IMG/VR virus record: IMGVR_UViG_3300026097_000009
Span: 1-64,000 of that record
Length of the DNA stretch: 64,000 nt
Strand: one strand, 5' to 3'
Source: a virus
In this document: positions 1 to 64,000 of the stretch, in pieces
Numbering within the stretch: the first letter of the stretch is position 1
How the letters are laid out: each line of letters begins with the position of its first letter
Program-made: the position numbers and the translations under genes
Notes under the pieces: generated by a model
What the model was told of the DNA's origin: nothing
Database searches by the model: none
What the model saw: only the letters and a program-made list of their open reading frames with translations

Positions 1-354
1 TATCTGGCAGATGTCTGCGTGTCCGTTGATATGAAACAATAGGTTGACAAAATCTTCCTGCTCTAACAAATCCCATAGCGGCTCCTTATTCATAAGTTCT
101 ACAAGATGTTCTTCACTGCGAACTCCGTTGTATATACTTACATTTAAAAAGTCAAGTTTAAAGTAGTCTTTTTTATCTGCTTCTTTATGATCTAAAGAAC
201 ATAATCCGCTCAAAGGATCGTATGGAACTTTTTGCAGATAGACTCCAGTGTTATGCTTTTTGCTTTCACCGGCATCAATGCGCATTGCAGGAATATGTTT
301 AAATAACTTTAATGCCGTTTCTCTATCGGCAAAATCTATATCAATATCTGGCAC
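1..354 (-). CDS. Compact DnaE / DNA polymerase III alpha-like catalytic (palm) protein, 3' end outside the window
   Basis: Not in the ORF track. Manual translation from GTG at 354: MPDIDIDFADRETALKLFKHIPAMRIDAGESKKHNTGVYLQKVPYDPLSGLCSLDHKEADKKDYFKLDFLNVSIYNGV..., open to base 1. PDIDIDF, KHxxGV and FKLDFL match the family-C polymerase motifs PDIDxDF, HAxG and KxDFLGL. Confidence 0.8.
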   Translation of the reverse strand, partial: MPDIDIDFADRETALKLFKHIPAMRIDAGESKKHNTGVYLQKVPYDPLSGLCSLDHKEADKKDYFKLDFLNVSIYNGVRSEEHLVELMNKEPLWDLLEQEDFVNLLFHINGHADICQI

Positions 355-838
355 GACTTATCTTCTTTGATTTTTTAGAGGCTCGATCCCATTTTAATTT
401 CGAAACTCGATCTTTATATGTTATCCCATATAAATGATCCCATTCGTGCAAATAACACCTTGCACTGTAATCAGTAATTTTAGTAACTTGTTTTTCTAAG
501 TTTTCGTCATAAAATTCTGCTAAAATTTCTTTTGGCCTTTTTATTTTAACATAGATATCTGGAAAACTCAAGCATCCTTCATAATCATCTAGTTGTTCCT
601 CTGTATACTGTAACACAGTAGGATTAATGCAAATAGTAGAATTTTCTTTATTCATCCCCATAACAAACAGTTTGAGATCGATTCCAACCTGGCAAGCACT
701 CAAACCGATTCCGTTACTTGCTAACATGAGCTCGACCATCTGTTCTTTTAGTTCTTTTGGGTCCATTTGAGGATTTTCTAAATCAAAATCCTCCAATTCT
801 TTGTTAAGAATAGAACTCGGATAATAAACTAAGTTCAT
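341..838 (-). CDS. def: Peptide deformylase
   Basis: All three PDF motifs are present: GIGLSACQVG, EGCLS, HEWDH. Confidence 0.95.
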   Translation of the reverse strand: MNLVYYPSSILNKELEDFDLENPQMDPKELKEQMVELMLASNGIGLSACQVGIDLKLFVMGMNKENSTICINPTVLQYTEEQLDDYEGCLSFPDIYVKIKRPKEILAEFYDENLEKQVTKITDYSARCYLHEWDHLYGITYKDRVSKLKWDRASKKSKKISRARY

Positions 839-1254
839 AGTTTGCCTTCTGCTCTTAGTTGTGCTCTAATTTTTGTAGCACTTATGTCATGCATCTCTTC
901 ACCAAGATCGTGTTGTGTAAACGTGTAGCCAACCCCGCGACCATAACTAATATCAACTATATTAGGTACTTTCATGATAACATAATCTTTGTCACAGGTA
1001 AAGTCATGTTCTGCTAAACCTGCTTTAATATTTTCAACAACTGTATCATATTCAAACGGGTTATCTGTTTGTGCCGCTGTTCGGCCACCCCCTGCATCTT
1101 CTCCTACAATGCCTCCCACATCTCGAATCATAATACACACTTGTCCAGTTTCTGCAAATGCCTTTTTAAACAGAGCTGTATGTCCGTCGTGCCATGGCTG
1201 CCAACGTCCTAGCATCTGCGTAGTAGGCTTTTTCCAATCAAATGTCTTTTCCAT
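835..1254 (-). CDS. HxGH nucleotidyltransferase (cytidylyltransferase-like; candidate minimal ATP sulfurylase)
   Basis: GRWQPWHDGH, YGRGVGY and C-terminal ISATKIR. Start moved to ATG 1254 (MEKTFDW), which follows a GGAG site. Confidence 0.7.
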   Translation of the reverse strand: MEKTFDWKKPTTQMLGRWQPWHDGHTALFKKAFAETGQVCIMIRDVGGIVGEDAGGGRTAAQTDNPFEYDTVVENIKAGLAEHDFTCDKDYVIMKVPNIVDISYGRGVGYTFTQHDLGEEMHDISATKIRAQLRAEGKL

Positions 1255-1465
1255 CTTTAACTCCAAACTTAATATATTTGTACCATAGACGTTCATGTCC
1301 GTAGTATAGAATAAATTTAATAATCAAATCTGCTACAAATACTCCCCCTATTGCCTTGGGCGGTAAGCCGAATGCAAATGCTATTAAAGCGGTTGTAATA
1401 CTTGCTATTACCCGCCATGTAATTGCTTTGGCTAAATGTCTCTTTTTTTCAACTGCTCCGCTCAT
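1238..1465 (-). CDS. DUF2061-like small membrane protein
   Basis: KRHLAKAITWRVIAS...YYGHERLW signature with two hydrophobic helices. Confidence 0.8.
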   Translation of the reverse strand: MSGAVEKKRHLAKAITWRVIASITTALIAFAFGLPPKAIGGVFVADLIIKFILYYGHERLWYKYIKFGVKDGKDI

Positions 1466-1881
1466 GCTATGGCTTCTTGTATTTGATTTCCGAGACTCAT
1501 TATTTCATCATCGGATAAATGTCTAACAACCTTAAAATGAACATGTCCTTTTGGTTCTTCAAATACCTTGTTCGTATCTTCGAATCTTCCTTCTTGTATG
1601 GTATCTACCCATACAATAATATCAGGTTTGAATAAATTTCTTGTAATTTCTGTCGGACAAACAAAATCACAAATCACTGTTCTTCCCTGATTTCTTTCGT
1701 AGTCTGCAATAGTTCTCATACGCATTGCTTGACGTTGTCTTGCTTCTTGACTGAATTCCCAGTCGTTTGCCATTTCGCGAACACGATCTGCATTATACCA
1801 TGCACAGTTTAAGTGTTTCTGCAATCTTTCTGCAAGCCATGTTTTACCTGACCCCGGCAGCCCCATAATTAATATTTTCAT
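1462..1881 (-). CDS. cysC: Adenylyl-sulfate (APS) kinase-like protein, short form
   Basis: P-loop GLPGSGKT, NADRVR, FSQEARQRQ and ICDFVCP, as in CysC-like kinases. Confidence 0.75.
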   Translation of the reverse strand: MKILIMGLPGSGKTWLAERLQKHLNCAWYNADRVREMANDWEFSQEARQRQAMRMRTIADYERNQGRTVICDFVCPTEITRNLFKPDIIVWVDTIQEGRFEDTNKVFEEPKGHVHFKVVRHLSDDEIMSLGNQIQEAIA

Positions 1882-2450
1882 CGTTTAACCTTTGTAAGAC
1901 TATCTGTTTTTAGTGCTGTACTTATTGCTTTTTTAGCATCGAATTTTACTTCTTGGAATAGATACATTTGTAATTCATTAATTTTTTGTACATTTTTACT
2001 TTTCATATCGTAGAAGTCCATTACAAATACATCCTCCACGGTTTTCCATTTTTCGATAATATTTCTAAAATTTGGATCCAAGTTTTTAGATTCTTTAGAT
2101 TTTCCAGCAATTCTAGCCCATGCGTCCCAACTTGCTTTGCATGTTTTTAAGTCGCGTAGCAACAAGATTTTTTTAAATCCAGATAATATCCGTTCCGATT
2201 TTGTACTATACTCTAGGTGAGAAACCGCAAACGAATTTTCTGATATCAAATTAACACTTTCGGATAACGGTGTTCTTACTTTAAGTTCTTTTAAATTTTT
2301 TCTTGAATAGTTTAAATCATCTAGATCTAGCTGAGTATAGTTATTTCCACGAATGTGCATACCTGTAAAATGCAAATCTAACTGCTGTAATAAATTTGCA
2401 CAAAGATATGTGCCTGCTTTAGGTTGACTAATAACAATAGTCTGCATCAA
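1878..2450 (-). CDS. Sulfotransferase-like protein
   Basis: N-terminal ISQPKAGTYL (5'-PSB loop) and LLLRD (3'-PB-like); lies directly upstream of the APS kinase. Confidence 0.65.
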   Translation of the reverse strand: MMQTIVISQPKAGTYLCANLLQQLDLHFTGMHIRGNNYTQLDLDDLNYSRKNLKELKVRTPLSESVNLISENSFAVSHLEYSTKSERILSGFKKILLLRDLKTCKASWDAWARIAGKSKESKNLDPNFRNIIEKWKTVEDVFVMDFYDMKSKNVQKINELQMYLFQEVKFDAKKAISTALKTDSLTKVKR

Positions 2451-2662
2451 TGAATTTCTGTTGTTTCGAACAATAACAAAGGTAGGGTATCAGCTAATTG
2501 TTGAGCATACTCCTCGATTTCCTCATCGTCCTCGAACCCAGAAAATTTTACATAAATTGATTTGTCGTTTAACCCTGTTAAAACTTCAATTTCAATATCG
2601 TCGCGTGTAGAAATATAAGTTTCGTTTTCTAACAGTTCATCACCGGTTCTACTTTCAGTCAT
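2447..2662 (-). CDS. Hypothetical acidic protein
   Basis: 71-aa ORF with ATGA-type overlaps to both neighbours. Confidence 0.6.
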   Translation of the reverse strand: MTESRTGDELLENETYISTRDDIEIEVLTGLNDKSIYVKFSGFEDDEEIEEYAQQLADTLPLLLFETTEIH

Positions 2663-3342
2663 AAAATTTTAGCCTCTTTCACTATATCCTTCGTCAGTTG
2701 CTGGTCAGCTGGTAATTTTTTAAATCTAGTCAACCAGTATTGCGGATCAACGAACGGTCCTATTATTTCTAATTGCTCGTCGTTCATGTTTTGCAACATT
2801 TCTTTTCCGCTCTTTGTATTTAATATTAACCAAGGAGAAATCAAACCTTCTCTAATATCATGAACTGCTCTATTTAGATTTACATACTTGAAATAATGTT
2901 CCCAAGGTGCGTTGTTCTTATCGGACCAATCCATCATAGTTTTAATAGATCGCTGTATTGCACCGTCGGCTGGCTCACTGCGTATTAACTCTAGTAAGTA
3001 CGTTTCATACAATTCATCTCTACACCAGTGATCCAGTTTAACTCCACCAGTAAGAACAAAATTAATGAACTTTTCTGGATATATGGGATTTGTGTTAACC
3101 AAAAAGCTTCCAAATTTAATAAATGCTGTATAGTACGGGCTTGAAACAAAATCATCAAATGTTTTTTTCTTTCCTGCTTTTTGATTTATCTCATAAAATT
3201 TTTGATAAACTATCATGCCGTTTTGCACATGTTTTTCATTTTTGGCAAGGTATCGCCTCTTTTTTTCACAGACATGCACTGCCAAAGTTTTTTCTTTGAC
3301 AAAAGTTTTTCCACAATAATCACACTTATAACTTTGCGTCAT
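2659..3342 (-). CDS. Zinc-finger-containing phage protein
   Basis: N-terminal CDYCGKTF...HVC zinc-finger pattern; 227 aa. Confidence 0.6.
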   Translation of the reverse strand: MTQSYKCDYCGKTFVKEKTLAVHVCEKKRRYLAKNEKHVQNGMIVYQKFYEINQKAGKKKTFDDFVSSPYYTAFIKFGSFLVNTNPIYPEKFINFVLTGGVKLDHWCRDELYETYLLELIRSEPADGAIQRSIKTMMDWSDKNNAPWEHYFKYVNLNRAVHDIREGLISPWLILNTKSGKEMLQNMNDEQLEIIGPFVDPQYWLTRFKKLPADQQLTKDIVKEAKIL

Positions 3343-3790
3343 TGATTTCTTTTTTCGACCAACCGAGTTCTTCTAGATATTCTTTGATTTCTTTTGTTGA
3401 ATTAAGTTCAGCCATTAATTCAATATCTTCAATTTTTTTATCTGGGAATATTTTTAACAAAAAATCTACTTTTTTGTTTTTTTCTTTTTTAACTTTTATC
3501 CATTTGTGAAAATATATATTCCCAGAATCGTCACTGCAACTACATGCTATTTGCCAAAGAAGTTTAGGGTGTTTGTTAAGCAGTTCGAAAAGATTTTTAT
3601 TGAATCTTATATTCGTGTTTAAAAGCCAGTGTTCCTGTAACTCTCTACTTCCTTCGACACTGCTTAAATATCTGTTGAGTGTGAAGTAGACCACACTCTT
3701 TTTCTGTTCATCTGTAAGATCGTCCCATACACCTTTTGCGTTAAGGTCGATTGCTCCGAGTATTTCTTTAAGGGTTAGTTTTTCTGTCAT
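3326..3790 (-). CDS. Putative clamp-loader small subunit (T4 gp62-like)
   Basis: Size and pattern (FTLNRYLS...LLWQ...FHKWIK...KEIKEYL) resemble gp62 of T4-like phages; recognised by eye only. Confidence 0.45.
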   Translation of the reverse strand: MTEKLTLKEILGAIDLNAKGVWDDLTDEQKKSVVYFTLNRYLSSVEGSRELQEHWLLNTNIRFNKNLFELLNKHPKLLWQIACSCSDDSGNIYFHKWIKVKKEKNKKVDFLLKIFPDKKIEDIELMAELNSTKEIKEYLEELGWSKKEINDAKL

Positions 3791-4034
3791 CTCTTATTAG
3801 TATATAGGTTGTGTATAATTTGTCAAGTTGACTTTTTAATGTTGGATTATTTTTTGCTAATTCAAAAATTTCTTTCATTTCGCCAAGTTGAATTTCTCCT
3901 TTAGCTCTTGCAACAGCCGAAGGGTCACCTCCTGCAATCCATGGATCAATATCAGGACGATTAGGATAATCGCACCATACAACTTTGTCCTCCATGCGGT
4001 AACGAATTTCTTCTCCGGGAATTAGATCACCCAT
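3768..4034 (-). CDS. Hypothetical protein
   Basis: 88-aa ORF overlapping both neighbours in the operon. Confidence 0.55.
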   Translation of the reverse strand: MGDLIPGEEIRYRMEDKVVWCDYPNRPDIDPWIAGGDPSAVARAKGEIQLGEMKEIFELAKNNPTLKSQLDKLYTTYILIRDDRKTNP

Positions 4035-4641
4035 TGTGCTCTACCGAGTTATCACTTAAAAAATTAAAACTAAGACTTATTCTTCTATGATCTGTAGGGT
4101 TTTCTACCACCTTGTGTTCTAGCCATCCTGGGAACAAGATCAACTGTCCTTCTTTGGGCTTTACACCTATTTGTTCCTTACACTGTCCTCCCATACTTGC
4201 GGGAAACAATCCTAGGGAGGCAAACGGGATAGGATTTTTAAAAACGATTTCACCATCATTGCCGTTGGACTTATAATGATACACACCGCTTATAATAGAG
4301 TCGCAATGTTGATGAAATGTTTGTCCTTCGCCTTTGTCTGTAATATTGATCCAACTTTGATTCATAAAAATATTTCTTCTTATTATTGGTTGACATTCTG
4401 CATAGTACTTAGAAGCATTTTTACATATAAACTTGTAAAGATTTGAAAGATTGAAATCAGTAATGCTGTTCATTCTAGTTTCGATATTAGTCTTTACTTT
4501 GTCACTCCACCTATCAGGATTAGCAAATTGATCTTGCATAATTGTTCCCCAGTTTTTAGATATTTCATGATCTATAGAAGTTCTTTCTAACTGAGAAGCT
4601 TGAACAATATATATAGGCAACGAGAATACGGTACTTAACAT
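4027..4641 (-). CDS. 2OG-Fe(II) oxygenase (TIGR02466-like)
   Basis: SWIN...HQH...ISGVYHY...LILFPGWLEHKV...RISLSFN. Confidence 0.85.
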   Translation of the reverse strand: MLSTVFSLPIYIVQASQLERTSIDHEISKNWGTIMQDQFANPDRWSDKVKTNIETRMNSITDFNLSNLYKFICKNASKYYAECQPIIRRNIFMNQSWINITDKGEGQTFHQHCDSIISGVYHYKSNGNDGEIVFKNPIPFASLGLFPASMGGQCKEQIGVKPKEGQLILFPGWLEHKVVENPTDHRRISLSFNFLSDNSVEHNG

Positions 4642-5147
4642 TAGAACAACTTATCCAATTGTATAATTTCACTTTGTCTAGATATTTCTTTAACAAAGAA
4701 TGCACAATACGGACTAGGATCGTTGTTTAGTGGTACAGATAAAATTTGTCCGTTTTTCATCTTTGGAAAATACCATCTCACATCTTGATAGATATTTACA
4801 ATCTTAATTGGCAAATATTCACAATGATATCCGTTTATAGGATTAATACTCAGTGCAGTAAATCCTCGTTCATTAATTGATGTTAACGGCAAAACTTCAG
4901 GATCTAATCCGCTATCTGCATCAGCTACAACCATACTCCAGTCTAGAGGCATTTGAACTTCACTTCCTGCAATGTCTAACACAATAGCAGGACTGTTAAA
5001 ACTTTCTAAAAAAACAAGAGGCATGAAATAAAAATCAGGATCTGACGGATCGCTGTTGTCTAAAACACTAAACCTTGTGTCATCATCAATTTCTTCTGGC
5101 AATTCGTTTAAATCGAATGCACGATTATCTAAAGTGAGAATTTTCAT
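4641..5147 (-). CDS. Conserved-looking phage protein, possibly a degenerate Hint-like beta fold
   Basis: 168-aa beta-rich ORF coupled to uvsW; the fold is inferred from strand pattern only. Confidence 0.5.
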   Translation of the reverse strand: MKILTLDNRAFDLNELPEEIDDDTRFSVLDNSDPSDPDFYFMPLVFLESFNSPAIVLDIAGSEVQMPLDWSMVVADADSGLDPEVLPLTSINERGFTALSINPINGYHCEYLPIKIVNIYQDVRWYFPKMKNGQILSVPLNNDPSPYCAFFVKEISRQSEIIQLDKLF

Positions 5148-6601
5148 ATATCAACCTTTTCAATAGTAAACGGGTAATTTGCTTCTTTGTAATACTTTTT
5201 ACGTTCTGTGAGATGTCGTTTAGCATATTTACAAGTAGAAGTAATATCCCAAATTTGGACAAAATCCTTGTCCTCTGCTTTTCGGATTCCTCGTCCGATA
5301 CTCTGTATTACCCTTACAAAACTCTTTCCAGGTTCGATAAGAACAAGATTAAAAATGCGGGGTATGTTAATTCCCACTGCGGCAACACCATAGGTTGCAA
5401 TAATAACTTTGTTTTTTGAAGTTTGAATTTCATCGTATTCGTCCTTTCTGTTTTCTAATTTAGTGCTTCCGTTAATGAACACACTATCTGATAGTCTTTC
5501 CTCAAGCATAGTCCCAGTGTTTACTCTGTTAATTAACACCAGTGTATTACCGTCGTTTCGTATCGAATCGATCTTGTTAGCAATCCAATCAATACGATCT
5601 GGATCTTTCACTAAGAAATCATATTCTTCTGCATAACTTCTAAATGTTCGTACATCTTTTGTTTGTAATATTTTAATATCCAGTTTAGCAAGAATATCTT
5701 TTTGTTGCAAGTCGTGAGCGGAGATTCGATTAATAACAGGACCAATGCCGACAAGAATTCCTTGAAACTCCCACTGTTCTTTAGGTATAGTTCCTGTAAG
5801 TCCCCATCGCACAGGACAGTTTCCTAAATTTTGTGTTAACAATTTTTTAAGGACATCCGCTTTGGCTTGGTGTACTTCGTCTACTATAACTGCGCCAACT
5901 CCTTCTAAAAATTCTGCCAACGTTAATACTTCTTCGTAATCTTTTGATTTTTTATCTAGGATATTAAGTGATTGCCATGTACAGATAGTATGTGTCTTGC
6001 CTAGTTCTTTTCTGTCCCCGAAGTATACTCCTACATCTAATCCACAGTTCTTATAATCTTCTTCAGTTTGAACTACTAAGCTTTTGTTCGGAACAATGAC
6101 TATTGTACGCCCGAACTTTTCGCACATATGACTCAATGTTGCGGTTATGATCGTTTTACCAGCGCCGGTTGCTACTTCTTGCAAGCTCTGTGGGTTCTCA
6201 GAAAAGTTTTTTATAACATCAACTTGATGATCTCGCAGAACAATAGGTTCGCCCGCCATTGGATGTCCTTTAGGCCAGCACACACCTTTATTTTTCCAAT
6301 AGTCTTCGTCAACTGCCTCAAATGTTAAGTCGTGTTGTTCTCTAAGATCTACTAACTCAATTTCATATCGATCTTTTTCAATTATCGGAAGTATAACATC
6401 TAAATGACAAAGATACCCAGTTCCGCCGATTCCGAAAAAACTCACAGTGCCGTCCCACCGTCCTAATTTAAATGCAGGCATATGACGAGCATACGGTAAT
6501 TCATACTTTAATTTGTTAGCAAGCTTTCGTCTAGTCTCAATGGCTAACCCTTCGACCTTTACGTTGACTTCGTCTTTAATAATTAATTTACAAGTTGACA
6601 A
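5144..6601 (-). CDS. uvsW: UvsW-like superfamily 2 DNA helicase
   Basis: ATGAGKT, DEVH, GLTGT, QSIGRGIR. Likely start is TTG at 6601, downstream of GGAGAG. Confidence 0.92.
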   Translation of the reverse strand: MSTCKLIIKDEVNVKVEGLAIETRRKLANKLKYELPYARHMPAFKLGRWDGTVSFFGIGGTGYLCHLDVILPIIEKDRYEIELVDLREQHDLTFEAVDEDYWKNKGVCWPKGHPMAGEPIVLRDHQVDVIKNFSENPQSLQEVATGAGKTIITATLSHMCEKFGRTIVIVPNKSLVVQTEEDYKNCGLDVGVYFGDRKELGKTHTICTWQSLNILDKKSKDYEEVLTLAEFLEGVGAVIVDEVHQAKADVLKKLLTQNLGNCPVRWGLTGTIPKEQWEFQGILVGIGPVINRISAHDLQQKDILAKLDIKILQTKDVRTFRSYAEEYDFLVKDPDRIDWIANKIDSIRNDGNTLVLINRVNTGTMLEERLSDSVFINGSTKLENRKDEYDEIQTSKNKVIIATYGVAAVGINIPRIFNLVLIEPGKSFVRVIQSIGRGIRKAEDKDFVQIWDITSTCKYAKRHLTERKKYYKEANYPFTIEKVDI

Positions 6602-7754
6602 TTTTGTGATCTCTCCATGTTGTCGGCTCATATTCCGCTATATGTACAACAATTGGCATGTGCCTTACCATTTGTTTTATAACAGCGTTTCTGTTTGGTA
6701 TCAAGTCGTTAGTGGAAAAAATATCAATGCTTATGTTTTTAGTGAAAATCCATTTTGGTATTTTATTTTTAAAAATTAAAACGTCTCCCTCTTCTATTTT
6801 TCCGCCTAACTCGTTTTCTTTAATCCACTCATTTATAGAACTATCTGCATTTTCTCTAAACCCTATTTTAATTTTTTTTGTAAAATTTGTATTCAATGAG
6901 ATATTATAAAACGTTTTCAACCATTTCAGAATGTGCTCGTCATCATATAACACAATAACAGCTTTGTTGTTAACGTGTTCAACCAGCTCGAAATATCTTA
7001 CCAGTTCGTTGATGTAGAACTGGTTAGTATCCGATGCAGTAAGTACAGAGAACATATCTTTTGAATTATTATTTAATTGTACTATACCCATAGTTTTAAG
7101 TAAAATTAAATTATTTTTTAATGAACTTGTTTTATTTTCGTTATAAAAATTATGGACATCTTCGTTACAGTTTTTTAAAATAATTTCACAATCGTCGACT
7201 ATAAATCCAGGGTATAGCGATTCTTCTTGGTTTAAAATTTCTTCATATTCTGCAACTAAATTTTCAAAACTAATATCAATCTCAAATTCGTTAGTCCTGC
7301 AAAACTCCTGAAAGTCCAATAGATTTATTTCATAAGGATTAAGAACGTTTATCTTTCTGTCTTTATCCCACGAATTTTGAAAATAATGCAAAGAATTTTT
7401 TAATAAAGTTTCAACAGTCTGTTTAAAATTAAAAGGGCACTTTAGACATATAACCGGACCGTCTTCGGTTTCTTCTACAAATACTTTTTTTGAATAATCT
7501 ATAGTTCTAAATTCATATTTCCATACAGCATTTTCTAGTAAATCATCAACGGTATATTTGTTCAAAGAACTTACGTCTTTATATTTTTCAATTAAACGAA
7601 TTACAAAGTTAGCTTGTTTTTCAGTAAGCTGATTATTAGAAGATATAATTCTATAAAAATTTAATATTGCATTCTGTTCGGTGCGAGGCCAGAATCTTAT
7701 ATCATGCTTTACTGCATCATAAAATTTTAGAAAAATATCTTCGAAATAGATCAT
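6588..7754 (-). CDS. Hypothetical protein upstream of uvsW
   Basis: 388-aa ORF preceded by a sigma70-like promoter. Confidence 0.65.
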   Translation of the reverse strand: MIYFEDIFLKFYDAVKHDIRFWPRTEQNAILNFYRIISSNNQLTEKQANFVIRLIEKYKDVSSLNKYTVDDLLENAVWKYEFRTIDYSKKVFVEETEDGPVICLKCPFNFKQTVETLLKNSLHYFQNSWDKDRKINVLNPYEINLLDFQEFCRTNEFEIDISFENLVAEYEEILNQEESLYPGFIVDDCEIILKNCNEDVHNFYNENKTSSLKNNLILLKTMGIVQLNNNSKDMFSVLTASDTNQFYINELVRYFELVEHVNNKAVIVLYDDEHILKWLKTFYNISLNTNFTKKIKIGFRENADSSINEWIKENELGGKIEEGDVLIFKNKIPKWIFTKNISIDIFSTNDLIPNRNAVIKQMVRHMPIVVHIAEYEPTTWRDHKIVNL

Positions 7755-7760
7755 TCTTTT

Positions 7761-7789
7761 ATATTAACACCTATTATGTTAAATATCAA
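7761..7789 (-). promoter_or_regulatory. Sigma70-like promoter with extended -10
   Basis: TTGATA (7789-7784), 17 nt spacer ending TGT, TAATAT (7766-7761), 6 nt before ATG 7754. Confidence 0.6.
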
Positions 7790-8609
7790 GAAGTAATTGC
7801 TCTAAGGCAGTTCCATTTTCTATTTCAGATACCAACCATTCTGTGTGACAGAGTTTAACAAACCAGTCATCTCTTTGCGGAGATCTAAAATCAGAAGATT
7901 CAATATTTGAGTAATGTTGAGTTACTGGATAGGCCAAACTATGATCAGATACTATTACAGGTGTTCCGTGAATTGCTCCTAATATTCCAGGCCCGCTACA
8001 AAAATTAACTATGCAATGATAATTGTAATTCATATCGTAGTCATCATATGAATTTTTTAGTTTTGTCGGCCGTTCTACTTTTACATTAGGTATAGTTATT
8101 GGGCATCTTGGATGTGGTCTGATAATAACAGGTCTATCCGACCATTTGCGTATTTCTTGAATTTGCTGATAGGCCCACTTTTGCATAGCTGGCTGTCCTT
8201 CCCATTGCAAACTTTTAGTATGCTGGAGTGCAACTAAAATCTCGCCACGGCGTTTGTATACATGATCTTTTAGTTGTAATCCTAATCTAGACGGTCTATT
8301 ATAATTTAAATTAGAATTATTTGCAAATACGCCGAGATTGTTAATATTATTAAGACAGAGTTTCCAGGTTACATTTCTTTTAAGGGTGCCGATCTCAACT
8401 ATCAACACTGGTTTATTTTTCTTTCTAGCGGCGTGATAAATCTGTTTGTTATCTTGCATACGCCCTTGCCACAGCACACTCCATATAACAGGAATATCTT
8501 CGTTATTGTCGACAATTTCATGCCCAAGGCGTCTCAGCCCTGTTTCTACTGCGTTGAAAATCGGTTCGCTATTTAAAGCTCCGTGTTGTCTATATATTTT
8601 GAACTTCAT
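7779..8609 (-). CDS. KpsC/KpsS-like capsule-synthesis glycosyltransferase
   Basis: ILVALQ...SLQW, VIIRPHP, VNFCSGPGILGAIHGTPV. Confidence 0.7.
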   Translation of the reverse strand: MKFKIYRQHGALNSEPIFNAVETGLRRLGHEIVDNNEDIPVIWSVLWQGRMQDNKQIYHAARKKNKPVLIVEIGTLKRNVTWKLCLNNINNLGVFANNSNLNYNRPSRLGLQLKDHVYKRRGEILVALQHTKSLQWEGQPAMQKWAYQQIQEIRKWSDRPVIIRPHPRCPITIPNVKVERPTKLKNSYDDYDMNYNYHCIVNFCSGPGILGAIHGTPVIVSDHSLAYPVTQHYSNIESSDFRSPQRDDWFVKLCHTEWLVSEIENGTALEQLLLDI

Positions 8610-8620
8610 CTGTATAGAAA

Positions 8621-8639
8621 TAAATAATCTACGTATTTA
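8621..8639. promoter_or_regulatory. Pair of opposed late-promoter motifs between divergent genes
   Basis: TAAATA on + at 8621-8626 and on - at 8639-8634, within a 35-bp divergent intergenic gap. Confidence 0.55.
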
Positions 8640-8644
8640 ATATT

Positions 8645-10837
<2,193 letters not shown>

Positions 10838-10849
<12 letters not shown>

Positions 10850-11560
10850 CGAAGCAAAATTTTCTTTATTACCCTTTGCTTTATAATGATTTAAATAAGG
10901 ACCTATAACTGTTCTTTTGAATGGTGTTTTATATCCTTTAGTTAGCCCCTCGCATAAATCTAAACCCTTTGCACCGGAGCGTATAAAGGTATCACCATAC
11001 ACATCGTTATCATACTTTCTTCTTAGACCGTCAAATTCAATGTTATCGTATCTTCGTCTGTATTCACTCGAAAACCATTTGAATTTTTTATGATTGGTAT
11101 TAACAGCAAAAAACCCAGTTTCAGGCACGAACCAATTTCCGCTGTTTCCACCCTTGTCTGTAACATATGTTACTCCTAGGTGTGTGCTTAAGACATCGTC
11201 TGGTAAAACACTTTCTAATATTTCTTTTGGAAAATACTGCTTGGTTAAAACATCTGCATCTAACCAAATTATTCTGTCAGCTGTAGAATTTTCCATTGCA
11301 TGAATAAAACTGTATGCTTTTTTAGAAAACTTTCGTTCATTTCCGCCTACCTTCTTTTCATGCTGGAAATCAAAATATTTTTTATCTAGGTTATCAAAAC
11401 TTATTTGCTTAATTCTGTTATCCTCTGGAATAGAAAATTCTTCAACATAACAGGTTATATTAAGATCTTCGGGCCAATACATTAAGAATGTGTCGACACA
11501 ATGTTTGCCTATAAGGTCATAGTACTTTTTATTAAAACTGGTAATTACTTCAATCTTCAT
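10838..11560 (-). CDS. GT-A fold glycosyltransferase, paralogue of 10028..10849
   Basis: KFSKKAY, WLDAD, ETGFF, NHYKA. Start moved to ATG 11560. Confidence 0.75.
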
Positions 11561-12492
11561 ACAAATTTTCTCATGTGATGCCAAGCTTCGCCTGCTTCGA
11601 TTTCTTCAAAACTCCAATGGAACATACACAGCCTTTCAACCCAAGACTGTCTGTCAGATAATATAGGTTGTTCGATTTTAGACAAATCTGTATTTGCAAT
11701 ATCTTTGGCTTGGCTTTTTTCTGGATCTGTTAAAAATACCGGATACCCTTCAATGGCGGCACCCACGGCTGGACTAGAATTATGATTTACTACAGCCCAA
11801 CATCTTTTTAAATCTTCGTTAAATCCTGCTCCTGGTTTAGACACAGTTACGTTTTTTGGATTTATTAAACTTTTAACAAGATTATTAGGAGCCAAGTATC
11901 TTAGTGCGCCTTTGTCTCCCGGATGTCCTCTAACTACAATAGGTCTGTCGCTGAATCTTCTAATCTCAGTTATTGTTTTATTCAGCCATTGTATAACATC
12001 TAAGCCGCCCATACTCCAGCCGCCATTTCTCTGCAAGCAGATCAAAATGTGATTTCCGTTCTTTCTGTAATCTTTAAGTTCTAAATTAAGATTCTTAGAT
12101 ATTTTTTTCCATCTTATAGGATCTATATCGCCGTCACAATATTCTCCTGTGTTAGGAAATATTCCGTCAAAACTGTATCTCAAGTAGTCCAAGGGATTTT
12201 TTGTGTCTTTATAGAGGAATAAATTTGAGTCAGCTAACAGAACTCTGTTGTTATTATTTTTTTGAAAATCGATAATATCTCTTCTAAATTTTAAATGAGG
12301 AGAAGTTTTACCATTTTCATGCACCCATCCAACACTAGATCCTACATCCGCCGGAATTAAATTTTTCCCGTTATGAAGTATAGAAGTATCCCCTACAGCC
12401 TGCACTCCCTTGTGAAGTTTTTTTAATATGTCACCTTTTTGTATATTTTTATTGTTAGGTGGCAAGCATTGAAGATAATGCACTACTTTCAT
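11557..12492 (-). CDS. KpsC/KpsS-like glycosyltransferase
   Basis: ILICLQ, IVVRGHPGD, VVNHNSSPAVGAAIEGYPV. Confidence 0.7.
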   Translation of the reverse strand: MKVVHYLQCLPPNNKNIQKGDILKKLHKGVQAVGDTSILHNGKNLIPADVGSSVGWVHENGKTSPHLKFRRDIIDFQKNNNNRVLLADSNLFLYKDTKNPLDYLRYSFDGIFPNTGEYCDGDIDPIRWKKISKNLNLELKDYRKNGNHILICLQRNGGWSMGGLDVIQWLNKTITEIRRFSDRPIVVRGHPGDKGALRYLAPNNLVKSLINPKNVTVSKPGAGFNEDLKRCWAVVNHNSSPAVGAAIEGYPVFLTDPEKSQAKDIANTDLSKIEQPILSDRQSWVERLCMFHWSFEEIEAGEAWHHMRKFV

Positions 12493-13505
12493 TTTTTCTT
12501 GCCTTTTTCAGCTCGCAATATGTCTTGTGCTTTTTTGTGTCTAAGTTCATGGAATGCTACTTCCCAGATATGTTTCCAAACAGCTCCACTTTTAATTTCT
12601 GTTGTATCCCACTGATAGTACGCAAGATTAGATAACCACTGCTGTACTGTTTTAGGATCCTCTAGTAACACATTGTTAATTTCATCGCAGAAGTTTGTGG
12701 AAATATCCCAAGCAAAGTTTCCAGGATCAGTGGCGACAGTCGGAATACCTGCCATTATACTGTCGACAGCACTACCGCTGGTAAACGTAACCGAACAGTA
12801 AGCTCCGTTCAAATCCTCTTTGAGAGATTTTATACTGGGATCGCTGACTTCGATATTTTTTATGCCTTCCATATATAGTTCGGTAACAGTTTTAAAAAAT
12901 AAATCTGTTTCTCTCATAGGAGACAGTGGATGCGGACGTATTACAATTTTTTTGTTTGTTTGTTCTCGGATATCACCTATGCAGGTATTCAGCCAATTAT
13001 AGATATCTGTTCCTCGCAAACTGGCATCGCCCGGAAGTTGAAGCAACATTAAAATATGTCCTTGAGAATTTTGTTTCCAGCCGTCCCAACTTAGTTTAAG
13101 TTTGTTTAATAATCGATCGTTAGAATAGTTTAGTTTATTAGGTGTAAAGCTTCCTTGATTATTTAAAAATCCATTAACTCCAACTCTGTAATAATCATTA
13201 ACTTTATGTACACTTCTTCTTAATAAAGGAGTTTCAAACATAATGAAACATGGAGCATTTTGCACAATAGCATTTCTAACTAAATGATGGCCTTTTTCTC
13301 TCGGTTTCCAACTACCAAACATCACAGCAATATCACAATCACTATAAGAATCACCGATGTCAATTTCTTTATGCATTATTTCTGATTCTATATCAGTTAA
13401 TTCCCAATCTACGGTTGTTTCCTCAGGTATGCTTTCGTAAAATTTACATAAAAGCTGATGCTCGGCAAAGTCTCTTGTGCTTTCTAAAAACACTTTAATT
13501 TTCAT
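12489..13505 (-). CDS. KpsC/KpsS-like glycosyltransferase
   Basis: LLQLPGDASL, IVIRPHP, VTFTSGSAVDSIMAGIPT. Confidence 0.75.
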   Translation of the reverse strand: MKIKVFLESTRDFAEHQLLCKFYESIPEETTVDWELTDIESEIMHKEIDIGDSYSDCDIAVMFGSWKPREKGHHLVRNAIVQNAPCFIMFETPLLRRSVHKVNDYYRVGVNGFLNNQGSFTPNKLNYSNDRLLNKLKLSWDGWKQNSQGHILMLLQLPGDASLRGTDIYNWLNTCIGDIREQTNKKIVIRPHPLSPMRETDLFFKTVTELYMEGIKNIEVSDPSIKSLKEDLNGAYCSVTFTSGSAVDSIMAGIPTVATDPGNFAWDISTNFCDEINNVLLEDPKTVQQWLSNLAYYQWDTTEIKSGAVWKHIWEVAFHELRHKKAQDILRAEKGKKK

Positions 13506-14298
13506 TTAAAATTCTCCATGCTACTCCATTTCTTAATTCGTTGATATGAAATTGTCCATAGGCTAAATGGCAAGCCCATGCATATACTTTATCTTTATCG
13601 GGATAATAAGGGGTTTCTATTTGAGTTATGTCTTGTAATGCTACAGGCGAAGCCGCATTAGATGGTGCTAATGTAAATGCCGGTATTCCATACATAATTG
13701 CTTCTGTTGCGGCGACACTATTGTATGTTACAAGAGCAAACACTCCTTTGTCAAGAGCATCTTTCAGCGTATCGTTTTGTACACGATCTATTCGTTGAGG
13801 AGCACGTTGTCTTATTTCTATAGGACGATCTGTATGTTCTTTCAATGTTGCAACAGTCTCTTCAAGCCAGTCATCTAATTTAATACCATAGAATTTACAT
13901 GGCTTTTCGTCGGGCGCGGCAATTAAGATTTTTCTTCCTGTCTTTTTCCACGGATGCAGATCTATTTTATGTCGGCGCCATCTGTCATCTGGTCTTTCAA
14001 TAATTTCACCGTGTTGTAGATCGTTTTTAACAACCCTATGCCAATATTTCCAACCATGAGGATTGCTGGCTGATACTTGATTTCCGAAATAGCCGGTATC
14101 TACATAATAAAAATCTCTTCCGTAGATCCAACATTTACGCATTATTTTGTCTTTAAGAATACCCCTTAAAACGATGGGGTCATCAGTATCAGTAAATTCA
14201 AAATCGTCAGTGTTGATCACTCTGCCGCCACTTCCTATGGCAAACATATTAATGTATTGATCTTTGCCAAATTTACTCAAAAATATCCAATTGTTCAT
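13495..14298 (-). CDS. KpsC/KpsS-like glycosyltransferase
   Basis: TDRPIEIRQR, VTYNSVAATEAIMYGIPAF, LAYGQF; the HP motif is replaced. Confidence 0.65.
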   Translation of the reverse strand: MNNWIFLSKFGKDQYINMFAIGSGGRVINTDDFEFTDTDDPIVLRGILKDKIMRKCWIYGRDFYYVDTGYFGNQVSASNPHGWKYWHRVVKNDLQHGEIIERPDDRWRRHKIDLHPWKKTGRKILIAAPDEKPCKFYGIKLDDWLEETVATLKEHTDRPIEIRQRAPQRIDRVQNDTLKDALDKGVFALVTYNSVAATEAIMYGIPAFTLAPSNAASPVALQDITQIETPYYPDKDKVYAWACHLAYGQFHINELRNGVAWRILNEN

Positions 14299-14335
14299 TT
14301 AATATCCAATTTCTTTTTTTCTTCTATAATATCTA

Positions 14336-14983
14336 TTAGAAGTCATATCCAAATGCCTCTAAATCTTCTGAAAAGATTTTTTCTACAATGTTGCGTGTTT
14401 CAGACGTATAATACTCTTTGTAGTGTCCGTGGCGGCTACTGTTAATGAATGGCAAATTTTGATTGCAACCAAGAAATTTCTTTATATGATCAAACTCTGT
14501 GTTTATGTCTTCAATTTTTATTATTTTATCGCAATGCATGTCTAACCACTGACACATTGGCGTAATTCGTAAATACCATTTACGACCTTGTTCGTACGGT
14601 TGTTCTGTCAGATTTTGATCTTGAAGACCGATTACATATTGTTCAAAGCCTTGATTATACTGATCCACAATAGATTGATCTATCTCTGCATTAGTCATTT
14701 TTTTAACACGTTTTCCTTTGCTTCGTCGATACTGTCTTAGTTGTGCTCGTTGTCCAACAAAATTAAAAATGCTTACCAGTCTCGAAAAAGGATTCCTTAC
14801 AAAAGTAAATGTATAACCTAAATTAAATTGGCTATCAAGATAGCTCATTTTAGCATGTCTATTTCCGTCTCTGATAACTACTACATCTTTAAAATTCTCA
14901 ACAGCCCATTGTTCAAAACTGCTACCAGCAGTTTTCGGAATATGTATAAAAGTAGCCTTTTGTTCAGGAAAATGTAGAGCCAT
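14336..14983 (-). CDS. Sulfotransferase (carbohydrate sulfotransferase / Sulfotransfer_2-like)
   Basis: FIHIPKTAGSS and FVRNPFSRLVS PAPS-binding motifs; C-terminal DLEAFGY. Confidence 0.9.
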   Translation of the reverse strand: MALHFPEQKATFIHIPKTAGSSFEQWAVENFKDVVVIRDGNRHAKMSYLDSQFNLGYTFTFVRNPFSRLVSIFNFVGQRAQLRQYRRSKGKRVKKMTNAEIDQSIVDQYNQGFEQYVIGLQDQNLTEQPYEQGRKWYLRITPMCQWLDMHCDKIIKIEDINTEFDHIKKFLGCNQNLPFINSSRHGHYKEYYTSETRNIVEKIFSEDLEAFGYDF

Positions 14984-15663
14984 TAATCTAACCCGTGCTG
15001 TTGACAATATTCAGTTAAAATTCTTTCGCGATGCCATTCTGAACCCATCGGAGTATCTGCAAATTCGTGAAAGCTCGGGGTACCTAATGTATAGTGTAAT
15101 AATTTAGCATCTTGATTTTCACCGTATTCGTCTGGCAACCAATTCCATTCCGGAGGAAGTTCTCCAATGCGATTGTCGTCAATCCATTCAAATCTATGAA
15201 GATGCGCTCCCGAGGCATTTTGAATATATTCAGGAGTTAATTTTTTATTAGGATGATTTTGACAGTTCCAAAGAATAACACTTGACCAGTTCTTTCTAGG
15301 ATAATTTTCGTTTTTCGATCCAAGATATTTTTCAGTCATTTTGGTTTCATAATCGTGTTTCACTACTTGCACATCTTTAGTATGATCTCGCAATTCCCAT
15401 AACTTGCTAATATCATCTCGAATTATCATGTCGCCGTCGATGTATATAGCATGTCCTGTATGCCCCATTAAATGCGGAACAAGAAAACGACTGTAAATAA
15501 AATGATTACTACCGTCTGTGTGCTCTTCTTTATAATCATCGAATAAGTTTAACGCAAGGGGCATGATCTGAACAGGCTTAGACGAATGTCTAATAATACT
15601 GTTAACACAGGTGTGATATGCTATTGCTTCTCTAGGATCGTACCCTATAAAAATTGGAATCAT
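14983..15663 (-). CDS. GT8-like glycosyltransferase
   Basis: IFIGYDPRE, FIYSRFLVP, YIDGD, PRKNWSSV, WNWL, LHYTLGTP. Start moved to ATG 15663. Confidence 0.85.
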   Translation of the reverse strand: MIPIFIGYDPREAIAYHTCVNSIIRHSSKPVQIMPLALNLFDDYKEEHTDGSNHFIYSRFLVPHLMGHTGHAIYIDGDMIIRDDISKLWELRDHTKDVQVVKHDYETKMTEKYLGSKNENYPRKNWSSVILWNCQNHPNKKLTPEYIQNASGAHLHRFEWIDDNRIGELPPEWNWLPDEYGENQDAKLLHYTLGTPSFHEFADTPMGSEWHRERILTEYCQQHGLD

Positions 15664-16430
15664 CTTCTTTCTATATCCTCTTCTACGCACTCGGAGCCCC
15701 ATTGTATTTCTAAGATATGTGCTCTTTCGGTCCCTGGATTGCTGGCATGATGCCACACTTCTTTGCCTATTGTGTACGGAAAACTTTCTGGCTTGAGGTA
15801 AACTGATTCTGTTCTACGATCATATTCTGTTTCCATTTTAATCTCACCTTCGAGTATGATCCACTGCTCTGACCTTTTAAAGTGTTTTTGATCCGATAAT
15901 GCTTTTCCTGGTTCTACTACTAATTCTTTAACTTTATAACCTTTTTCTGGCTTGTCGTCAAGCACTCGCCAATAACCCCAAGTTCGTTCAGTCTTCTGTG
16001 TTTTCCACTCATCTAAAATCCAACTGCTGGAATTAGCCTTGTGCTCTCCGCCAATTCCAAATTCAAAAGATAATCTTTCATTGTCGATGCTCATTTCAGG
16101 TATGTTGGCATCATTTCTGTCACCGCCATTGGCGAAAATAACAGTATCGTCTGGATAGTTAATGAGTGTATCTCTTATGAAGTTTTTGCAACTCCCGTCT
16201 AAGTCGTAGTCATCTTCAAATGCAACTACTGCATCTACCATGCTTAATGCTCTTACTATTTCTGCTCGTTCTGATGACGGCATGAACGGCCTACCTTTTT
16301 TACGAGTTAGCCATGCGTCGGAGTTAACACCTACTACGATTTTATCTCCTAATGCCTTTGCTTCTTTTATGTAATTTATATGCCCTGAATGAATCGGGTC
16401 AAACCCGCCGCTTACTAATACAATTTTCAT
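15660..16430 (-). CDS. Cytidylyltransferase (TagD/RfaE-II-like) fused to a cupin (type II mannose-6-phosphate isomerase C-terminal-like)
   Basis: SGGFDPIHSGH, GVNSD..RKKG, FANGGDR, SSS; then RTWGYW..LSDQKHFKRSEQW..LEIQWG..EEDIER. Confidence 0.85.
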   Translation of the reverse strand: MKIVLVSGGFDPIHSGHINYIKEAKALGDKIVVGVNSDAWLTRKKGRPFMPSSERAEIVRALSMVDAVVAFEDDYDLDGSCKNFIRDTLINYPDDTVIFANGGDRNDANIPEMSIDNERLSFEFGIGGEHKANSSSWILDEWKTQKTERTWGYWRVLDDKPEKGYKVKELVVEPGKALSDQKHFKRSEQWIILEGEIKMETEYDRRTESVYLKPESFPYTIGKEVWHHASNPGTERAHILEIQWGSECVEEDIERR

Positions 16431-16435
16431 GCAAA

Positions 16436-16465
16436 TATTTATCTGCTACTATTATTCGATAAATA
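16436..16465. promoter_or_regulatory. Back-to-back late promoters (TAAATA-N5-ATG on both strands)
   Basis: TAAATA on - at 16441-16436 is 5 nt from ATG 16430; TAAATA on + at 16460-16465 is 5 nt from ATG 16471. Confidence 0.75.
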
Positions 16466-16470
16466 TTATC

Positions 16471-17106
16471 ATGAACACATGGCTTCAATCTTTTAATAAA
16501 AAATACAAAGAAAATCTTAATGTTAGAGCAAGCGGATCTAAAAGAGGATTAGCAGATGACACAATATATAATAGACATGAAGGATTTTCTATTATATTCG
16601 ATAAACTAATCCAAAAAAATCAATCTCACTACAACATTATAGAAACTGGGACTACTAGAAAACCCAACAACTGGAAGGACGGCAACAGTGGATTTTTGTT
16701 TGTGGAATTTTGCAAAGAATTCGGCGGGTTTGTTAAATCAGTCGATATTGATAAAAATGCAGTACAAGAGTCTAATAACTTTAACGATCCAGCTTATCAT
16801 CTTGCAGAATGTATGGACAGCGTAAAATGGCTCGGTCAACAAGAAAACTTAAAAGATGTAGATCTTTTTTATCTAGACAGCTATGATGTAAAATGGCAAA
16901 AGGATGAAAAAAGTGCAGAGCATCATTTAAAGGAATTTAAAGTTATTGAACCTTTTTTAGAAAATTGTATTGTTGCCATTGACGATAACAGTAGACTGTT
17001 AGAATCAAATCACAGAACAGGCAAAGGCAGAATGATTGCAGAATATTTAGATTCTAAAAGCAAATCTCCTATCTACGACGGATACCAAATTATTTATGAG
17101 TTCTGA
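16471..17106 (+). CDS. Class I SAM-dependent methyltransferase-like protein
   Basis: IIETGT, SVDID, DLFYLDS, IDDN...GKG. Start moved to ATG 16471. Confidence 0.7.
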   Translation: MNTWLQSFNKKYKENLNVRASGSKRGLADDTIYNRHEGFSIIFDKLIQKNQSHYNIIETGTTRKPNNWKDGNSGFLFVEFCKEFGGFVKSVDIDKNAVQESNNFNDPAYHLAECMDSVKWLGQQENLKDVDLFYLDSYDVKWQKDEKSAEHHLKEFKVIEPFLENCIVAIDDNSRLLESNHRTGKGRMIAEYLDSKSKSPIYDGYQIIYEF

Positions 17107-17818
17107 TATTCTAACGATTGCTACAGTGTTTAAACAAAATCCAGCAGTATTTAAAAATACTCCAGCGTGGAAGCCAGAATATGTTTATAGACTGCGCGAA
17201 GCAATTCAACGAAACTTGTCAATACCTTTTAGATTTGTTTGTGTTAGTGATGTTGAATTAGATTGTGAAACTTTTCCTTTAGATGTCACTGGTGAAATCG
17301 GAAGGTGGGGAGTATGGTACAAGATGCAACTGTGGAGGCCGGAATTTGGCTTAACAGGAAGAACAATGTATATTGATCTAGATACCTTAATAGTAGATGA
17401 CTTTTCCGATATTGTTAAGCAATGTCAAGGACATAACTTTTTAATGAGTAACGATCCTTGGCGAGGTGACATTAGTTGCAGTGCAGTAATGTACTGGGAA
17501 GGCGATCATAGCGATTTATGGGAAACTTTTTCTTCAATGCCGATGACCCATTGGGTAGAAACTTTTCAAGAAGCTCCTAATCGAAGAGATGTAGGTGTAC
17601 AGCAGGCATTTGTAGCCGCACATAAGAAACATAAATTAATACAACACGTTATTAAAAATCCTAACAGAACTACAAGAATCGGTAAACCTAAGAAAGGACC
17701 TTACAAAGGACCTGCCGCATTAATATATTGTAGTGGAAATAGAAAACCATGGCACCCACTCATGCTAGAACATCCTGATGTAAAAAAACATTGGTTGGGA
17801 GATAGCGATAATTTATGA
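17096..17818 (+). CDS. GT-A fold glycosyltransferase
   Basis: PEYVYRL..RNL..FVC, WYKMQL, YIDLDT, SAVMYW, KPW. Confidence 0.75.
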   Translation: MSSDILTIATVFKQNPAVFKNTPAWKPEYVYRLREAIQRNLSIPFRFVCVSDVELDCETFPLDVTGEIGRWGVWYKMQLWRPEFGLTGRTMYIDLDTLIVDDFSDIVKQCQGHNFLMSNDPWRGDISCSAVMYWEGDHSDLWETFSSMPMTHWVETFQEAPNRRDVGVQQAFVAAHKKHKLIQHVIKNPNRTTRIGKPKKGPYKGPAALIYCSGNRKPWHPLMLEHPDVKKHWLGDSDNL

Positions 17819-18384
17819 ATCATTTTTATCACGATATAGAAGGATTTATGAACCAACGAAATCGTATCATGTTAGACCTTGTTATCGATAGTTTTCCGGA
17901 TAATGGAACATGGGTCGAGTTAGGGTCTTGGATGGGGAGAAGTACAGCATATTGTGTGGTTGAATTAATTAATTCTAAAAAAATAGGAAAATTTTATTGT
18001 ATCGATACTTGGGAAGGAGGTGATACTCTTGAAGCACATTCGTCGGTTGTATCCGGTAGTGCCCGTGATATTTTTTTGAAAAATATTGATTCTATTCGAA
18101 ATTACGTTACAGATATAAAAAGCTTCAGTGCAAACGCATCAAGTAAATTCGAAGATGAGTCTGTAGATTTTTGTTACGTGGATGCTTTACACACATATGA
18201 AGGTGTAATGTTAGATTTAGAAGCATGGTGGCCTAAGATTCGGCCGGGATGTTATTTCGGAGGCGATGATTATACCAAAGGATGGCCCGGAGTTGGTAAA
18301 GCTGTAAACGATTTTTTCGGAGAGAAAAATATTAAAGTCAGTAAAAGTGGTAGATGTTGGATTGTAAAGAAGCCTGTATTATGA
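17815..18384 (+). CDS. Methyltransferase (Methyltransf_24-like)
   Basis: VELGSWMGRS, IDTW, YVDALHTYE, GGDDY. Confidence 0.85.
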   Translation: MNHFYHDIEGFMNQRNRIMLDLVIDSFPDNGTWVELGSWMGRSTAYCVVELINSKKIGKFYCIDTWEGGDTLEAHSSVVSGSARDIFLKNIDSIRNYVTDIKSFSANASSKFEDESVDFCYVDALHTYEGVMLDLEAWWPKIRPGCYFGGDDYTKGWPGVGKAVNDFFGEKNIKVSKSGRCWIVKKPVL

Positions 18385-18427
18385 ATTATTACAATAGATT
18401 ATGTTGTTGTACAAGTGAGGTATATAG

Positions 18428-19213
18428 ATGATAGTCGAAGCTTTTATGTTTAATGACGAATTTGAAATGCTAGACATTCGTCTAAAAATTATGAATCCTT
18501 ATGTTGATAAATTTATAATATTGGAAGGAAACAAAACATGGAGCGGAAACGACAAGCCTTATCATCTAAGCAACCATATAACAAACTATGATCAATATAA
18601 AGATAAAATAGAAATTATTAAACTAAAAATACCTAAAGATTTTAAAGACTGGAAATGCGAAAACTACAGTAGAACGAGCTTGCAACAGAGTATTGATAAA
18701 CTAGACGATAATGATATTGTTATTCATAGCGACTTAGATGAAATTTTAAACCCAGAAAAATTATCAGAATTATTGCAATTATTAGAAACAGAAAATAAAC
18801 CTGTAAATTGTCGGTGTTCGATGTATGCATATTCATTCGATAGAAAGCTTAAAAGAGACTGGTATGGTCCTGTTATAGCAAAAAAATATATGTTTGACAA
18901 CCCTCAACAATTATATAAAGGAAATAATCATAAAAGAAAAGACAGAAGTCATTGTTGTAGGGTTCATGAAAATGTTGGCTGGCATTGGACTTGGATTGGC
19001 AACGATGATCGGATTAAAAATAAAGTCGTTAGCTGTATAGAATCACAGTATCGAGATCCCGATCAAGTACTAGAAGCATTTAAATCTAACGATACAAAAT
19101 CAGCCATAAATCACAAATGTGATTCGTATTTAATAACTGAATTTGATTATCCCGAATCTGTATTAAATATTATACAACAATACCCTTACTGGAGTAAACA
19201 AGAAAATGAATAG
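18428..19213 (+). CDS. GT17-like (beta-1,4-N-acetylglucosaminyltransferase-type) glycosyltransferase
   Basis: FNDEFEMLDIRL, VDKFIILEG..TWSG..KP, SDLDEI, GWHWT. Confidence 0.85.
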   Translation: MIVEAFMFNDEFEMLDIRLKIMNPYVDKFIILEGNKTWSGNDKPYHLSNHITNYDQYKDKIEIIKLKIPKDFKDWKCENYSRTSLQQSIDKLDDNDIVIHSDLDEILNPEKLSELLQLLETENKPVNCRCSMYAYSFDRKLKRDWYGPVIAKKYMFDNPQQLYKGNNHKRKDRSHCCRVHENVGWHWTWIGNDDRIKNKVVSCIESQYRDPDQVLEAFKSNDTKSAINHKCDSYLITEFDYPESVLNIIQQYPYWSKQENE

Positions 19214-19766
19214 AAATCAATTATTAGAATTATTACCTAAAGAGAGTACAGGAGCTGAATTAGGCGTATGCGGTGGCGACTACAGTGAAATTATTTTAGA
19301 AATTATTCAGCCTAAGCGATTATATCTAGTGGATATTTGGAGATATATTGATTTAGGTTATCACGATAAACTAATGAGTAACGATAAAAGACAAACTGCA
19401 AGATATAGAGCTGTATATAAAAAATTTGTTCACTATGATGCTGTTAAGATTATCCGTGATTACACTCACGGATTAAAAAGTATAATCGATCCTAAATCTC
19501 TCGATTGGATTTACATAGATGCAGATCACAGTTTTAACGGATGCTATGACGATTTGAAATTAGCAGACGAATTAGTTCACAGCGACGGAGTCATTTTAGG
19601 ACACGATTACGATCCTCGACATCAAGGAACTATGGATGCAGTCGATAAGTTTGTGGAAGAAAACAATTATTTCTTAACATTAACTACTGAAGAATTTAAC
19701 TCTTCGTATTTAATTTGTAGAACAGAAGAACAACATAATACATATTTAAATATGTCTAAAGTATAA
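19206..19766 (+). CDS. Methyltransferase (Methyltransf_24-like)
   Basis: GAELGV..GDYS, VDIW, IYIDADHSF, GHDY. Confidence 0.85.
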   Translation: MNRNQLLELLPKESTGAELGVCGGDYSEIILEIIQPKRLYLVDIWRYIDLGYHDKLMSNDKRQTARYRAVYKKFVHYDAVKIIRDYTHGLKSIIDPKSLDWIYIDADHSFNGCYDDLKLADELVHSDGVILGHDYDPRHQGTMDAVDKFVEENNYFLTLTTEEFNSSYLICRTEEQHNTYLNMSKV

Positions 19767-19773
19767 CTGTTGT

Positions 19774-20490
19774 ATGAACGGAATTAAAAAAGTTAATAAC
19801 TGGTATTTTCCAGAAAACGATATAGGACAAAGCAGTTATTCGAACTGTTCGTTTGGAAATCCTATCTTAAACAGAGAGAAACTTTGTTTTATAGACGGAT
19901 TACTATATTTTAAAGATAGAACTCATGCTTTAGATATAGGGGCGAATATCGGTTATGTAACATCATGGATGTCTTTAAAATGGCCGCATGTTTCTTCTTT
20001 TGAACCAACACCTACAACATTTGAATGTCTCGAATTAAACTGTAAAAGTGATACTGTTGATCTGTATAATATCGGAATAAGTGATAAACAAGGAACTTTA
20101 AATTTTGCAGTTAATAACCACAAACCGGATCTTAATCAAATAGTTACCGAATTTAGATCTTATAAAAAGGGCTGGGATGTTTTAGAAATTCCAGTTAATA
20201 CTGTAGACAGTTTTGATTTTGATGATATAGATTTTCTCAAAATTGATGTAGAAGGTCACGAATATCAAGTAGTGAATGGTGCGATTAAAACGATTCGTAA
20301 CAATCGTCCTTTAATTATGTTAGAGATAAGTTACGAAAATAAATTAAAGGATAAAGAAATTACAAAGAATCACAAACAAGCACTCGATATTGTTTTAAAC
20401 GAAGATTATGTAGTTGCTAAACAATTCGGTTATGATTATATTTTAGCTCCTAAAGAGTGGCATCATCGAGCCCAGCAGTTCTCAACTTAA
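19774..20490 (+). CDS. FkbM-family methyltransferase
   Basis: LDIGANIG, SFEP, FLKIDVEGHE. Confidence 0.9.
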   Translation: MNGIKKVNNWYFPENDIGQSSYSNCSFGNPILNREKLCFIDGLLYFKDRTHALDIGANIGYVTSWMSLKWPHVSSFEPTPTTFECLELNCKSDTVDLYNIGISDKQGTLNFAVNNHKPDLNQIVTEFRSYKKGWDVLEIPVNTVDSFDFDDIDFLKIDVEGHEYQVVNGAIKTIRNNRPLIMLEISYENKLKDKEITKNHKQALDIVLNEDYVVAKQFGYDYILAPKEWHHRAQQFST

Positions 20491-20905
20491 TAACATTAGA
20501 AACTTGCCATTGCTTAATATCTAGGCTCTTAATAACTCCTAGCCATTTATTTCTAATCAGTGCAAACTCGTTGATAATTTTTTCAAAATCAACAACATCT
20601 GATTCGCCGTCTACAAATTTTTCGACATCACGGCTTGATAATGCTCTCTGATAGTTTTCAAGATATGCTCGAAAATGCGTAGACCTAAGTCTACGCAATT
20701 CGATATTAAGATACTCAAGAATGGCTTCAATATCCTGTAATTGGTTAAAGCGATGTTCAACTATACTGGGTAAAGAAGCAGATATTTTTTCTAATCTCCC
20801 ACTGACTTTGCAGTCTTCTTTAGCAGAATATAATTCGTTATTGTAATATTCTACAGCGTCGGGAATTAAACTAATATCTTTACTGACTTTATCGTACCAA
20901 TTCAT
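20450..20905 (-). CDS. uvsY: Recombination mediator UvsY-like
   Basis: Helical 151-aa protein with YLENY..LSSRDVEKFVDGE and KQWQVSNVIKLR; downstream of uvsX. Confidence 0.75.
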   Translation of the reverse strand: MNWYDKVSKDISLIPDAVEYYNNELYSAKEDCKVSGRLEKISASLPSIVEHRFNQLQDIEAILEYLNIELRRLRSTHFRAYLENYQRALSSRDVEKFVDGESDVVDFEKIINEFALIRNKWLGVIKSLDIKQWQVSNVIKLRTAGLDDATL

Positions 20906-21123
20906 TATTCGTAGTCACTATACTCGTCGTCTTCTTCATCTAGAACATAGTTTACAGCTTCGTCTAAATGCGGATCGATCCCTAAAAGTGCTTCGATTTC
21001 TGTATCCTTTACTCCGTGATCTACTAATACATTAACGAAGTCTGTTGCTAAGTTTTCTCTGGCTGTCATCTCAACATGTGCGAGTATTGATGTCCATAAA
21101 TCGGCGATAATATCAGTTGTCAT
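20905..21123 (-). CDS. Hypothetical acidic protein
   Basis: 72-aa ORF coupled between uvsX and uvsY. Confidence 0.65.
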   Translation of the reverse strand: MTTDIIADLWTSILAHVEMTARENLATDFVNVLVDHGVKDTEIEALLGIDPHLDEAVNYVLDEEDDEYSDYE

Positions 21124-22187
21124 TCTTGCTCCTCTACAATTTCTTCTTGCTGTTCTGGTACAACTTCTTCAGGTTTTCCATGTAGATGGTACTGATTCAT
21201 AACCATGTCTAGCTTTTCGCCAGTCCATGCTTTTCTATATTCAAGATGTTCCGTACCATCCGGCTCGATGTATTTAAGTCGATTACCTTGTTGTGTAAGC
21301 AAACCGTGTTTTTCAAAAAGATCAACAAGTCCGCTATATGGATTCATGCCTGTTTCGTATGGGATCTTTACTTGTACACCTTCAAACGGTTTTGCGTAAC
21401 GAGTTTTCATTACTTTACAACCCGCACGAATACCGTTTACTGTTGTTGTTTTATTACCATCTTCATCTTCTTTCAGCTTTAACTTCTTCATTGCAACTAC
21501 AATACTACTTGCATAGATAAAGCCTTGACCGCCTGAAATCTTATCATCTGGATCGAACATATCCTGCGATGCATATGTGTGATTGGTACATACCATGCCT
21601 ACATTGTAGCTACCAAACATGTTTACACAGTTACGAACAAGTGCTGTGAGTGCTTTAGGCTTACGACCCATATCACCTTTTAAATCGCCTTTGCCAAACT
21701 GATCAACATCTGTCGGTGTTAATAACATACCCAGCGAGTCGACTACAAATAATACTTTAGGACGATCTTCTTCCGCCATTGTGCGATATTCTTTCATGAA
21801 CTCTGAAACAGTTTTAGCAACATCATCGATCATTGCCATATTAAGTTTAAGAAGTTTTTCTTCCGATGTATCAACATCAAGTGCATGTAACCATTTTTCG
21901 TCTAGTGCGTTTTCGGAATCAACTAAGACTACAAAAATGCCTTGATCTTGTGCATGTTTTACAATGTTGCCAGAACAAAAATAACTTTTACCTGCGCCAG
22001 ATTCTCCTGCAAATACTGTTACCTTACCAAGCGGAACTCCTTTGTGAAAGTCTCCACTTATTAGATAATTAAGGGCATAATTACCTGTGCTGACCCAATC
22101 TGTTGGATCATTAAAGCCTACACCGAGACCGTCGATACTCTTGGTTAGACTTTTTCTAAATTTTGTTAAATCGAATGCTTTTGACAT
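21120..22187 (-). CDS. uvsX: UvsX/RecA-like recombinase
   Basis: GESGAGKS, VDSENALD, VVDSLG, TNHTY, SGGQG. Confidence 0.93.
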   Translation of the reverse strand: MSKAFDLTKFRKSLTKSIDGLGVGFNDPTDWVSTGNYALNYLISGDFHKGVPLGKVTVFAGESGAGKSYFCSGNIVKHAQDQGIFVVLVDSENALDEKWLHALDVDTSEEKLLKLNMAMIDDVAKTVSEFMKEYRTMAEEDRPKVLFVVDSLGMLLTPTDVDQFGKGDLKGDMGRKPKALTALVRNCVNMFGSYNVGMVCTNHTYASQDMFDPDDKISGGQGFIYASSIVVAMKKLKLKEDEDGNKTTTVNGIRAGCKVMKTRYAKPFEGVQVKIPYETGMNPYSGLVDLFEKHGLLTQQGNRLKYIEPDGTEHLEYRKAWTGEKLDMVMNQYHLHGKPEEVVPEQQEEIVEEQE

Positions 22188-22214
22188 ATTTACTCCTTAA
22201 TCGAAAAGCAAGAG

Positions 22215-22258
22215 TAACCCCCCGATTTGGGCTGCCTATGGCAAGCCTGGGGGGTATT
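22215..22258 (-). other. GC-rich stem-loop between gp32 and uvsX (terminator, processing or regulatory element)
   Basis: Forward strand TAACCCCCC...GGC-TGCC-TAT-GGCA-AGCC...GGGGGGTATTA forms a nested inverted repeat. Confidence 0.6.
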
Positions 22259-22263
22259 ATTCT

Positions 22264-23274
22264 TTAATCAGACTTTTGACGCGATCTAATCATCGCTAAG
22301 ATATCTTCTGCCCTGGAATTATTACCTTCGTCCGCTTCAGATTTAGTTTCTGTAGCTGGAGCAGTTGTCGTCTCGGGCTTGGGATCTGGATCAAACGGAA
22401 CGTCATCCTTTGTTTCTGGAATCGGTGTAGGTTTAGGAGCAAACGATGCTGTCTGGGTGTTCGGGTCACCTGTACGCTGTGACATACCCGCTGGACGGAA
22501 ATATTGACTCCAACGTTCTGGATCATATGCTTCACCGTCAACCGATGCTTCGAACATCTCCATCATAACCTTTTGTTCTACTTCCGAGGGTCGCTTAGGA
22601 AGGAATTCAGAAAGATTAAACAATCCATGTGTGTCAACAGCCGCGGCTTCATCTTCACTTAAAGAGCGTTCACGACGACTCCACGTTGATGTAGAGTAAT
22701 CAGCATATCCGCCTTTTGACGTTTTCTTGATACGGAAATCAACACCACGCATATAGTCTGTTGGTAATTCTTCCAACTCTGGATCCATTAATGCACCTTT
22801 GATAATTTGAAAAATCTGAGGTCCGATAATAAACCGACGAACAGGATTTTCTGGAATTGTTTCTTCTCCAATTGGATCATCTACAACAAACCCTTGGAAA
22901 ATATAAGAACGTTTCTTCCAGTACTTACGACCCATGTCTTCTAAACTTGCGTCTTTAAACCACGTGCGTACTTCAGAAAGAATAGGACAGGTTTGTCCGT
23001 CGCCATACATTTCAACGCAAGGTATCTGAACCTGCACTGGGCGTGAATCTGTTTCTCCTACGATTCCGCTAAATGGCAATTTAATCATTGCCCGTTCGAC
23101 CCAGAAAAATGTATTATTCTGATCGCCGTCTGGCAAGAAACGAATTACTGCTTCTTTTCCTTCTTGCATGTTCCAGTGTGGATAAATTGCATTATCACCA
23201 GGGGTTGATGATTTATTGCCGCCGTTGTTTTGAGATTCCGCGAGCTTTGCACGGATTTCAGCTAATGATGCCAT
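22264..23274 (-). CDS. gp32: Single-stranded DNA-binding protein, T4 gp32-like
   Basis: AVIRFLP, PC.E..G..CPI, YWKKRSY, GVDFRIKK..GGYADYSTS, acidic/Pro-rich tail. Confidence 0.9.
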   Translation of the reverse strand: MASLAEIRAKLAESQNNGGNKSSTPGDNAIYPHWNMQEGKEAVIRFLPDGDQNNTFFWVERAMIKLPFSGIVGETDSRPVQVQIPCVEMYGDGQTCPILSEVRTWFKDASLEDMGRKYWKKRSYIFQGFVVDDPIGEETIPENPVRRFIIGPQIFQIIKGALMDPELEELPTDYMRGVDFRIKKTSKGGYADYSTSTWSRRERSLSEDEAAAVDTHGLFNLSEFLPKRPSEVEQKVMMEMFEASVDGEAYDPERWSQYFRPAGMSQRTGDPNTQTASFAPKPTPIPETKDDVPFDPDPKPETTTAPATETKSEADEGNNSRAEDILAMIRSRQKSD

Positions 23275-23327
23275 TATATGCCTCCTTGTTATTGCCTTTA
23301 ATGGTTATGCCTAAACGCATAACATAC

Positions 23328-23356
23328 ATTATGCGTATTTTATTTATGTTTGTCAA
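23328..23356 (-). promoter_or_regulatory. Composite sigma70 and late promoter of the gp32-uvsX-uvsY operon
   Basis: TTGACA (23356-23351), 17 nt spacer, CATAAT (23333-23328); TAAATA (23346-23341) lies inside the spacer. Confidence 0.7.
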
Positions 23357-23380
23357 CGAGAAATATTAGATTTATGAGCC

Positions 23381-23408
23381 AAAATAAAAGGCCCTGCTGG
23401 GCCCTTTA
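23381..23408 (-). terminator. Rho-independent terminator
   Basis: Minus strand GGCCC-AGCA-GGGCC followed by TTTTATTTT, right after the 23409 stop. Confidence 0.8.
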
Positions 23409-26171
23409 TTACATGCCTGATAGTCGTCGTATTTTTGCTAACTCTTCTAATTCACTCACACCTAGTTTTTCTAATGCATCATTTATAGAATCAAGATGCT
23501 GTTGCATCTGCATTTGTTCTGTATCTCTTAAAAAATCGGCTGTATTGTCAGCGACGGAACCAATACCACCCGGATTCTTTTTAAACCATGCTTCAGCTTC
23601 TGCCTTCATTTTAAGTAATTCTTCGCGACTCTTGCCGTCATACATACCTTCATCGACAGTATCAACGTCCTGTTGCGGAGCCATTCTTTCAATCATTTTT
23701 CCGGCGGCCTGTCCAGCGGTTTCACCGAACTTTTTCTCTACACTCTGCATTACTGCGGTAGGTCCTTTAGGGAATGTGCCTTGATCTTTATCGTAAAAGC
23801 TCATTATGTAATCAGCAACTTCACTAAGTTCTTGCTTGCTCATTGCCTTACGCATACCTTTCTTAGCAAGATGTTTTGCTACATTTTTCTTTTTGATTTT
23901 ATTTCCAAACTCGTCAGTATCAGTTGTCTTTTCATCAGGCTCAAATGGTGGTTCGTCATTGGAATTTTTTTCTAACATGATGTCTTCTTCTAACATACTA
24001 GATAGTTTTTCTTCATTTCCAGCATCATCAAACAACCAGCCTAGTATTTTGCTTCCGCCCCACAGAGCCGCAATTACAAGTCCTACAGGTATTGCATACT
24101 GTTTTGCAACTTCTGCGATTTGTCTAATTATGTCCATATCGGCGATTGCTTCTACACCCTGTCCAAGCGTATCTACAATTTTGTCAAAATATTCTTCGGC
24201 TGTATCGAAAATACCCGATCCGTAGTCTGCAACTTGATCAGCGGCTTTTTCTACACTCTTGCCAATTTCATTTGCACCGATTGCAATCCCAGTTCCTACA
24301 GCGGCAGGTCCTGCTATTTTACTTCCAATGCCGCCTGGACCTCGCATAACATCTTTGGCAGCCGCGGCGCCTGCGCCCATTGGAGTCTGTGGCGTTTTTC
24401 CACCTGTACCGCCTGCGGCTGTTGCAGGTCCTCTGTCTCCTGCATTTGGTTTTGCTGTAGCGCCAGTAGACTTAGGATCTTTATATCTGATTTCAATATC
24501 AGCTTTAGGTGGCTTGTCTCTCATTGAGAGACGAGCCTCAGGTGGCTTGTCTGTCTTAGCTTGTTTCGCTATATCATCAATAGATTTTCCTGTGCCTGCT
24601 TTAGATAGTTTATCAGCGGCTTTTTTACTATCTTGTGGAATTTTTGCCTTTTTACCTAACTGTGCAATTTGCTGTAAACCTTTAGAAGCCGCACCGCCTC
24701 TAATTAAGTTTGCTAAAGGCCCAAGCACTGCACGACCGACGCCTAGCAATGCCGGAATGAATTCGTTTAGCTGTTCGGCTGATTCATCTACCATATCGCC
24801 AAAATCTAAATCATTTAATACTTCAGGAGCATTATCTTCTAACCATTTCTTAACTAAAGGACGAACACACTGGTCTGGATCTTCTTCAGCAACTTGCTTA
24901 ATTTCAGAGTACAATCCTGAATCTTCGATGATATCTTCCAATGCGCTAATAGCATTCATACCATCGTTTCCTGCAGGAAAATGCTCTTTAACAAGCTTCT
25001 GCAATGAGTCAATAGCATGATCTCTTATTTCAGGATCATCAGATGTGACGTTTGTAGCCTCTTCAATTTTTGATATCCAATTTTCTAAATCTTCTAGATG
25101 ATTAACTTCTTTTTTATAATTGTCTTCACTGCGCTCTTCTACTTGAACAAAACTGACTACGTCATCATAGCCTAATTCATTTTCTTTCATAAATTTGTAT
25201 AGGATAGGAAACACTGATTTAATTTCTTCGTTAAAGTTTCTAATGGTGAATTTTTCGACTAAATCTTGTTCTACATCTTCAGGAAGATCGATTGCCTCTT
25301 CAGCTTCAAAATTGTTTACAAAATTTTCATAATACGATTGCTTAGACAGTTTCTTGACAGTGCCTTTGAGAGATTCTAATTCATTTTTTGTTTTTTCAAT
25401 CAAGTTAGATGTTTCTTCGCTGATCAAATTATTACGATTGATATAGTTTGTAAAGTTTTTTAAATGAGAAATTTTTTCGCTCATTGAAACGATACCTTCG
25501 CCGATTTGATCATACGGCAGTCCGCCGTTTGCTACATGACGTTGCATAGCTCTCGCACCTGCTAGATGAACATACGGATATTTAAATCTTTCACCTTTTG
25601 AATTTTCTATAAACATAGAAGAAATATTTCTAGTTCTTGCCGCAGGATCTATATCGTTTAACGTTTTTTTATGTTTGATAATTAATTTTGTATCTTGTAA
25701 ATCCTGGTAGCTGGTCTTGCTTGTACCATACATATGGCTTTCGTTCATCATTATATCCTCAACAAATTTGTCGTTATTTGTTTTATCAAAGTATCTTTCG
25801 TTATTGGATAAAAATGCATAATCTCTTGTATGCAAAATATCCTTGCTAATATCTCGTGTATCGAAACTCATTAATCGTTTCTTGGAAAACAGCCTTAATT
25901 CTTTTAAAAAACTATACCATTTTTGTTTTTCACCGTCAGCCATATCTTCTGTTATATTTGTACTGAAATAAACTTTTAATGAATTGTTTTCATTAATGCT
26001 TATCGTAACATGTCCGATTGATCTGTCATTATCGGTATATTCAAAATCAAAAAATCTAGCATCTTCAGGTGTTATAGTAACTTCGCCGTCTTGAGTACCA
26101 AGCTTTAGTCCTTCGAATCTGCTTCTAATTTTGTAAAATAAATCTGTTGCTATGCCGTTTAGTGAATCCAT
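23409..26171 (-). CDS. Large putative virion (internal head) protein
   Basis: ~920 aa; start at ATG 26171 is supported by TAAATA-N5-ATG. Acidic flanks, basic Ala/Gly-rich core, ends ELAKIRRLSGM. Confidence 0.6.
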   Translation of the reverse strand: MDSLNGIATDLFYKIRSRFEGLKLGTQDGEVTITPEDARFFDFEYTDNDRSIGHVTISINENNSLKVYFSTNITEDMADGEKQKWYSFLKELRLFSKKRLMSFDTRDISKDILHTRDYAFLSNNERYFDKTNNDKFVEDIMMNESHMYGTSKTSYQDLQDTKLIIKHKKTLNDIDPAARTRNISSMFIENSKGERFKYPYVHLAGARAMQRHVANGGLPYDQIGEGIVSMSEKISHLKNFTNYINRNNLISEETSNLIEKTKNELESLKGTVKKLSKQSYYENFVNNFEAEEAIDLPEDVEQDLVEKFTIRNFNEEIKSVFPILYKFMKENELGYDDVVSFVQVEERSEDNYKKEVNHLEDLENWISKIEEATNVTSDDPEIRDHAIDSLQKLVKEHFPAGNDGMNAISALEDIIEDSGLYSEIKQVAEEDPDQCVRPLVKKWLEDNAPEVLNDLDFGDMVDESAEQLNEFIPALLGVGRAVLGPLANLIRGGAASKGLQQIAQLGKKAKIPQDSKKAADKLSKAGTGKSIDDIAKQAKTDKPPEARLSMRDKPPKADIEIRYKDPKSTGATAKPNAGDRGPATAAGGTGGKTPQTPMGAGAAAAKDVMRGPGGIGSKIAGPAAVGTGIAIGANEIGKSVEKAADQVADYGSGIFDTAEEYFDKIVDTLGQGVEAIADMDIIRQIAEVAKQYAIPVGLVIAALWGGSKILGWLFDDAGNEEKLSSMLEEDIMLEKNSNDEPPFEPDEKTTDTDEFGNKIKKKNVAKHLAKKGMRKAMSKQELSEVADYIMSFYDKDQGTFPKGPTAVMQSVEKKFGETAGQAAGKMIERMAPQQDVDTVDEGMYDGKSREELLKMKAEAEAWFKKNPGGIGSVADNTADFLRDTEQMQMQQHLDSINDALEKLGVSELEELAKIRRLSGM

Positions 26172-26176
26172 AACAA

Positions 26177-26182
26177 TATTTA
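26177..26182 (-). promoter_or_regulatory. Late promoter TAAATA-N5-ATG
   Basis: TAAATA-TTGTT-ATG. Confidence 0.65.
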
Positions 26183-27769
26183 TCAAAAACCAGTACTAAC
26201 GAATATAGGCAATGGTGCAGACTCTTCTGTAATTTGTTCTGTCATCTTTTCGTAAATTTTAGGATCCCAGTCAGCCAATACCGAAGCCATACGAACACAC
26301 AATAGTGTGGCACTTACTAAATCATCGTGTTCTCCGCTTTTTGCTCCAAATCCTACACCGTTAGCAATATAGGTCTTTAATTCTGTTATTAACGGCTTGG
26401 AATAAATTTTCATTTTATTTGTTTCTATGAGATTTTTAAATTTAGAACAGGCTGTAATTTTATTTTTATGAGTTGTGTTAAATCCCTTACGGAACCTACG
26501 TACATGTCCTTTTCTTATAGGCTCGCTCAAGAACAATCCAGGAAAATTATCTTCGCCGATATCATTAATAACAATAAGTGCGGCTTCTCCTAGAGTGTTG
26601 TTTTCTACAGAATAATAAATTTGTGGTTCACCGCCTTTTGATTTCGCAGTATCTTGTATGTATTTCAAAATATCTCTAAGAATCTTCACCTGCTGTTGTA
26701 CCGGAGTTGTATTGTGTCGCCATTCAGCTACCTGATCCATTGAAGGCATTTCAAAAACTTGAATTGCGCCATAATCGCCTCCGGTTCCTAAACTAGGATC
26801 TAGCGCAACTAGATATGTAGCTTTCGGGTTTATATCTTTATACCAACGAGTTTGTCCCATGGTAAGCATAGGATCTTTGCCTTCTAATTCAACAAGTTTT
26901 ACACTGTTGATCAGTGTTTCGTCAAAAATCAAGAATTCACAATCGAACTCTCGACGAAATCTTTCTTCACCGATTTTTGCCTTTTCTTCTGCGGCCCAAT
27001 CATCATCTCTATCGGGATGTTCGGTCCATGGTGCAAAAAACGGATAAAATCCATTTAAGCCAACTTCTCGGTCATTGCCGTGCGCATCAAACTTTTTCTG
27101 AGCCTCTGTCCAAATCATCGCAAATTGATCTTCATCTGAGTTTGGTGTTGAAGTTACAATACACTTACCGCCCGTTGACAGTGTAGGTGAAAGTGCTGTC
27201 CAGAACTCTTTGGCTTTTTCGGGAGGTTGTACAAACGCAAACTCGTCGCAGTAAATTAATGACAATGACTTACCACGTCCTGTGTTTTCTGTTGTGGTGG
27301 TTGCTTGTACACGACTACCATTATCAAATTCAACAGTATTTCTGTTATATGTATAAATTCCTGCACGAACAAAATCAGGCAATTGCTCATAACCGTATCT
27401 GAAACGATTCATAATATCTTGAGCACCTACATATTTGTGTGCGGCAATTAGAATTTGTGATTCGGGAACAAACATTGCATACCATAACAAATATCCTGCG
27501 GCACAGGTCGTCTTTCCCATCTGTCTAGGGAGCATAGCAACAGTATATCTGTAATCGTTGTAAGAGGCAATAAGATCTTTTTGAAATCCGTATGGTTCAA
27601 AAGGAATAGAACCTTTAGTAGGATGTTGAATTTTTAGAAAGTTTTGCATAAAATACAAAGGACCACCTTTTAAGTCCATGCACTTTTCTAAATGCTCAAT
27701 TTCTGTTTCAGTGTAACGCTGTTTTGCATGCGCTTTTTTAACAAGAACGCCGTCTAATGATTTGCTCAT
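26183..27769 (-). CDS. gp17: Terminase large subunit
   Basis: PRQMGKT, YCDEFAF, TSTPN, ALDPSLG.GGDY, VENN, HDDLV. Confidence 0.95.
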   Translation of the reverse strand: MSKSLDGVLVKKAHAKQRYTETEIEHLEKCMDLKGGPLYFMQNFLKIQHPTKGSIPFEPYGFQKDLIASYNDYRYTVAMLPRQMGKTTCAAGYLLWYAMFVPESQILIAAHKYVGAQDIMNRFRYGYEQLPDFVRAGIYTYNRNTVEFDNGSRVQATTTTENTGRGKSLSLIYCDEFAFVQPPEKAKEFWTALSPTLSTGGKCIVTSTPNSDEDQFAMIWTEAQKKFDAHGNDREVGLNGFYPFFAPWTEHPDRDDDWAAEEKAKIGEERFRREFDCEFLIFDETLINSVKLVELEGKDPMLTMGQTRWYKDINPKATYLVALDPSLGTGGDYGAIQVFEMPSMDQVAEWRHNTTPVQQQVKILRDILKYIQDTAKSKGGEPQIYYSVENNTLGEAALIVINDIGEDNFPGLFLSEPIRKGHVRRFRKGFNTTHKNKITACSKFKNLIETNKMKIYSKPLITELKTYIANGVGFGAKSGEHDDLVSATLLCVRMASVLADWDPKIYEKMTEQITEESAPLPIFVSTGF

Positions 27770-27774
27770 AGCTT

Positions 27775-27780
27775 TATTTA
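27775..27780 (-). promoter_or_regulatory. Late promoter TAAATA-N5-ATG (terminase)
   Basis: TAAATA-AAGCT-ATG, immediately after a terminator. Confidence 0.7.
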
Positions 27781-27783
27781 ACC

Positions 27784-27810
27784 AAAAAAATAGGGCCGTT
27801 CGACCCTATT
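27784..27810 (-). terminator. Rho-independent terminator
   Basis: Minus strand AATAGGGTCG-AA-CGGCCCTATT followed by a T run. Confidence 0.85.
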
Positions 27811-27827
27811 GATTTTGTTATTCTATT

Positions 27828-28265
27828 TTAAGAGTGTGTAAAATTACTGAATGAAGTTTTGACTTCGCAGGTTATTGCTGTCATATCAAAATCGTTATTG
27901 CCATAGTCAACACCTAACGCAACAATTTCATCTTCAATTTGCTCTACCAATGTTTCAGCACCGGCGCCATCATAATCTAAACTTTGATTCGATTGTTCTA
28001 CTGCAAACGCCATTTGTGTATTTCCATCGAACAAATCTCCACGAATTACAATGGTTGCATACTTTTGAATAATTTCAATAACTGCTTGAATTGCTTCATT
28101 TGCACCTGTTTCAGCGTTTGCCGCGGCGACAAAATCAACAACAAAAAAAGTTAAAGGTTTGTTGCCGTAAAAATCAATTGCGGTTGCATCGAATACACTT
28201 TTTTTATTTTCTGCAACGAGTATAGAACTGCCGCCGCCGATTGTTGCTGTTAATAAATCTGCCAT
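27828..28265 (-). CDS. Putative virion structural protein
   Basis: 145 aa, Ala-rich; last gene of a late unit, before a terminator. Confidence 0.55.
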   Translation of the reverse strand: MADLLTATIGGGSSILVAENKKSVFDATAIDFYGNKPLTFFVVDFVAAANAETGANEAIQAVIEIIQKYATIVIRGDLFDGNTQMAFAVEQSNQSLDYDGAGAETLVEQIEDEIVALGVDYGNNDFDMTAITCEVKTSFSNFTHS

Positions 28266-28730
28266 TTATCTTTCCTTTATTTCTTGTAGTGTTTTATGAA
28301 GTTGTTCTTTGATTGACTCTTCTAAATCGTCTGCATGACTAATTTTTTGTAAAGGATTATCGCCTCCACCTACTTTATTATTAGTTTTCTTAGGACGATT
28401 CATGCCGCCTGCGAGCTTGTTCAACATATAGTCTATATCTTTTACATCTTCGTCAGGTTCATTTGCATAAGCTTCTTCTTGTGGCTCATCCATGACAGCT
28501 AGGTCTGGTTGATAATCACCATCCATGTCAATATCCAACTCACTGTCATTGCTTGAATGTGTGTTTAAGTCCGACAAAAGGCCTAGAATATCTTTCATAC
28601 CGTCAACCCCTTGAGCATTAATGTTTATACTCATAGAAGGCTTAGGATCCTGGGGTGTTACTACAGGCATAGGTGCTTCGTCTACTTTCTCGATGTTATC
28701 AATTGCTTCAAGCAATGTTTTCAATTCCAT
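28266..28730 (-). CDS. Acidic putative head/scaffold-associated protein
   Basis: 154 aa, very acidic, N-terminus MELKTLLEAIDNIE. Confidence 0.55.
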   Translation of the reverse strand: MELKTLLEAIDNIEKVDEAPMPVVTPQDPKPSMSININAQGVDGMKDILGLLSDLNTHSSNDSELDIDMDGDYQPDLAVMDEPQEEAYANEPDEDVKDIDYMLNKLAGGMNRPKKTNNKVGGGDNPLQKISHADDLEESIKEQLHKTLQEIKER

Positions 28731-29273
28731 TTATTTCTCCTCGGTTCCTGCAGATAATGCATGACCAAAATCTTTATTTTTTTCTTCTTTTTGTGTTTCT
28801 TTTCGTTGATTCTCTAAATCTTTCAAAAAGTTTGTATTGTATTCGTCACCGAAATATTCCTTCGATTCGGCATTTGTAAGTTCTTCATAGTTTGTGTTAG
28901 TTAAAAGCGTTTCGTCAGTAAGCAGTTCGCCTTTTGTAGCTTGATCAACTTCTGAAGGATCCATACTGTTTCTAACTATAATTTTTTCTTCGCTAATATC
29001 AAATTCTTTTATAATGCTGGCGATTTCAGGCGGTGTAATTGGATATTGTGTTTGTACAGAAAAGATGCTTACTTCTTGATTTCTTAAATCTGGAAAATCT
29101 AAAGGTACTCGCTGTATAGGAGTTTCCGACTCCTTTTTAATTTCGAGGGGTTCGTATGATGTCAACGCTTCTTTCAATTTACCTTCAAAATCGTCCACAA
29201 TCTTACCCGCAACTTTTACTTTGTGCGTGTAGATTTTTTGACTTTCAGTTAAATATTCTTTAAAACTTTTCAT
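28731..29273 (-). CDS. Putative internal head protein
   Basis: N-terminus MKSFKEYLTE resembles the T4 capsid-targeting sequence; TAAATA-N5-ATG at 29284-29279. Confidence 0.6.
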   Translation of the reverse strand: MKSFKEYLTESQKIYTHKVKVAGKIVDDFEGKLKEALTSYEPLEIKKESETPIQRVPLDFPDLRNQEVSIFSVQTQYPITPPEIASIIKEFDISEEKIIVRNSMDPSEVDQATKGELLTDETLLTNTNYEELTNAESKEYFGDEYNTNFLKDLENQRKETQKEEKNKDFGHALSAGTEEK

Positions 29274-29281
29274 AATAGTAT

Positions 29282-29758
29282 TTATTCTTCTTTCCTTAAT
29301 TTTTTCAATAGCTCGTTTCTATCTGAAATTATATAACCTTCACCGGATAAAGTATCTTCTTCCGGTTTGCTATCTTTGTCTATTTTCATTTTTTTAAGTT
29401 GAAGGTCGATTGCTTTTAATTTCCTATCAATCTTTGCTGATTTGGCGTCTATAGCATTTTTTAACATGCCGCTTGCAACTTCGAAAATTCTTCCACTATA
29501 TCGAACTTCGACATTCATTCCGAGATCCATTAAATCGTCATATGCTTGTTCTGCCTTTTCGGATAATGAATCTAAATCACCTTCTTCAAGAGATTCTAGC
29601 TCTTGTATTGCAGGTAAATCGCCAGTAATTTGAGTTACCGCTTGATAACTGTCTTCGATACTGGATACTTCTTGGTGTCCCGCAATTTTTTCTTCGTGGG
29701 CTTCATTAAGTTTCTTTTTATCTTCCAAGTTAAAAATTTCTTCTAATTTTTTAGTCAT
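29282..29758 (-). CDS. Putative terminase small subunit-like helical protein
   Basis: Helical core AYDDLMDLG..RIFEVA..LK.AIDAK and C-terminal DRNELLKKL resemble gp16-like proteins; located near terL. Confidence 0.45.
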   Translation of the reverse strand: MTKKLEEIFNLEDKKKLNEAHEEKIAGHQEVSSIEDSYQAVTQITGDLPAIQELESLEEGDLDSLSEKAEQAYDDLMDLGMNVEVRYSGRIFEVASGMLKNAIDAKSAKIDRKLKAIDLQLKKMKIDKDSKPEEDTLSGEGYIISDRNELLKKLRKEE

Positions 29759-29766
29759 AATTTTAC

Positions 29767-30207
29767 TTATCGTCTTTTGCCGCCTGTGTGAAAGATTTCA
29801 TCTTCATTCACTACTCTAAATTTAAGATTTTTTTGTTTACACCAAACATTTGCCGCTTCCCACTTAGCAAGATTTTTTACATATTGTTCTTGGTTATATC
29901 TACTGTTGCCTACCTTTTCTCTAAGTGTATGGTTGCTGGGTTTTACTTCAACTACTTCAGCATGTTTGTTGCCGAACTTATCTTCATAAACAACAAGAAA
30001 GTCAGGAACATATATTGTGTGTTTGCCAGTAAAAGGATCTTTATAAGGAATTTTAATAGTTTCCGATGACCATTGAATAATGCTAGGGTGTTCGTCTAGC
30101 ATTCTCATAAAAACAAATTCCCACGAACTACGAGCTAACGGTTTCTTCGTTCCCGAATATTTCTTCGGGTTTTTCATTTTAAAATGGCCTTGAGCAAATC
30201 TTGGCAT
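29767..30207 (-). CDS. gp4: Head completion nuclease (T4 gp4 / TnsA N-terminal-like)
   Basis: NPKKY, RSSWE..FM, WSSE..IPY, YVPDF, VEVKP, AKWEAA. Confidence 0.9.
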   Translation of the reverse strand: MPRFAQGHFKMKNPKKYSGTKKPLARSSWEFVFMRMLDEHPSIIQWSSETIKIPYKDPFTGKHTIYVPDFLVVYEDKFGNKHAEVVEVKPSNHTLREKVGNSRYNQEQYVKNLAKWEAANVWCKQKNLKFRVVNEDEIFHTGGKRR

Positions 30208-30575
30208 TATGCACCTATGTTTCTTTGTTGTTCGTTTGTTACGATGTCTTGTTGACGATATCCTAATGTGCTTAAAGGAATTCTGTTGTTATTTAAAATT
30301 TCTCCCACCAACGCAGAAATTTGAATTTGATTAAATCCTTTAATTTGATCTAATATCGTGAATATAGGTGTTTCGTCAATTTTAGCTTGTTTTAGTAAAG
30401 CAAGACCGCTCACTATTGCCGCGTCTTTGCCAAATCCTGCACTTGTAAAAAATCCAATCACAGCATCAATTTCGTTTGCATTAAAAGATATAGGGACTTC
30501 CCCATATGCTTCGAAAAAAAGTTTAGTTCCGGCCGCACTGTCTTGAATAATTTTAGGAGGTAGGTTAGTTGCCAT
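30207..30575 (-). CDS. Hypothetical protein in the tail/head operon
   Basis: 122-aa ORF abutting its neighbours. Confidence 0.6.
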   Translation of the reverse strand: MATNLPPKIIQDSAAGTKLFFEAYGEVPISFNANEIDAVIGFFTSAGFGKDAAIVSGLALLKQAKIDETPIFTILDQIKGFNQIQISALVGEILNNNRIPLSTLGYRQQDIVTNEQQRNIGA

Positions 30576-31676
30576 TTAAGAAGATCCTTGCGTGTCTGTA
30601 AGATTTTTTTGAGAAGCTGTAGTTGTTGTAGTTGTTCCTTGGTTCTTTGGAAATATTGCGCCTGCAACACCGCTAACGGTATTTACGATACCATTAATTG
30701 ATTCGGGACTTCTAATAAGATTTATAGCTTCTGCTTTGAGAGAATCCTTATCTAAATTTTTAAAATTTTTATAAGTGTTAATAGCGCCGATTGCTGTGCC
30801 TAAAAAGTTTTGTGGACTCGAAAATGCTGTTCCGTCAGCTACTGATCCAAAAATACTTTCTAAGCCGTCCAAGACGCCGCCTTCGCTGGTGAGAGTTGAG
30901 AGACCTCCGCCTGCAAGTGTCAAAGGAGATGGTGAATTATCATAGTATAATGTCGCGAATCCTTTTGGATTATCTCGTTTTACAATTCCTCCACTATAGT
31001 ATACTGATTCGTATTCGACAGACATTTTGTTTTCCATCGGCATTGAATCTTCTGCATAGTCTGGAGTTCCGTGTTGCCAGGTTTTAATTTTTGGATTTAC
31101 CAAAGTGTAACCTAACCAACGTTGTCTAGCCATAGTATAAATTGAAATATTCTTAAAAAACGGTACTGATCGGCCGTTATCTAAACCAAACCTATAGTTA
31201 TCAAGGGCTGGGATTTTCTCGTTTCTATAGTGTGTTGCACCAAATGCAGGTTCTGGATTGTTTCTATCTTTAATATAGTATCCGTAATATAATGCCCACA
31301 TTGCATTTATAACGCCGCCGTTATCGTCATGGAAAGTAAAGTCGACAGGATCATAACTGAAATCTTTATACAATACTTTTTTTCTATTGTATTGATTTTT
31401 TGTTTCAGTTGTAAACGTATAATTCGGAAGCGAGCAATTTTTTACAAGATAACCCACTTCTTCTGAATGTTTAGCTTCAAACCCTTTAGATGCTTGTTTC
31501 AGTGCAGTTCTGTCAAATTCAAATCTTACATAGTAGTTAAATTTCGTTCTTGGGGCAAGCCTATAACTATTATCTAGAAATAGTCTAGTTGCATGTTGAA
31601 AATTTCCTACTAACCCTTTTGGATTAGTTAATCCATTTCCAAAACCTGTTAGAAATCTTGTAAACTTGTTTGCCAT
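30576..31676 (-). CDS. Tail tube-like baseplate/tube initiator protein (gp48/gp54-like)
   Basis: Tube-fold pattern LVKNCSLPNY..NQYNRK..YDPVDFTFHDD..LVNPKIKTW..VEYE; TAAATA-N5-ATG at 31687-31682. Confidence 0.65.
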   Translation of the reverse strand: MANKFTRFLTGFGNGLTNPKGLVGNFQHATRLFLDNSYRLAPRTKFNYYVRFEFDRTALKQASKGFEAKHSEEVGYLVKNCSLPNYTFTTETKNQYNRKKVLYKDFSYDPVDFTFHDDNGGVINAMWALYYGYYIKDRNNPEPAFGATHYRNEKIPALDNYRFGLDNGRSVPFFKNISIYTMARQRWLGYTLVNPKIKTWQHGTPDYAEDSMPMENKMSVEYESVYYSGGIVKRDNPKGFATLYYDNSPSPLTLAGGGLSTLTSEGGVLDGLESIFGSVADGTAFSSPQNFLGTAIGAINTYKNFKNLDKDSLKAEAINLIRSPESINGIVNTVSGVAGAIFPKNQGTTTTTTASQKNLTDTQGSS

Positions 31677-31692
31677 ACTATTATTTAGCCAT

Positions 31693-31727
31693 AAAAAAAG
31701 CCCAGTTTATATACTGGGCTTTTTATT
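31693..31727 (-). terminator. Rho-independent terminator after the tail tube gene (possibly bidirectional)
   Basis: AAAAAAAGCCCAGT-TTATAT-ACTGGGCTTTTT. Confidence 0.88.
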
Positions 31728-31739
31728 ACTGGTTGAGTC

Positions 31740-32393
31740 TTACTGACCGCCGCCTGTTGTGTTAGTTCCTAGTGTAGAATTGAATGCGGCTCCGATATCT
31801 TCACCGAATCCTTCAATTGCAGTACCAGTACCGCCTTCAGAACCTTTAAGTTGTTCCATATTGTCATAACGAACAGTTAGTGCTATAGTTGCTGGCTCGT
31901 TTGTTGCGTAGTTCAACTCACCATAATCTACAGATTGTAAGAAACAGCCATAAAGCAAAAATGCTTCCAACGTGTTAACCGTTGCGCCGTTTCCACCGTC
32001 CAAAATTTCAAGTCTAGTAGTAAATTTATAATCAATACCTGATCTTGCAGATGCTTGTTCTTGGAAATCAAATTGCTTCTGAATTTGCTGTCCCACTGAT
32101 TTTTGAACAATACCACTTGCATCGTCACGTAAATTAATCGACATAGTTTGAAATTCATACTTTCCTGCAAGATAAACCCTTGAGTTATAAACAGGTATTT
32201 CCATTTCTGAGAAACTCACTTGAGGTCTCGTTACATCTGTTACCTGTCTAGTCAACTCTGTGTTATCTGCATCAGCACCGAAATTACTTAGAGTAACACG
32301 GAATCTATACTTTAACTTAGGCATCAATAAGCCTTGTGTTGGAGTAATTCCGTTAGTTGGTACTGTAAAATTGTTTAAGCTTGTTAAAGGCAT
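31740..32393 (-). CDS. gp19: Tail tube protein
   Basis: PKLKYRFRV, RPQVSF, YLAGK, LYGCFLQSVDYGELNY, LTVRYD; directly after the sheath gene. Confidence 0.85.
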   Translation of the reverse strand: MPLTSLNNFTVPTNGITPTQGLLMPKLKYRFRVTLSNFGADADNTELTRQVTDVTRPQVSFSEMEIPVYNSRVYLAGKYEFQTMSINLRDDASGIVQKSVGQQIQKQFDFQEQASARSGIDYKFTTRLEILDGGNGATVNTLEAFLLYGCFLQSVDYGELNYATNEPATIALTVRYDNMEQLKGSEGGTGTAIEGFGEDIGAAFNSTLGTNTTGGGQ

Positions 32394-35300
32394 TATATTT
32401 CTCCCGTGTTCTGTACTCTAAGCGGAATGTAAATAAATTCAATAGATTTAACTGGTTCTATAGCAATATCTACATACAACTCATTTCTATCTATTCTGCT
32501 TGGAGTGTTGTTTGATTCATCGCATACTACTGCAAAGTCAAAGATAGCTCTTAAACCAACAAGTTCTAACAGTAAACTTTCAACTGCGCCTTTTATTTCG
32601 TCGCGTGTTAATTTATCGTTTGGTTCGAAAATGTAAGGCTTTGCAAGCTTATCAAGCTGGCTTCTTAAATATGCCACCAATCGTGAAACATTAATTCTAT
32701 CAAGAGCACTTGCATTACTTGCACGAGTCTTTTGCCCGAAGTTTACAAGCCCTACACCTGTAAAGAACGTGATTGGATTTATTTTTAGATCATAAAGCGT
32801 ATCTCGTTGTCCTTCGTTCAGTGCAACAGTTTGGAACTCGCCAGTCAACCCATCGATATAACCAACGCTTGTAGCATTAGTAATACCACCACGTCTTGTA
32901 CCTGCTGGTGCAAACCATGGGAAGCTAACCTGATCACTCAGTGTCATAGTTCTTAGCATCATATGCGAAGGAGGTATTACAGCATTTGTTCCACCTAGAT
33001 CTGTTGTGAATCCGCTTGGATAAAACACTGCCGCATACTCGTCAAAACTAACAAGTCCTTCATCTCCGTTATCAAATGCTAAGTTTTCATTAGATCCCCA
33101 AGATGTTAGTGTAGTTGCATCGCTTTGGATACGGAATGGCGTGTCGCCTACAACAAATGCAGTTAAGCCTCTGTCAATGTTAAGGTTGATAAGATTGCTT
33201 AACAATTCAGTGTATCCTGGACAAGAAATTAAGTTAAAGTTACGTCTTTCAGTATCGCGTAGTTGCTCGTTTACATCTACTGCACTCTTAAGCGCAGATA
33301 CTACAACTTTACGCTGTGCATTACGTCCAAACGCACCGCTGCCGTCTTCGTTATTTGCAGATGCAGTAACCCAACGATCAGTAGCATAACCGCTTTGTGA
33401 TTGTCCTGAACTATAGCCGTCGCCGTTTGGACTGTTAACAGCATCAAATCTTGCGTTATCTTCGCCTAGATTGATGTAGTTGTTAGCATAACGCTTAACA
33501 TTTCCGCCGCTTCTGCGTGTGTTATATAGAAGCATACCAGTTGGATACAAATCTGGATCTGGTGCATCAGTGTCAAGGTAATTGCTGGTTAACAATGTTA
33601 CTATGTTCGCCGCTGTATCCCCAGTAGCACCAGAATCGCCATATCTTGCATCAGCAAACAATACACCGTCTTCTGTTGTTTGATCGGCTGTGTCAAGCTG
33701 GACCCATTCTGCATTATTTGCATCGTACCTATACATTGTCGGGAAATTTTCTAGATCAGCTGTGCTAATCCATAAATCATTTGCAACAAGTGCAGTACCG
33801 TCTGATTGTTCGTCTGGCTCCGAAGCACTTACTATAGGACCAGCTGGATCTGTTAATGGATACTCGTTTAGATAACCTACCCAAGTATTACCGTTATGAA
33901 CCATAATATCAACTTCGCCGAAGTTTGGATTATACCATAACTGTCCATCCGATGGTTCGTTTAATGGCTGGCTTGAAACAGCACTGAACCCTTCTGTGAT
34001 CAAAGGCTTCCAGTTTGTAGCAAGATAATCATCATCGCTTGTTGCAGGTAGACTATAAAAATTAGATGTTCCTACATTTGTAACAACATTATAAGGAGTA
34101 AAGATATCAGCAATCGGCGTTCCGTCGCCGTCTGATATTCTAATGTCTCCGCCTAGCGAATGATACAGTTCAACTTGATTATCGTCTGTTACTCTAGCAT
34201 TTACATTTACTAATCCTGCCGCGTTTACAGCTTCAGCCATTGTATCCGCATCGTTAGCATTTCCAATCGCGTCAAACGAAACTGTGGTTGCACTTGAGAG
34301 GCTAAGTTCTCCTCTAAGGCTTTCCTTTACAGTGAACGTATAAGTTCCAGCAGTAAATGTATCAGCAGTTACAGCCGTGCCAGTGATTGCAGTTTCGCCA
34401 ACACTTGCACGTCTCCATAATTTAAATTGTGCTGTGCCTTTGACTGTTCCTGCAACATCTTCACCTTGAGGTACATTTGCGTTTGTCTGTACAAACAACG
34501 AGTCTACAGTTAAGTTTGCGCCACCGCCTGAACGATCTAAATAGTAAAGTGAAGAATGTGTGCTATCATACAGTGGAGCATTAAATGGTACCCAGCTTTG
34601 AATTGCTGAATTCCACTGACTAACTCTCCAGCGAGCTCCTTGATTTGGCTCGGTTGTTTTAACCCATATTGATCCAGTAGGACGTGGAGTATTACCGGTA
34701 GCTTTCCAAGTTGGAACTCTTGTATGAGGTGTTTGTTGAAGTGCAGGAGGATAGTATGTACCTGTGCTAATTCCTAGATCATCAAGTACGCCAGGATTAT
34801 CGCCTTCTTCAATTTGAATGACACCGCCTGAGGAACTATCTTCTGTAATTGCTGTACCGTCGCTGTACAAATAAAGTGCGCCACTTACATTTTTAGCATA
34901 AATTCCCGGAATAGTTGTTCCTATTGTACTTACTAAACCGTCTAGTGTTTCTGTTCCAGGAACAGTAATAGTTGTTCCATTAATTTTGAAGTTTTCTCCA
35001 CTTGATAGTGTTTCTGTTAACACATCGCCCTGAACTGCAGGATGGCTTGCAATCCAATCTGCAGAACCTACCAATACCCAAGAGCCGGCGTCAACTCCTG
35101 CTCCTAAGCCGCTGCCTGCTGATTTGTAATACAGTTTTGCATTTTCTTTGATGGTTGTTCCTGTTTCGAATACAACCGCATAATCGCCTATCGCTCCAAC
35201 ACTGCCCTTAGGTGCATTACTGGTAATTCTGCTTGAATCGTCATCTGTCAATACTATAGGTTGCTTGTAACTAAAACGCTGTCCGCCTGTAGTAGTGGCA

Positions 35301-35758
35301 GCCGCGCCGTTCCATTCTTGAATACCAAATGTGGTAGTTGCTGTGTTAACCCACCAAGCACCGTCGTCTGGTTCTGCGCCAGGTTCAGTTGTTGATGCTT
35401 CTAATTGATCTAAATCTACGTCTGCTCTTGCTACAAATACTGAATTTGTAACACCTAATAGGCTGTATGCCGCTAATAGTCCGTATTCGTTTCTTTCTGA
35501 TCCGTGTACTGGCGTTCCTGAAACAGTTTTTTCAAAGAAAGGAACACCAAATGTATCTAATAATTCTCTTTGACTTGTGATTCTAAAAACGCTTCCCGCA
35601 TTTGCTTGAGTTGTTCCTGCCGCAGTGCCCGTGCCTGCCGCATTGGATTTGTTCTGTCCCGTTGCTACTATAATAGCCGCTGTAGTTCCTGGCTCAGCTG
35701 GCGTATAAAAGCTTTCGTCAATTACAGTAACTTCAACTCCCGGTGATGATAAAGCCAT
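32393..35758 (-). CDS. gp18: Tail sheath protein with large internal insertion
   Basis: N-terminal SPGVEVTVIDES; C-terminal PWFAPAGTRRG, INPI, ALDRINVSRL, IFEPND, IEFIYIP. Confidence 0.93.
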   Translation of the reverse strand: MALSSPGVEVTVIDESFYTPAEPGTTAAIIVATGQNKSNAAGTGTAAGTTQANAGSVFRITSQRELLDTFGVPFFEKTVSGTPVHGSERNEYGLLAAYSLLGVTNSVFVARADVDLDQLEASTTEPGAEPDDGAWWVNTATTTFGIQEWNGAAATTTGGQRFSYKQPIVLTDDDSSRITSNAPKGSVGAIGDYAVVFETGTTIKENAKLYYKSAGSGLGAGVDAGSWVLVGSADWIASHPAVQGDVLTETLSSGENFKINGTTITVPGTETLDGLVSTIGTTIPGIYAKNVSGALYLYSDGTAITEDSSSGGVIQIEEGDNPGVLDDLGISTGTYYPPALQQTPHTRVPTWKATGNTPRPTGSIWVKTTEPNQGARWRVSQWNSAIQSWVPFNAPLYDSTHSSLYYLDRSGGGANLTVDSLFVQTNANVPQGEDVAGTVKGTAQFKLWRRASVGETAITGTAVTADTFTAGTYTFTVKESLRGELSLSSATTVSFDAIGNANDADTMAEAVNAAGLVNVNARVTDDNQVELYHSLGGDIRISDGDGTPIADIFTPYNVVTNVGTSNFYSLPATSDDDYLATNWKPLITEGFSAVSSQPLNEPSDGQLWYNPNFGEVDIMVHNGNTWVGYLNEYPLTDPAGPIVSASEPDEQSDGTALVANDLWISTADLENFPTMYRYDANNAEWVQLDTADQTTEDGVLFADARYGDSGATGDTAANIVTLLTSNYLDTDAPDPDLYPTGMLLYNTRRSGGNVKRYANNYINLGEDNARFDAVNSPNGDGYSSGQSQSGYATDRWVTASANNEDGSGAFGRNAQRKVVVSALKSAVDVNEQLRDTERRNFNLISCPGYTELLSNLINLNIDRGLTAFVVGDTPFRIQSDATTLTSWGSNENLAFDNGDEGLVSFDEYAAVFYPSGFTTDLGGTNAVIPPSHMMLRTMTLSDQVSFPWFAPAGTRRGGITNATSVGYIDGLTGEFQTVALNEGQRDTLYDLKINPITFFTGVGLVNFGQKTRASNASALDRINVSRLVAYLRSQLDKLAKPYIFEPNDKLTRDEIKGAVESLLLELVGLRAIFDFAVVCDESNNTPSRIDRNELYVDIAIEPVKSIEFIYIPLRVQNTGEI

Positions 35759-35786
35759 ATTGTTCTCCTAATATTGAACTGTGTAG

Positions 35787-35826
35787 TATTTAGTGTAAAC
35801 CCGCAAAAAAATACTTGATATAAATA
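35787..35826. promoter_or_regulatory. Divergent late promoters for the sheath gene and the HNH-like gene
   Basis: TAAATA on - at 35792-35787 (leader contains AGGAG); TATAAATA on + at 35819-35826. Confidence 0.65.
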
Positions 35827-35853
35827 GAAAAAAGGGGTAAAAAAGGTTCAATT

Positions 35854-36189
35854 ATGCGTCCAATGTGCAAATGTGGTGAAAGACCCAGGGCAATTAACTA
35901 TAAAAAAAATGATAAAACGTATTATCGAAGTCTATGCGAAGTCTGTTTATCTAACGGCTTGTATCACAGAGTTCCTAGATGGAAACGTGCAGGTTACAAA
36001 ATTAAAGACAAATGCGAACGCTGTGGATTTACATCAGCTGTAGCTAAAGTTTTTAAGGTTTTTCATGTCGATGGAGATCTAAACAACTGTAGGTACAGAA
36101 ATCTAAAGACTGTTTGTAGTAATTGTTCTATCATAATTCAACAAAGCGAAACACGATGGAAGATAGGAGATCTAGAAGCAGATTTTTAG
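35854..36189 (+). CDS. Small Zn-binding HNH-like protein
   Basis: CKC, CEVC, CERC, HVDGDLNN...NLKTVCSNC. Confidence 0.7.
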   Translation: MRPMCKCGERPRAINYKKNDKTYYRSLCEVCLSNGLYHRVPRWKRAGYKIKDKCERCGFTSAVAKVFKVFHVDGDLNNCRYRNLKTVCSNCSIIIQQSETRWKIGDLEADF

Positions 36190-36190
36190 A

Positions 36191-36796
36191 TTAGAAGTGT
36201 TTTTGTATTTGTGTTTGCAAGTGTTCTATATCTTTGTCGTTATTAATCACAACATCAAACTCTGTACCTATCCACATATATTCGCTAGGATGAACGTTAT
36301 ATTTTTCCATAGAAGATGTGTCATTAAGTGCGTTAGCCATTACAGCTTGTGCCCACCAGTTAGGAAGTTCTCCTCTTTTTACCCACCAAATTTCGCCACC
36401 TAGTTCTTTAATTGAATTTATTTCGTTGGGAAATCTGCAATCGGATATAATAATGTTGTCTGTTGTATTTTCTATTTTTTTCTGTAGACTGTAAATCCAC
36501 ATATCGTTATGAAAATTATCTCGGATAACATCGGTCCCCCAATATTGTAATACCCACCTCGGAGTCAATGTTGGCATATTAAGTTTGTCTGCCCACCAGT
36601 GATCTACTGATTCGCGCCAAGTTCTATCTTCTTCAGTAATGCCTTCGAGTTTGTCTCGATCCCATTGAAATGCACAAGCAACACAATCTTTCAAAGAAGA
36701 TGCAAAACTTTCTTGTTTAAATTGATAGTTATCGATGAGATATTTTGCAACAGTATCTTTTCCGCTTCCGATCAATCCACAAAGACCTATAATCAT
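36191..36796 (-). CDS. gp1: Deoxynucleoside monophosphate kinase (T4 gp1-like)
   Basis: GLIGSGKDT, SFASSLKD, TPRWVLQYWGT, ISDCRFPNE, HPSE. Confidence 0.92.
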   Translation of the reverse strand: MIIGLCGLIGSGKDTVAKYLIDNYQFKQESFASSLKDCVACAFQWDRDKLEGITEEDRTWRESVDHWWADKLNMPTLTPRWVLQYWGTDVIRDNFHNDMWIYSLQKKIENTTDNIIISDCRFPNEINSIKELGGEIWWVKRGELPNWWAQAVMANALNDTSSMEKYNVHPSEYMWIGTEFDVVINNDKDIEHLQTQIQKHF

Positions 36797-36815
36797 TTTA
36801 TACTCCTATCTATAT

Positions 36816-36844
36816 ATTATAGTAGAAAAAGTATTACAAGTCAA
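36816..36844 (-). promoter_or_regulatory. Near-consensus sigma70 promoter for dNMP kinase
   Basis: TTGACT (36844-36839), 17 nt spacer, TATAAT (36821-36816), then an AGGAG RBS. Confidence 0.85.
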
Positions 36845-37113
36845 CGTTTTTTGTTTAATCTACGGATTAACTTAGAAACAGGATTAGTTCTTTTTGTGAA
36901 TTTAGCTCTACGTGCTTGACGAACTCCGGTAGTAGCTCTGGTTTTTTTCATTCGCTGTGCTTTAGCAACATCAGGATGAGCAAAACAATCCGATGGCTTC
37001 GGAACTGTTCTGCCTTTTCTCGGTCCAAACATGCATCTATATTTTAGCTTAGGGCCGCTTTTGCTTTTTGACCATACTGCTTGTACTTCGTTTATAAATT
37101 CATCTGCTTTCAT
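36841..37113 (-). CDS. Small, highly basic protein (candidate internal/DNA-binding virion protein)
   Basis: Start at ATG 37113, MKADEFINE followed by a K/R-rich body with two Cys. Confidence 0.6.
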   Translation of the reverse strand: MKADEFINEVQAVWSKSKSGPKLKYRCMFGPRKGRTVPKPSDCFAHPDVAKAQRMKKTRATTGVRQARRAKFTKRTNPVSKLIRRLNKKR

Positions 37114-37871
37114 TAACCAATTACCCAACCGTAGCCATGTCCGCCCGACACTAAATTAGTTAGCTCTAAAGTTAATCTATCAAGATCGGCCTGGCCTTCG
37201 GCTTTCATGCTCGATCCGTTTAGAGCAGTTCCCCCTTGTGGGCCTGCAATACTGGCAAACTTTTCTCTTGCTTGTCCTAACATGATTTTGCAGTTTGCTA
37301 ACGAATAATCTTTAATCCATTGTCCTGCATAGGTGTCTTCGATAATTGCAAAATCAGGCCTTACATTATAAGCCCAAAGCAAAACCTGTTCGTCTGCTCT
37401 CGGACGTTGCATTATTGTGAGTTTATGAGCCTGAGAATTCCAATTAAAGTTAATAAAACTGCCAAACATTTTTCCAACAAGTTCTTGATAACCTGCAAAT
37501 AATTCATACGTTGCAAGCCCGCCCATATTGGTTGAACTAAGCAAATATGTGTTTGTATAAGCAAGATTAAACGGTTCGAATACAGTGCCGCCTTGGCCGC
37601 CGCCGGTTCTTGAACCAATACTTCTACGATAAACTTGTCTTACTTGTTGTACTTCTTGTGGAAGAATATAATCATTCTGATCTTCATTCAATGTCAAGAA
37701 CAAATAACTTTCCTCAACACTGTTATCAGAACGTTGTCTGAACACCGCTAAAGATCGGTCTAACGCAGTTTTATAATGTTCAGGATCTAATTCTACATCA
37801 ATCATGCCGTCGCCCAACATGGTCCTGCAATAATCATAAACTTCCTGTCTGTGTTGATCTATTTGACTCAT
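37113..37871 (-). CDS. gp13: Neck protein gp13-like
   Basis: LGDGMIDVELD, WIKDYSLANCK.MLG..REKF..IAGPQGG..LNG. Confidence 0.85.
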   Translation of the reverse strand: MSQIDQHRQEVYDYCRTMLGDGMIDVELDPEHYKTALDRSLAVFRQRSDNSVEESYLFLTLNEDQNDYILPQEVQQVRQVYRRSIGSRTGGGQGGTVFEPFNLAYTNTYLLSSTNMGGLATYELFAGYQELVGKMFGSFINFNWNSQAHKLTIMQRPRADEQVLLWAYNVRPDFAIIEDTYAGQWIKDYSLANCKIMLGQAREKFASIAGPQGGTALNGSSMKAEGQADLDRLTLELTNLVSGGHGYGWVIG

Positions 37872-37876
37872 ATGTA

Positions 37877-37893
37877 TATTTATCCGGTAAATA
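37877..37893. promoter_or_regulatory. Back-to-back late promoters between gp13 and gp14
   Basis: CAT-ATGTA-TATTTA-TCCGG-TAAATA-TAGTT-ATG: TAAATA-N5-ATG on both strands. Confidence 0.8.
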
Positions 37894-37898
37894 TAGTT

Positions 37899-39167
37899 AT
37901 GCCAAGATTAAGTTTATATCGTCCGGAGAAAGGTAAAGATTATAAATTCATAGATAGAACTGTTTATGAAATGTTTCAAGTTGGTGGTACCGATGTGTAC
38001 CTACATAAGTATCTAGGACCTAACACAGAAAATTCAGAAAATACACCGAGTCAGCCTCAGTATGACGGTGCGCTTGAATCTCAAATTCAAGATTTATTAT
38101 TTTTAGAAAACAGGGATCGAAAATATGATCCTGACATCTATATGTTGCGAGGCGTGTATAACGTATCTAATACCGATTTTAATTTAAGTCAATTTGGATT
38201 ATTTTTACAAAACGATACACTTTTTATTGTTTTTCACATAAACGATTCTGTGGAAAAAATTGGCAGAAAAATCATAGCGGGCGATGTGCTAGAATTACCT
38301 CATCTCGATGACGAACACGCATTAAACGATCTTCAGTTTGCACTAAGAAGATTTTATGTTATTGAAGAAGTTAATCGTGCCGCAGAAGGATTCAGTGTTA
38401 CTTGGTATCCTCATTTGTACAGAGCAAAATGTACACCGCTTGTAGATAGTCAAGAGTACAAGGATATTCTCGACGGGATTGCCGATCGAACAGGCGAAGA
38501 TACCGAAACGTCTCTTAGAGATATTATGAGCACATACGAACGAGAAATGCAAATCACACAGGCAGTTCTCGATCAAGCGGAAGAAGATGCTCCTAAGTCA
38601 GGATATGACACTTCTAAATACTATCACTTACAAACAGACGATCAAGGCAATGCAGAATTAGTCACAGTAGATACCAGTAATATCGACGCATCCGAACAGA
38701 CACAGGCAACAGATGTAGACGGAAACCTATTATTTGATACATCCGGCGATCCAGTTTATATTAATCCTACAGCATCTGCACTGTTAGAAACAGCAGACGA
38801 AAAGAAATATAATGGTTATATTTTATCTGACGGATTACCCACAAATGGTGCTCCGTTTACCGCAGGATTGGCATTTCCATCGTCCGCTGTTCAAGGGCAA
38901 TTTTGTTTAAGGAAAGATTATCATCCTAATCGATTGTTCAGATACAACGGAACACGTTGGATTAAAGTAGAGGATTCAGTAAGAATGACTATGAGTAATT
39001 TAGGACCTAGTGATGTTCAAGAAGGAGGAGTGTTCGAAGGAAAAGATGCACGTGAAACTCTTAAAACTTCTTTTATTAACAATACTAATACAGATACAAT
39101 TAATGGCAAAGAGATTACAGAAAAACAAAGTTTATCTAAAGCACTTAGACCAGAGGCCGACGAATAA
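37899..39167 (+). CDS. gp14: Neck / head-closure protein gp14-like with C-terminal extension
   Basis: QDLLFLENRDRKY, LSQFGL, GDVLELP, FYVIEEV; start at ATG 37899; sits between gp13 and gp15 homologues. Confidence 0.7.
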   Translation: MPRLSLYRPEKGKDYKFIDRTVYEMFQVGGTDVYLHKYLGPNTENSENTPSQPQYDGALESQIQDLLFLENRDRKYDPDIYMLRGVYNVSNTDFNLSQFGLFLQNDTLFIVFHINDSVEKIGRKIIAGDVLELPHLDDEHALNDLQFALRRFYVIEEVNRAAEGFSVTWYPHLYRAKCTPLVDSQEYKDILDGIADRTGEDTETSLRDIMSTYEREMQITQAVLDQAEEDAPKSGYDTSKYYHLQTDDQGNAELVTVDTSNIDASEQTQATDVDGNLLFDTSGDPVYINPTASALLETADEKKYNGYILSDGLPTNGAPFTAGLAFPSSAVQGQFCLRKDYHPNRLFRYNGTRWIKVEDSVRMTMSNLGPSDVQEGGVFEGKDARETLKTSFINNTNTDTINGKEITEKQSLSKALRPEADE

Positions 39168-40531
39168 TGGATTTCTTTTATGATGGGCAAGTAAGGCGTT
39201 ATGTTACGCAATTCATGAGAATTTTTATAGGATTCAAGTACCAAACCGGTGACGGTACACAGAAGACTATCCCTGTAGCTTACGGAGATTTAACTCGTCA
39301 AGTTGCCAGTATTATTAGAGAAAATTCTGAAAACAAAATGCCAACAGTGCCGAGGATTGCCTGCTACGTTTCTGACTTACAGATTGATACTTCGCGATTG
39401 TCAGATGCTTCATTTGTTTCTAAAATGAATATCAGAGAACGTTCATACGAAGAAGTTGACGGACAAATTGAATATAAAAACTATCAGGGCGGCGGATACA
39501 CTGTAGAAAGATTAATGCCAACACCGTTTTTGATGAAAATGAAATGCGACATATGGAGCTCTAATACTGATCAAAAACTTCAAATACTAGAACAAATTTT
39601 AGTGATGTTTAATCCCAGCCTCGAAATTCAAACCACTGATAACTACATTGATTGGACTTCGTTGAGCAGTGTATATCTAGAAAACATTACGTTTACATCT
39701 AGATCAGTTCCTGTCGGAGTAGACGACGATATAGACGTCTGCACAATAGAATTTAGTATGCCGATTTATATTACGCCGCCGGCTAAAGTGAAAAAATTAG
39801 GCATTGTTAAAACTATTATCGCTAATGTTTTTACCGAGCAGGGAGATATTGTAGATATTCAAGATTTGATATACAACGAAGACGAGGCAGCCGCACAGGT
39901 AAGAGTATCCGTGGATGGTTATCCAGTGATATTATCTAAATCAAATAATCTAGATGCAAACGATTTCAGTTTATTTGCATATGATGTTAGACAGGTTGCT
40001 CTACAGTTAGGACTAGATGCTAACAATATTACTATAGGCAACAAAGTTGACTGGTACAAAATACTGGAATTGCATGGCGGTTATACCAACACCAGTTTAA
40101 TTCATTTCTTACAGCCTAACGGATTTGAAATAACCGGAACATTTGCGGTAAATCCAGCAGATCCTACAGCACTAACAGTATCGATAGATGCTGATACTAT
40201 TCCTACTAATACAATCGATTCTATCACAGCAATTATAAATCCTCAAACGTTTAATCCCGGCAATAATGTGTCAGCTGGTACTAGATATCTAATTTTAGAG
40301 GATGTAGGACAAGATACCCCTCCGTGGAGATTAAATGCACCAGCAAATTCTATTATCGAGTATGACGGTAGTAGCTGGGAGATGAGTTTTGATCCTAGGA
40401 TTCCATCCGATGTACAGTATGTTCAAAATCAAAGAACACTAATTCAATATAAATGGACTGGCGAAGAATGGCTTAAGTCGTTTGAAGGAGAATATGCAGC
40501 CGGATACTGGCGATTTGAACTTGACATATAA
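39167..40531 (+). CDS. gp15: Tail sheath stabiliser / tail terminator gp15-like with C-terminal extension
   Basis: FFYDGQVRRY, IPVAYG, QKLQILEQILVMFNP. Confidence 0.85.
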   Translation: MDFFYDGQVRRYVTQFMRIFIGFKYQTGDGTQKTIPVAYGDLTRQVASIIRENSENKMPTVPRIACYVSDLQIDTSRLSDASFVSKMNIRERSYEEVDGQIEYKNYQGGGYTVERLMPTPFLMKMKCDIWSSNTDQKLQILEQILVMFNPSLEIQTTDNYIDWTSLSSVYLENITFTSRSVPVGVDDDIDVCTIEFSMPIYITPPAKVKKLGIVKTIIANVFTEQGDIVDIQDLIYNEDEAAAQVRVSVDGYPVILSKSNNLDANDFSLFAYDVRQVALQLGLDANNITIGNKVDWYKILELHGGYTNTSLIHFLQPNGFEITGTFAVNPADPTALTVSIDADTIPTNTIDSITAIINPQTFNPGNNVSAGTRYLILEDVGQDTPPWRLNAPANSIIEYDGSSWEMSFDPRIPSDVQYVQNQRTLIQYKWTGEEWLKSFEGEYAAGYWRFELDI

Positions 40532-40542
40532 TAATTATTTGT

Positions 40543-40929
40543 ATGAATCAAAAAGCCGGGTTGTTTTTTATATCAGTGTCCACACAGCGTTTATTTCTAA
40601 TTTTAGAAAAAAATAAATGGACCGTGCCTACGTTTTCAAGAAATAGTACATTGCTAAACGACGCAGAATTCTTGCTAAATGAGTATGCTTACGGAAAAAT
40701 AATTCCCATAGAGCTTTACGTCAGTAACGACAAAGGCTTCGAATACGGGACCTATGTGTGCGTTGTAGACGCCGAATTTCTAGGAAACGAGAAGGAAACT
40801 ATAGCTTGGTGTAATTTTGGTAACCTGCCGAGAAATTTACACGTCGGGTTGAAAACAACATTAAATAACACACAGATAAAAACTAAAATTGAAACAATAA
40901 TGGAATTACAAAATGTTACAAAAGATTGA
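40543..40929 (+). CDS. Degenerate NUDIX-fold protein
   Basis: AGLFF..RLFL..W..P and YVCVV..EF..AW..LP..LH outline a NUDIX fold, but there is no GX5EX7REUXEEXG box. Confidence 0.5.
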   Translation: MNQKAGLFFISVSTQRLFLILEKNKWTVPTFSRNSTLLNDAEFLLNEYAYGKIIPIELYVSNDKGFEYGTYVCVVDAEFLGNEKETIAWCNFGNLPRNLHVGLKTTLNNTQIKTKIETIMELQNVTKD

Positions 40930-41197
40930 ACAAAGCGAAGCATTCAAAACCGATTATAAAAAATATCAGTCTGATATTTCAAAAATTACAGATAAAAAAC
41001 TGCAAGAAGACTGCACTGATTTGTTGAGACAGTTGAAAAACACAGTAGTTTGGATAGATAACATGCACGAGCAATTGTTTGTTACACATCAAATGCCGTC
41101 GGATGTGTCAGAAGCTCGTCAAAAAATCATCAGCATTAAGAAACAACTAGATACTAGACTGAAAAGTTACCAAAACAAGAAGCGCAGAACACTTTAA
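40913..41197 (+). CDS. Hypothetical helical protein
   Basis: 94-aa ORF overlapping the upstream gene. Confidence 0.6.
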   Translation: MLQKIEQSEAFKTDYKKYQSDISKITDKKLQEDCTDLLRQLKNTVVWIDNMHEQLFVTHQMPSDVSEARQKIISIKKQLDTRLKSYQNKKRRTL

Positions 41198-44100
41198 GCC
41201 TGCGCTTCTGACCATTTTAATACAATATTAGCATTAACTGCGTCGCCACTTACTTTATACACGTTGATAGCAAGAACATCCGGGCCGTTCGGGAAGGTGC
41301 CTCTTCCACCGATTGTGGTATTTGTAAGCTCTTTCAATTTGTCTAGAGTCAATGTCGCCCTTTCTCCAGGTACCGCAATAAACGAAAATACAGTTTCCCC
41401 AGGCTGTGCATACGCAGGATTACCAAATTCAAATGTTACAGTATCAGAAGCACTGATTGATGCTACAGAAGTCTGGCTAAATGTAACCTCGTAAAAAACA
41501 GTGCCTCCTAATTGTAATTCATTAACATTGGATACCGCTGTACCAGCTGGCCAATTAGTATCGGATGCCGCTACAGAAGTACCAACTGTTGCGCCACTGG
41601 CTACCCAGCTTGCTTGTGTGAACAGCAATCTGTTGGTAATTCCTTCATATGTGCTGAAAACGAATTTTAATTCTGTGCTTGCATTAGTTTGATTATTAGC
41701 TGTTGTGCCGCCGAATTGATCTTGATAATATACCTGAACAGAGTCAACGCCGTTGTCTTCTACCCTAGTTACAACATAAGTGTCGCCGCCGGAACCGGTA
41801 AATGCATTGGGATTCTGCGAAAATATTTGTGCACCAACAAGAATAGGACCAGCTGATACATAATCCGCATAATTTAATGGAACTGGAGAAAATCTATCAT
41901 TAAACAGCCCGGTTCTTGTGTACACAAACCCTGTGTCAATATCGTCTGAAACCGTTGCTGTTGCCGTAGTTAAACTTGCGCCGCCATTCCAGTCAACTGA
42001 GCCGCCACCTGCAATCTGTGCAAAACTCGGCTGTCCGCCTTGTGCAAGACCGCTTAATCCTCCCCAGCCGATATCTGCCGGGTTGATAGGATAGTTTTGC
42101 GGATTAAGAATACCTTCGATAACAATGCCACCTCTGATAGGCGAATCATCGCCGGCCGTTCCGTCTGATGTAATTTCCAAACTGTCAAGCAATAACTGAG
42201 CTCGATTCACCAGTTCTCTTTCTCCTAGATCGCCAACAATAGCGTTAGATACGCTCGGTGCTAATCGAATTAAGAACGCAGTTTCTCGTGTAGTAGTTAC
42301 AGAAATGCCGTTAGCTGAATATGAGAATAAGTATCCTCTATCGTCATCAAACAATCCATCTGTTAACAGTGCCGAACCCCAGTGACTAATCACAGGAGTT
42401 ACTGTGGTACTAACTAGAATTACGCCTGCGCCTGCACTGTGACTTACTGCGTCTCCTGCGCTATAGGTTCTATTAGATCCGCCTGCAAAATTACTCAAGT
42501 TGGCTGATCTTGTTAATCCAGAAAGTGTGTTACCGGATCTTGTAGTGTAACTTATTAACTCATTGTCTATCATTATGGTTCCGCCGTTAGTGGGGAAATA
42601 GTAACCATTAAACAATTCTAGTGTTGTATCTCCTGATTCGATGCTTAATCGAAGGGCATCTCTTGCACCTTCGTTCTTAACATCATATCTCACAGGTAAG
42701 TTAGCTGTACGCATGTATGCTTCAGTTCGGTTATTTGAGTTTCTAATTCTGTGGAAAATTATAAATTTACCGTCTGCTCCACGCAACATAAATTCAATAA
42801 ATCCAGCCGCGTACCATGTATATTGTACGCCAATCATCTGCATTTTTGTAGGATCTAGATTATAACCGCTCGGACCGTTTCCATCTAGTTTATCAAGGTT
42901 CCACTCTTCTTGCGGAATAACTTCATCCTGTGTTAGTGCAATTTTTGCTCCGGAAACATTTACCGCTCCTCTAAAATCAGGAGATATTGTCATGTTTTGC
43001 TGATCTGTAATCGAAGTTACCGTATGGCTCATACCTCGTATAACGATCGGATCTCCAACTTTTAGTTGATCTTGGAATCTTGTATCTGTACCTACTACTG
43101 AATTCGAATCAGTATTAACCGCAATTGTTCCTGCTAATTGGAAAGTTGAGCTTCTTTTCACAACAGCCATTTTTATGCCATCGAACTGGAAGAAAATTCC
43201 ATTCTGATCATCGAACGGGCCAGTTCTTACAGTTGCACCGTGCCAGTTTTTAACACTCATAGTAGCTTCAGGTCCTAACGAAGCAGTTAATGCCCCTACT
43301 GGAGTTGACGATCTTACCCTAAAGCTTCTTTCGTCAACTATGCTTTCTATGGTGTATTCGCCGTTATAACCGCCGGTTGATATTCCGGATATAACAATAA
43401 CTCCACCTACTTGTGCGTTATGGTTAGTATCGTCAGTAGTTATTGTTAGCAATGAATTAGCCGCTGTGCTTTCAGCTGTTGCACTTAGTAAGTTATAGTT
43501 CGGAGCAAACAATGCGCCTGTTGTATACATTATGCCTTTACCTGATTGATAACGTATATACTTTTTACTCTGACGAACTGCTTGTGCTCCATGCGCAGGA
43601 CCGCCTGTTCCTAGCTGTACACCGCCGTCGAACGGTCTATGTGTAAAGAAAGTATCCGGACGACTGTACACAACACCTGTCATATCAGTATTGGTATCAA
43701 TAATTCCAGTTGTTCTAGCTGTGTAGCGTATTTCTGTCGGGCCAGGAATTTGACTAACATAAAAAGGACCGCTTGCTAATTCGTGATTTGCACTGGCCAG
43801 TGTAATAATCTGTGTTGCATCTGTGTTTGACACAGCAACAAAGGTATTTTCTCCGCTCGGTGTTCCAAATGCAATTTTATCCCAACCGGACGATGATTCC
43901 ATGCTTTCTACAGACCATGTTATCCCATCGAATGTAGTTGCGGCATTTGTAGATCCTCTTGCAACCGCTACAAAGTTAGTTCCATCGAATGCAACAGAAT
44001 TCCAGTTCGCACTGGTTCCTATGCTTCCTGTAGTCCAATTTATTCCGTCTGTGGAATAACCAGAAGTTGCTGTTCCTTCTGCAACAGCAACAAATCTGTC

Positions 44101-47100
44101 TAGACCAAATTCAATATCTCGCCATGAGGCACTTGCTGGAGCTGTTGCACTTGTCCAACTTTGTCCGCCATTTATAGAGTATGCGGCATCAGTTCCGCCG
44201 GTTTCGAAGGTTACAAAATAAGTTACCCCTCTTAGTGTGCCTGCACCAATTGCTCTCCAGTTTGACGTCGTAGGCAATGTCGATCCTGTCCATGTCTGGC
44301 CTCCATCTGTAGAATATGCGGCAGCCGTAGAATTATTTCTTACTGCAACAAAGACGCCGTCACCGTATGCTACACCGTTCCATGTTCCTGAGCTTGGTAG
44401 TGTGGAAGCAGTCCAGCTAATCCCATCTGTAGAGTATGCGGCTTCGTTTGTATCTCCGACCGCAACAAAATATCCTACTCCATCAACTTCGCCGTATGCC
44501 ATATCTTCCCAAGCACTTGCGCTAGGCATTGTTGATGCTGTCCAGGTTTCTCCGGTAGTACTGTGTGCGGCAACATTAGATCCGCTTTCTACAGCAACGA
44601 ATCTATCTTCACCGTATGCAATTCCTCGCCAGTCGCCGGACACAGTAATAGTGCCGTCGGCACCACTAAATGCTGGTGGAGGATTTGACGATATATCAAT
44701 TAATAAACTGGACCCAGGCACAAGTCCGTGATCGGATTCAAAATCAATTGTTATTGTTGCAATAGCTCCAACATTAAGGGTAGTTCCATTTGTAATAGAA
44801 CCTATTAACGCATCACTTAGGGTTAAAGAACTAAAGAAAGTAATTGAATCTCCTTCGTAAGGTGTTCCGGAAACATCAGCATCGGTAATTGCGCCTTGAT
44901 CTACAGCAGTTACAACTATTATTGCATCGTTTGTTCCAGTTGTACCGCCTAAAGCCGAACCTGGGATTAAAATTTTGTCGCCAGTGTTATATCCAGAACC
45001 ACCATTTTGCACTGAAACAGAATAAGAACCGTCTTGTCTAGTAATTGTAAAGAAAGATCCACCACCGGACGGTGTAACAAGACTGCCTGTTACACCAGTA
45101 TAATCTGCATCACCTGTTACACCTGTGCCACTTAGTACTGTAAAGTTAACAACCGCTCCTGTGCCGAAAGAAACTCCATCAACCCTAATTGTAATATCGT
45201 TATCGGGAGAAGTTCCGCCGAAATCAGTTCCTACAAAAGTTACAACATCACCTTGTGCGTGTCCACTGCCTCCTGCAAATAAAGACACTGTGTAGTTCCC
45301 ACTACCGCCTTCACGATCTACATCAATTCTAAAATTAATGCCAGCTCCGGTAGTTGAATCCTGATTTACATTTGTATATGTTTCGCCGCCTGATATCGAC
45401 GTACCTTCAGTTTCAAAAGAAGTAATTGCGCCGCCTGAATCAATTTCTGTAACTATAATTGTTAGATCGTTAGCGGGTGTTTCACCGCCTAAATTATCCC
45501 CTGTAACTAAAATTCTATCGTTTACAGCATAGTTTTGTCCAATTTTAGAACTGTCTTGGGCATCAAACACAGTGTAAGCACCGGCAGATCTAGAAACATT
45601 GAATGTTCCGTCTTCTCCGATAGGTTGAACGTTAGATCCGCTCACTCCAGTGTTTGTTCCATTACTTCCTGTAAGTGTAGAAGTATATGGACCACTAAAA
45701 TCAACTGTATTACCGTCAATCGCAGTAATAAACAGAGCATCGCCCTCGCTGTTATCAACGGCCATTCCGGCTGATAATCCTGAAGAATCAGTTAACGTAA
45801 TAGATGTTGAATCTTCTGCAACATCATCTGCAATGTTTAATTCAGTTCCGTTGGCACCTGCATCTGCAACACCTGTTATGCTAGATCCTGGTACTAAAGA
45901 ACTAGACCCTGAAATAGGCGATCCGATTGTCGGAGCAGTTCCTGTAAATGCTATAAATGTAGAATCTGTAGGGGTGTTAAATCTAGATGTAACTGAAGCA
46001 TTTGTACCATTCGATTCTACCGAAAACGTAGGAGTTCCTATAGAGCTTCCTGTATAGAACGCTCCCTTCCTAATTTGTGTGAAGTTTGTTACTAATTCTT
46101 CGCCGTTAGATTGTCCTACTTTAGCCTGAGAATAGTAGGTAAATGTGGTGGCTGTAGGAACTCTAAACACTAGAAAACTACCTTCAGCTCTACCAAAACC
46201 TCTAATATTATTACTTAGGCCTTTCACTGTAATCGGATCACCTACTGAGAAGTTGTGAGGACCCGGGGTAGTTACTGTAATTAAAGAAGAACCGAAATCA
46301 CCTGAATTTGACGATGCGTCTGTGATCACTGAAGAAATATCAATATCTGTTCCTGGTACTTCGTATATGGACGGATAACTTCTCTGTAATGCAATCGCTT
46401 GCCACTTAGTAGGCTGTAACCCGTATTCAAAGTCAGCGTCAAGCATAGCTTGCGGAGTAGCGACACGCATACGTTCGATAGCGTCTGTTCCAAAGTCCCA
46501 CGGTCTGATAGTTTGATATTCTTCTTCTGAAAATACCTGAATGCTGTCGCTGGCGCTCATCGAGCTTGTATCATATTCTAGATAGATCGATGTAACACCA
46601 TCAGTAGCTTGCGAATATGTAGGCCAATCTAGATCTCTGATGTATTCTCCGGTACTATCTCTACCTTGCTTTATAACAAACGAGCCGCCGGCGGTTGTAT
46701 CTGAAAAATTATATATTATGTTGTTTGTATCGGTATTGGTAATCAGCAATATTTCATTACTGTTAAATTTACCTAAAACTTTTATTGTGCTTACACCAAA
46801 CTCTTTAGCCGGTACTTCATCATCGCCGTTTGTCATTACATTTGTTAAAATACCAACTAATGCGGTAATTCTTGCGGCGGCACCTGTTTCTGCATTGTTA
46901 TCTAAAGTTTGTTGTACACTGTCAGTCTGCCCAAATGTAGGTGCGCTGGTATTAGTAAAAATATAAGTGTTAATTAAACTATTGATATAGTTTTGTCCAG
47001 CAACATCTTCAGCAGGACTATCGCCTAACTGGCTAACTCCGTTGCGCCAAAAATAACTTGAAAGATTTCTAGTTTCGATGTTCCCGCCGTATCTCAAGTC

Positions 47101-47334
47101 GTGTGCGTAAGCATCGACAGCATATCCTGCGTCTCTTCTGCAGTCTGCTTCGCTGTACAAAAATCCATTAAAAGGAGAATTACCTTCAGATATTTCGTTA
47201 TTAATAAATGCTACAAGTTGATCTTGTATAAAGGTTTTGTTAGCTGTTAGTAAAGCATATGCATTTGGGTATAAGTTTGCGCTTCTACTTATTCCTGGAT
47301 GAAAAACATAATCTTTTATAATCTTTTTTGCCAT
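41194..47334 (-). CDS. Giant virion structural protein (fibre/baseplate appendage) with beta-propeller repeats
   Basis: 2046 aa, G/S/T-rich; CRRDAGY..DLRYGGN helical module; repeated W..(I/V)AYG.G.FVAV...YS.DG..W blades at about 43820-44645. Confidence 0.75.
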   Translation of the reverse strand: MAKKIIKDYVFHPGISRSANLYPNAYALLTANKTFIQDQLVAFINNEISEGNSPFNGFLYSEADCRRDAGYAVDAYAHDLRYGGNIETRNLSSYFWRNGVSQLGDSPAEDVAGQNYINSLINTYIFTNTSAPTFGQTDSVQQTLDNNAETGAAARITALVGILTNVMTNGDDEVPAKEFGVSTIKVLGKFNSNEILLITNTDTNNIIYNFSDTTAGGSFVIKQGRDSTGEYIRDLDWPTYSQATDGVTSIYLEYDTSSMSASDSIQVFSEEEYQTIRPWDFGTDAIERMRVATPQAMLDADFEYGLQPTKWQAIALQRSYPSIYEVPGTDIDISSVITDASSNSGDFGSSLITVTTPGPHNFSVGDPITVKGLSNNIRGFGRAEGSFLVFRVPTATTFTYYSQAKVGQSNGEELVTNFTQIRKGAFYTGSSIGTPTFSVESNGTNASVTSRFNTPTDSTFIAFTGTAPTIGSPISGSSSLVPGSSITGVADAGANGTELNIADDVAEDSTSITLTDSSGLSAGMAVDNSEGDALFITAIDGNTVDFSGPYTSTLTGSNGTNTGVSGSNVQPIGEDGTFNVSRSAGAYTVFDAQDSSKIGQNYAVNDRILVTGDNLGGETPANDLTIIVTEIDSGGAITSFETEGTSISGGETYTNVNQDSTTGAGINFRIDVDREGGSGNYTVSLFAGGSGHAQGDVVTFVGTDFGGTSPDNDITIRVDGVSFGTGAVVNFTVLSGTGVTGDADYTGVTGSLVTPSGGGSFFTITRQDGSYSVSVQNGGSGYNTGDKILIPGSALGGTTGTNDAIIVVTAVDQGAITDADVSGTPYEGDSITFFSSLTLSDALIGSITNGTTLNVGAIATITIDFESDHGLVPGSSLLIDISSNPPPAFSGADGTITVSGDWRGIAYGEDRFVAVESGSNVAAHSTTGETWTASTMPSASAWEDMAYGEVDGVGYFVAVGDTNEAAYSTDGISWTASTLPSSGTWNGVAYGDGVFVAVRNNSTAAAYSTDGGQTWTGSTLPTTSNWRAIGAGTLRGVTYFVTFETGGTDAAYSINGGQSWTSATAPASASWRDIEFGLDRFVAVAEGTATSGYSTDGINWTTGSIGTSANWNSVAFDGTNFVAVARGSTNAATTFDGITWSVESMESSSGWDKIAFGTPSGENTFVAVSNTDATQIITLASANHELASGPFYVSQIPGPTEIRYTARTTGIIDTNTDMTGVVYSRPDTFFTHRPFDGGVQLGTGGPAHGAQAVRQSKKYIRYQSGKGIMYTTGALFAPNYNLLSATAESTAANSLLTITTDDTNHNAQVGGVIVISGISTGGYNGEYTIESIVDERSFRVRSSTPVGALTASLGPEATMSVKNWHGATVRTGPFDDQNGIFFQFDGIKMAVVKRSSTFQLAGTIAVNTDSNSVVGTDTRFQDQLKVGDPIVIRGMSHTVTSITDQQNMTISPDFRGAVNVSGAKIALTQDEVIPQEEWNLDKLDGNGPSGYNLDPTKMQMIGVQYTWYAAGFIEFMLRGADGKFIIFHRIRNSNNRTEAYMRTANLPVRYDVKNEGARDALRLSIESGDTTLELFNGYYFPTNGGTIMIDNELISYTTRSGNTLSGLTRSANLSNFAGGSNRTYSAGDAVSHSAGAGVILVSTTVTPVISHWGSALLTDGLFDDDRGYLFSYSANGISVTTTRETAFLIRLAPSVSNAIVGDLGERELVNRAQLLLDSLEITSDGTAGDDSPIRGGIVIEGILNPQNYPINPADIGWGGLSGLAQGGQPSFAQIAGGGSVDWNGGASLTTATATVSDDIDTGFVYTRTGLFNDRFSPVPLNYADYVSAGPILVGAQIFSQNPNAFTGSGGDTYVVTRVEDNGVDSVQVYYQDQFGGTTANNQTNASTELKFVFSTYEGITNRLLFTQASWVASGATVGTSVAASDTNWPAGTAVSNVNELQLGGTVFYEVTFSQTSVASISASDTVTFEFGNPAYAQPGETVFSFIAVPGERATLTLDKLKELTNTTIGGRGTFPNGPDVLAINVYKVSGDAVNANIVLKWSEAQA

Positions 47335-47335
47335 T

Positions 47336-47989
47336 TTATGCTCCGAATGCTATACTAAACGCTGAAATTCTAGTGTCGACATAATCTTTTCTCGTTGCGT
47401 CAGATGTTTGTGTTGGTTGATTATTAATAGTAATACTGTCCGATGTTAACGTGTTTACTTCAACTGTATCGGCTGCAATTCTTGCACCAATATCTGCGTT
47501 TCCTGTAATACTTAAATTTCCAGTTCCTATAATTTCTCCTTGAACCGAAAGCTCTCCTGCACTATCGCCTGGCCCTACATTCAAGGAAGTAAAACTTGCG
47601 GCTCTAGGAACAGCAAGTCCAATTTCGATATTATCAATCTTACCAATATTAGAACTACTAGAAATATTAACAACACCGTCTACTACTGAAAAATAAGGTG
47701 TTGATCCTTCACTGATTGTTAAATCGCCATCAATATCTAAAAAATCCAGTGTGCCTACTCTGCGTAAGTTACTACCTGTAATACCATCACCTAAGGAAAT
47801 AGTGGTAGATTCTCCGCCTTCAACTAATTGGGTTCCTTTAATTATGATGTTGTCTACTCTTAAAACACTTTCGTCAGCACCCGAGTCTATGACTAATGAT
47901 GCGAGAGAAACATTTCCTTCTTCGTCTACATTAAAACCCGGACTTTCAAATCCAAATTTAGATTGAAACGCCTTGTAGTTTACTGGCAC
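47336..47989 (-). CDS. Virion structural / fibre-associated protein
   Basis: GTG start after AGGAG; late motif at 48016-48011; C-terminal DATRKDYVD fibre motif. Confidence 0.65.
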   Translation of the reverse strand: MPVNYKAFQSKFGFESPGFNVDEEGNVSLASLVIDSGADESVLRVDNIIIKGTQLVEGGESTTISLGDGITGSNLRRVGTLDFLDIDGDLTISEGSTPYFSVVDGVVNISSSSNIGKIDNIEIGLAVPRAASFTSLNVGPGDSAGELSVQGEIIGTGNLSITGNADIGARIAADTVEVNTLTSDSITINNQPTQTSDATRKDYVDTRISAFSIAFGA

Positions 47990-48032
47990 CCATATCTCCT
48001 TAATAATAAGTATTTATTCATTTTTAGCTGTG

Positions 48033-48467
48033 TCAAGATCGTGTTGGATTATTTATAGTTTCGTAGTATGTGGCGCTAAAAATAGCCCTTGCACCGTCTA
48101 ATAATGTACTGTTGTCGTATGTGCTTCCGTCTGGGCTTTCGGCAGGATTTATAATTACATTTACATTACTGTTGTCAACGGTTGCTGTAACATCGATAAG
48201 ATTTTCTGAAAGTGTGAGAGACCCATAAACTATAACATTTGCTTCACTCGGACCTGCTAACACCGAACATTTTAATAGTTGTTTTCTTGCGTTTGAAATA
48301 TCAACCACAATAGTATAGTCGGCAGCCATAAATTCGCCAACATACCATTTATCTAGGATTGTGTTTGATTCAACAGGAACCCAAGGACCTTTGTAAGAAA
48401 AGTTTACACCGTTTTGTAATCTAAGGGTTTTATTAAAACCACGAAAAAAATACTTTGAAAAATCCAT
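48033..48467 (-). CDS. Putative virion structural protein
   Basis: 144-aa beta-rich ORF with TAAATA motifs at 48496-48487. Confidence 0.55.
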   Translation of the reverse strand: MDFSKYFFRGFNKTLRLQNGVNFSYKGPWVPVESNTILDKWYVGEFMAADYTIVVDISNARKQLLKCSVLAGPSEANVIVYGSLTLSENLIDVTATVDNSNVNVIINPAESPDGSTYDNSTLLDGARAIFSATYYETINNPTRS

Positions 48468-48493
48468 ACATACTACCTTACGATAGTATTTAT

Positions 48494-49087
48494 TTAATTT
48501 TTAATGTTTTCGATTTTTGTTTTAAAAGCAACGGTTGTGCGTAAACCCTTGAATGTTTTGTTGGGCGGAAGACCGTGATGTTCTATACTACCTTGAAAGA
48601 ACGCAACTCTTCCAGGTTTTGGTAAAATCTTTTTAATTCCTGATTTTAAATGCAGAATAGTTTCACCTCCCCAGGCGTCATGCCATTCTCGATTTGCATA
48701 GTATAATATTGTTATACTATCTTCAGTAGGATGATCAGTATGTGGAATAGTATCATGAATATATTGTTGCCCATTGACCATAATTTCGTGACACTTTACG
48801 TCATATTTAAGATTATTAATTAGTACCTTGTAAAACATTTTCCAACAGGTGTCAGTGTGTATATGTGATACCGCTGGAAAAATCTGTTGTTTTAGACATG
48901 GAGTTTCATTAGTGATGTTATCTTCGAAATAAGTTGTATGCCCCCAATTCCAACCATAAGAGTTATGAATAGTGTCGTGAACATGATCCACAAACCAATC
49001 AGGAAACAGATTATCAAGAACTAACAGTTTGTCTTGATAAGGATTAAAATCGTTAATCTTATCTGTTTCCTCTTGGGTAGATATCAT
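48494..49087 (-). CDS. 2OG-Fe(II) oxygenase (prolyl-hydroxylase-like)
   Basis: HTD, LYYAN.EW...WGGET, PGRVAFF...HHG, RTTVAFK. Confidence 0.88.
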   Translation of the reverse strand: MISTQEETDKINDFNPYQDKLLVLDNLFPDWFVDHVHDTIHNSYGWNWGHTTYFEDNITNETPCLKQQIFPAVSHIHTDTCWKMFYKVLINNLKYDVKCHEIMVNGQQYIHDTIPHTDHPTEDSITILYYANREWHDAWGGETILHLKSGIKKILPKPGRVAFFQGSIEHHGLPPNKTFKGLRTTVAFKTKIENIKN

Positions 49088-50877
49088 CAGTTTTTAACAG
49101 TAATTAATTTACCATATTCAGGTAAGAACAGATATTCAATATCCGAATTTACCAGTGTTCTAACAGCATCGTCAAGTGTTTCTACGAGAGGTTCGCCTCC
49201 TAGATTAAACGAAGTATTAAACACAATCGGTACACCGGTTTGCTTATAAAACTCTGAAATTAGAGAATGATAGTGTTCGTTCTGTTCAGGAGTTACTGTT
49301 TGAATTCGACAGGTTCCATCTACATGGATAATACTAGGAATTTTTTCAGCGATCCCTGGCTGGCATTTTACTGCGTACATCATATACGGTGAGTCTTCCA
49401 TTCCTCTTAGATCGAACCAATCATGCACATGTTCAGCAAGAATTGACCCTGCAAACGGACGGAAGTATTCACGACGTTTAATCATGTTAACAAAATCTTT
49501 ACCGTCTTCAAATGTTGGATCGAATAGGATACTTCTGTTACCTAACGCCCTCGGACCTGCTTCTGAACTTCCTTGGAATAGAGATACAATATTTTTCTCT
49601 TTCATTAATGCTACAACGTTTTCATTATTTGCATCGGAAATTTCTACACCGTATTTTTCTACCACGCTAGAAATATCAGAGTCTGTATAATTGTATCGTG
49701 GACCATGATACAAATCTTTCAAAGGACGAACAGTCATATCGTCTTCAATACCGTGCCAGAACATCATTGCCGCACCTATTGCTGTTCCTGCATCATTAGA
49801 TACTGGCTCTACAAACAGCTCGATTCCTTCGTCCTTTAACTCTTCAAGATAATAATAATTAGCCACACAGTTTAAGCCGTATCCACCGGACAGCACAACT
49901 TGCTTCTTTCCTGTTTTTTCAACAGCCATTCTAATAACTTTTAATACCTGTTCTTGGGTTGCTTTCTGACATGCGTATGCCATATCACGACGATTCTGTT
50001 CTTTTGTTAAATCGTCACTTTCAGGAATATCATTTATAAACTCGAACACATTTTGATTTACAAATGCGCCTTGTGGGTAATTAGGAATAAACAGGTCACG
50101 GTTTGCTCTATCACCGTAAGCAGTTGGTCTAAAGAACTCCGGAATTTTATCATTCTTTTCACCGTATGGAAATAATCCCATTGTTTTTCCTGCTTCGATT
50201 GCTGGAAATCCGCAGTATTCTGTAACGGCTTCGTATACTTTTGTAATGCCGCATGTATCAGAGAATACACATTCATGCGTATAACCGTCTTCTGCATAAT
50301 ATGAGCTGTCGAAATCTGGAACATAAGAAGATACAATAGGATCTCGTGCTCCTAGATGCTTCCAGACAGTTCTAAAATCTGCAGGATACGAACAATCGAT
50401 GATACTTTCTGTTTCGAAGAAAGTTAAATGACTGTCTCCATATGAAATAGGAACAAATGTTCCTGCGCCATCTACAACAACAGCTACCGCATCTTCAAAA
50501 CCCGAACGATAAAACGCACAGGCCGCGTGTAGCTTATGGTGCATGAATGCTAAATCCACAACCTGTGGATGATTTAGGCCAATATGAGGTTCGATTAGTC
50601 CTACTTTTCTTGCAAGTGCTGTATACACATCGTCAGGAGAGTAATCAATTTTTCCTGCGCTGCCTAGTTCAGTTGTGTGGGCAATAACTAGATAGTCAAT
50701 TTTATCTGTATACTCTTTTATTTTAAGCATAGAAGCAAGAGGACCGCCATCATATTTCTGACGGCTAAATCTTTCTTCTTCTGTGGCAAAGACTAACTCG
50801 CCATCCTTTAATAAGCATACGCCGGAGTTATGGCCTCTAGCAATACCAGCTACCCATGTTGATTTTTTATCACTCAT
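49087..50877 (-). CDS. Carbamoyltransferase, NodU/CmcH/TobZ family
   Basis: GHNSG, EEERFSRQK, HHKLHA, VDGAG, GKTMGL, GGYGLNCVAN, DAGTAIGA, GPRALGNRSIL, KRREYFRPFA, HVDGTCRIQTV, NTSFN. Confidence 0.95.
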   Translation of the reverse strand: MSDKKSTWVAGIARGHNSGVCLLKDGELVFATEEERFSRQKYDGGPLASMLKIKEYTDKIDYLVIAHTTELGSAGKIDYSPDDVYTALARKVGLIEPHIGLNHPQVVDLAFMHHKLHAACAFYRSGFEDAVAVVVDGAGTFVPISYGDSHLTFFETESIIDCSYPADFRTVWKHLGARDPIVSSYVPDFDSSYYAEDGYTHECVFSDTCGITKVYEAVTEYCGFPAIEAGKTMGLFPYGEKNDKIPEFFRPTAYGDRANRDLFIPNYPQGAFVNQNVFEFINDIPESDDLTKEQNRRDMAYACQKATQEQVLKVIRMAVEKTGKKQVVLSGGYGLNCVANYYYLEELKDEGIELFVEPVSNDAGTAIGAAMMFWHGIEDDMTVRPLKDLYHGPRYNYTDSDISSVVEKYGVEISDANNENVVALMKEKNIVSLFQGSSEAGPRALGNRSILFDPTFEDGKDFVNMIKRREYFRPFAGSILAEHVHDWFDLRGMEDSPYMMYAVKCQPGIAEKIPSIIHVDGTCRIQTVTPEQNEHYHSLISEFYKQTGVPIVFNTSFNLGGEPLVETLDDAVRTLVNSDIEYLFLPEYGKLITVKN

Positions 50878-51818
50878 TCTGTCACCTTGGTTGATTCTGT
50901 AATATGTGTAATTATGTGATCTACAATGTCGTCTGTCATGGTCATGATATTCTCCATTTTTCGATCTACACGCTCGTCTATGGTAATTCTAATTGGACTA
51001 TATTCTCTATCAATTTCTCCCAAATCCATAATTGTAATAAAATCACAATCTGGATAGGATACATTTATAGGATAAGTTGATCCTGTAATCACGGTTGCAT
51101 TTTTTTCCATAGAATATGCTAAGTGTTGCCCTACACTATCGCATCCTAAAAAATGATCAGCATGCTTAATAATTGCTCCCCACTGTCTTAGTGGAACATT
51201 TTCCGGAAATGCAACTTCATCTTTTAATTTTTCATCGGTGAGATCTACCTTAAATTCTGACATTACAACAATGCCAAATCCTTCTTTCTGTAACCTTTTA
51301 ATAATTTGCTTGAGATTTCTAAGCTCGATACTTCTAGCAGTTCTATCAATTAGAGTGTCATCGACTATTTCAATTCCTCTACCAAAAGGCTGTATAACAA
51401 CGACCTTGTCTTTCTTGGTTCTAGATTTAACTTCGTTGATTACCTGTCTTCCAAAAAGCAATTCATCTTTTGAAAGATTTAAGGTCGGTGCTGGAAGATC
51501 TCTAACACCTTTATTATTAATTTCTAAATCAAATGCTTGAGATAAACTGCATTGTTGATTGTAATATTCCCATATGCGATATGGCTCCGTGGAAATAATA
51601 TCCATATTGACAAGTTTGTCTTGGAAAATATTCTTGTGCCATGCATCATACACTTTGTCGTCAAGTGTTGGATGCCCTTTAAAAATATCAGATCCGCCTT
51701 CGCATACGATTATAAAATCGTCGGTAACTTCTTCTTGGTATTTTTCAAATGCTGGTATAGAACAGATCATTCTTCCTGCTCCACCGTTGATAAAAAATGC
51801 TTTAGGTCTTGTTGTCAT
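50874..51818 (-). CDS. GT-B glycosyltransferase, GT9/heptosyltransferase-like
   Basis: GGAGRMICSIPA, VVIQPFG, LRQWGAIIKHADHFLGCDSVGQHLA. Start moved to ATG 51818. Confidence 0.75.
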   Translation of the reverse strand: MTTRPKAFFINGGAGRMICSIPAFEKYQEEVTDDFIIVCEGGSDIFKGHPTLDDKVYDAWHKNIFQDKLVNMDIISTEPYRIWEYYNQQCSLSQAFDLEINNKGVRDLPAPTLNLSKDELLFGRQVINEVKSRTKKDKVVVIQPFGRGIEIVDDTLIDRTARSIELRNLKQIIKRLQKEGFGIVVMSEFKVDLTDEKLKDEVAFPENVPLRQWGAIIKHADHFLGCDSVGQHLAYSMEKNATVITGSTYPINVSYPDCDFITIMDLGEIDREYSPIRITIDERVDRKMENIMTMTDDIVDHIITHITESTKVTE

Positions 51819-51896
51819 GATGTTCCTGCTCTTGGTTACATTAAGTATAAAACTAATTATACAAAAATGCAACCGCGAGTAGGAAAAAAGAGTGTA

Positions 51897-52562
51897 TTAA
51901 TCTTCTGCGTATTGATAAATGTCAGGATCTGCTTTGAAGTTGATTTTCCAATGCGGAACTGTCTTGGACATTTCCTTAGCACTTCCTGCCCATGCAAGCC
52001 ATTCATTGATTTCTTCAATTAGAGCGTCATCAAACTTATTTTGATTCTTTTCTTTAATTTTAGAAATCTGCTTGATCTTGCGATCTAAATTTTCATGAAA
52101 TTCTGATTCGCTCATATGATAATTAGCAAATGGTGGACGCATATAAGTCTGCGATCCTTTATCATAATACAAGAAACCATCATGAATATGGCCTAATACG
52201 CCTGTTTCATCTGGATAATCGTATACGAATGTATCGCCGTTTGGCAATTTTTCTTCGTAGTTTTCGATATCACCGTGACTGTATGTGTTTGTTAACCAGG
52301 CCGCTTCCCAGGTATGTGTTTCAGCATCTAAAATAATTTGATAATGATCCACTAAGTTTGTTTTCTTCATACTTTCTAGTTGTGCAACACCATTAGCATC
52401 GTCGGAAGAAAAATCTACGCACCAAACTCTGTGATTTTCATCGCTGGCTATTCTAAGAAGAAGATATCTCGGACCATTATACATCGCCTGATATCCTTTG
52501 CCTTCATTGGTTGTTTTTCCGTACGGTACATCAGGTACTGGAATAAAAAATTCTTTTATCAT
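51897..52562 (-). CDS. Hypothetical protein, possibly a fibre assembly chaperone
   Basis: Directly follows the Cys-rich triplet; C-terminal helical EW..W...P.W segment is reminiscent of Tfa-type chaperones. Confidence 0.45.
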   Translation of the reverse strand: MIKEFFIPVPDVPYGKTTNEGKGYQAMYNGPRYLLLRIASDENHRVWCVDFSSDDANGVAQLESMKKTNLVDHYQIILDAETHTWEAAWLTNTYSHGDIENYEEKLPNGDTFVYDYPDETGVLGHIHDGFLYYDKGSQTYMRPPFANYHMSESEFHENLDRKIKQISKIKEKNQNKFDDALIEEINEWLAWAGSAKEMSKTVPHWKINFKADPDIYQYAED

Positions 52563-53581
52563 CTTGTTCTATCCTTATAAAATGTTATTCTAACTGCGCC
52601 TAAGCCGCCTCTTGCACCTGTGCTACGTGAGTTATCGCATGGTGCTGCCGGAAATCCGCCGACACCGTAAGGCATAATGTTAATACAACCTAACATCTGG
52701 TTATTACCGCAAGCTTTAACACTGTTCCAACAGCTAAATTTAGCAGGTGTTCCTCTAGTCGGCGAACGAGCGGCCGCGTTCAACGAATTTGTAAACTGTG
52801 TAAAAAAGTTTCCGGTCCAATGTTGGAAATCGTTATTGTTTTCACCAGAGAATGTAACAACAGCACCTTCTTCTGCAAAAATTCCAGGTGGAATAGCAAT
52901 ATGATGATGGTGCTGACAAACACAGTCTGGCAAGCATCCTCTAAACGAAGAACAACTGAAGCCGCCACGACAGTTGACATCTCCTCCGTATGCTTCTGCA
53001 CAGCAACCTACAATTTCTCTGTTGCCGTCGCCTACGATTCCTTCACCGTAATTGCATATCAGTCCGCAACATGTACAGCATGATGTTCCACAATGGCCGC
53101 ATTTAATGAAGCAACAATACGGAGAGCCGCCGTCCATACAATATGACACGCCGCCGCGTCCACCTTGAGCACACATACATCCATCTTCGCCTGCACCTGC
53201 TCTGGTTCTTCCAAACCAACATAACTGCGTAGGCTCTGAACAACCTCTGAAGCACAATGCATCGGCATTGCTACAGCTACGTCCTAAAACACCGCAAACA
53301 ACACAGCCGCTTATAACACAGATACATCTCTTTGAGTATGCGCCTGGATTACCCGGAAGACCAGTACCGCAACAACATTGCATTGCACCAGAGCCGCCAG
53401 CTCCCCACATTTCAATTTTTGCTACACCGGTGTCTGGAGCTTCCCAGCAAAAGAAATTCCCTGCTGATGGTGAATACATGTTACCATCTGCGAATGCATA
53501 GATTCTGCCTTCATCGAGATTAGATTCGTTGAGTTCGAGTTGGTCTGTTCTTGCTTTTAATAAATCACTTAAATTCGCCAT
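52559..53581 (-). CDS. Cysteine/glycine-rich putative fibre-tip protein, paralogue 3
   Basis: IEMWGAGGSG..CCC..PGNPGAY, GGDVNC, GGLGAVRI; about 35 Cys in 340 aa. Confidence 0.7.
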   Translation of the reverse strand: MANLSDLLKARTDQLELNESNLDEGRIYAFADGNMYSPSAGNFFCWEAPDTGVAKIEMWGAGGSGAMQCCCGTGLPGNPGAYSKRCICVISGCVVCGVLGRSCSNADALCFRGCSEPTQLCWFGRTRAGAGEDGCMCAQGGRGGVSYCMDGGSPYCCFIKCGHCGTSCCTCCGLICNYGEGIVGDGNREIVGCCAEAYGGDVNCRGGFSCSSFRGCLPDCVCQHHHHIAIPPGIFAEEGAVVTFSGENNNDFQHWTGNFFTQFTNSLNAAARSPTRGTPAKFSCWNSVKACGNNQMLGCINIMPYGVGGFPAAPCDNSRSTGARGGLGAVRITFYKDRTR

Positions 53582-53590
53582 TTTGTTTCC

Positions 53591-54682
53591 TTAACTATAC
53601 GCACAGTATGAATTAGTGCCTATATACTTAATTCTAACAGCACCTTGACCGCCACGGCCGCCGTGGTCTCTAACGTTCGGACATGGCTGAGCTGGGAATC
53701 CCGGAACCCCATAAGGTACATACGGAATACAGCCTTCAGCTTCATAACATCCACAAGCCCTGCTGTGTCCCCAGCATTCATTATAAATGTGTCCGCTTGG
53801 TTGTCTACTCATATCGTCCAATGCATTGTTGTGTGGTACTAATGCACCGCCTGAATGCCCGCCTTCTCGGCTGTCGCTTTGTGGAGTATAAGAAAACACA
53901 ACACCTTCGTCACTAAACACACCTGCTGAAGTTGCAACATGGTGCTGGAAGTGACAAACACAACGTCCCTTACATCCATAAAATGATGTACAACTGAAAT
54001 GTCCTGTGCAGTTCACGTCTCCGCCATATGCACATGCACAATCTGAGCCTCGACAAATGTTACAGACTAATACACACCCTTGAGAAGCTCCGAGAGGTGT
54101 CAGACAAAGTCCTCTGCCACCATAACAACACTGTATTGTGTAATCATTTTGACAGATTGTGATACCGGCTCTGCCACCCTTTGCACATATACAGCCAGCA
54201 GTTGCACCAACTTCACAACATAGTCCGAAACTTGGGTCGTAATCGTGTCTGCACATTGGACCGTAACCTACATTTTTACCACAATTCATGGGTCTATTAC
54301 CTAGTGCGTGAGGCGCACACCCTGTCCAACAAATACAGGTAGCTTCTGAACAACCTCTAAAACATCTGTTATCTGCATTACCGCAACTTTTTCCAATGAT
54401 ACCGAATACTACATTATCCGGACAAACGCATAAACATTTTTTAACATATGCGCCTGGATTTCCTGGCATGCCCATTGCACAACAACACATACGAGATCCA
54501 GACCCTGAAGCTCCCCATGTTTCTAAAACTATGCATCCGGTTCCTGGTGGTCGCCAGCAAATACCGCACTGAAATCTCGTGTATTCATTACCTTCGGCCC
54601 AAACAAAGATTCTTCCTCGTTCAAGATTTTGTTCACGAACAAGATTTCTTTCACCTAATAATTGAGTTAATCTATTAGCCAT
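53591..54682 (-). CDS. Cysteine/glycine-rich putative fibre-tip protein, paralogue 2
   Basis: Start at ATG 54682 (MANRLTQLL); LETWGASGSG..CCC..PGNPGAY, GGQGAVRI; about 41 Cys. Confidence 0.7.
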   Translation of the reverse strand: MANRLTQLLGERNLVREQNLERGRIFVWAEGNEYTRFQCGICWRPPGTGCIVLETWGASGSGSRMCCCAMGMPGNPGAYVKKCLCVCPDNVVFGIIGKSCGNADNRCFRGCSEATCICWTGCAPHALGNRPMNCGKNVGYGPMCRHDYDPSFGLCCEVGATAGCICAKGGRAGITICQNDYTIQCCYGGRGLCLTPLGASQGCVLVCNICRGSDCACAYGGDVNCTGHFSCTSFYGCKGRCVCHFQHHVATSAGVFSDEGVVFSYTPQSDSREGGHSGGALVPHNNALDDMSRQPSGHIYNECWGHSRACGCYEAEGCIPYVPYGVPGFPAQPCPNVRDHGGRGGQGAVRIKYIGTNSYCAYS

Positions 54683-54692
54683 TCTATAATTC

Positions 54693-55724
54693 CTATGTTT
54701 GTCCGTTACCAATTTGTCCGAGAATTGCACAATTCAAACCGTACATGTTCTCGCCACAATATGTCAATCTAATCAATCCAGGGCCACCACGTCCGCCGTG
54801 ATCTCGCACTCCCGGACATGGCTGAGGTGGTCTGCCGCCGATTCCATAACTGTTATACATTACACAACCGAACGATTCATAACATCCGCAGTGTCTTGAA
54901 GAGTCATAACACTGAACATACGGTGAACCTATGGTTGGACTCGTGCTCGCAACATTTTGTGAATAGTGTATTTGATTCTGGCCTCCGCCACTCCAGTTTT
55001 GGAATCCGTTGTTTTCTTCGTGCGGTATAGTTAAATGTGTTCCTGATTTTCCGTAGATATTCGCGGCAACAGCAACATGACTAACTTGGCAGCAAATATT
55101 ATTCGCTTCGCATCCTCTAAAGCTTACACAACTAGGACATCCGCAACAGCCGACATCGCCTCCTAGTCCGCAAGGAACATGCATTCCTGCACACATATTA
55201 CACACAATCGCACAATTATCATTGTCTAATCTTGTGTGACAAAAACCTGCGTTTGCATAACAACAATATGCTGAATTTCCTGACGTTGCACAGAATGCAA
55301 TACCTGCTTTTCCGCCTTGAGCGCACATCCATCCTGCTTCGTAACCACAGCGATCTCGACCACACCAGCATAGCACGGTAGGTATACTACAACCACTGTC
55401 ACACAATTCATGTGCTCTACAAGCCATTCCTGGACAACCGCAAATAAAGTCTCCGCAGTCTACACAGATTTGCTTTCTTACATATCCGGGTGCGTTTCCA
55501 GGTAAGCCGAAACCACAACAGCACATACGAGATCCGCTTCCTGCCGCTCCCCACATTTCAATAACTAAAGTTCCACGTCCGGGGGCTGGCCAGCAAAATC
55601 TCATATCAGAACGAATACACGCTTCGTTAAGTTCTGGCGCAATTGTGAAAACTCTATTTCTTTCTAGATTAGATTCGTTTCCGTACAATTGTCTTGTTGC
55701 CAATAAATCCGATAGAGATGACAT
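54693..55724 (-). CDS. Cysteine/glycine-rich putative fibre-tip protein, paralogue 1
   Basis: IEMWGAAGSG..CCC..PGNAPGY, GGPGLIRL; about 38 Cys. Confidence 0.7.
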   Translation of the reverse strand: MSSLSDLLATRQLYGNESNLERNRVFTIAPELNEACIRSDMRFCWPAPGRGTLVIEMWGAAGSGSRMCCCGFGLPGNAPGYVRKQICVDCGDFICGCPGMACRAHELCDSGCSIPTVLCWCGRDRCGYEAGWMCAQGGKAGIAFCATSGNSAYCCYANAGFCHTRLDNDNCAIVCNMCAGMHVPCGLGGDVGCCGCPSCVSFRGCEANNICCQVSHVAVAANIYGKSGTHLTIPHEENNGFQNWSGGGQNQIHYSQNVASTSPTIGSPYVQCYDSSRHCGCYESFGCVMYNSYGIGGRPPQPCPGVRDHGGRGGPGLIRLTYCGENMYGLNCAILGQIGNGQT

Positions 55725-55742
55725 AATTTTTCCTATTAAATC

Positions 55743-56069
55743 TTATAAACCGCTGAATACCCAACCGTATGTAGCACCAGAATAAACAAACGTTATTGCC
55801 GCATTGTCTAGATTCAAAATTAAATCTTCTGAATAATTTTGAATTTTTTCACTGTTTCTACCTACTGTAACATTGTTGACACTAAACTGTCCTGCAACAT
55901 CAATTATTTGTAGTGTATCGCCTACAGTAGGTGACACAGGTAAATTAATTGTGAATGCAGAAGAAGAAGTGTCTGCAAAAATTCTTTCATTTGCAGATGC
56001 ATCATATGCACTTGTTACAGTTACGTTGTTAGCTCCTGATGTACCAAATGTTGCTACTGATCTTCCCAT
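55743..56069 (-). CDS. Small fibre-associated protein (T4 gp34 N-terminal repeat-like)
   Basis: ADTSSSAFTINLP.SP.VGD..IID..F..NNVTV.RN..KI...LVY-like...GW. Confidence 0.65.
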   Translation of the reverse strand: MGRSVATFGTSGANNVTVTSAYDASANERIFADTSSSAFTINLPVSPTVGDTLQIIDVAGQFSVNNVTVGRNSEKIQNYSEDLILNLDNAAITFVYSGATYGWVFSGL

Positions 56070-56083
56070 TATTATTTCCTTTG

Positions 56084-56404
56084 TTAAACTGTTGAAGTCT
56101 CGATTCCAAACGCCGATGCCGAAACATTGGCTGCCGAGGAACGAACTATAATTCTATCGCCTGCACTAAGCATAATGCCTGTACGTTCTAACACACCGTA
56201 AGCTTCTATTTCTACATCGTATTCAATAAATTCCGATAAAGCCGGTGTGTCTGACTCCGCTAACGCAATTCTTACCTTTGTAGGATAACTGTTTCTGTTA
56301 CACAGGTTTATGCTGGCCATCGTGAAAATACTCGGCGGTGTTTGGTATACCGTAGTATTTGTTGAAGCATTTAATGCTGCCTGTCCTAAAAGTCCTGTTG
56401 CCAT
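56084..56404 (-). CDS. Small virion structural protein
   Basis: TTVY..P, NLCNR, IEYD, LERTGI.L..GD.I.V beta-sandwich pattern. Confidence 0.6.
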   Translation of the reverse strand: MATGLLGQAALNASTNTTVYQTPPSIFTMASINLCNRNSYPTKVRIALAESDTPALSEFIEYDVEIEAYGVLERTGIMLSAGDRIIVRSSAANVSASAFGIETSTV

Positions 56405-56411
56405 ATTTTAA

Positions 56412-59400
56412 TTATCCTCCTAACAAGAAGTAGTTTAATGTTACTGCATCGCCGTCGATGCCACCTACGAAGTTCATCTTAGTATTTATAAAGATTTGCG
56501 TTTCTGTAGTCGTAGTAATTTCTTGCCCAGCAATGAATATAACACCTGCCGTTAGCGTATTTACGTTCAAACTGGAGCCACCGCCACCGATTTGGCTTGT
56601 AATATATGCTTTAATAGCTCGCTGTGTTGGAATAACGCTGTCTGAATCTGCTGTAAAGAACGGATCTGTACTAAATTCAGTGACTGTTGCGCCTGAGCCG
56701 CCTAGTGCTACTGATCCCAAACTTAATTCATTCAGTCCTGCAATATTAAATGCATCAGCATTCAATGTTGCAACACCGGTTGACTGTTCAACGTTAAACA
56801 ATCCGCCAACTCGGAAGTTACCGTCTTGGTCCGTACTTGTGAAGAACACACGACCTCCGCCTGAATCAACCGTTTCGTTTGCAGGAATTGGATCTTGCAA
56901 AGGCAATCCTGGATAGTTTGTCTGTGTTTGGTTACCAGTACCTATATCTAAGAAATCGTGACCTGTTAAACGTACCTGCGAATAGCGTCTTCTAAATGTA
57001 GTCGAAGTCTCGTGTTCAGGTGCTTCTGCTACTCCAACTTCAGGAGATACCTGAATTGTTGCAGTATAAGGTGCCGAGGTTCCTACTAGATTTCTAATAG
57101 TTACTACTCGATAATAGATATCGTCAATTCCGCCTATTCTTAAATTCGAACCTTCTAACGGCACATTTGTTAAATTCTTAACATCAATAAATGTACCTGT
57201 CTGATAGTTATCAGCAAATCCGTCTCCAGTAATTACAGCTGACGCCGCAGAATAGTTAGCTCCTCTATTAGTAAACGTAGGCTGTGCTAATACGCCATTA
57301 CCTATTCTAACAGTATGAGTTGCATCGGCTCCAATGTTGTTTGGATCTGTAATTGTCATAGTCGGAACTGTTGTATAATTACTTCCTGGTTCATGAATCT
57401 TAATTTGTGTTATAAGTTCGTCTGAAACAGATGCTCTTGCTCTAGGTGTCGCGCCAGCAAAGAACTGTACTGCATTTCTTCCGCCTGCACTTAGCGCAAT
57501 AAATCCGCTATTGCTGTAAGGCCCGCCAAATGCTACGGCACTCCATAGTTTTCCAACAGTAGCGAACATTGAACCGGTGCCATCTGTTAACTGAATCGGT
57601 GTGCCACCTTGTGTTGCACTCACAGTAAATGTAGTTGAACTAGGAATACTTTCGATAAACAATCTTGTATCAGTATCTAATCCACCGAACAATTCAGTTC
57701 CTGCAGAATCATTTGGAATAAAGATTGTATCACCGACACTTAATTCTGCAGTGCTGTCAACTGTTAACAGATTTGTATTTGCTTCATAACCCAACACATT
57801 AGCTGTGTTTGTGTTAAATGCAACTGTTACAAATTCGTTATCTACATCGTTGCCGACAATATCTATCCAATTTGCTGTGCTCTGTGTAGTATCAGCTGTC
57901 CAAGTAATACCGTCTTCGCTGATTAATGCATCATTGCTGTTGTATGAAACCGCAACAAACACTCCTCCTGCATAAGATACAGCATTCCAGTTACCGCTTG
58001 GTACAGTTACGCTTGACCACGTTTCGCCACCGTCTGTCGAATATGCAAAGTTTGTAGAAGCTTGGCTAGAATTTCCAGCTACCGCTACAAATTTGCCGTT
58101 ACCGTATGCAACACTACTCCAGTAATCGCTGGCTGGTAGTGTGCTTGCTGTCCAAGATGCGCCGTCATTTGTGCTGTATGCTCCTGCGGTGCTTGCGGAT
58201 GATACTCCTGAAACTGCTACAAATGCACCGTCACCGTATGCAATGCTGGTCCAATCAGCAAATGCAGGTAAGGTGCTTGCAGTCCATGAAGTTCCATTGG
58301 TTGAAAATTCTGAAGTGTTTGTACCTATTTGAACAACTACAAATGTTCCGTTTCCGAAAGCAATATCTGACCAATCTCTGGTGTTATTTAAAACATTCGA
58401 GTTAAACGTCCATGTAACACCATCACTAGAAGTTGCAACATCGTTACTACTGAAATACGGTATTACATAAGTTCCGTTGCCGTAAGCAATAGCTCTTGCA
58501 TCGTCAGAACCTGTAGGAATAGTCCTATTAGTCCAGGTTTTCCCGTCAGGTGAAGTAGCTACTGCAATACTGTTTCCTGCTACAGCAACATATTGATCGT
58601 CAGTTGTACTATAAGTCACCGCGCTCCAGTCTGAAGTCGACGGCAATGTACCTACCTGCCAATCTACAACAGTATCTTTAGATGTTTGCAAGATATCAAT
58701 TTCTTTAACAGTAGCATTTCTCTCTGTCCAAGTTAAACCATCTTGAGACGTAGCGGCTACTTCACTTTCAGCTAACGCTAAGAATACACCGTTGCCGTAT
58801 GCAATTTTTCTCCAATCATCACTGCTTGTAATAGCACTTAGATCTTTTCCTAAGTCTGCCCAGGTTTCTCCGTCGTTACTTACAGCAATTGCTCCATTTT
58901 TATCAGCAATCGCAACAAATATGTTGTTACCGAATGCTAAATCCTGCCAGTTTGAATCTGAACTATCGTTGTTTGCAGGTAATGTAGAAGCAGTCCAGCT
59001 TACACCGTTTGTGCTGTAAGCGGCTTCTGCACTGAAGTTGCCTTCGATTACTACAAATTTACCTAAGCCAAATTCAATTGCTTTTGCACCGCTCGGTAGC
59101 GAACCAGTGTTCCATGTAGTTCCTGCATTTGCGGATACAGCCCTTAGTGTGCTAGAAGAATCACTTTCTGCTATTGCAACTACCAAGTTATTTCCGATAG
59201 CTAAGTCAACCCAATCAGCGGCTTCTCCTAATGATCCGCCAGCAGTCCAATTAACTCCATCTAAACTGTATGCAGTATCTGTACTTTGCTTGGCTACTGC
59301 TACATAGTAACCGATACCACTAACTACACCGTAGGTTACAGCACTCCATTGAACACTTGAAGGCATTCCTGCAATTTCCCAGGTAATACCGTCTTCACTC

Positions 59401-62400
59401 TGAGCGGCAACATCAAGTGTAGAGTCTCCTACACCACCTACAGCTACCCATCTTGCAGAGATTGCAGTACCTGTGGATGTAATTGCATTAATTGCCCCAC
59501 TTTCTGTAACTTCTGTTACAGTGATTGTAAGATTATTAACACCTGTAGTTCCGCCTAGTACACTACCGTTAATTGTGATAGTGTCATTCACTTCGTACAA
59601 TGTACCAGATGCACCTATGTCTACTGTGTACACTCCGTTTACTCGGGTTATGTTAAAGGTTGCTAACGTTCCAGATGCACTTGTGGTGCTCGAAGGACTC
59701 ACTAATGAATAGCTTCCTTCTCCGTTACCGTATGCTACGCCTGTCCAATTAAATCCGTTTGGCAGACTTCTGGTAGTTTTACTATATGGAGGAGTAGTAA
59801 ACGTAATCCTAGGTGTAATCTCGTACTGAGATGTAATATCCGGATCCACAATAGTTGTTCCTGGCTTAAGATGATCCCATCCTTGTGCGCCATCGCTTTC
59901 TTTGTATACTGTTGCGGCTTTGCTTCCAGCATTATATGACTGAATATAACCGTATTGTCCTGCACCCGTTCCTGTTACAATGTAGATACTCATTCCGACA
60001 TATGCCGCACTAGACTGAGTATCTGTTGCCGCAAGTGTTATTGTTCCGCCTGCTGTGCCACCTTGTGCGGCATTAGCCGCTGTGAGATATCCTTCGCCTC
60101 CAGTTCCGCTAGAATCACCCGGATCTGTTAAGCGTACCTGATAAACACCCCCATTTCGTGTTTCATCTCCAACAACTGCGGCTGAACTTCCTGCGCCACT
60201 AATACTAAAATCAGCAGTTGTATATTGCTCACCAGCATTTCCAAATTCAAATGCTAATACTTCATCGCCGTCGGTAATAACGTTGACAACATTTGCATCG
60301 TTGCCTCGGTTGTTAATTTCTCCAGTGATTTCTGTTTCTGTAATATCTACACCTTCAGATACTGATCCAAAATCACCATAAGAATTGTTACCATTTGTAG
60401 CACGAATCTGTCCACCGTTTTCTGCAAGATATCCAATGTGTGCATAATATGAGAACACTGATACAAGTTCTGCTCTACCTAAGTTAGTAATCCAAGCGCC
60501 GATGCCGTCTGAAATTACCTGTGTAAAGTCGTTTGATACAATAGAATCATTACCGCCATTATGTATCGAACCGTCAATCTTTTGTCCAGTTGCTCCGATA
60601 CCGAATGTTGTTACGTTCTGTACATAGGTTGATTTATTAGTAACCCAGGCAGTTTCGTCGTTTGGTCCCCAACCCGGATCCAGTGATACATATGCGCCTG
60701 CACGTGGACGTTGTGTTCCGTATTCATTCGCATCTGTTAGTGCCGATTGCTGTCCGGTTGTGTTACCGTCCGAACTACCATCTAATCCAAGAACAGTTTG
60801 ATTGCGTAAACCGCAACCGTTTCTAACATAATACATATCTTCTAGTTTAGAACCAGTTAACGCATTTCTGTAATATCTTGCGGCATAATGCGACTTGTAA
60901 TTACCTGTGTAAATCATATCGTAAGCAATTGCTTCAATGTAATTTCTTACATCGTTTTCGCATCTCGCAGTTTCATAATAATAAGAAACTGTCATAGAGC
61001 CGGTTCCGTCTGCTAATGCAAATACCGAACCGTCGAGCTCTTCGCTAATAGTAAACTGTGTGCCGCTTACTACTTCTTTAACAAAATATGTAGTATCTGA
61101 TACAACATTTCCAAACACAGTGCCAGAGAATCTTATAGTGTCTCCTGCAACCATCCAACTTGTGTCAGATATAGTAAATCTATCTGTAGATGCTGTGGTT
61201 GCTGTTACAGTATCTGTGTAAGTGTCATTAATATATGCAGTAGCTTCGGCTGCAAAGAAATCTTTGTTTAACAAAAGAATATTTGCACCATTAATTAAAT
61301 CTAAATCTTCCACAGGAGTGTTAGTACCAACAACTATCGGTTTTGTTCCAGTATTAACATATGCAATGATTTCATCCCACAACTCTTGTGCGGTTACTAC
61401 TGCGCCGGATGCCACAATATACGTTGCTTTCTTTTTAATGAAATCAATTGTTAATGACGTTGCAGTAAGTTGATCATTTATAACTTTGTTAGTGCTCACT
61501 GTTCCTTGTCTGTATGCTAACCCTGCCTGTATGCTTGCAAAGTTAGAATTAAACATTAAGTCATATCCTAATGCTTCTACGTGATAACCGTAATCTCTAC
61601 CACATTTATCTTCGTCAAACAATAACGTTGGAATTTCTCTCTTGATATGCTGTATTCCGTCTGTTTGAATAGTAGTTTTTGCGTCTTCTAAAAGTGTTCT
61701 AGCTGTAACTAAGTCTGTGCTTACCCAAGAAGTTCCAGGTTCTACAACAGTCGGTAATGTTCCGTCGTTGTTAATTACGTCTATTAATAGTTGAATATTA
61801 TCTTCTACCAGTGTTACTGAAGCTGCCGATCCAGCAGTACCAGACTTATCTTGGGTTTCTCCGTTTCCGCTAGACTTAGAGACATCATTTTCTTGCACAA
61901 TATCACTAACTACGCTTTTTAATCTAGCCCACCAAGCAAGTGTTTCTGCTTCGCGATCAGCAATTTTAATTAGATCTCCGTCGTAGCTGAAGAATCTATC
62001 AGCATTTCTAACAGACTGATAATTTCCGCCATAAGTTAGCTCGTATTTTAGAATGTCTAAAATATCGGTAATTTCGGCCGTAATTGTCTCTTCATTGTAT
62101 GTAAAACTAGAAGTAAACGGTGCGGTTTCTGCTGTAACCTGATCATCAATCCACGCAACTATTTCTTCTGTTATAAATGTTCTGTTTGCATCTAGTTGAT
62201 CTCTTGCATCGCCATATCCTGTTAGGTATCCAACATTATACCCAGTCGGGTCTGTGAATACAAAAGCATCTGCCGCTCCTTCACCGTTTTCTAAAATATC
62301 TTTTATTTCGTCGGCATTATTTTCTAATCTAGTTATCGCAGTTGAACTACCAGTATTACCGGCTTTTTGACTGCTTGTATCTTGAGTTACTGTATTTCCT

Positions 62401-64000
62401 GTTGTAGGAGTTACTGAAGTGTTTGCAATTACTTCATCAGTTATACTCTTAAGATGGGTTAACGCCGCTACTGATTTTGCTTTGTCATTATCAGCAATGA
62501 TTTTGCCTGCAGGAGAAACTCGTGTTGAGCGCAATTCATCCCCTACAATTGCTGTTTCGGCAGGAATAATAATTGGTAAAACTTCTTCAAACAATCCAGT
62601 TTTAACAAAAATTGAATAATTAATTTTTACTTGTGCTGGAAGGTCATCAAGATCTCCTGCTGTGATAGCATCTGTTACAATTTCTATGAGCGATGATGCT
62701 AATGTAAACGCTCCAGCTTCAGCAGTATAACCAAAATCAATATATTGCTTTATTCTGTTTGCGAGAATTATACCATTTTCTGATTGATAGTTTGTATCCG
62801 GTGCCAAATTTGCTAAAACTTTTTCAATAAGAGTTACACCGTAATTGATGCTTGCAACAGTTTCATCTTCTTGTCCTGAAATGTAGCTCGCACCTAATTC
62901 TGTAAAATAACTTTGTGCTACCTCTCTAATTTTACGATTACCGCCATGCGTCAAATCATAAACAACCGCATCTAAAAGTAATCCCATATCGCGCTGACAC
63001 TTAGATTTATCATACGTGAACGCACTTGTAAACGGAGCAATATCATTTGCAATCTGATAGTCTGTCCATTCAACAATTTCTTTTTGAACAAACGTTCTGT
63101 TTCTTTCTAGCAAATATTTTGCGTTTGGATTTTCTGGACCTTTATCTACCTGTTCAGAAGCATATCTAACAGTTCTAAACGGTCTATCAATACTTAGTCC
63201 CCACAACGGAGCTGGGCTGTCTGTTCCTTCTGTTGAAACATAATAAGTTCTAGGAACATTACCCCAAGTATACCATGCCGGTTGTCCATCAACAACAGCT
63301 AATACTTGTCCTTCATTTCCAATAGGAAGTCTTGTCGGACCTGCGCCGCTATAAAATACTATATCGCCAGCAGTGTTTAATACACTTTCTTCTAAGCCAG
63401 CGGTTAAAAGATTCCAATATGTACCTGTTAAATCTTTTTCAGGACTGTTGTTAGTTGGTGTTTGGGTGCTGTCGTCATCGTCTGAAGTGTGTTTTAAAAC
63501 ACAAACATAGGAGTTAGACCCGAATCTAACAGCATCACCTAAAAGATACTGTGTTTCATTGTCCCATTCGCCTCTCCAGCGGAATCCAGAATTTAATCTT
63601 ACCCAATAAGTACCTAAGTTGTCATCTGGTGGGAATCCAGTTCCGTCTTGTATTGCATAGTAAGTGTAAGAGCCATGTCTAACAACTTCACCAACTTTAT
63701 AAGCAGTTGCCCCGTCCCAGTCTCCATTAAAATTGAATGCTTCCAGGAACAAATCCCAGTTTGCAGTACCAGTCGAAGGAGTACTGTTGTCGTGAACAGT
63801 CTTAGCAATATAGCTGTATCCACCGTACTTAACAATGTCGCCTGGTTGGTAAGTTGTTCCGCTATTCCAGATTAGTTCATACTGAATACCTTCGGAAAAC
63901 AATGCAAAATTAGAATCATTAAATGAGGCAGAAGATGTATGTTCTGTTGTACAAATCCATATTCCTGCGCCATATTTTACAAGATCGTTAATCTTATATC
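56412..64000 (-). CDS. Giant virion structural protein (>2500 aa), 5' end outside the window
   Basis: The frame stays open upstream of 63902 to the window edge (...YKINDLVKYGAGIWICTTEH...). Contains W...Y..GD.V.YG..SY CBM5/12-like repeats, C.RD....D...GGN helical repeats and beta-propeller blades. Confidence 0.8.
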   Translation of the reverse strand, partial: YKINDLVKYGAGIWICTTEHTSSASFNDSNFALFSEGIQYELIWNSGTTYQPGDIVKYGGYSYIAKTVHDNSTPSTGTANWDLFLEAFNFNGDWDGATAYKVGEVVRHGSYTYYAIQDGTGFPPDDNLGTYWVRLNSGFRWRGEWDNETQYLLGDAVRFGSNSYVCVLKHTSDDDDSTQTPTNNSPEKDLTGTYWNLLTAGLEESVLNTAGDIVFYSGAGPTRLPIGNEGQVLAVVDGQPAWYTWGNVPRTYYVSTEGTDSPAPLWGLSIDRPFRTVRYASEQVDKGPENPNAKYLLERNRTFVQKEIVEWTDYQIANDIAPFTSAFTYDKSKCQRDMGLLLDAVVYDLTHGGNRKIREVAQSYFTELGASYISGQEDETVASINYGVTLIEKVLANLAPDTNYQSENGIILANRIKQYIDFGYTAEAGAFTLASSLIEIVTDAITAGDLDDLPAQVKINYSIFVKTGLFEEVLPIIIPAETAIVGDELRSTRVSPAGKIIADNDKAKSVAALTHLKSITDEVIANTSVTPTTGNTVTQDTSSQKAGNTGSSTAITRLENNADEIKDILENGEGAADAFVFTDPTGYNVGYLTGYGDARDQLDANRTFITEEIVAWIDDQVTAETAPFTSSFTYNEETITAEITDILDILKYELTYGGNYQSVRNADRFFSYDGDLIKIADREAETLAWWARLKSVVSDIVQENDVSKSSGNGETQDKSGTAGSAASVTLVEDNIQLLIDVINNDGTLPTVVEPGTSWVSTDLVTARTLLEDAKTTIQTDGIQHIKREIPTLLFDEDKCGRDYGYHVEALGYDLMFNSNFASIQAGLAYRQGTVSTNKVINDQLTATSLTIDFIKKKATYIVASGAVVTAQELWDEIIAYVNTGTKPIVVGTNTPVEDLDLINGANILLLNKDFFAAEATAYINDTYTDTVTATTASTDRFTISDTSWMVAGDTIRFSGTVFGNVVSDTTYFVKEVVSGTQFTISEELDGSVFALADGTGSMTVSYYYETARCENDVRNYIEAIAYDMIYTGNYKSHYAARYYRNALTGSKLEDMYYVRNGCGLRNQTVLGLDGSSDGNTTGQQSALTDANEYGTQRPRAGAYVSLDPGWGPNDETAWVTNKSTYVQNVTTFGIGATGQKIDGSIHNGGNDSIVSNDFTQVISDGIGAWITNLGRAELVSVFSYYAHIGYLAENGGQIRATNGNNSYGDFGSVSEGVDITETEITGEINNRGNDANVVNVITDGDEVLAFEFGNAGEQYTTADFSISGAGSSAAVVGDETRNGGVYQVRLTDPGDSSGTGGEGYLTAANAAQGGTAGGTITLAATDTQSSAAYVGMSIYIVTGTGAGQYGYIQSYNAGSKAATVYKESDGAQGWDHLKPGTTIVDPDITSQYEITPRITFTTPPYSKTTRSLPNGFNWTGVAYGNGEGSYSLVSPSSTTSASGTLATFNITRVNGVYTVDIGASGTLYEVNDTITINGSVLGGTTGVNNLTITVTEVTESGAINAITSTGTAISARWVAVGGVGDSTLDVAAQSEDGITWEIAGMPSSVQWSAVTYGVVSGIGYYVAVAKQSTDTAYSLDGVNWTAGGSLGEAADWVDLAIGNNLVVAIAESDSSSTLRAVSANAGTTWNTGSLPSGAKAIEFGLGKFVVIEGNFSAEAAYSTNGVSWTASTLPANNDSSDSNWQDLAFGNNIFVAIADKNGAIAVSNDGETWADLGKDLSAITSSDDWRKIAYGNGVFLALAESEVAATSQDGLTWTERNATVKEIDILQTSKDTVVDWQVGTLPSTSDWSAVTYSTTDDQYVAVAGNSIAVATSPDGKTWTNRTIPTGSDDARAIAYGNGTYVIPYFSSNDVATSSDGVTWTFNSNVLNNTRDWSDIAFGNGTFVVVQIGTNTSEFSTNGTSWTASTLPAFADWTSIAYGDGAFVAVSGVSSASTAGAYSTNDGASWTASTLPASDYWSSVAYGNGKFVAVAGNSSQASTNFAYSTDGGETWSSVTVPSGNWNAVSYAGGVFVAVSYNSNDALISEDGITWTADTTQSTANWIDIVGNDVDNEFVTVAFNTNTANVLGYEANTNLLTVDSTAELSVGDTIFIPNDSAGTELFGGLDTDTRLFIESIPSSTTFTVSATQGGTPIQLTDGTGSMFATVGKLWSAVAFGGPYSNSGFIALSAGGRNAVQFFAGATPRARASVSDELITQIKIHEPGSNYTTVPTMTITDPNNIGADATHTVRIGNGVLAQPTFTNRGANYSAASAVITGDGFADNYQTGTFIDVKNLTNVPLEGSNLRIGGIDDIYYRVVTIRNLVGTSAPYTATIQVSPEVGVAEAPEHETSTTFRRRYSQVRLTGHDFLDIGTGNQTQTNYPGLPLQDPIPANETVDSGGGRVFFTSTDQDGNFRVGGLFNVEQSTGVATLNADAFNIAGLNELSLGSVALGGSGATVTEFSTDPFFTADSDSVIPTQRAIKAYITSQIGGGGSSLNVNTLTAGVIFIAGQEITTTTETQIFINTKMNFVGGIDGDAVTLNYFLLGG

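Follow-up and report, generated by a model that had tools for sequence, protein, structure and literature searches.

A candidate minimal ATP sulfurylase paired with an APS kinase-like protein in a marine phage, SAR11 and SAR86

Can a large marine phage supply its own sulfate donor, and with which enzymes? The question is raised by a window of 64,000 nt, part of a 155-kb record from such a phage, in which the gene of a small 'cytidylyltransferase-like' protein lies in one run with those of an APS kinase-like protein and a sulfotransferase. According to the original prediction, these three genes and one for a DUF2061 membrane protein may form a cassette for PAPS synthesis and sulfation, with the small protein as its ATP sulfurylase. 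The following features of the window bear on the question:

835–1254, minus strand: candidate non-canonical ATP sulfurylase, a minimal HxGH nucleotidyltransferase of 139 aa, hereafter the transferase (ORF, family residues, fold, context)
1238–1465, minus strand: DUF2061 small membrane protein of 75 aa between transferase and kinase (PF09834, 49 bits versus a cut-off of 23.1, 8.2e-13; 48.9 bits in a six-frame search)
1462–1881, minus strand: trimmed APS kinase-like P-loop kinase of 139 aa without the lid segment (Pfam APS_kinase)
1878–2450, minus strand: small sulfotransferase of 190 aa (ST190), predicted PAPS consumer (family motifs, Pfam matches of relatives)
14336–14983, minus strand: second sulfotransferase, Sulfotransfer_2 type (Pfam 2.7e-15; 56.3 bits at 14342–14968 in a six-frame search)
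9052–16430, no single strand: glycan island around the second sulfotransferase (Pfam matches as given for the next three genes)
9052–10038, plus strand: GDP-mannose 4,6-dehydratase of the island (Pfam 4.4e-118)
14983–15756, minus strand: family-8 glycosyltransferase of the island (Pfam 5.4e-10)
15660–16430, minus strand: CTP_transf_like and mannose-6-P isomerase C-terminal protein of the island (Pfam 3.1e-15/1.6e-17)

The conserved kinase-transferase pair

The four minus-strand ORFs of the proposed cassette were confirmed where the original prediction had placed them, with overlaps of 4, 17, 4 and 4 nt between coupled genes. The overlap-coupled run extends over at least 12 genes (341–6631), so the 'four-gene cassette' is an excerpt of a longer run. 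For the transferase ORF, an alternative ATG is present upstream, at position 1296. A megablast search of positions 1–5200 against GenBank phages gave no match.

Comparison with related loci revealed that the conserved unit consists of the kinase and the transferase and not of all four genes. The kinase gene lay directly upstream of the transferase gene at 79 of 80 IMG/VR loci and 76 of 80 bacterial loci, whereas DUF2061 was present at 34 of the viral and 2 of the bacterial loci, and the 190-aa sulfotransferase at only 5 of the 80 viral ones. In the closest relative (L003), whose transferase is 99% identical, this sulfotransferase is absent at the corresponding position. The DUF2061 protein is a variable accessory of the pair; the DUF2061 literature concerns metal regulons, and we found no sulfur link in it.

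Fusions of an N-terminal kinase with a C-terminal transferase are common (PHROG 10255; P0139, P0149, P0241, P0163) and also occur in Xylella, Xanthomonas and Stenotrophomonas phages. One further protein (P0168) joins DUF2061 to the transferase; a search for longer DUF2061 proteins as fusions returned only tandem DUF2061 proteins. The association or fusion with a cysC-like kinase, which the original prediction had suggested surveying, is thus borne out, both by adjacency in viral and bacterial loci and by the many fused genes. In addition, a gene for a CysQ-like PAP phosphatase was located directly upstream of the pair in 25 alphaproteobacterial loci and downstream of it in a SAR86 genome (G137).

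Sequence and fold of the two proteins

Judged by sequence and predicted fold, the kinase resembles APS kinases and is predicted to convert APS to PAPS. It matched Pfam APS_kinase (PF01583) with 34.1 bits versus a cut-off of 21.1, over positions 5–92 of the 152 in the profile, and scored below the cut-off of the equivalog TIGR00455 (26.1 versus 138.7 bits). The best PDB match of its family profile was 2yvu (1.3e-13), followed by ∼20 other APS kinase chains; PAPSS1, Arabidopsis APK1 and the Aquifex Sat-APS kinase were among the matches. VIA alignment of its AF2 model (pLDDT 94.6) gave Z-scores of 16.9 with 2yvu, 16.6 with M. tuberculosis CysC and 16.0 with the kinase domain of PAPSS1. D32, R35, F43, R48 and Q51 are invariant, and we take them, by their roles in APS kinase structures, to be APS substrate-site residues. 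Like CysC, the kinase has the P-loop, the second Asp of DGD, the FS..R..R segment and the F...[FY]E.P tail; unlike CysC, it is only 139 aa long (versus ∼175–200), carries Asn in place of the first DGD Asp and FVCP in place of FISP, and lacks the lid, its alignment to PAPSS1 and 2yvu stopping before that segment.

The transferase is closest, by sequence and modelled fold, to archaeal or NadM-type NMNAT and does not belong to the Sat family. The three motifs from which the original prediction had argued for Sat (RWQPWHDGH, YGRGVG and ISATKIRAQLRAEG) are all found in 835–1254, but the motif argument did not hold: GRWQPWHxGH, NPF and ISATxIR fit archaeal/NadM NMNAT better. In the PDB, the family profile matched M. 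jannaschii NMNAT (1f9a, 4e-11) and Francisella NadM (2qjt, 4.4e-11), aligned over the first ∼65–70 residues only, and none of the Sat catalytic domains. NMNAT was also the top NCBIfam match, well below cut-off (NF002243, 26.1 versus 127 bits; TIGR01527, 18.7 versus 181.2 bits), and the ESM Atlas returned only 'cytidyltransferase-like' viral clusters. The Sat profile PF01747 did not match the transferase by hmmscan at E ≤ 0.1, nor did it match anything at E ≤ 1 in a six-frame search of the whole 155-kb record. A weak PF01747 match of one family member (P0125, E 0.0011) was discounted as a tandem-duplicated assembly artefact. What we take to be the active-site motifs of Sat, QxRNPxHxxH and GRDHAG, as well as its presumed PUA-like N-terminal domain, are absent, and GRWQPWHDGH and YGRGVGY are present instead.

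The fold search on the AF2 model (pLDDT 88) did not separate NMNAT, PPAT and Sat: VIA-align Z-scores ranged from 10.1 for NadM through 9.7 for PPAT and 8.7 for NMNAT to 8.3 for residues 148–332 of Thermus Sat (1v47; rmsd 3.6 over 119 residues), a fold common to the whole superfamily. The comparison with Sat that the original prediction had suggested therefore yielded a Sat-like model, but one that scored higher against three other enzymes. Foldseek against the PDB gave nothing at E ≤ 1e-3, with a mixed list of PanC, NadM, PPAT, HldC and Sat. Across aligned phage and metagenomic family representatives, G16, R17, Q19, H22, H25, P66, G105, R106, S125, T127 and R130 are invariant or nearly so.

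The transferase thus shares the superfamily fold, HxxH and a C-terminal IS-x-T-x-x-R with Sat (PF01747; Thermus 1v47, yeast 1j70), but is closer to NMNAT by sequence, has one third of the size of Sat, and of the active-site motifs has only HxxH and a GR dipeptide in common with it. With archaeal/NadM NMNAT it has GRxQPxHxGH, NPF and SxTxxR in common; it differs in being ∼30 residues shorter, in a distinct conserved C-terminal half (VPNIxNIxYGRxVGY), and in keeping genomic company with sulfur metabolism and not with NAD genes. As a unit, the pair resembles the bifunctional PAPS synthases (PAPSS1/2, 1x6v; Aquifex Sat-APS kinase, 2gks), in which an APS kinase and an HxGH-superfamily adenylyltransferase catalyze consecutive steps, and its natural fusions have the domain order of PAPSS1. 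Unlike in PAPS synthases, the transferase half has 130–140 instead of ∼400 aa, without the PUA-like domain, QxRNP, GRDHAG or a PF01747 match, and the present kinase has no lid segment. Cyanophage cytidylyltransferases have been labelled TagD/glycerol-3-phosphate cytidylyltransferase (PMC9146016, PMC12801897); we rejected this label for the transferase, as its family had no tblastn match in cultured cyanophages and those reports hence concern a different protein.

Co-occurrence in SAR11 and SAR86

SAR11 (Pelagibacterales) and SAR86 are the most abundant ocean heterotrophs, and co-occurrence with the module was assessed in 101 and 61 of their genomes, respectively, using Fisher tests that ignore phylogeny. 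In Pelagibacterales, the module and AprB were each present in 82 genomes; 80 had both, 17 had neither and 4 were discordant (p = 3.5e-15, phylogeny ignored). Sat was found in only 3 and CysD in 5 of the 101 genomes, and all five with CysD were without the module. In about 14 Pelagibacterales genomes, as well as at loci L099, L126 and L136, the module was ≤3 kb from aprBA. The SAR11 transferase gene adjoining aprBA recalls the arrangement in some sulfur oxidisers, where sat is located beside aprBA. Most SAR11 have been reported to be without ATP sulfurylase despite having AprAB (10.1101/2022.09.23.509140), and aprAB, a core gene of SAR11, is subject to strong purifying selection (PMC12636525). 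With aprAB kept and ATP sulfurylase mostly missing, the SAR11 route from sulfite to sulfate is formally incomplete.

In SAR86, the module (28 genomes) co-occurred with Sulfotransfer_3 (32 genomes): both were present in 26 of the 61 genomes and both absent from 27 (p = 2.6e-9, phylogeny ignored), which corresponds to Sulfotransfer_3 in 26 of 28 genomes with the module versus 6 of 33 without it. Ten genomes contained sulfotransferase-kinase-transferase operons, checked in L166 and L167. Among other enzymes that handle APS, AprB was found in none of the 61 genomes, and Sat and CysD in one each. We found no paper on a non-canonical ATP sulfurylase or on SAR86 sulfotransferases in the literature.

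Probable sulfate activation and the phage sulfotransferases

Taken together, the kinase and the transferase probably constitute a two-enzyme sulfate-activation module, a candidate minimal ATP sulfurylase and APS kinase making APS and PAPS. This functional inference is well supported by comparative genomics; the sulfate substrate, the reaction direction and the sulfation targets are what we infer. The proposal that the small 'cytidylyltransferase-like' protein performs the ATP sulfurylase step thus survives through gene order, fusions and phyletic patterns across hundreds of bacterial and viral genomes, and not through the motif reasoning from which it started. The NMNAT-like HxGH scaffold would adenylylate sulfate (ATP + sulfate → APS + PPi), and the lid-less kinase, coupled or fused to it, would phosphorylate APS at once to PAPS, thereby pulling the unfavourable first step. 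In SAR86, the pair would supply the sulfotransferases; beside AprBA in SAR11, it may turn sulfite-derived APS into ATP and sulfate, into PAPS, or both.

The same context could be explained if the pair acted in APS/PAPS chemistry with a transferase that is not a strict ATP sulfurylase, for example an APS:phosphate adenylyltransferase (ADP sulfurylase), or an enzyme that activates some other oxyanion or phospho-compound, with the kinase 3′-phosphorylating the adenylate so formed, in the style of PPAT and dephospho-CoA kinase. The genomic neighbours link the pair to adenylylated sulfur compounds without fixing the substrate, PPAT is the second-best fold match, archaeal PPAT is among the weak NCBIfam matches, and several genomes (G003, G005, G057, G071, G106) keep a canonical Sat beside the module. 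We nevertheless consider this unlikely: no other source of APS was found in the SAR86 genomes with sulfotransferases, the known ADP sulfurylase has a different fold from HxGH transferases, and the kinase residues aligned with those that presumably bind APS in APS kinases are invariant.

Given the NMNAT-type motifs and profile matches and the top-ranking NadM fold, NadR-like NAD salvage also has to be weighed, in which the transferase would be a true NMN adenylyltransferase fed by a kinase acting on nicotinamide riboside or a related nucleoside. Kinase-NMNAT fusions are known (NadR), some sources call the homologues 'nicotinamide mononucleotide adenylyltransferase', and the Xylella-type phages, 55 kb in size, carry the fused gene amid nucleotide-metabolism genes, next to a NADAR gene. 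This reading is quite improbable. The profile matches of the kinase are APS kinases, with no NR kinase among the matches listed and Nrk1 reached only at E 0.13 with the single sequence. Furthermore, the NMNAT profiles align to only the first ∼70 transferase residues, the co-occurring genes encode AprBA, CysQ-like proteins and sulfotransferases and not NAD enzymes, and canonical NadD was present in at least four of five module-bearing genomes tested. The module was also not found in 19 of the 101 Pelagibacterales and is therefore not the essential NMNAT. Finally, since the two genes are inseparable, a kinase working on host-made APS could in principle account for all context evidence, with the transferase as a regulatory or scaffolding partner or in an unrelated role, but this is highly improbable in view of the (nearly) invariant HxGH, ISxTxxR and GR motifs of the phage and metagenomic transferases, of fusions and overlap-coupling that point to consecutive steps, and of pair-bearing genomes without a known APS-making (SAR86) or, in most cases, APS-consuming (SAR11) enzyme.

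Under the sulfate-activation reading, the 130–140-aa NMNAT-like protein would, on balance, join Sat and CysDN as a third class of ATP sulfurylase that has so far escaped recognition. SAR11 and SAR86 would use it to convert sulfate/APS, which would close the 'AprBA without Sat' gap that SAR11 shows in sulfite oxidation, and in marine phages its gene would be an auxiliary one that drives sulfation during infection. If so, one tiny and widespread enzyme fills the gaps of both SAR11 (AprAB without a sulfurylase) and SAR86 (sulfotransferases without a known PAPS source), an NMNAT-like scaffold has been recruited for sulfate activation, and sulfate-donor supply becomes a phage-carried metabolic function. 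Because the transferase family comprises >8000 clusters at 90% identity, the metagenome annotation of marine sulfur cycling would change as well.

In the present phage, PAPS would be used by the adjacent ST190 and by the Sulfotransfer_2 enzyme encoded in the glycan island, and the pair plausibly feeds both. The latter enzyme belongs to PHROG 3347 (galactose-3-O-sulfotransferase), and the island is likely the acceptor pathway for sulfation. Two sulfotransferases in the window agree with the original prediction that the pair serves them, but the linkage is a minority feature of related phages, with a sulfotransferase in only 2–3 of five large related fragments. In the Xylella-type phages, the only sulfotransferase signal near the fused gene is a weak one, gp29 of phage Salvo; this candidate was left unconfirmed, with Sulfotransfer_4 reached only at E 6e-4, below the cut-off, an hhalign probability of 0.2% to the ST190 family and no PDB match.

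ST190 itself had no family match in profile searches, and tblastn against phages gave none. Within its family of 31 clusters, Sulfotransfer_1 (PF00685) was matched by 6 of 22 members (best 3.5e-9) and PF13469 by one; the best PDB profile match was the sulfotransferase 5tiz (E 0.022). K11, G13 and T14 in QPKAGTY, H78, and R99 and S107, eight residues apart, are invariant. They place a 5′-PSB loop (PKxGT), a catalytic His and a 3′-PB motif (R...8...S), which we take to be the defining sulfotransferase motifs, all at the expected positions. The insertion of ST190 beside the kinase is confined to this phage; at a MAG locus (L127), a homologue (hhalign E 1.2e-52) lies directly downstream of the transferase.

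The minus-strand gene run and its conserved pair

The genes at the start of the run overlap their successors by 4, 17, 4 and 4 nt:

341–838, minus strand: peptide deformylase (Pfam, 2.4e-40)
835–1254, minus strand: transferase, a 139-aa HxGH nucleotidyltransferase (CTP_transf_like, 18.4 bits, below cut-off)
1238–1465, minus strand: DUF2061 protein, 75 aa (8.2e-13)
1462–1881, minus strand: APS-kinase-like protein (kinase), 139 aa (top-scoring family APS_kinase, 34.1 bits, cut-off 21.1, part of the model only)
1878–2450, minus strand: ST190, 190 aa (no family match of its own)

The last four had been proposed to form a cassette for a minimal PAPS pathway. They are indeed joined by overlaps of 17, 4 and 4 nt, but the boundaries of the cassette are arbitrary because coupling extends over at least 12 genes, up to position 6631. 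Twelve consecutive minus-strand genes (341–6631), among them those for the peptide deformylase, a C2H2-like zinc-finger protein, a 2OG-Fe(II) oxygenase and a UvsW-like helicase, overlap their neighbours by 1–23 nt and constitute one long translationally coupled run. The source record is a 155-kb viral fragment with an estimated completeness of 44% (CheckV), and the nearest relatives of the helicase (52–57% identity) are found in jumbo phages of 280–490 kb; the phage genome may therefore measure roughly 350 kb. Several related fragments carrying both kinase and transferase (the module) were 31–65% complete at 108–167 kb.

The transferase family is very large, with at least 8000 clusters at 90% identity (E ≤ 0.001); a separate search at E ≤ 0.001 returned 942 homologues among 50%-identity representatives. 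Across 80 IMG/VR loci, the kinase lay directly upstream of the transferase in 79, DUF2061 was present in 34, ST190 in five (on the opposite strand) and a Sulfotransfer_2-type gene in two. Even a 99% identical relative (L003) lacked ST190 at the position it holds in the window, and only a modest share of related phage fragments carried a detectable sulfotransferase. The conserved unit is thus kinase plus transferase. Fused kinase–transferase proteins are common (PHROG 10255; P0139, P0149, P0241, P0163) and also occur in Xylella, Xanthomonas and Stenotrophomonas phages; P0168 fuses DUF2061 to the transferase. A tandem-duplicated transferase (P0125) and proteins in which the transferase is linked with fragments of chorismate synthase, DHQS or UCH (P0157, P0184, P0256) are probably assembly chimeras and were kept out of the evidence.

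In Xylella-type siphophages, the fused gene adjoins NADAR and nucleotide-metabolism genes, and the nearby sulfotransferase signal is sub-threshold. In Xylella phage Salvo (L085, 3647–5738), the order is gp29, NADAR (3.4e-25), a 109-aa ORF and the fused gp32. Salvo gp29 (192 aa) has PRSRS and R...8...S motifs and a weak Sulfotransfer_4 match (E 6e-4). It could represent a divergent sulfotransferase, although neither hhalign nor a PDB search confirmed that identity. At the Ralstonia phage RSL1 locus (L084, 3989–7744), where tblastn detected no transferase homologue, ORF238 matches APS_kinase more strongly (57 bits) and has ~100 additional residues at its C terminus; after it come genes for a TET-associated glycosyltransferase (TAGT, 9.5e-12), an APH-like phosphotransferase and an NTP transferase. 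The locus is possibly an island for DNA hypermodification or for glycans.

Sequence and fold of the two enzymes

Searched against the PDB, the kinase family profile returned little other than APS kinases, which also headed the list: 2yvu (1.3e-13) came first, ahead of PAPSS1, plant APK1, Aquifex Sat-APSK, the Penicillium enzyme and others. The AF2 model (pLDDT 94.6) matched 2yvu (Z 16.9), M. tuberculosis CysC (16.6) and PAPSS1 (16.0), then gluconate kinase (15.4). When aligned to PAPSS1 with HMMER, the kinase keeps the second Asp of DGD, the next Arg, the Phe-Ser of GFS and the Arg of DR, all invariant in its family; unlike PAPSS1, it has no lid.

The original prediction had inferred, partly from Sat-like motifs, that the transferase is an ATP sulfurylase. 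RWQPWHDGH, YGRGVG and ISATKIRAQLRAEG are all present, but motif comparison cannot separate NMNAT from Sat, since the transferase is closest to archaeal/NadM NMNATs. Its profile matches NMNATs only, across the first ~70 residues, and its top NCBIfam match is an archaeal NMNAT (26 bits versus a cut-off of 127). The AF2 model (pLDDT 88) does match Thermus ATP sulfurylase in VIA-align (Z 8.3), but scores higher with NadM (10.1), PPAT (9.7) and M. jannaschii NMNAT (8.7, 25% identity). Neither the transferase nor any other part of the record matched the Sat family PF01747. The transferase is therefore an HxGH superfamily member and not a Sat. Canonical NadD was found in at least four of five module-bearing genomes, which leaves no need for the module to serve as the cell's NMNAT.

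The module in marine bacteria

The pair also forms a chromosomal module: species-representative genomes yielded at least 580 loci carrying the transferase, distributed over SAR11/Pelagibacteraceae, other marine Alphaproteobacteria, SAR86, SAR116, Marinoscillum and Marinimicrobia (53–67% identity, contigs up to 460 kb). The kinase adjoins the transferase in 76 of 80 bacterial loci. Directly upstream in 25 alphaproteobacterial loci lies a CysQ-sized gene of the inositol-monophosphatase family (5.4e-52). An ST190 homologue lies directly downstream of the transferase on one MAG contig (L127), and aprB (PF12139, 1.3e-31) with aprA near the module in Pelagibacteraceae and one SAR116 genome. Regions around aprBA and the module in Pelagibacteraceae include:

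L099, 3834–7382 and 8402–11687
L126, 8390–11882

At both loci, aprBA is flanked by conserved 116-aa and 265-aa proteins without Pfam matches, possibly the membrane partner. Close to the module are genes for an EamA transporter and for a class-III aminotransferase, perhaps the taurine-pyruvate aminotransferase.

Among 101 Pelagibacterales genomes (each ≥85% complete), Sat was present in three, CysD in five, and the module and AprB in 82 each. Module and AprB occurred together in 80, neither in 17 and each alone in two (Fisher p 3.5e-15, uncorrected for shared ancestry); leaving out the unpublished genome G080, which has both, gave 81 of 100 each and 79 with both. The module was missing from all five CysD-bearing genomes. 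The literature agrees with this gap: 'most SAR11 lack ATP sulfurylase' despite AprAB (10.1101/2022.09.23.509140), and in Pelagibacteraceae, where sulfate pathways are incomplete, aprAB belongs to the core genes and is subject to strong purifying selection (PMC12636525).

In 61 genomes of the SAR86 order (each ≥80% complete), AprB was absent, Sat and CysD occurred in one each, the transferase in 28 and Sulfotransfer_3 in 32. Transferase and Sulfotransfer_3 coincided (both 26, neither 27, transferase alone two, Sulfotransfer_3 alone six; p 2.6e-9, uncorrected for shared ancestry), the single CysD genome being one of the six. Ten genomes have Sulfotransfer_3, kinase and transferase in the same orientation within about 1 kb; two such operons (L166, L167) were verified, encoding a 370-aa Sulfotransfer_3 (157.8 bits), a 136-aa kinase and a 130–132-aa transferase. 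Strong CysQ-like matches were found in 28/28 module genomes versus 18/33 others (uncorrected for shared ancestry), and G137 has a CysQ-like gene after the transferase. In the SAR86 operons a further ORF comes after the transferase (L166, 10–966, minus strand; L167, 2665–3501, plus strand); the one in L166 overlaps it by 4 nt and encodes a D-isomer-specific 2-hydroxyacid dehydrogenase (6.6e-51). This is a possible pointer to the sulfotransferase's acceptor pathway.

Proposed PAPS supply and demand

Although its Sat motif and family basis fails, an ATP-sulfurylase role for the transferase is backed by pairing, neighbours and phyletic pattern; association with an APS-kinase homologue is near constant in viral and bacterial loci, and association with sulfotransferases is seen in the SAR86 operons and in a minority of related phage fragments. 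We consider it fairly likely that the pair acts in the manner of a split PAPS synthase in which the small transferase performs the ATP-sulfurylase step, because pairing or fusion with an APS-kinase homologue is obligate, because the module is repeatedly and independently juxtaposed with PAPS users (three sulfotransferase families), the PAP phosphatase CysQ and AprBA, which forms APS, and because it is found in genomes without Sat and CysDN and missing from the few Pelagibacterales with CysD. Some genomes carry canonical Sat alongside the module. Sulfate adenylylation is unfavourable and needs pulling: the transferase would adenylylate sulfate, and the coupled or fused kinase would pull the reaction, which fits the tight coupling of the two.

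The demand side is visible in the window phage as two sulfotransferases, one within a glycan-building island. ST190 is a predicted sulfotransferase: K11, G13, T14, H78, R99 and S107 are invariant in its family (31 clusters), including the PAPS-binding motifs of sulfotransferases, a K-G-T loop and an R...S pair eight residues apart; 6 of 22 members match Sulfotransfer_1 (best 3.5e-9), and the top PDB match of the family profile is the sulfotransferase 5tiz (E 0.022). The island includes:

14336–14983: second sulfotransferase, a clear Sulfotransfer_2
15660–16430, minus strand: CTP_transf_like (57 bits) fused to the C-terminal domain of a mannose-6-phosphate isomerase

The Sulfotransfer_2 gene sits amid those for GDP-mannose 4,6-dehydratase, a GT8 glycosyltransferase and this cytidylyltransferase/mannose-6-P-isomerase-like protein, which is a second, canonical HxGH protein located beside the GT8 and Sulfotransfer_2 genes.

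Follow-up and report, generated by a model that had tools for sequence, protein, structure and literature searches.

The stretch of DNA analysed here (the window) comprises positions 1 to 64,000 of the IMG/VR virus record IMGVR_UViG_3300026097_000009, which is 154,861 bp long and 44% complete, and its virus is a large marine T4-like cyanophage. Three genes for cysteine-rich short fibres, CysA, CysB and CysC, lie on the minus strand and are followed there by the p221 ORF and by genes for a glycosyltransferase (GT), a carbamoyltransferase (CT) and a 2OG-Fe(II) oxygenase (Table 1), a layout that a preliminary description had given correctly. The overlap coupling that it had noticed among the enzyme genes is also seen in the coordinates, with 4 nt shared by GT and CT (50874-50877) and 1 nt by CT and the oxygenase (49087); CysC and p221 likewise overlap by 4 nt (52559-52562). 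The 2496-aa giant fibre-like protein encoded upstream places the module within a fibre gene block. A Pfam search with the 2046-aa giant protein encoded downstream gave no family, and family searches with p144 gave no match. In the loci surveyed below, p106 precedes the Cys-rich genes almost invariably, and its occurrence in cultured phages is limited to GT-positive cyanophages and AcaML1, in which its annotation is tail fibre-like. Homologues of p108 are fused to long proteins in two loci (L078 and L083). The motif TATAAATA is found at 56483-56490, 79 nt upstream of p106, its count in the window being not above chance.

Table 1. Genes of the short-fibre module and its surroundings in the window.
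Feature	Coordinates	Strand	Basis
Giant fibre-like protein, 2496 aa, upstream of module	56412..63902	-	CBM_5_12 4.3e-5, below cutoff
p106, small conserved protein, first gene of module	56084..56404	-	43% identity to P-SSM2 PSSM2_302
p108, homologue of long tail-fibre protein C-terminal end	55743..56069	-	41% identity to S-SSM7 SSSM7_113 residues 1386-1476
CysA, Cys-rich short fibre paralogue, 343 aa, 38 Cys	54693..55724	-	ORF; member of alignment A1
CysB, Cys-rich short fibre paralogue, 363 aa from ATG, 41 Cys	53591..54682	-	ORF; family N-terminus
CysC, Cys-rich short fibre paralogue, 340 aa, 35 Cys	52559..53581	-	AF2, Foldseek, phrog_4205 4.5e-19
p221, 221-aa ORF, candidate fibre chaperone	51897..52562	-	Position kept in closer relatives
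GT, GT9-fold glycosyltransferase, heptosyltransferase-like, 314 aa from ATG	50874..51818	-	AF2 and Foldseek; phrog_8954 7.8e-138
CT, NodU/CmcH/TobZ-type carbamoyltransferase, 596 aa	49087..50877	-	PF16861, PF02543, phrog_1601
2OG-Fe(II) oxygenase, 197 aa, lineage-specific accessory	48494..49087	-	PF13640
p144, conserved downstream neighbour	48033..48467	-	Follows CT in most window-clade loci
p217, conserved downstream neighbour, fibre-like composition, 0 Cys	47336..47989	-	Gene order and composition
Giant fibre-like protein, 2046 aa, downstream of module	41194..47334	-	ORF

The three fibre proteins are paralogues (43-48% pairwise identity) and the most Cys-rich products among the 107 ORFs of at least 150 aa in the 154,861-bp record, with 10.3-11.3% Cys against a median of 1.0% and a 95th percentile of 2.7%. 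The longest ORF for CysB (53591-54730, 379 aa, 41 Cys) begins with a GTG at 54730; the likely true start is an ATG at 54682, from which the protein has the 'MA.L..LL' N-terminus of the family. Cys residues lie along predicted β strands (C86 and C88 in strand 82-89, C96 in strand 94-98), as had been remarked beforehand, and their positions differ among homologues, Thr/Ser being the commonest substitute at several columns (at column 86, Thr is found in 53 of 81 homologues). Conservation reaches 65% or more at about 24 Cys columns and is nearly complete at nine of these, a pattern that fits a structural role (disulfide or metal) better than variable acceptor sites.

The AF2 model of CysC (pLDDT 87.4, pTM 0.85, no ligand included) has its best Foldseek match in gp24 of cyanophage Pam3 (7ypx), on which it aligns with a VIA-align Z of 14.9 and an rmsd of 3.1 Å over 191 residues. 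Further fold matches include the Bxb1 tail tip (Z 11.7) and the TNF-like plus Gly-rich domain of ALK/LTK (Z 8-9), and BFVD matches were obtained in S-CAM3, P-SSM2 and many viral 'glycine-rich domain' proteins. The modelled fold of the Cys-rich proteins is that of the Pam3 tail fibre gp24, with an N-terminal helix, a TNF-like sandwich and a distal receptor-binding domain in both (PDB 7ypx, 7yfw; PMC9608196), and the domain boundaries 'WGAGGSG' and 'GG.GAVRI' of the window's fibres are common to ordinary Gly-rich fibre domains. The two systems also share a short fibre gene followed by a small gene, which codes for the chaperone gp25 in Pam3 and possibly for a chaperone here, although p221 and gp25 have no detectable similarity. 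Neither a family nor a fold was matched by p221 in Pfam, PHROG, PDB or Atlas; its C-terminal part alone gave weak coiled-coil-type matches, and its position is retained in closer relatives and in the most divergent family member (L089). In contrast to the distal domain of Pam3 gp24, which is 39% Gly, the window's fibres have about 15% Gly, 10-11% Cys and about 120 extra residues, and they form three tandem paralogues with dedicated GT and CT genes. Cysteine and disulfides are nowhere mentioned in the Pam3 paper (PMC9608196). A similar kind of region with tandem short fibre genes exists in Syn9, whose gp36, gp38 and gp39 resemble the window's fibres in fold for gp38 (BFVD match, E 7.8e-7) and in a weak profile match to the domain start (E 0.0085). 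These fibres, however, are 22-35% Gly and 0.8-2.5% Cys, and no GT9 or carbamoyltransferase gene adjoins them; Syn9 carries neither GT nor CT, in agreement with the earlier expectation that Cys-poor counterparts would be found without the enzymes.

By sequence, the GT is weakly GT9-like (PF01075 E 0.049; TIGR02201 7.7e-5) and lies below the cutoffs of the Pfam GT9 and TibC/Aah models. Its AF2 model (pLDDT 89.6) clearly has a GT9 fold, the top Foldseek matches being all GT9 (3tov, TibC 4rap/4rb4, WaaF 1psw and WaaC 2gt1, E 5e-10 to 2e-7), and the residues D227, S228, G230, Q231, H232, G246 and T248, which correspond to the C-terminal sugar-nucleotide motif, are invariant among 28 homologues. The CT is complete, with both Pfam domains (PF16861 1.4e-58, PF02543 2.2e-29) and a match to phrog_1601 (2.5e-165), and it reaches 4e-41 against the NodU model, under the equivalog cutoff. 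The initial assignments as GT9-like and as full NodU/CmcH enzyme are thus upheld by Foldseek and by the two Pfam domains, respectively. The oxygenase assignment also stood, since PF13640 was passed with 35.8 bits (cutoff 27); the FlmC-family model gave 9e-20, below its cutoff. Its proposed membership in a tailoring set did not, since L078 was the only one of 80 loci in which an orthologue was seen besides the window, and the oxygenase is clearly a lineage-specific accessory outside the conserved module.

The linkage of fibres and enzymes was surveyed in IMG/VR in 80 GT-seeded loci, which comprise 56 distinct GT sequences and come mostly from related cyanophages. CT is present in 78 of them. 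When Cys-rich ORFs within 6 kb were counted in the loci with at least 3.5 kb of upstream flank (n=65), they were found beside the GT in all 65, and 62 had three such ORFs. Cultured S-SSM7 and P-SSM2 share this gene order, as do P0114/L089, which is the most divergent family member, and AG-345 viruses, and in L037 the GT, CT and Cys-rich fibre genes still adjoin after an inversion. The Cys-rich family profile matches the GT-positive S-SSM7 and P-SSM2; it has no match in seven GT-negative cyanophages, and in an eighth, P-SSM4, it gave a marginal one (E 0.004) in a frame with a stop. The co-occurrence that had been suggested as a check is therefore positive. Since most of the loci come from related cyanophages, synteny may partly reflect descent, and the whole module, p106 included, is present or missing as a single block, which taken alone is no proof that its genes are functionally linked. 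Outside this group, a distant GT homologue directly follows a fibre with 20 Cys in its last 160 aa in the Aeromonas podophage HJ05, and others directly precede tail-tip fibres in the Vibrio podophage D505 (24 Cys in residues 100-440) and in L105 (40 Cys in 680 aa). In podophages, distant homologues are flanked by tail-fibre genes, and further glycan genes are lacking in the vicinity. On the other hand, in L106 and L107 the homologue belongs to a multi-GT plus sulfotransferase cluster and has no strongly Cys-rich neighbour. Of the substrate-plus-tailoring cassette proposed at the outset, the linkage of fibre, GT and CT is thus supported, whereas the Cys acceptors and the oxygenase are not, and the likeness to RiPPs is loose.

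Heptose genes (HldE parts, GmhA, GmhB, epimerase) occur within 8 kb of the module in 32 of the 80 loci, which makes ADP-heptose the likely donor for the GT. In the complete relatives G001 and G002 (353-365 kb), split HldE genes lie elsewhere in the genome; no full heptose pathway was found in the window's own record, which is 44% complete. S-SM2 also carries heptose genes (Sullivan 2010, PMC3037559), and neither the GT nor the Cys-rich family was found in it, so that heptose genes can serve other uses.

We give a probability of about one half to the reading that these genes form a conserved accessory short-fibre module of T4-like cyanophages, expressed late, which puts heptose on the fibres and a carbamoyl group on that sugar. 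The folds, domain families, gene order, co-occurrence and heptose-gene link are as described above; we infer that the fibres act as acceptor, which sugar is added, which residue receives it and what the Cys do. In the three paralogues, the distal polyglycine-rich part of a Pam3 gp24-like fibre would have been replaced by a Cys-rich one, whose conserved core of about 24 Cys would mainly stabilise the distal domain through disulfides or metal outside the cell. ADP-heptose would be supplied by phage genes, which adjoin the module in many relatives and have another genomic location in the window's clade, and in the cytoplasm the GT9-like enzyme would attach heptose, or a sugar related to it, to the fibre proteins, as TibC and Aah do with their substrates. 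The CT would then O-carbamoylate the fibre-linked sugar, p221 may be a fibre chaperone, and the oxygenase would be an optional extra. TibC is a protein O-heptosyltransferase, and TibC and Aah modify Ser of adhesins encoded beside them; we know of no carbamoylation in these systems. The GT shares their GT-B/GT9 fold (PDB 4rap, 4rb4; TM ~0.6, E 1e-9), and its gene also adjoins that of an adhesin-like surface protein, with a modification that would be cytoplasmic. Its TIGR04414 score, however, is 16 against a cutoff of 200, and its putative substrate is a phage fibre rather than a β-helical autotransporter. In mycobacteriophages, the targets of glycosylation are reportedly capsid and tail tube, rather than fibres. 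Phage-encoded glycosylation of virion proteins is reported there (Freeman et al. 2023, PMC10527164, as cited in PMC12801897), by GT genes situated close to structural ones, in other hosts and with other GT families, and without heptose, carbamoylation or Cys-rich substrates. For the carbamoylated product, a precedent exists in the Pseudomonas LPS core, where 7-O-carbamoyl-HepII is made with the putative carbamoyltransferase WapO (PMC8005017); the trio of ADP-heptose supply, GT9-type transferase and NodU-family carbamoyltransferase is the same, but Pseudomonas uses Kdo-lipid A of the envelope as acceptor, whereas here a protein would take this part and the genes lie in a phage fibre block. That Cys-rich fibres adjoin a heptosyltransferase-like enzyme and a CT in every relative examined suggests that the so-called LPS genes of cyanophages would decorate the phage's own receptor-binding fibres with sugar. 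A literature search found no paper on a Cys-rich fibre/GT/CT module.

The same enzymes could instead alter the envelope of the infected cell, for instance to block superinfection or re-adsorption of progeny, their fibre neighbourhood being historical. This is unlikely, although it accords with the published reading of such cyanophage genes as 'LPS gene clusters' of unknown function (Sullivan 2010, PMC3037559), with the canonical WaaC and WaaF among the best fold matches of the GT, with the Pseudomonas combination of heptosyltransferase and carbamoyltransferase (PMC8005017), and with S-SM2, which has heptose genes and lacks detectable GT and fibres. Against it, GT and CT lie inside the fibre block, have its orientation and overlap at their ends, they were not parted from the Cys-rich fibres in any of the 65 loci, the inverted one included, and the podophage homologues again sit between tail-fibre genes. 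To our knowledge, marine Synechococcus LPS has no heptose, so that a WaaC-type enzyme would lack its usual acceptor.

A role of the Cys as acceptors, either of S-linked sugars added by the GT9-like enzyme or of S-carbamoylation by the CT, which would cap free thiols in the reducing cytoplasm, appears quite improbable. It would account for GT neighbours that share Cys-richness rather than one fold across three fibre architectures (cyanophage TNF-like short fibres, the Gly_rich_2-like C-terminal domain of HJ05, and the D505/L105 tail-tip fibres with Ala-rich repeats), and for the extra Cys of the window's paralogues at Thr/Ser positions of relatives. An odd number of Cys was counted in 45 of 81 and in 61 of 140 proteins, which makes complete pairing inside one chain impossible, but inter-chain bonds or metal sites on a trimer axis could give the same result. 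HypF S-carbamoylates a thiol on HypE, and the CT does match HypF models weakly (1.3e-5 and 5.3e-6); it scores far better against NodU-type sugar O-carbamoyltransferases. Conserved Cys columns of this kind are what structural Cys usually show, Ser/Thr columns that are conserved and free of Cys (64, 118, 166, 209) could be O-acceptors, and the anticorrelation between Cys and Ser/Thr (r = -0.52 among 81 close homologues) is lost when the set is widened to 140 (r = -0.02). The papers found describe S-glycosylation in glycocins; the transferases of glycocins are GT2-type, and we know of no GT9 enzyme that makes S-glycosides. The comparison with RiPPs is loose, since the substrates would be folded 340-aa fibre proteins and the GT is of GT-B/GT9 type rather than the GT2 type of glycocins. 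It is just as improbable that the fibres are merely disulfide- or metal-stabilised variants of Gly-rich ones, with GT, CT and oxygenase acting on a small molecule, DNA or another virion protein and sharing the hypervariable fibre region. The conserved Cys core, the confident AF2 fold without ligand and the non-conservation of the oxygenase would agree with this, as would the other enzymes gathered in this region of T4-like cyanophages, such as tryptophan halogenases and 2OG oxygenases after the fibres in Syn9 and S-SSM7. The adjacency of fibre and GT, however, is strict and universal and arises independently in unrelated podophages, and GT and CT are translationally coupled inside the fibre block.

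The window covers the opening 64 kb of an IMG/VR record of 154,861 bp that CheckV rates as 44% complete. Two complete relatives of 353-365 kb carry the same module, and the phage thus belongs to a jumbo lineage related to the T4-like cyanophages. These relatives, reached via L016 and L020, are G001 (364,554 bp, 100% complete) and G002 (353,123 bp, 98%). The clade as a whole is one of jumbo phages: its genomes measure about 350-365 kb and carry structural genes of the T4-like cyanophage type, whereas the cultured Kyanoviridae are far smaller (170-250 kb). The closest cultured relatives at the protein level are S-CAM1, S-CAM3, S-SSM7 and P-SSM2. The module is an unbroken, co-directional block between two giant fibre-like proteins, in which the genes of the last Cys-rich fibre, CysC, and of p221 overlap by 4 nt, those of the glycosyltransferase (GT) and the carbamoyltransferase (CT) by 4 nt, and those of CT and the oxygenase by 1 nt.

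Features of the fibre module, its surroundings and related loci; block members are listed in gene order
Feature	Locus	Coordinates	Strand	Description
Larger flanking giant	window	56412-63902		2496 aa, fibre-like
p106	window		minus	small upstream ORF
p108	window		minus	small upstream ORF
CysA	window	54693-55724	minus	Cys-rich short-fibre paralogue
CysB	window	53591-54682	minus	Cys-rich short-fibre paralogue, probable ATG start
CysC	window	52559-53581	minus	Cys-rich short-fibre paralogue
p221	window	51897-52562	minus	221 aa, candidate fibre chaperone
GT	window	50874-51818	minus	GT9-fold glycosyltransferase
CT	window	49087-50877	minus	NodU/CmcH/TobZ-type carbamoyltransferase
Oxygenase	window	48494-49087	minus	2OG-Fe(II) oxygenase ORF
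p144	window		minus	downstream neighbour
p217	window		minus	downstream neighbour
Smaller flanking giant	window	41194-47334		2046 aa, fibre-like
Glycan-tailoring island	window	14336-19766	both	sulfotransferase (PF03567), GT8, cytidylyltransferase fused to mannose-6-P-isomerase-type cupin, two Methyltransf_24, GT17
'Cysteine dioxygenase' cupin	L005 (S-SSM7)	18033-18434		beside cassette
'Cysteine dioxygenase' cupin	L006 (P-SSM2)	13349-13705		beside cassette
Halogenase-like and 2OG oxygenase genes	L117 (Syn9)	18966-22071, 26301-26906		right after short-fibre genes
Halogenase-like and 2OG oxygenase genes	L005 (S-SSM7)	14176-15663		right after short-fibre genes
Enzyme duplication	L005 (S-SSM7)	12519-13628		second GT or carbamoyltransferase
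Distant GT homologue	L108	4096-5085		podophage-like Logan contig
Retroelement region	L106	1282-3662		beside Lcl_C/DUF7936 fibre genes
Retroelement region	L107	2010-3669		beside Lcl_C/DUF7936 fibre genes

The most likely start of GT lies at 51818. The longest reading frame of CysB (53591-54730) opens with a GTG inside CysA and overlaps the end of that gene by 38 nt; judged by the family N-terminus, which it would restore, the ATG at 54682 is probably the true start. Scans of promoters and terminators gave counts near chance, and TATAAATA is not more frequent in the window than expected by chance. Both flanking giants contain many 'A.S.DG..WT' repeats resembling those of Asp-box/BNR propellers, and Pfam returned nothing for either protein except a sub-threshold CBM_5_12 in the larger one.

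CysA, CysB and CysC contain CC, CCC and CxC motifs and a total of 38, 41 and 35 Cys, respectively; in pairs they are 43-48% identical. With a Cys content of 10.3-11.3%, they rank above all other ORFs of the record (median 1.0%, 95th percentile 2.7%), which bears out the Cys-rich triplet with its enzyme block that the preliminary description had singled out. A phmmer search with CysC against 1.84 billion representatives retrieved 150 proteins, all Cys-rich (3.4-12.3%, the full-length ones at least 5.6%), and detected no Cys-poor homologue by sequence; the most divergent full-length one, P0114, lies in the same module. Neither megablast with the region nor tblastn with CysC gave a match in cultured phages, the family being too divergent and compositionally biased for BLAST, so that profiles and folds are needed.

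The AlphaFold2 model of CysC (77 homologues, pLDDT 87.4, pTM 0.85) has the fold of Pam3 gp24 (7ypx_A; 191 residues aligned at an rmsd of 3.1 A, Z 14.9), followed by those of the Bxb1 tail-tip protein (Z 11.7) and of the TNF-like plus glycine-rich domain of ALK/LTK (Z 8-9). In Pam3, gp24 forms short trimeric fibres that dock on the baseplate by their N-terminal helix and bind the receptor by their distal domain, which is rich in Gly (39%); their folding depends on the chaperone gp25, the product of the adjoining gene (PMC9608196). The motifs that bound this distal domain, 'WGAGGSG' and 'GG.GAVRI', are kept in the Cys-rich proteins; in contrast, their 15-16% Gly and 10-11% Cys do not make up the polyglycine-rich lattice of Pam3, and Pfam PF21722 (Gly_rich_2) did not match them even at E 10. 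No family or fold was recognized for p221, nor any match to PDB profiles or the Atlas; a chaperone role is suggested solely by the way its gene overlaps that of the last fibre.

The GT model (AF2, pLDDT 89.6) adopts the two-Rossmann GT-B fold, and its top Foldseek matches are all GT9 structures (3tov, 4rap/4rb4, 1psw, 2gt1, 6dfe, 2h1f/2h1h), among them a Veillonella GT9, TibC, WaaF and WaaC, with E-values of 5e-10 to 2e-7 and TM scores of 0.45-0.70; other GT-B families follow from about E 3e-6. Its C-terminal motif 'GCDSVGQHLA...GSTYP' has the pattern D-S-G-x-x-H ... G-x-T, which we take to be the GT9 sugar-nucleotide signature; D227, S228, G230, Q231, H232, G246 and T248 are invariant in 28 homologues, and the partial alignments to Pfam and NCBIfam models coincide with this segment. 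The GT9-like assignment proposed initially is thus upheld by fold and motif but not by PF01075, which scored 13.4 bits against a gathering threshold of 22 (E 0.049, below significance). This Pfam family is, however, precomputed on some homologues 69% identical to GT, and the distant D505 homologue reaches 24.5 bits. NCBIfam matches to heptosyltransferase III, RfaQ and Aah/TibC are weak, the last (TIGR04414) scoring 16.3 bits for an equivalog cutoff of 200, and no GT9 protein was retrieved when the GT profile was run against PDB sequences, the fold search alone having found this family. The protein collection contains more than 4000 homologues of GT. A search for fused forms turned up a single one, partially joined to a PQQ-type propeller, which was set aside as a probable gene-call artefact.

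CT was correctly recognized as a complete NodU/CmcH carbamoyltransferase, its Carbam_trans_N (Kae1-like) and Carbam_trans_C (YrdC-like) domains scoring 103.4 and 197.7 bits (cutoffs 24 and 27). With 141 bits against the NodU equivalog cutoff of 1000, its sequence marks it as a full two-domain member of the NodU/CmcH/TobZ-type family, not as a NodU orthologue. The oxygenase matches PF13640 (35.8 bits, threshold 27), and its translation contains 'HTD' and a later 'EHH', as in the H-x-D ... H iron triad. Its supposed place in the conserved unit was not borne out, since among 80 GT-seeded loci only the window and L078 have an orthologue; S-SSM7 has a different 2OG oxygenase at that position.

The coupling of fibres and enzymes was assessed in these 80 IMG/VR loci, which hold 56 distinct GT sequences with identities down to 45%. 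Where at least 3.5 kb of upstream sequence was available, Cys-rich ORFs (at least 7% Cys and 200 aa, within 6 kb of GT) were present in 65/65 loci, and three of them in 62. Over all loci, 202 of the 203 Cys-rich ORFs lie within 6 kb of GT, and the remaining one, in the inverted triplet of L037, is still adjacent; CT follows GT in 78/80. The fibres and their putative tailoring enzymes, as proposed, form a unit. Its gene order recurs in cultured S-SSM7 (three fibres, 28-30 Cys) and P-SSM2 (two, 36 Cys), both matched by the family profile, and in AG-345 single-cell viruses, one of which has a 758-aa protein holding 73 Cys. The co-occurrence anticipated across phage genomes was also found in the negative direction: the profile has no match in seven GT-negative cyanophages (S-SM2, Syn9, S-PM2, P-RSM4, S-SSM5, P-SSM7 and P-HM1) and only a marginal, stop-containing one in P-SSM4. 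Likewise, Cys-poor counterparts had been expected to lack the enzymes, and Syn9 has three tandem short fibres, gp36, gp38 and gp39 (22-35% Gly, 0.8-2.5% Cys), without GT or CT; gp38 shares its fold with the Cys-rich fibres, and the domain start is weakly similar. Outside the cyanophages, a p106 homologue occurs only in AcaML1, where an unrelated Cys-poor protein lies downstream and there is no GT, a case that bears on the coupling in neither direction.

Aeromonas phage HJ05 and about 30 Vibrio podophages encode distant homologues of GT (27-28% identity); an IMG/VR scan seeded with the HJ05 GT yielded no relatives. In HJ05 the gene directly follows that of a 559-aa protein with 20 Cys in its last 160 residues, whose C-terminal part, starting with 'VTLVGGG' and ending with 'GIVEITW', is weakly Gly_rich_2-like (PF21722, E 0.017). 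In D505 and in the metagenomic L105 and L108, the GT gene lies immediately before that of a tail-tip fibre whose Cys are clustered, with 24 between residues 100 and 440 in D505, 40 over 680 aa in L105 and 13 over about 200 aa in L108. The remaining neighbors of these four GTs have 0-1% Cys. In a fourth context, L106 and L107, the homologue lies in a cluster of several GTs and a sulfotransferase by fibre genes, next to at most a mildly Cys-rich lectin-like protein. An unusually Cys-rich fibre is thus the GT neighbor in three of four contexts, with differing fibre folds. Since the CysC-family profile does not detect the HJ05 and D505 fibres, this link is one of composition and position, not homology.

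The best-supported reading, to which we assign a probability of about 0.5, is that of a late fibre module whose fibres are heptosylated by the GT9-like enzyme and whose sugar is carbamoylated by CT. In the cytoplasm, GT would act on the neighboring fibres in the way that TibC and Aah modify adhesins encoded by adjacent genes, and CT would O-carbamoylate the fibre-borne sugar. TibC and Aah genes adjoin those of their surface-protein substrates; here GT universally adjoins fibre genes, whose products are the putative substrates. In 32/80 loci, heptose genes are found no more than 8 kb from GT; they encode an HldE-type kinase and adenylyltransferase, GmhA, GmhB, an epimerase and a small cupin, and are also present in S-SSM7, P-SSM2, L089, L102 and L103. 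In the clade of the window they are not adjacent; in the complete relatives, split HldE genes are located elsewhere, and of such sugar genes the partial record has only the cytidylyltransferase-cupin fusion. The context makes ADP-heptose a candidate donor. The 7-O-carbamoyl-HepII of the Pseudomonas LPS core, with WapO as putative transferase (PMC8005017), provides a chemical precedent for combining heptose with a NodU-family carbamoyltransferase. In the published view, by contrast, the heptose and associated genes of large cyanophages are 'LPS genes' whose use is unknown and which may be 'stuffer DNA' (PMC3037559), and the enzymes would remodel the host envelope. We regard this as unlikely, the strict coupling of fibres and enzymes offering a concrete alternative, glycosylation of the phage's own receptor-binding fibres.

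The preliminary description had suggested the Cys themselves as possible acceptors. In an alignment of 81 homologues, at least 65% of sequences have Cys at about 24 columns, of which nine (70, 71, 137, 148, 172, 176, 284, 291 and 293) are nearly invariant; we read this conserved core as structural, with disulfides or metal, possibly across chains. That all Cys serve structure while the enzymes act on an unrelated substrate seems improbable, given that GT accompanies Cys-rich fibres so regularly. The other Cys are lineage-specific and replaced mostly by Thr/Ser (column 86 is Thr in 53/81), and conserved Ser/Thr columns that never hold Cys exist. Cys content is anticorrelated with Ser+Thr content in the closer set (r = -0.52, n=81) but not in the wider one (r = -0.02, n=140). 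Cys counts have no even bias (36 even, 45 odd, n=81; 79 and 61 in 140 wider ORFs) and Cys columns covary weakly (best phi 0.64), neither of which is decisive for a trimer. Capping of fibre Cys, by S-heptosylation through the GT9-fold enzyme or by S-carbamoylation as of HypE by HypF, would account for the position of GT9-like genes next to Cys-rich fibres that differ in architecture across three groups; it is nevertheless doubtful that Cys accepts an S-linked sugar or S-carbamoyl group. The likeness to RiPPs did not extend to the glycocin S-glycosyltransferases, which are SunS-like GT2 enzymes of GT-A fold with short leader-bearing peptides as substrates, GT being a GT-B/GT9 enzyme and its putative substrates folded fibre proteins of 340 aa. 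The 'cysteine dioxygenase' (T4-GC 307) was rejected as a Cys-related clue: its product is a small cupin (113-133 aa), and the gene, which lies beside heptose genes in 26/80 loci, is also found in S-SM2 (Sullivan 2010, PMC3037559), which has no profile-detected Cys-rich fibres. This cupin is probably a sugar-nucleotide enzyme, and its annotation looks wrong.

T4-like cyanophages rank with the most abundant marine viruses, and which cells of Prochlorococcus and Synechococcus they kill is determined by their fibres. A literature search found no paper describing a fibre-GT-CT module, whose novelty is that of a variant on virion glycosylation, adhesin heptosylation and Gly-rich fibre domains. If modification of the fibres by heptosylation and carbamoylation is confirmed, for which cultured S-SSM7, P-SSM2, S-CAM1 and S-CAM3 allow direct tests, it would join the few known cases of phage virion glycosylation, and a new Cys-rich version of a widespread Gly-rich fibre domain would be defined. 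Were the Cys S-heptosylated, GT would be the first S-glycosyltransferase of the GT9 family and the virion the first to be S-glycosylated; with either form of capping, a thiol-rich receptor-binding domain from a reducing cytoplasm would meet oxic seawater with a programmed set of sugar- or carbamoyl-blocked and of free or disulfide-bonded Cys, and the capping pattern could offer the phage a tunable means of setting its host range.

The separate glycan-tailoring island of the window may be a source or extender of the fibre sugar. Tryptophan halogenase-like genes and 2OG oxygenases directly follow the short-fibre genes of Syn9 and S-SSM7, and the cyanophage fibre region, with or without GT, seems to gather 'tailoring' enzymes generally. 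Enzyme duplications, either a second GT after CT or a second carbamoyltransferase, occur in S-SSM7 and in L029, L036, L043, L050, L051, L068, L074 and L077, and L043 has two copies of p221. The distant GT homologue of L108 fits its database protein only with TAG read as Gln, and this contig may thus use a recoded stop. In the T4-like contigs L106 and L107, a diversity-generating retroelement (bAvd and reverse transcriptase) lies by the fibre genes and is directly followed by a 2OG oxygenase, three GT32, the GT9-like enzyme, a sulfotransferase and an APS kinase.
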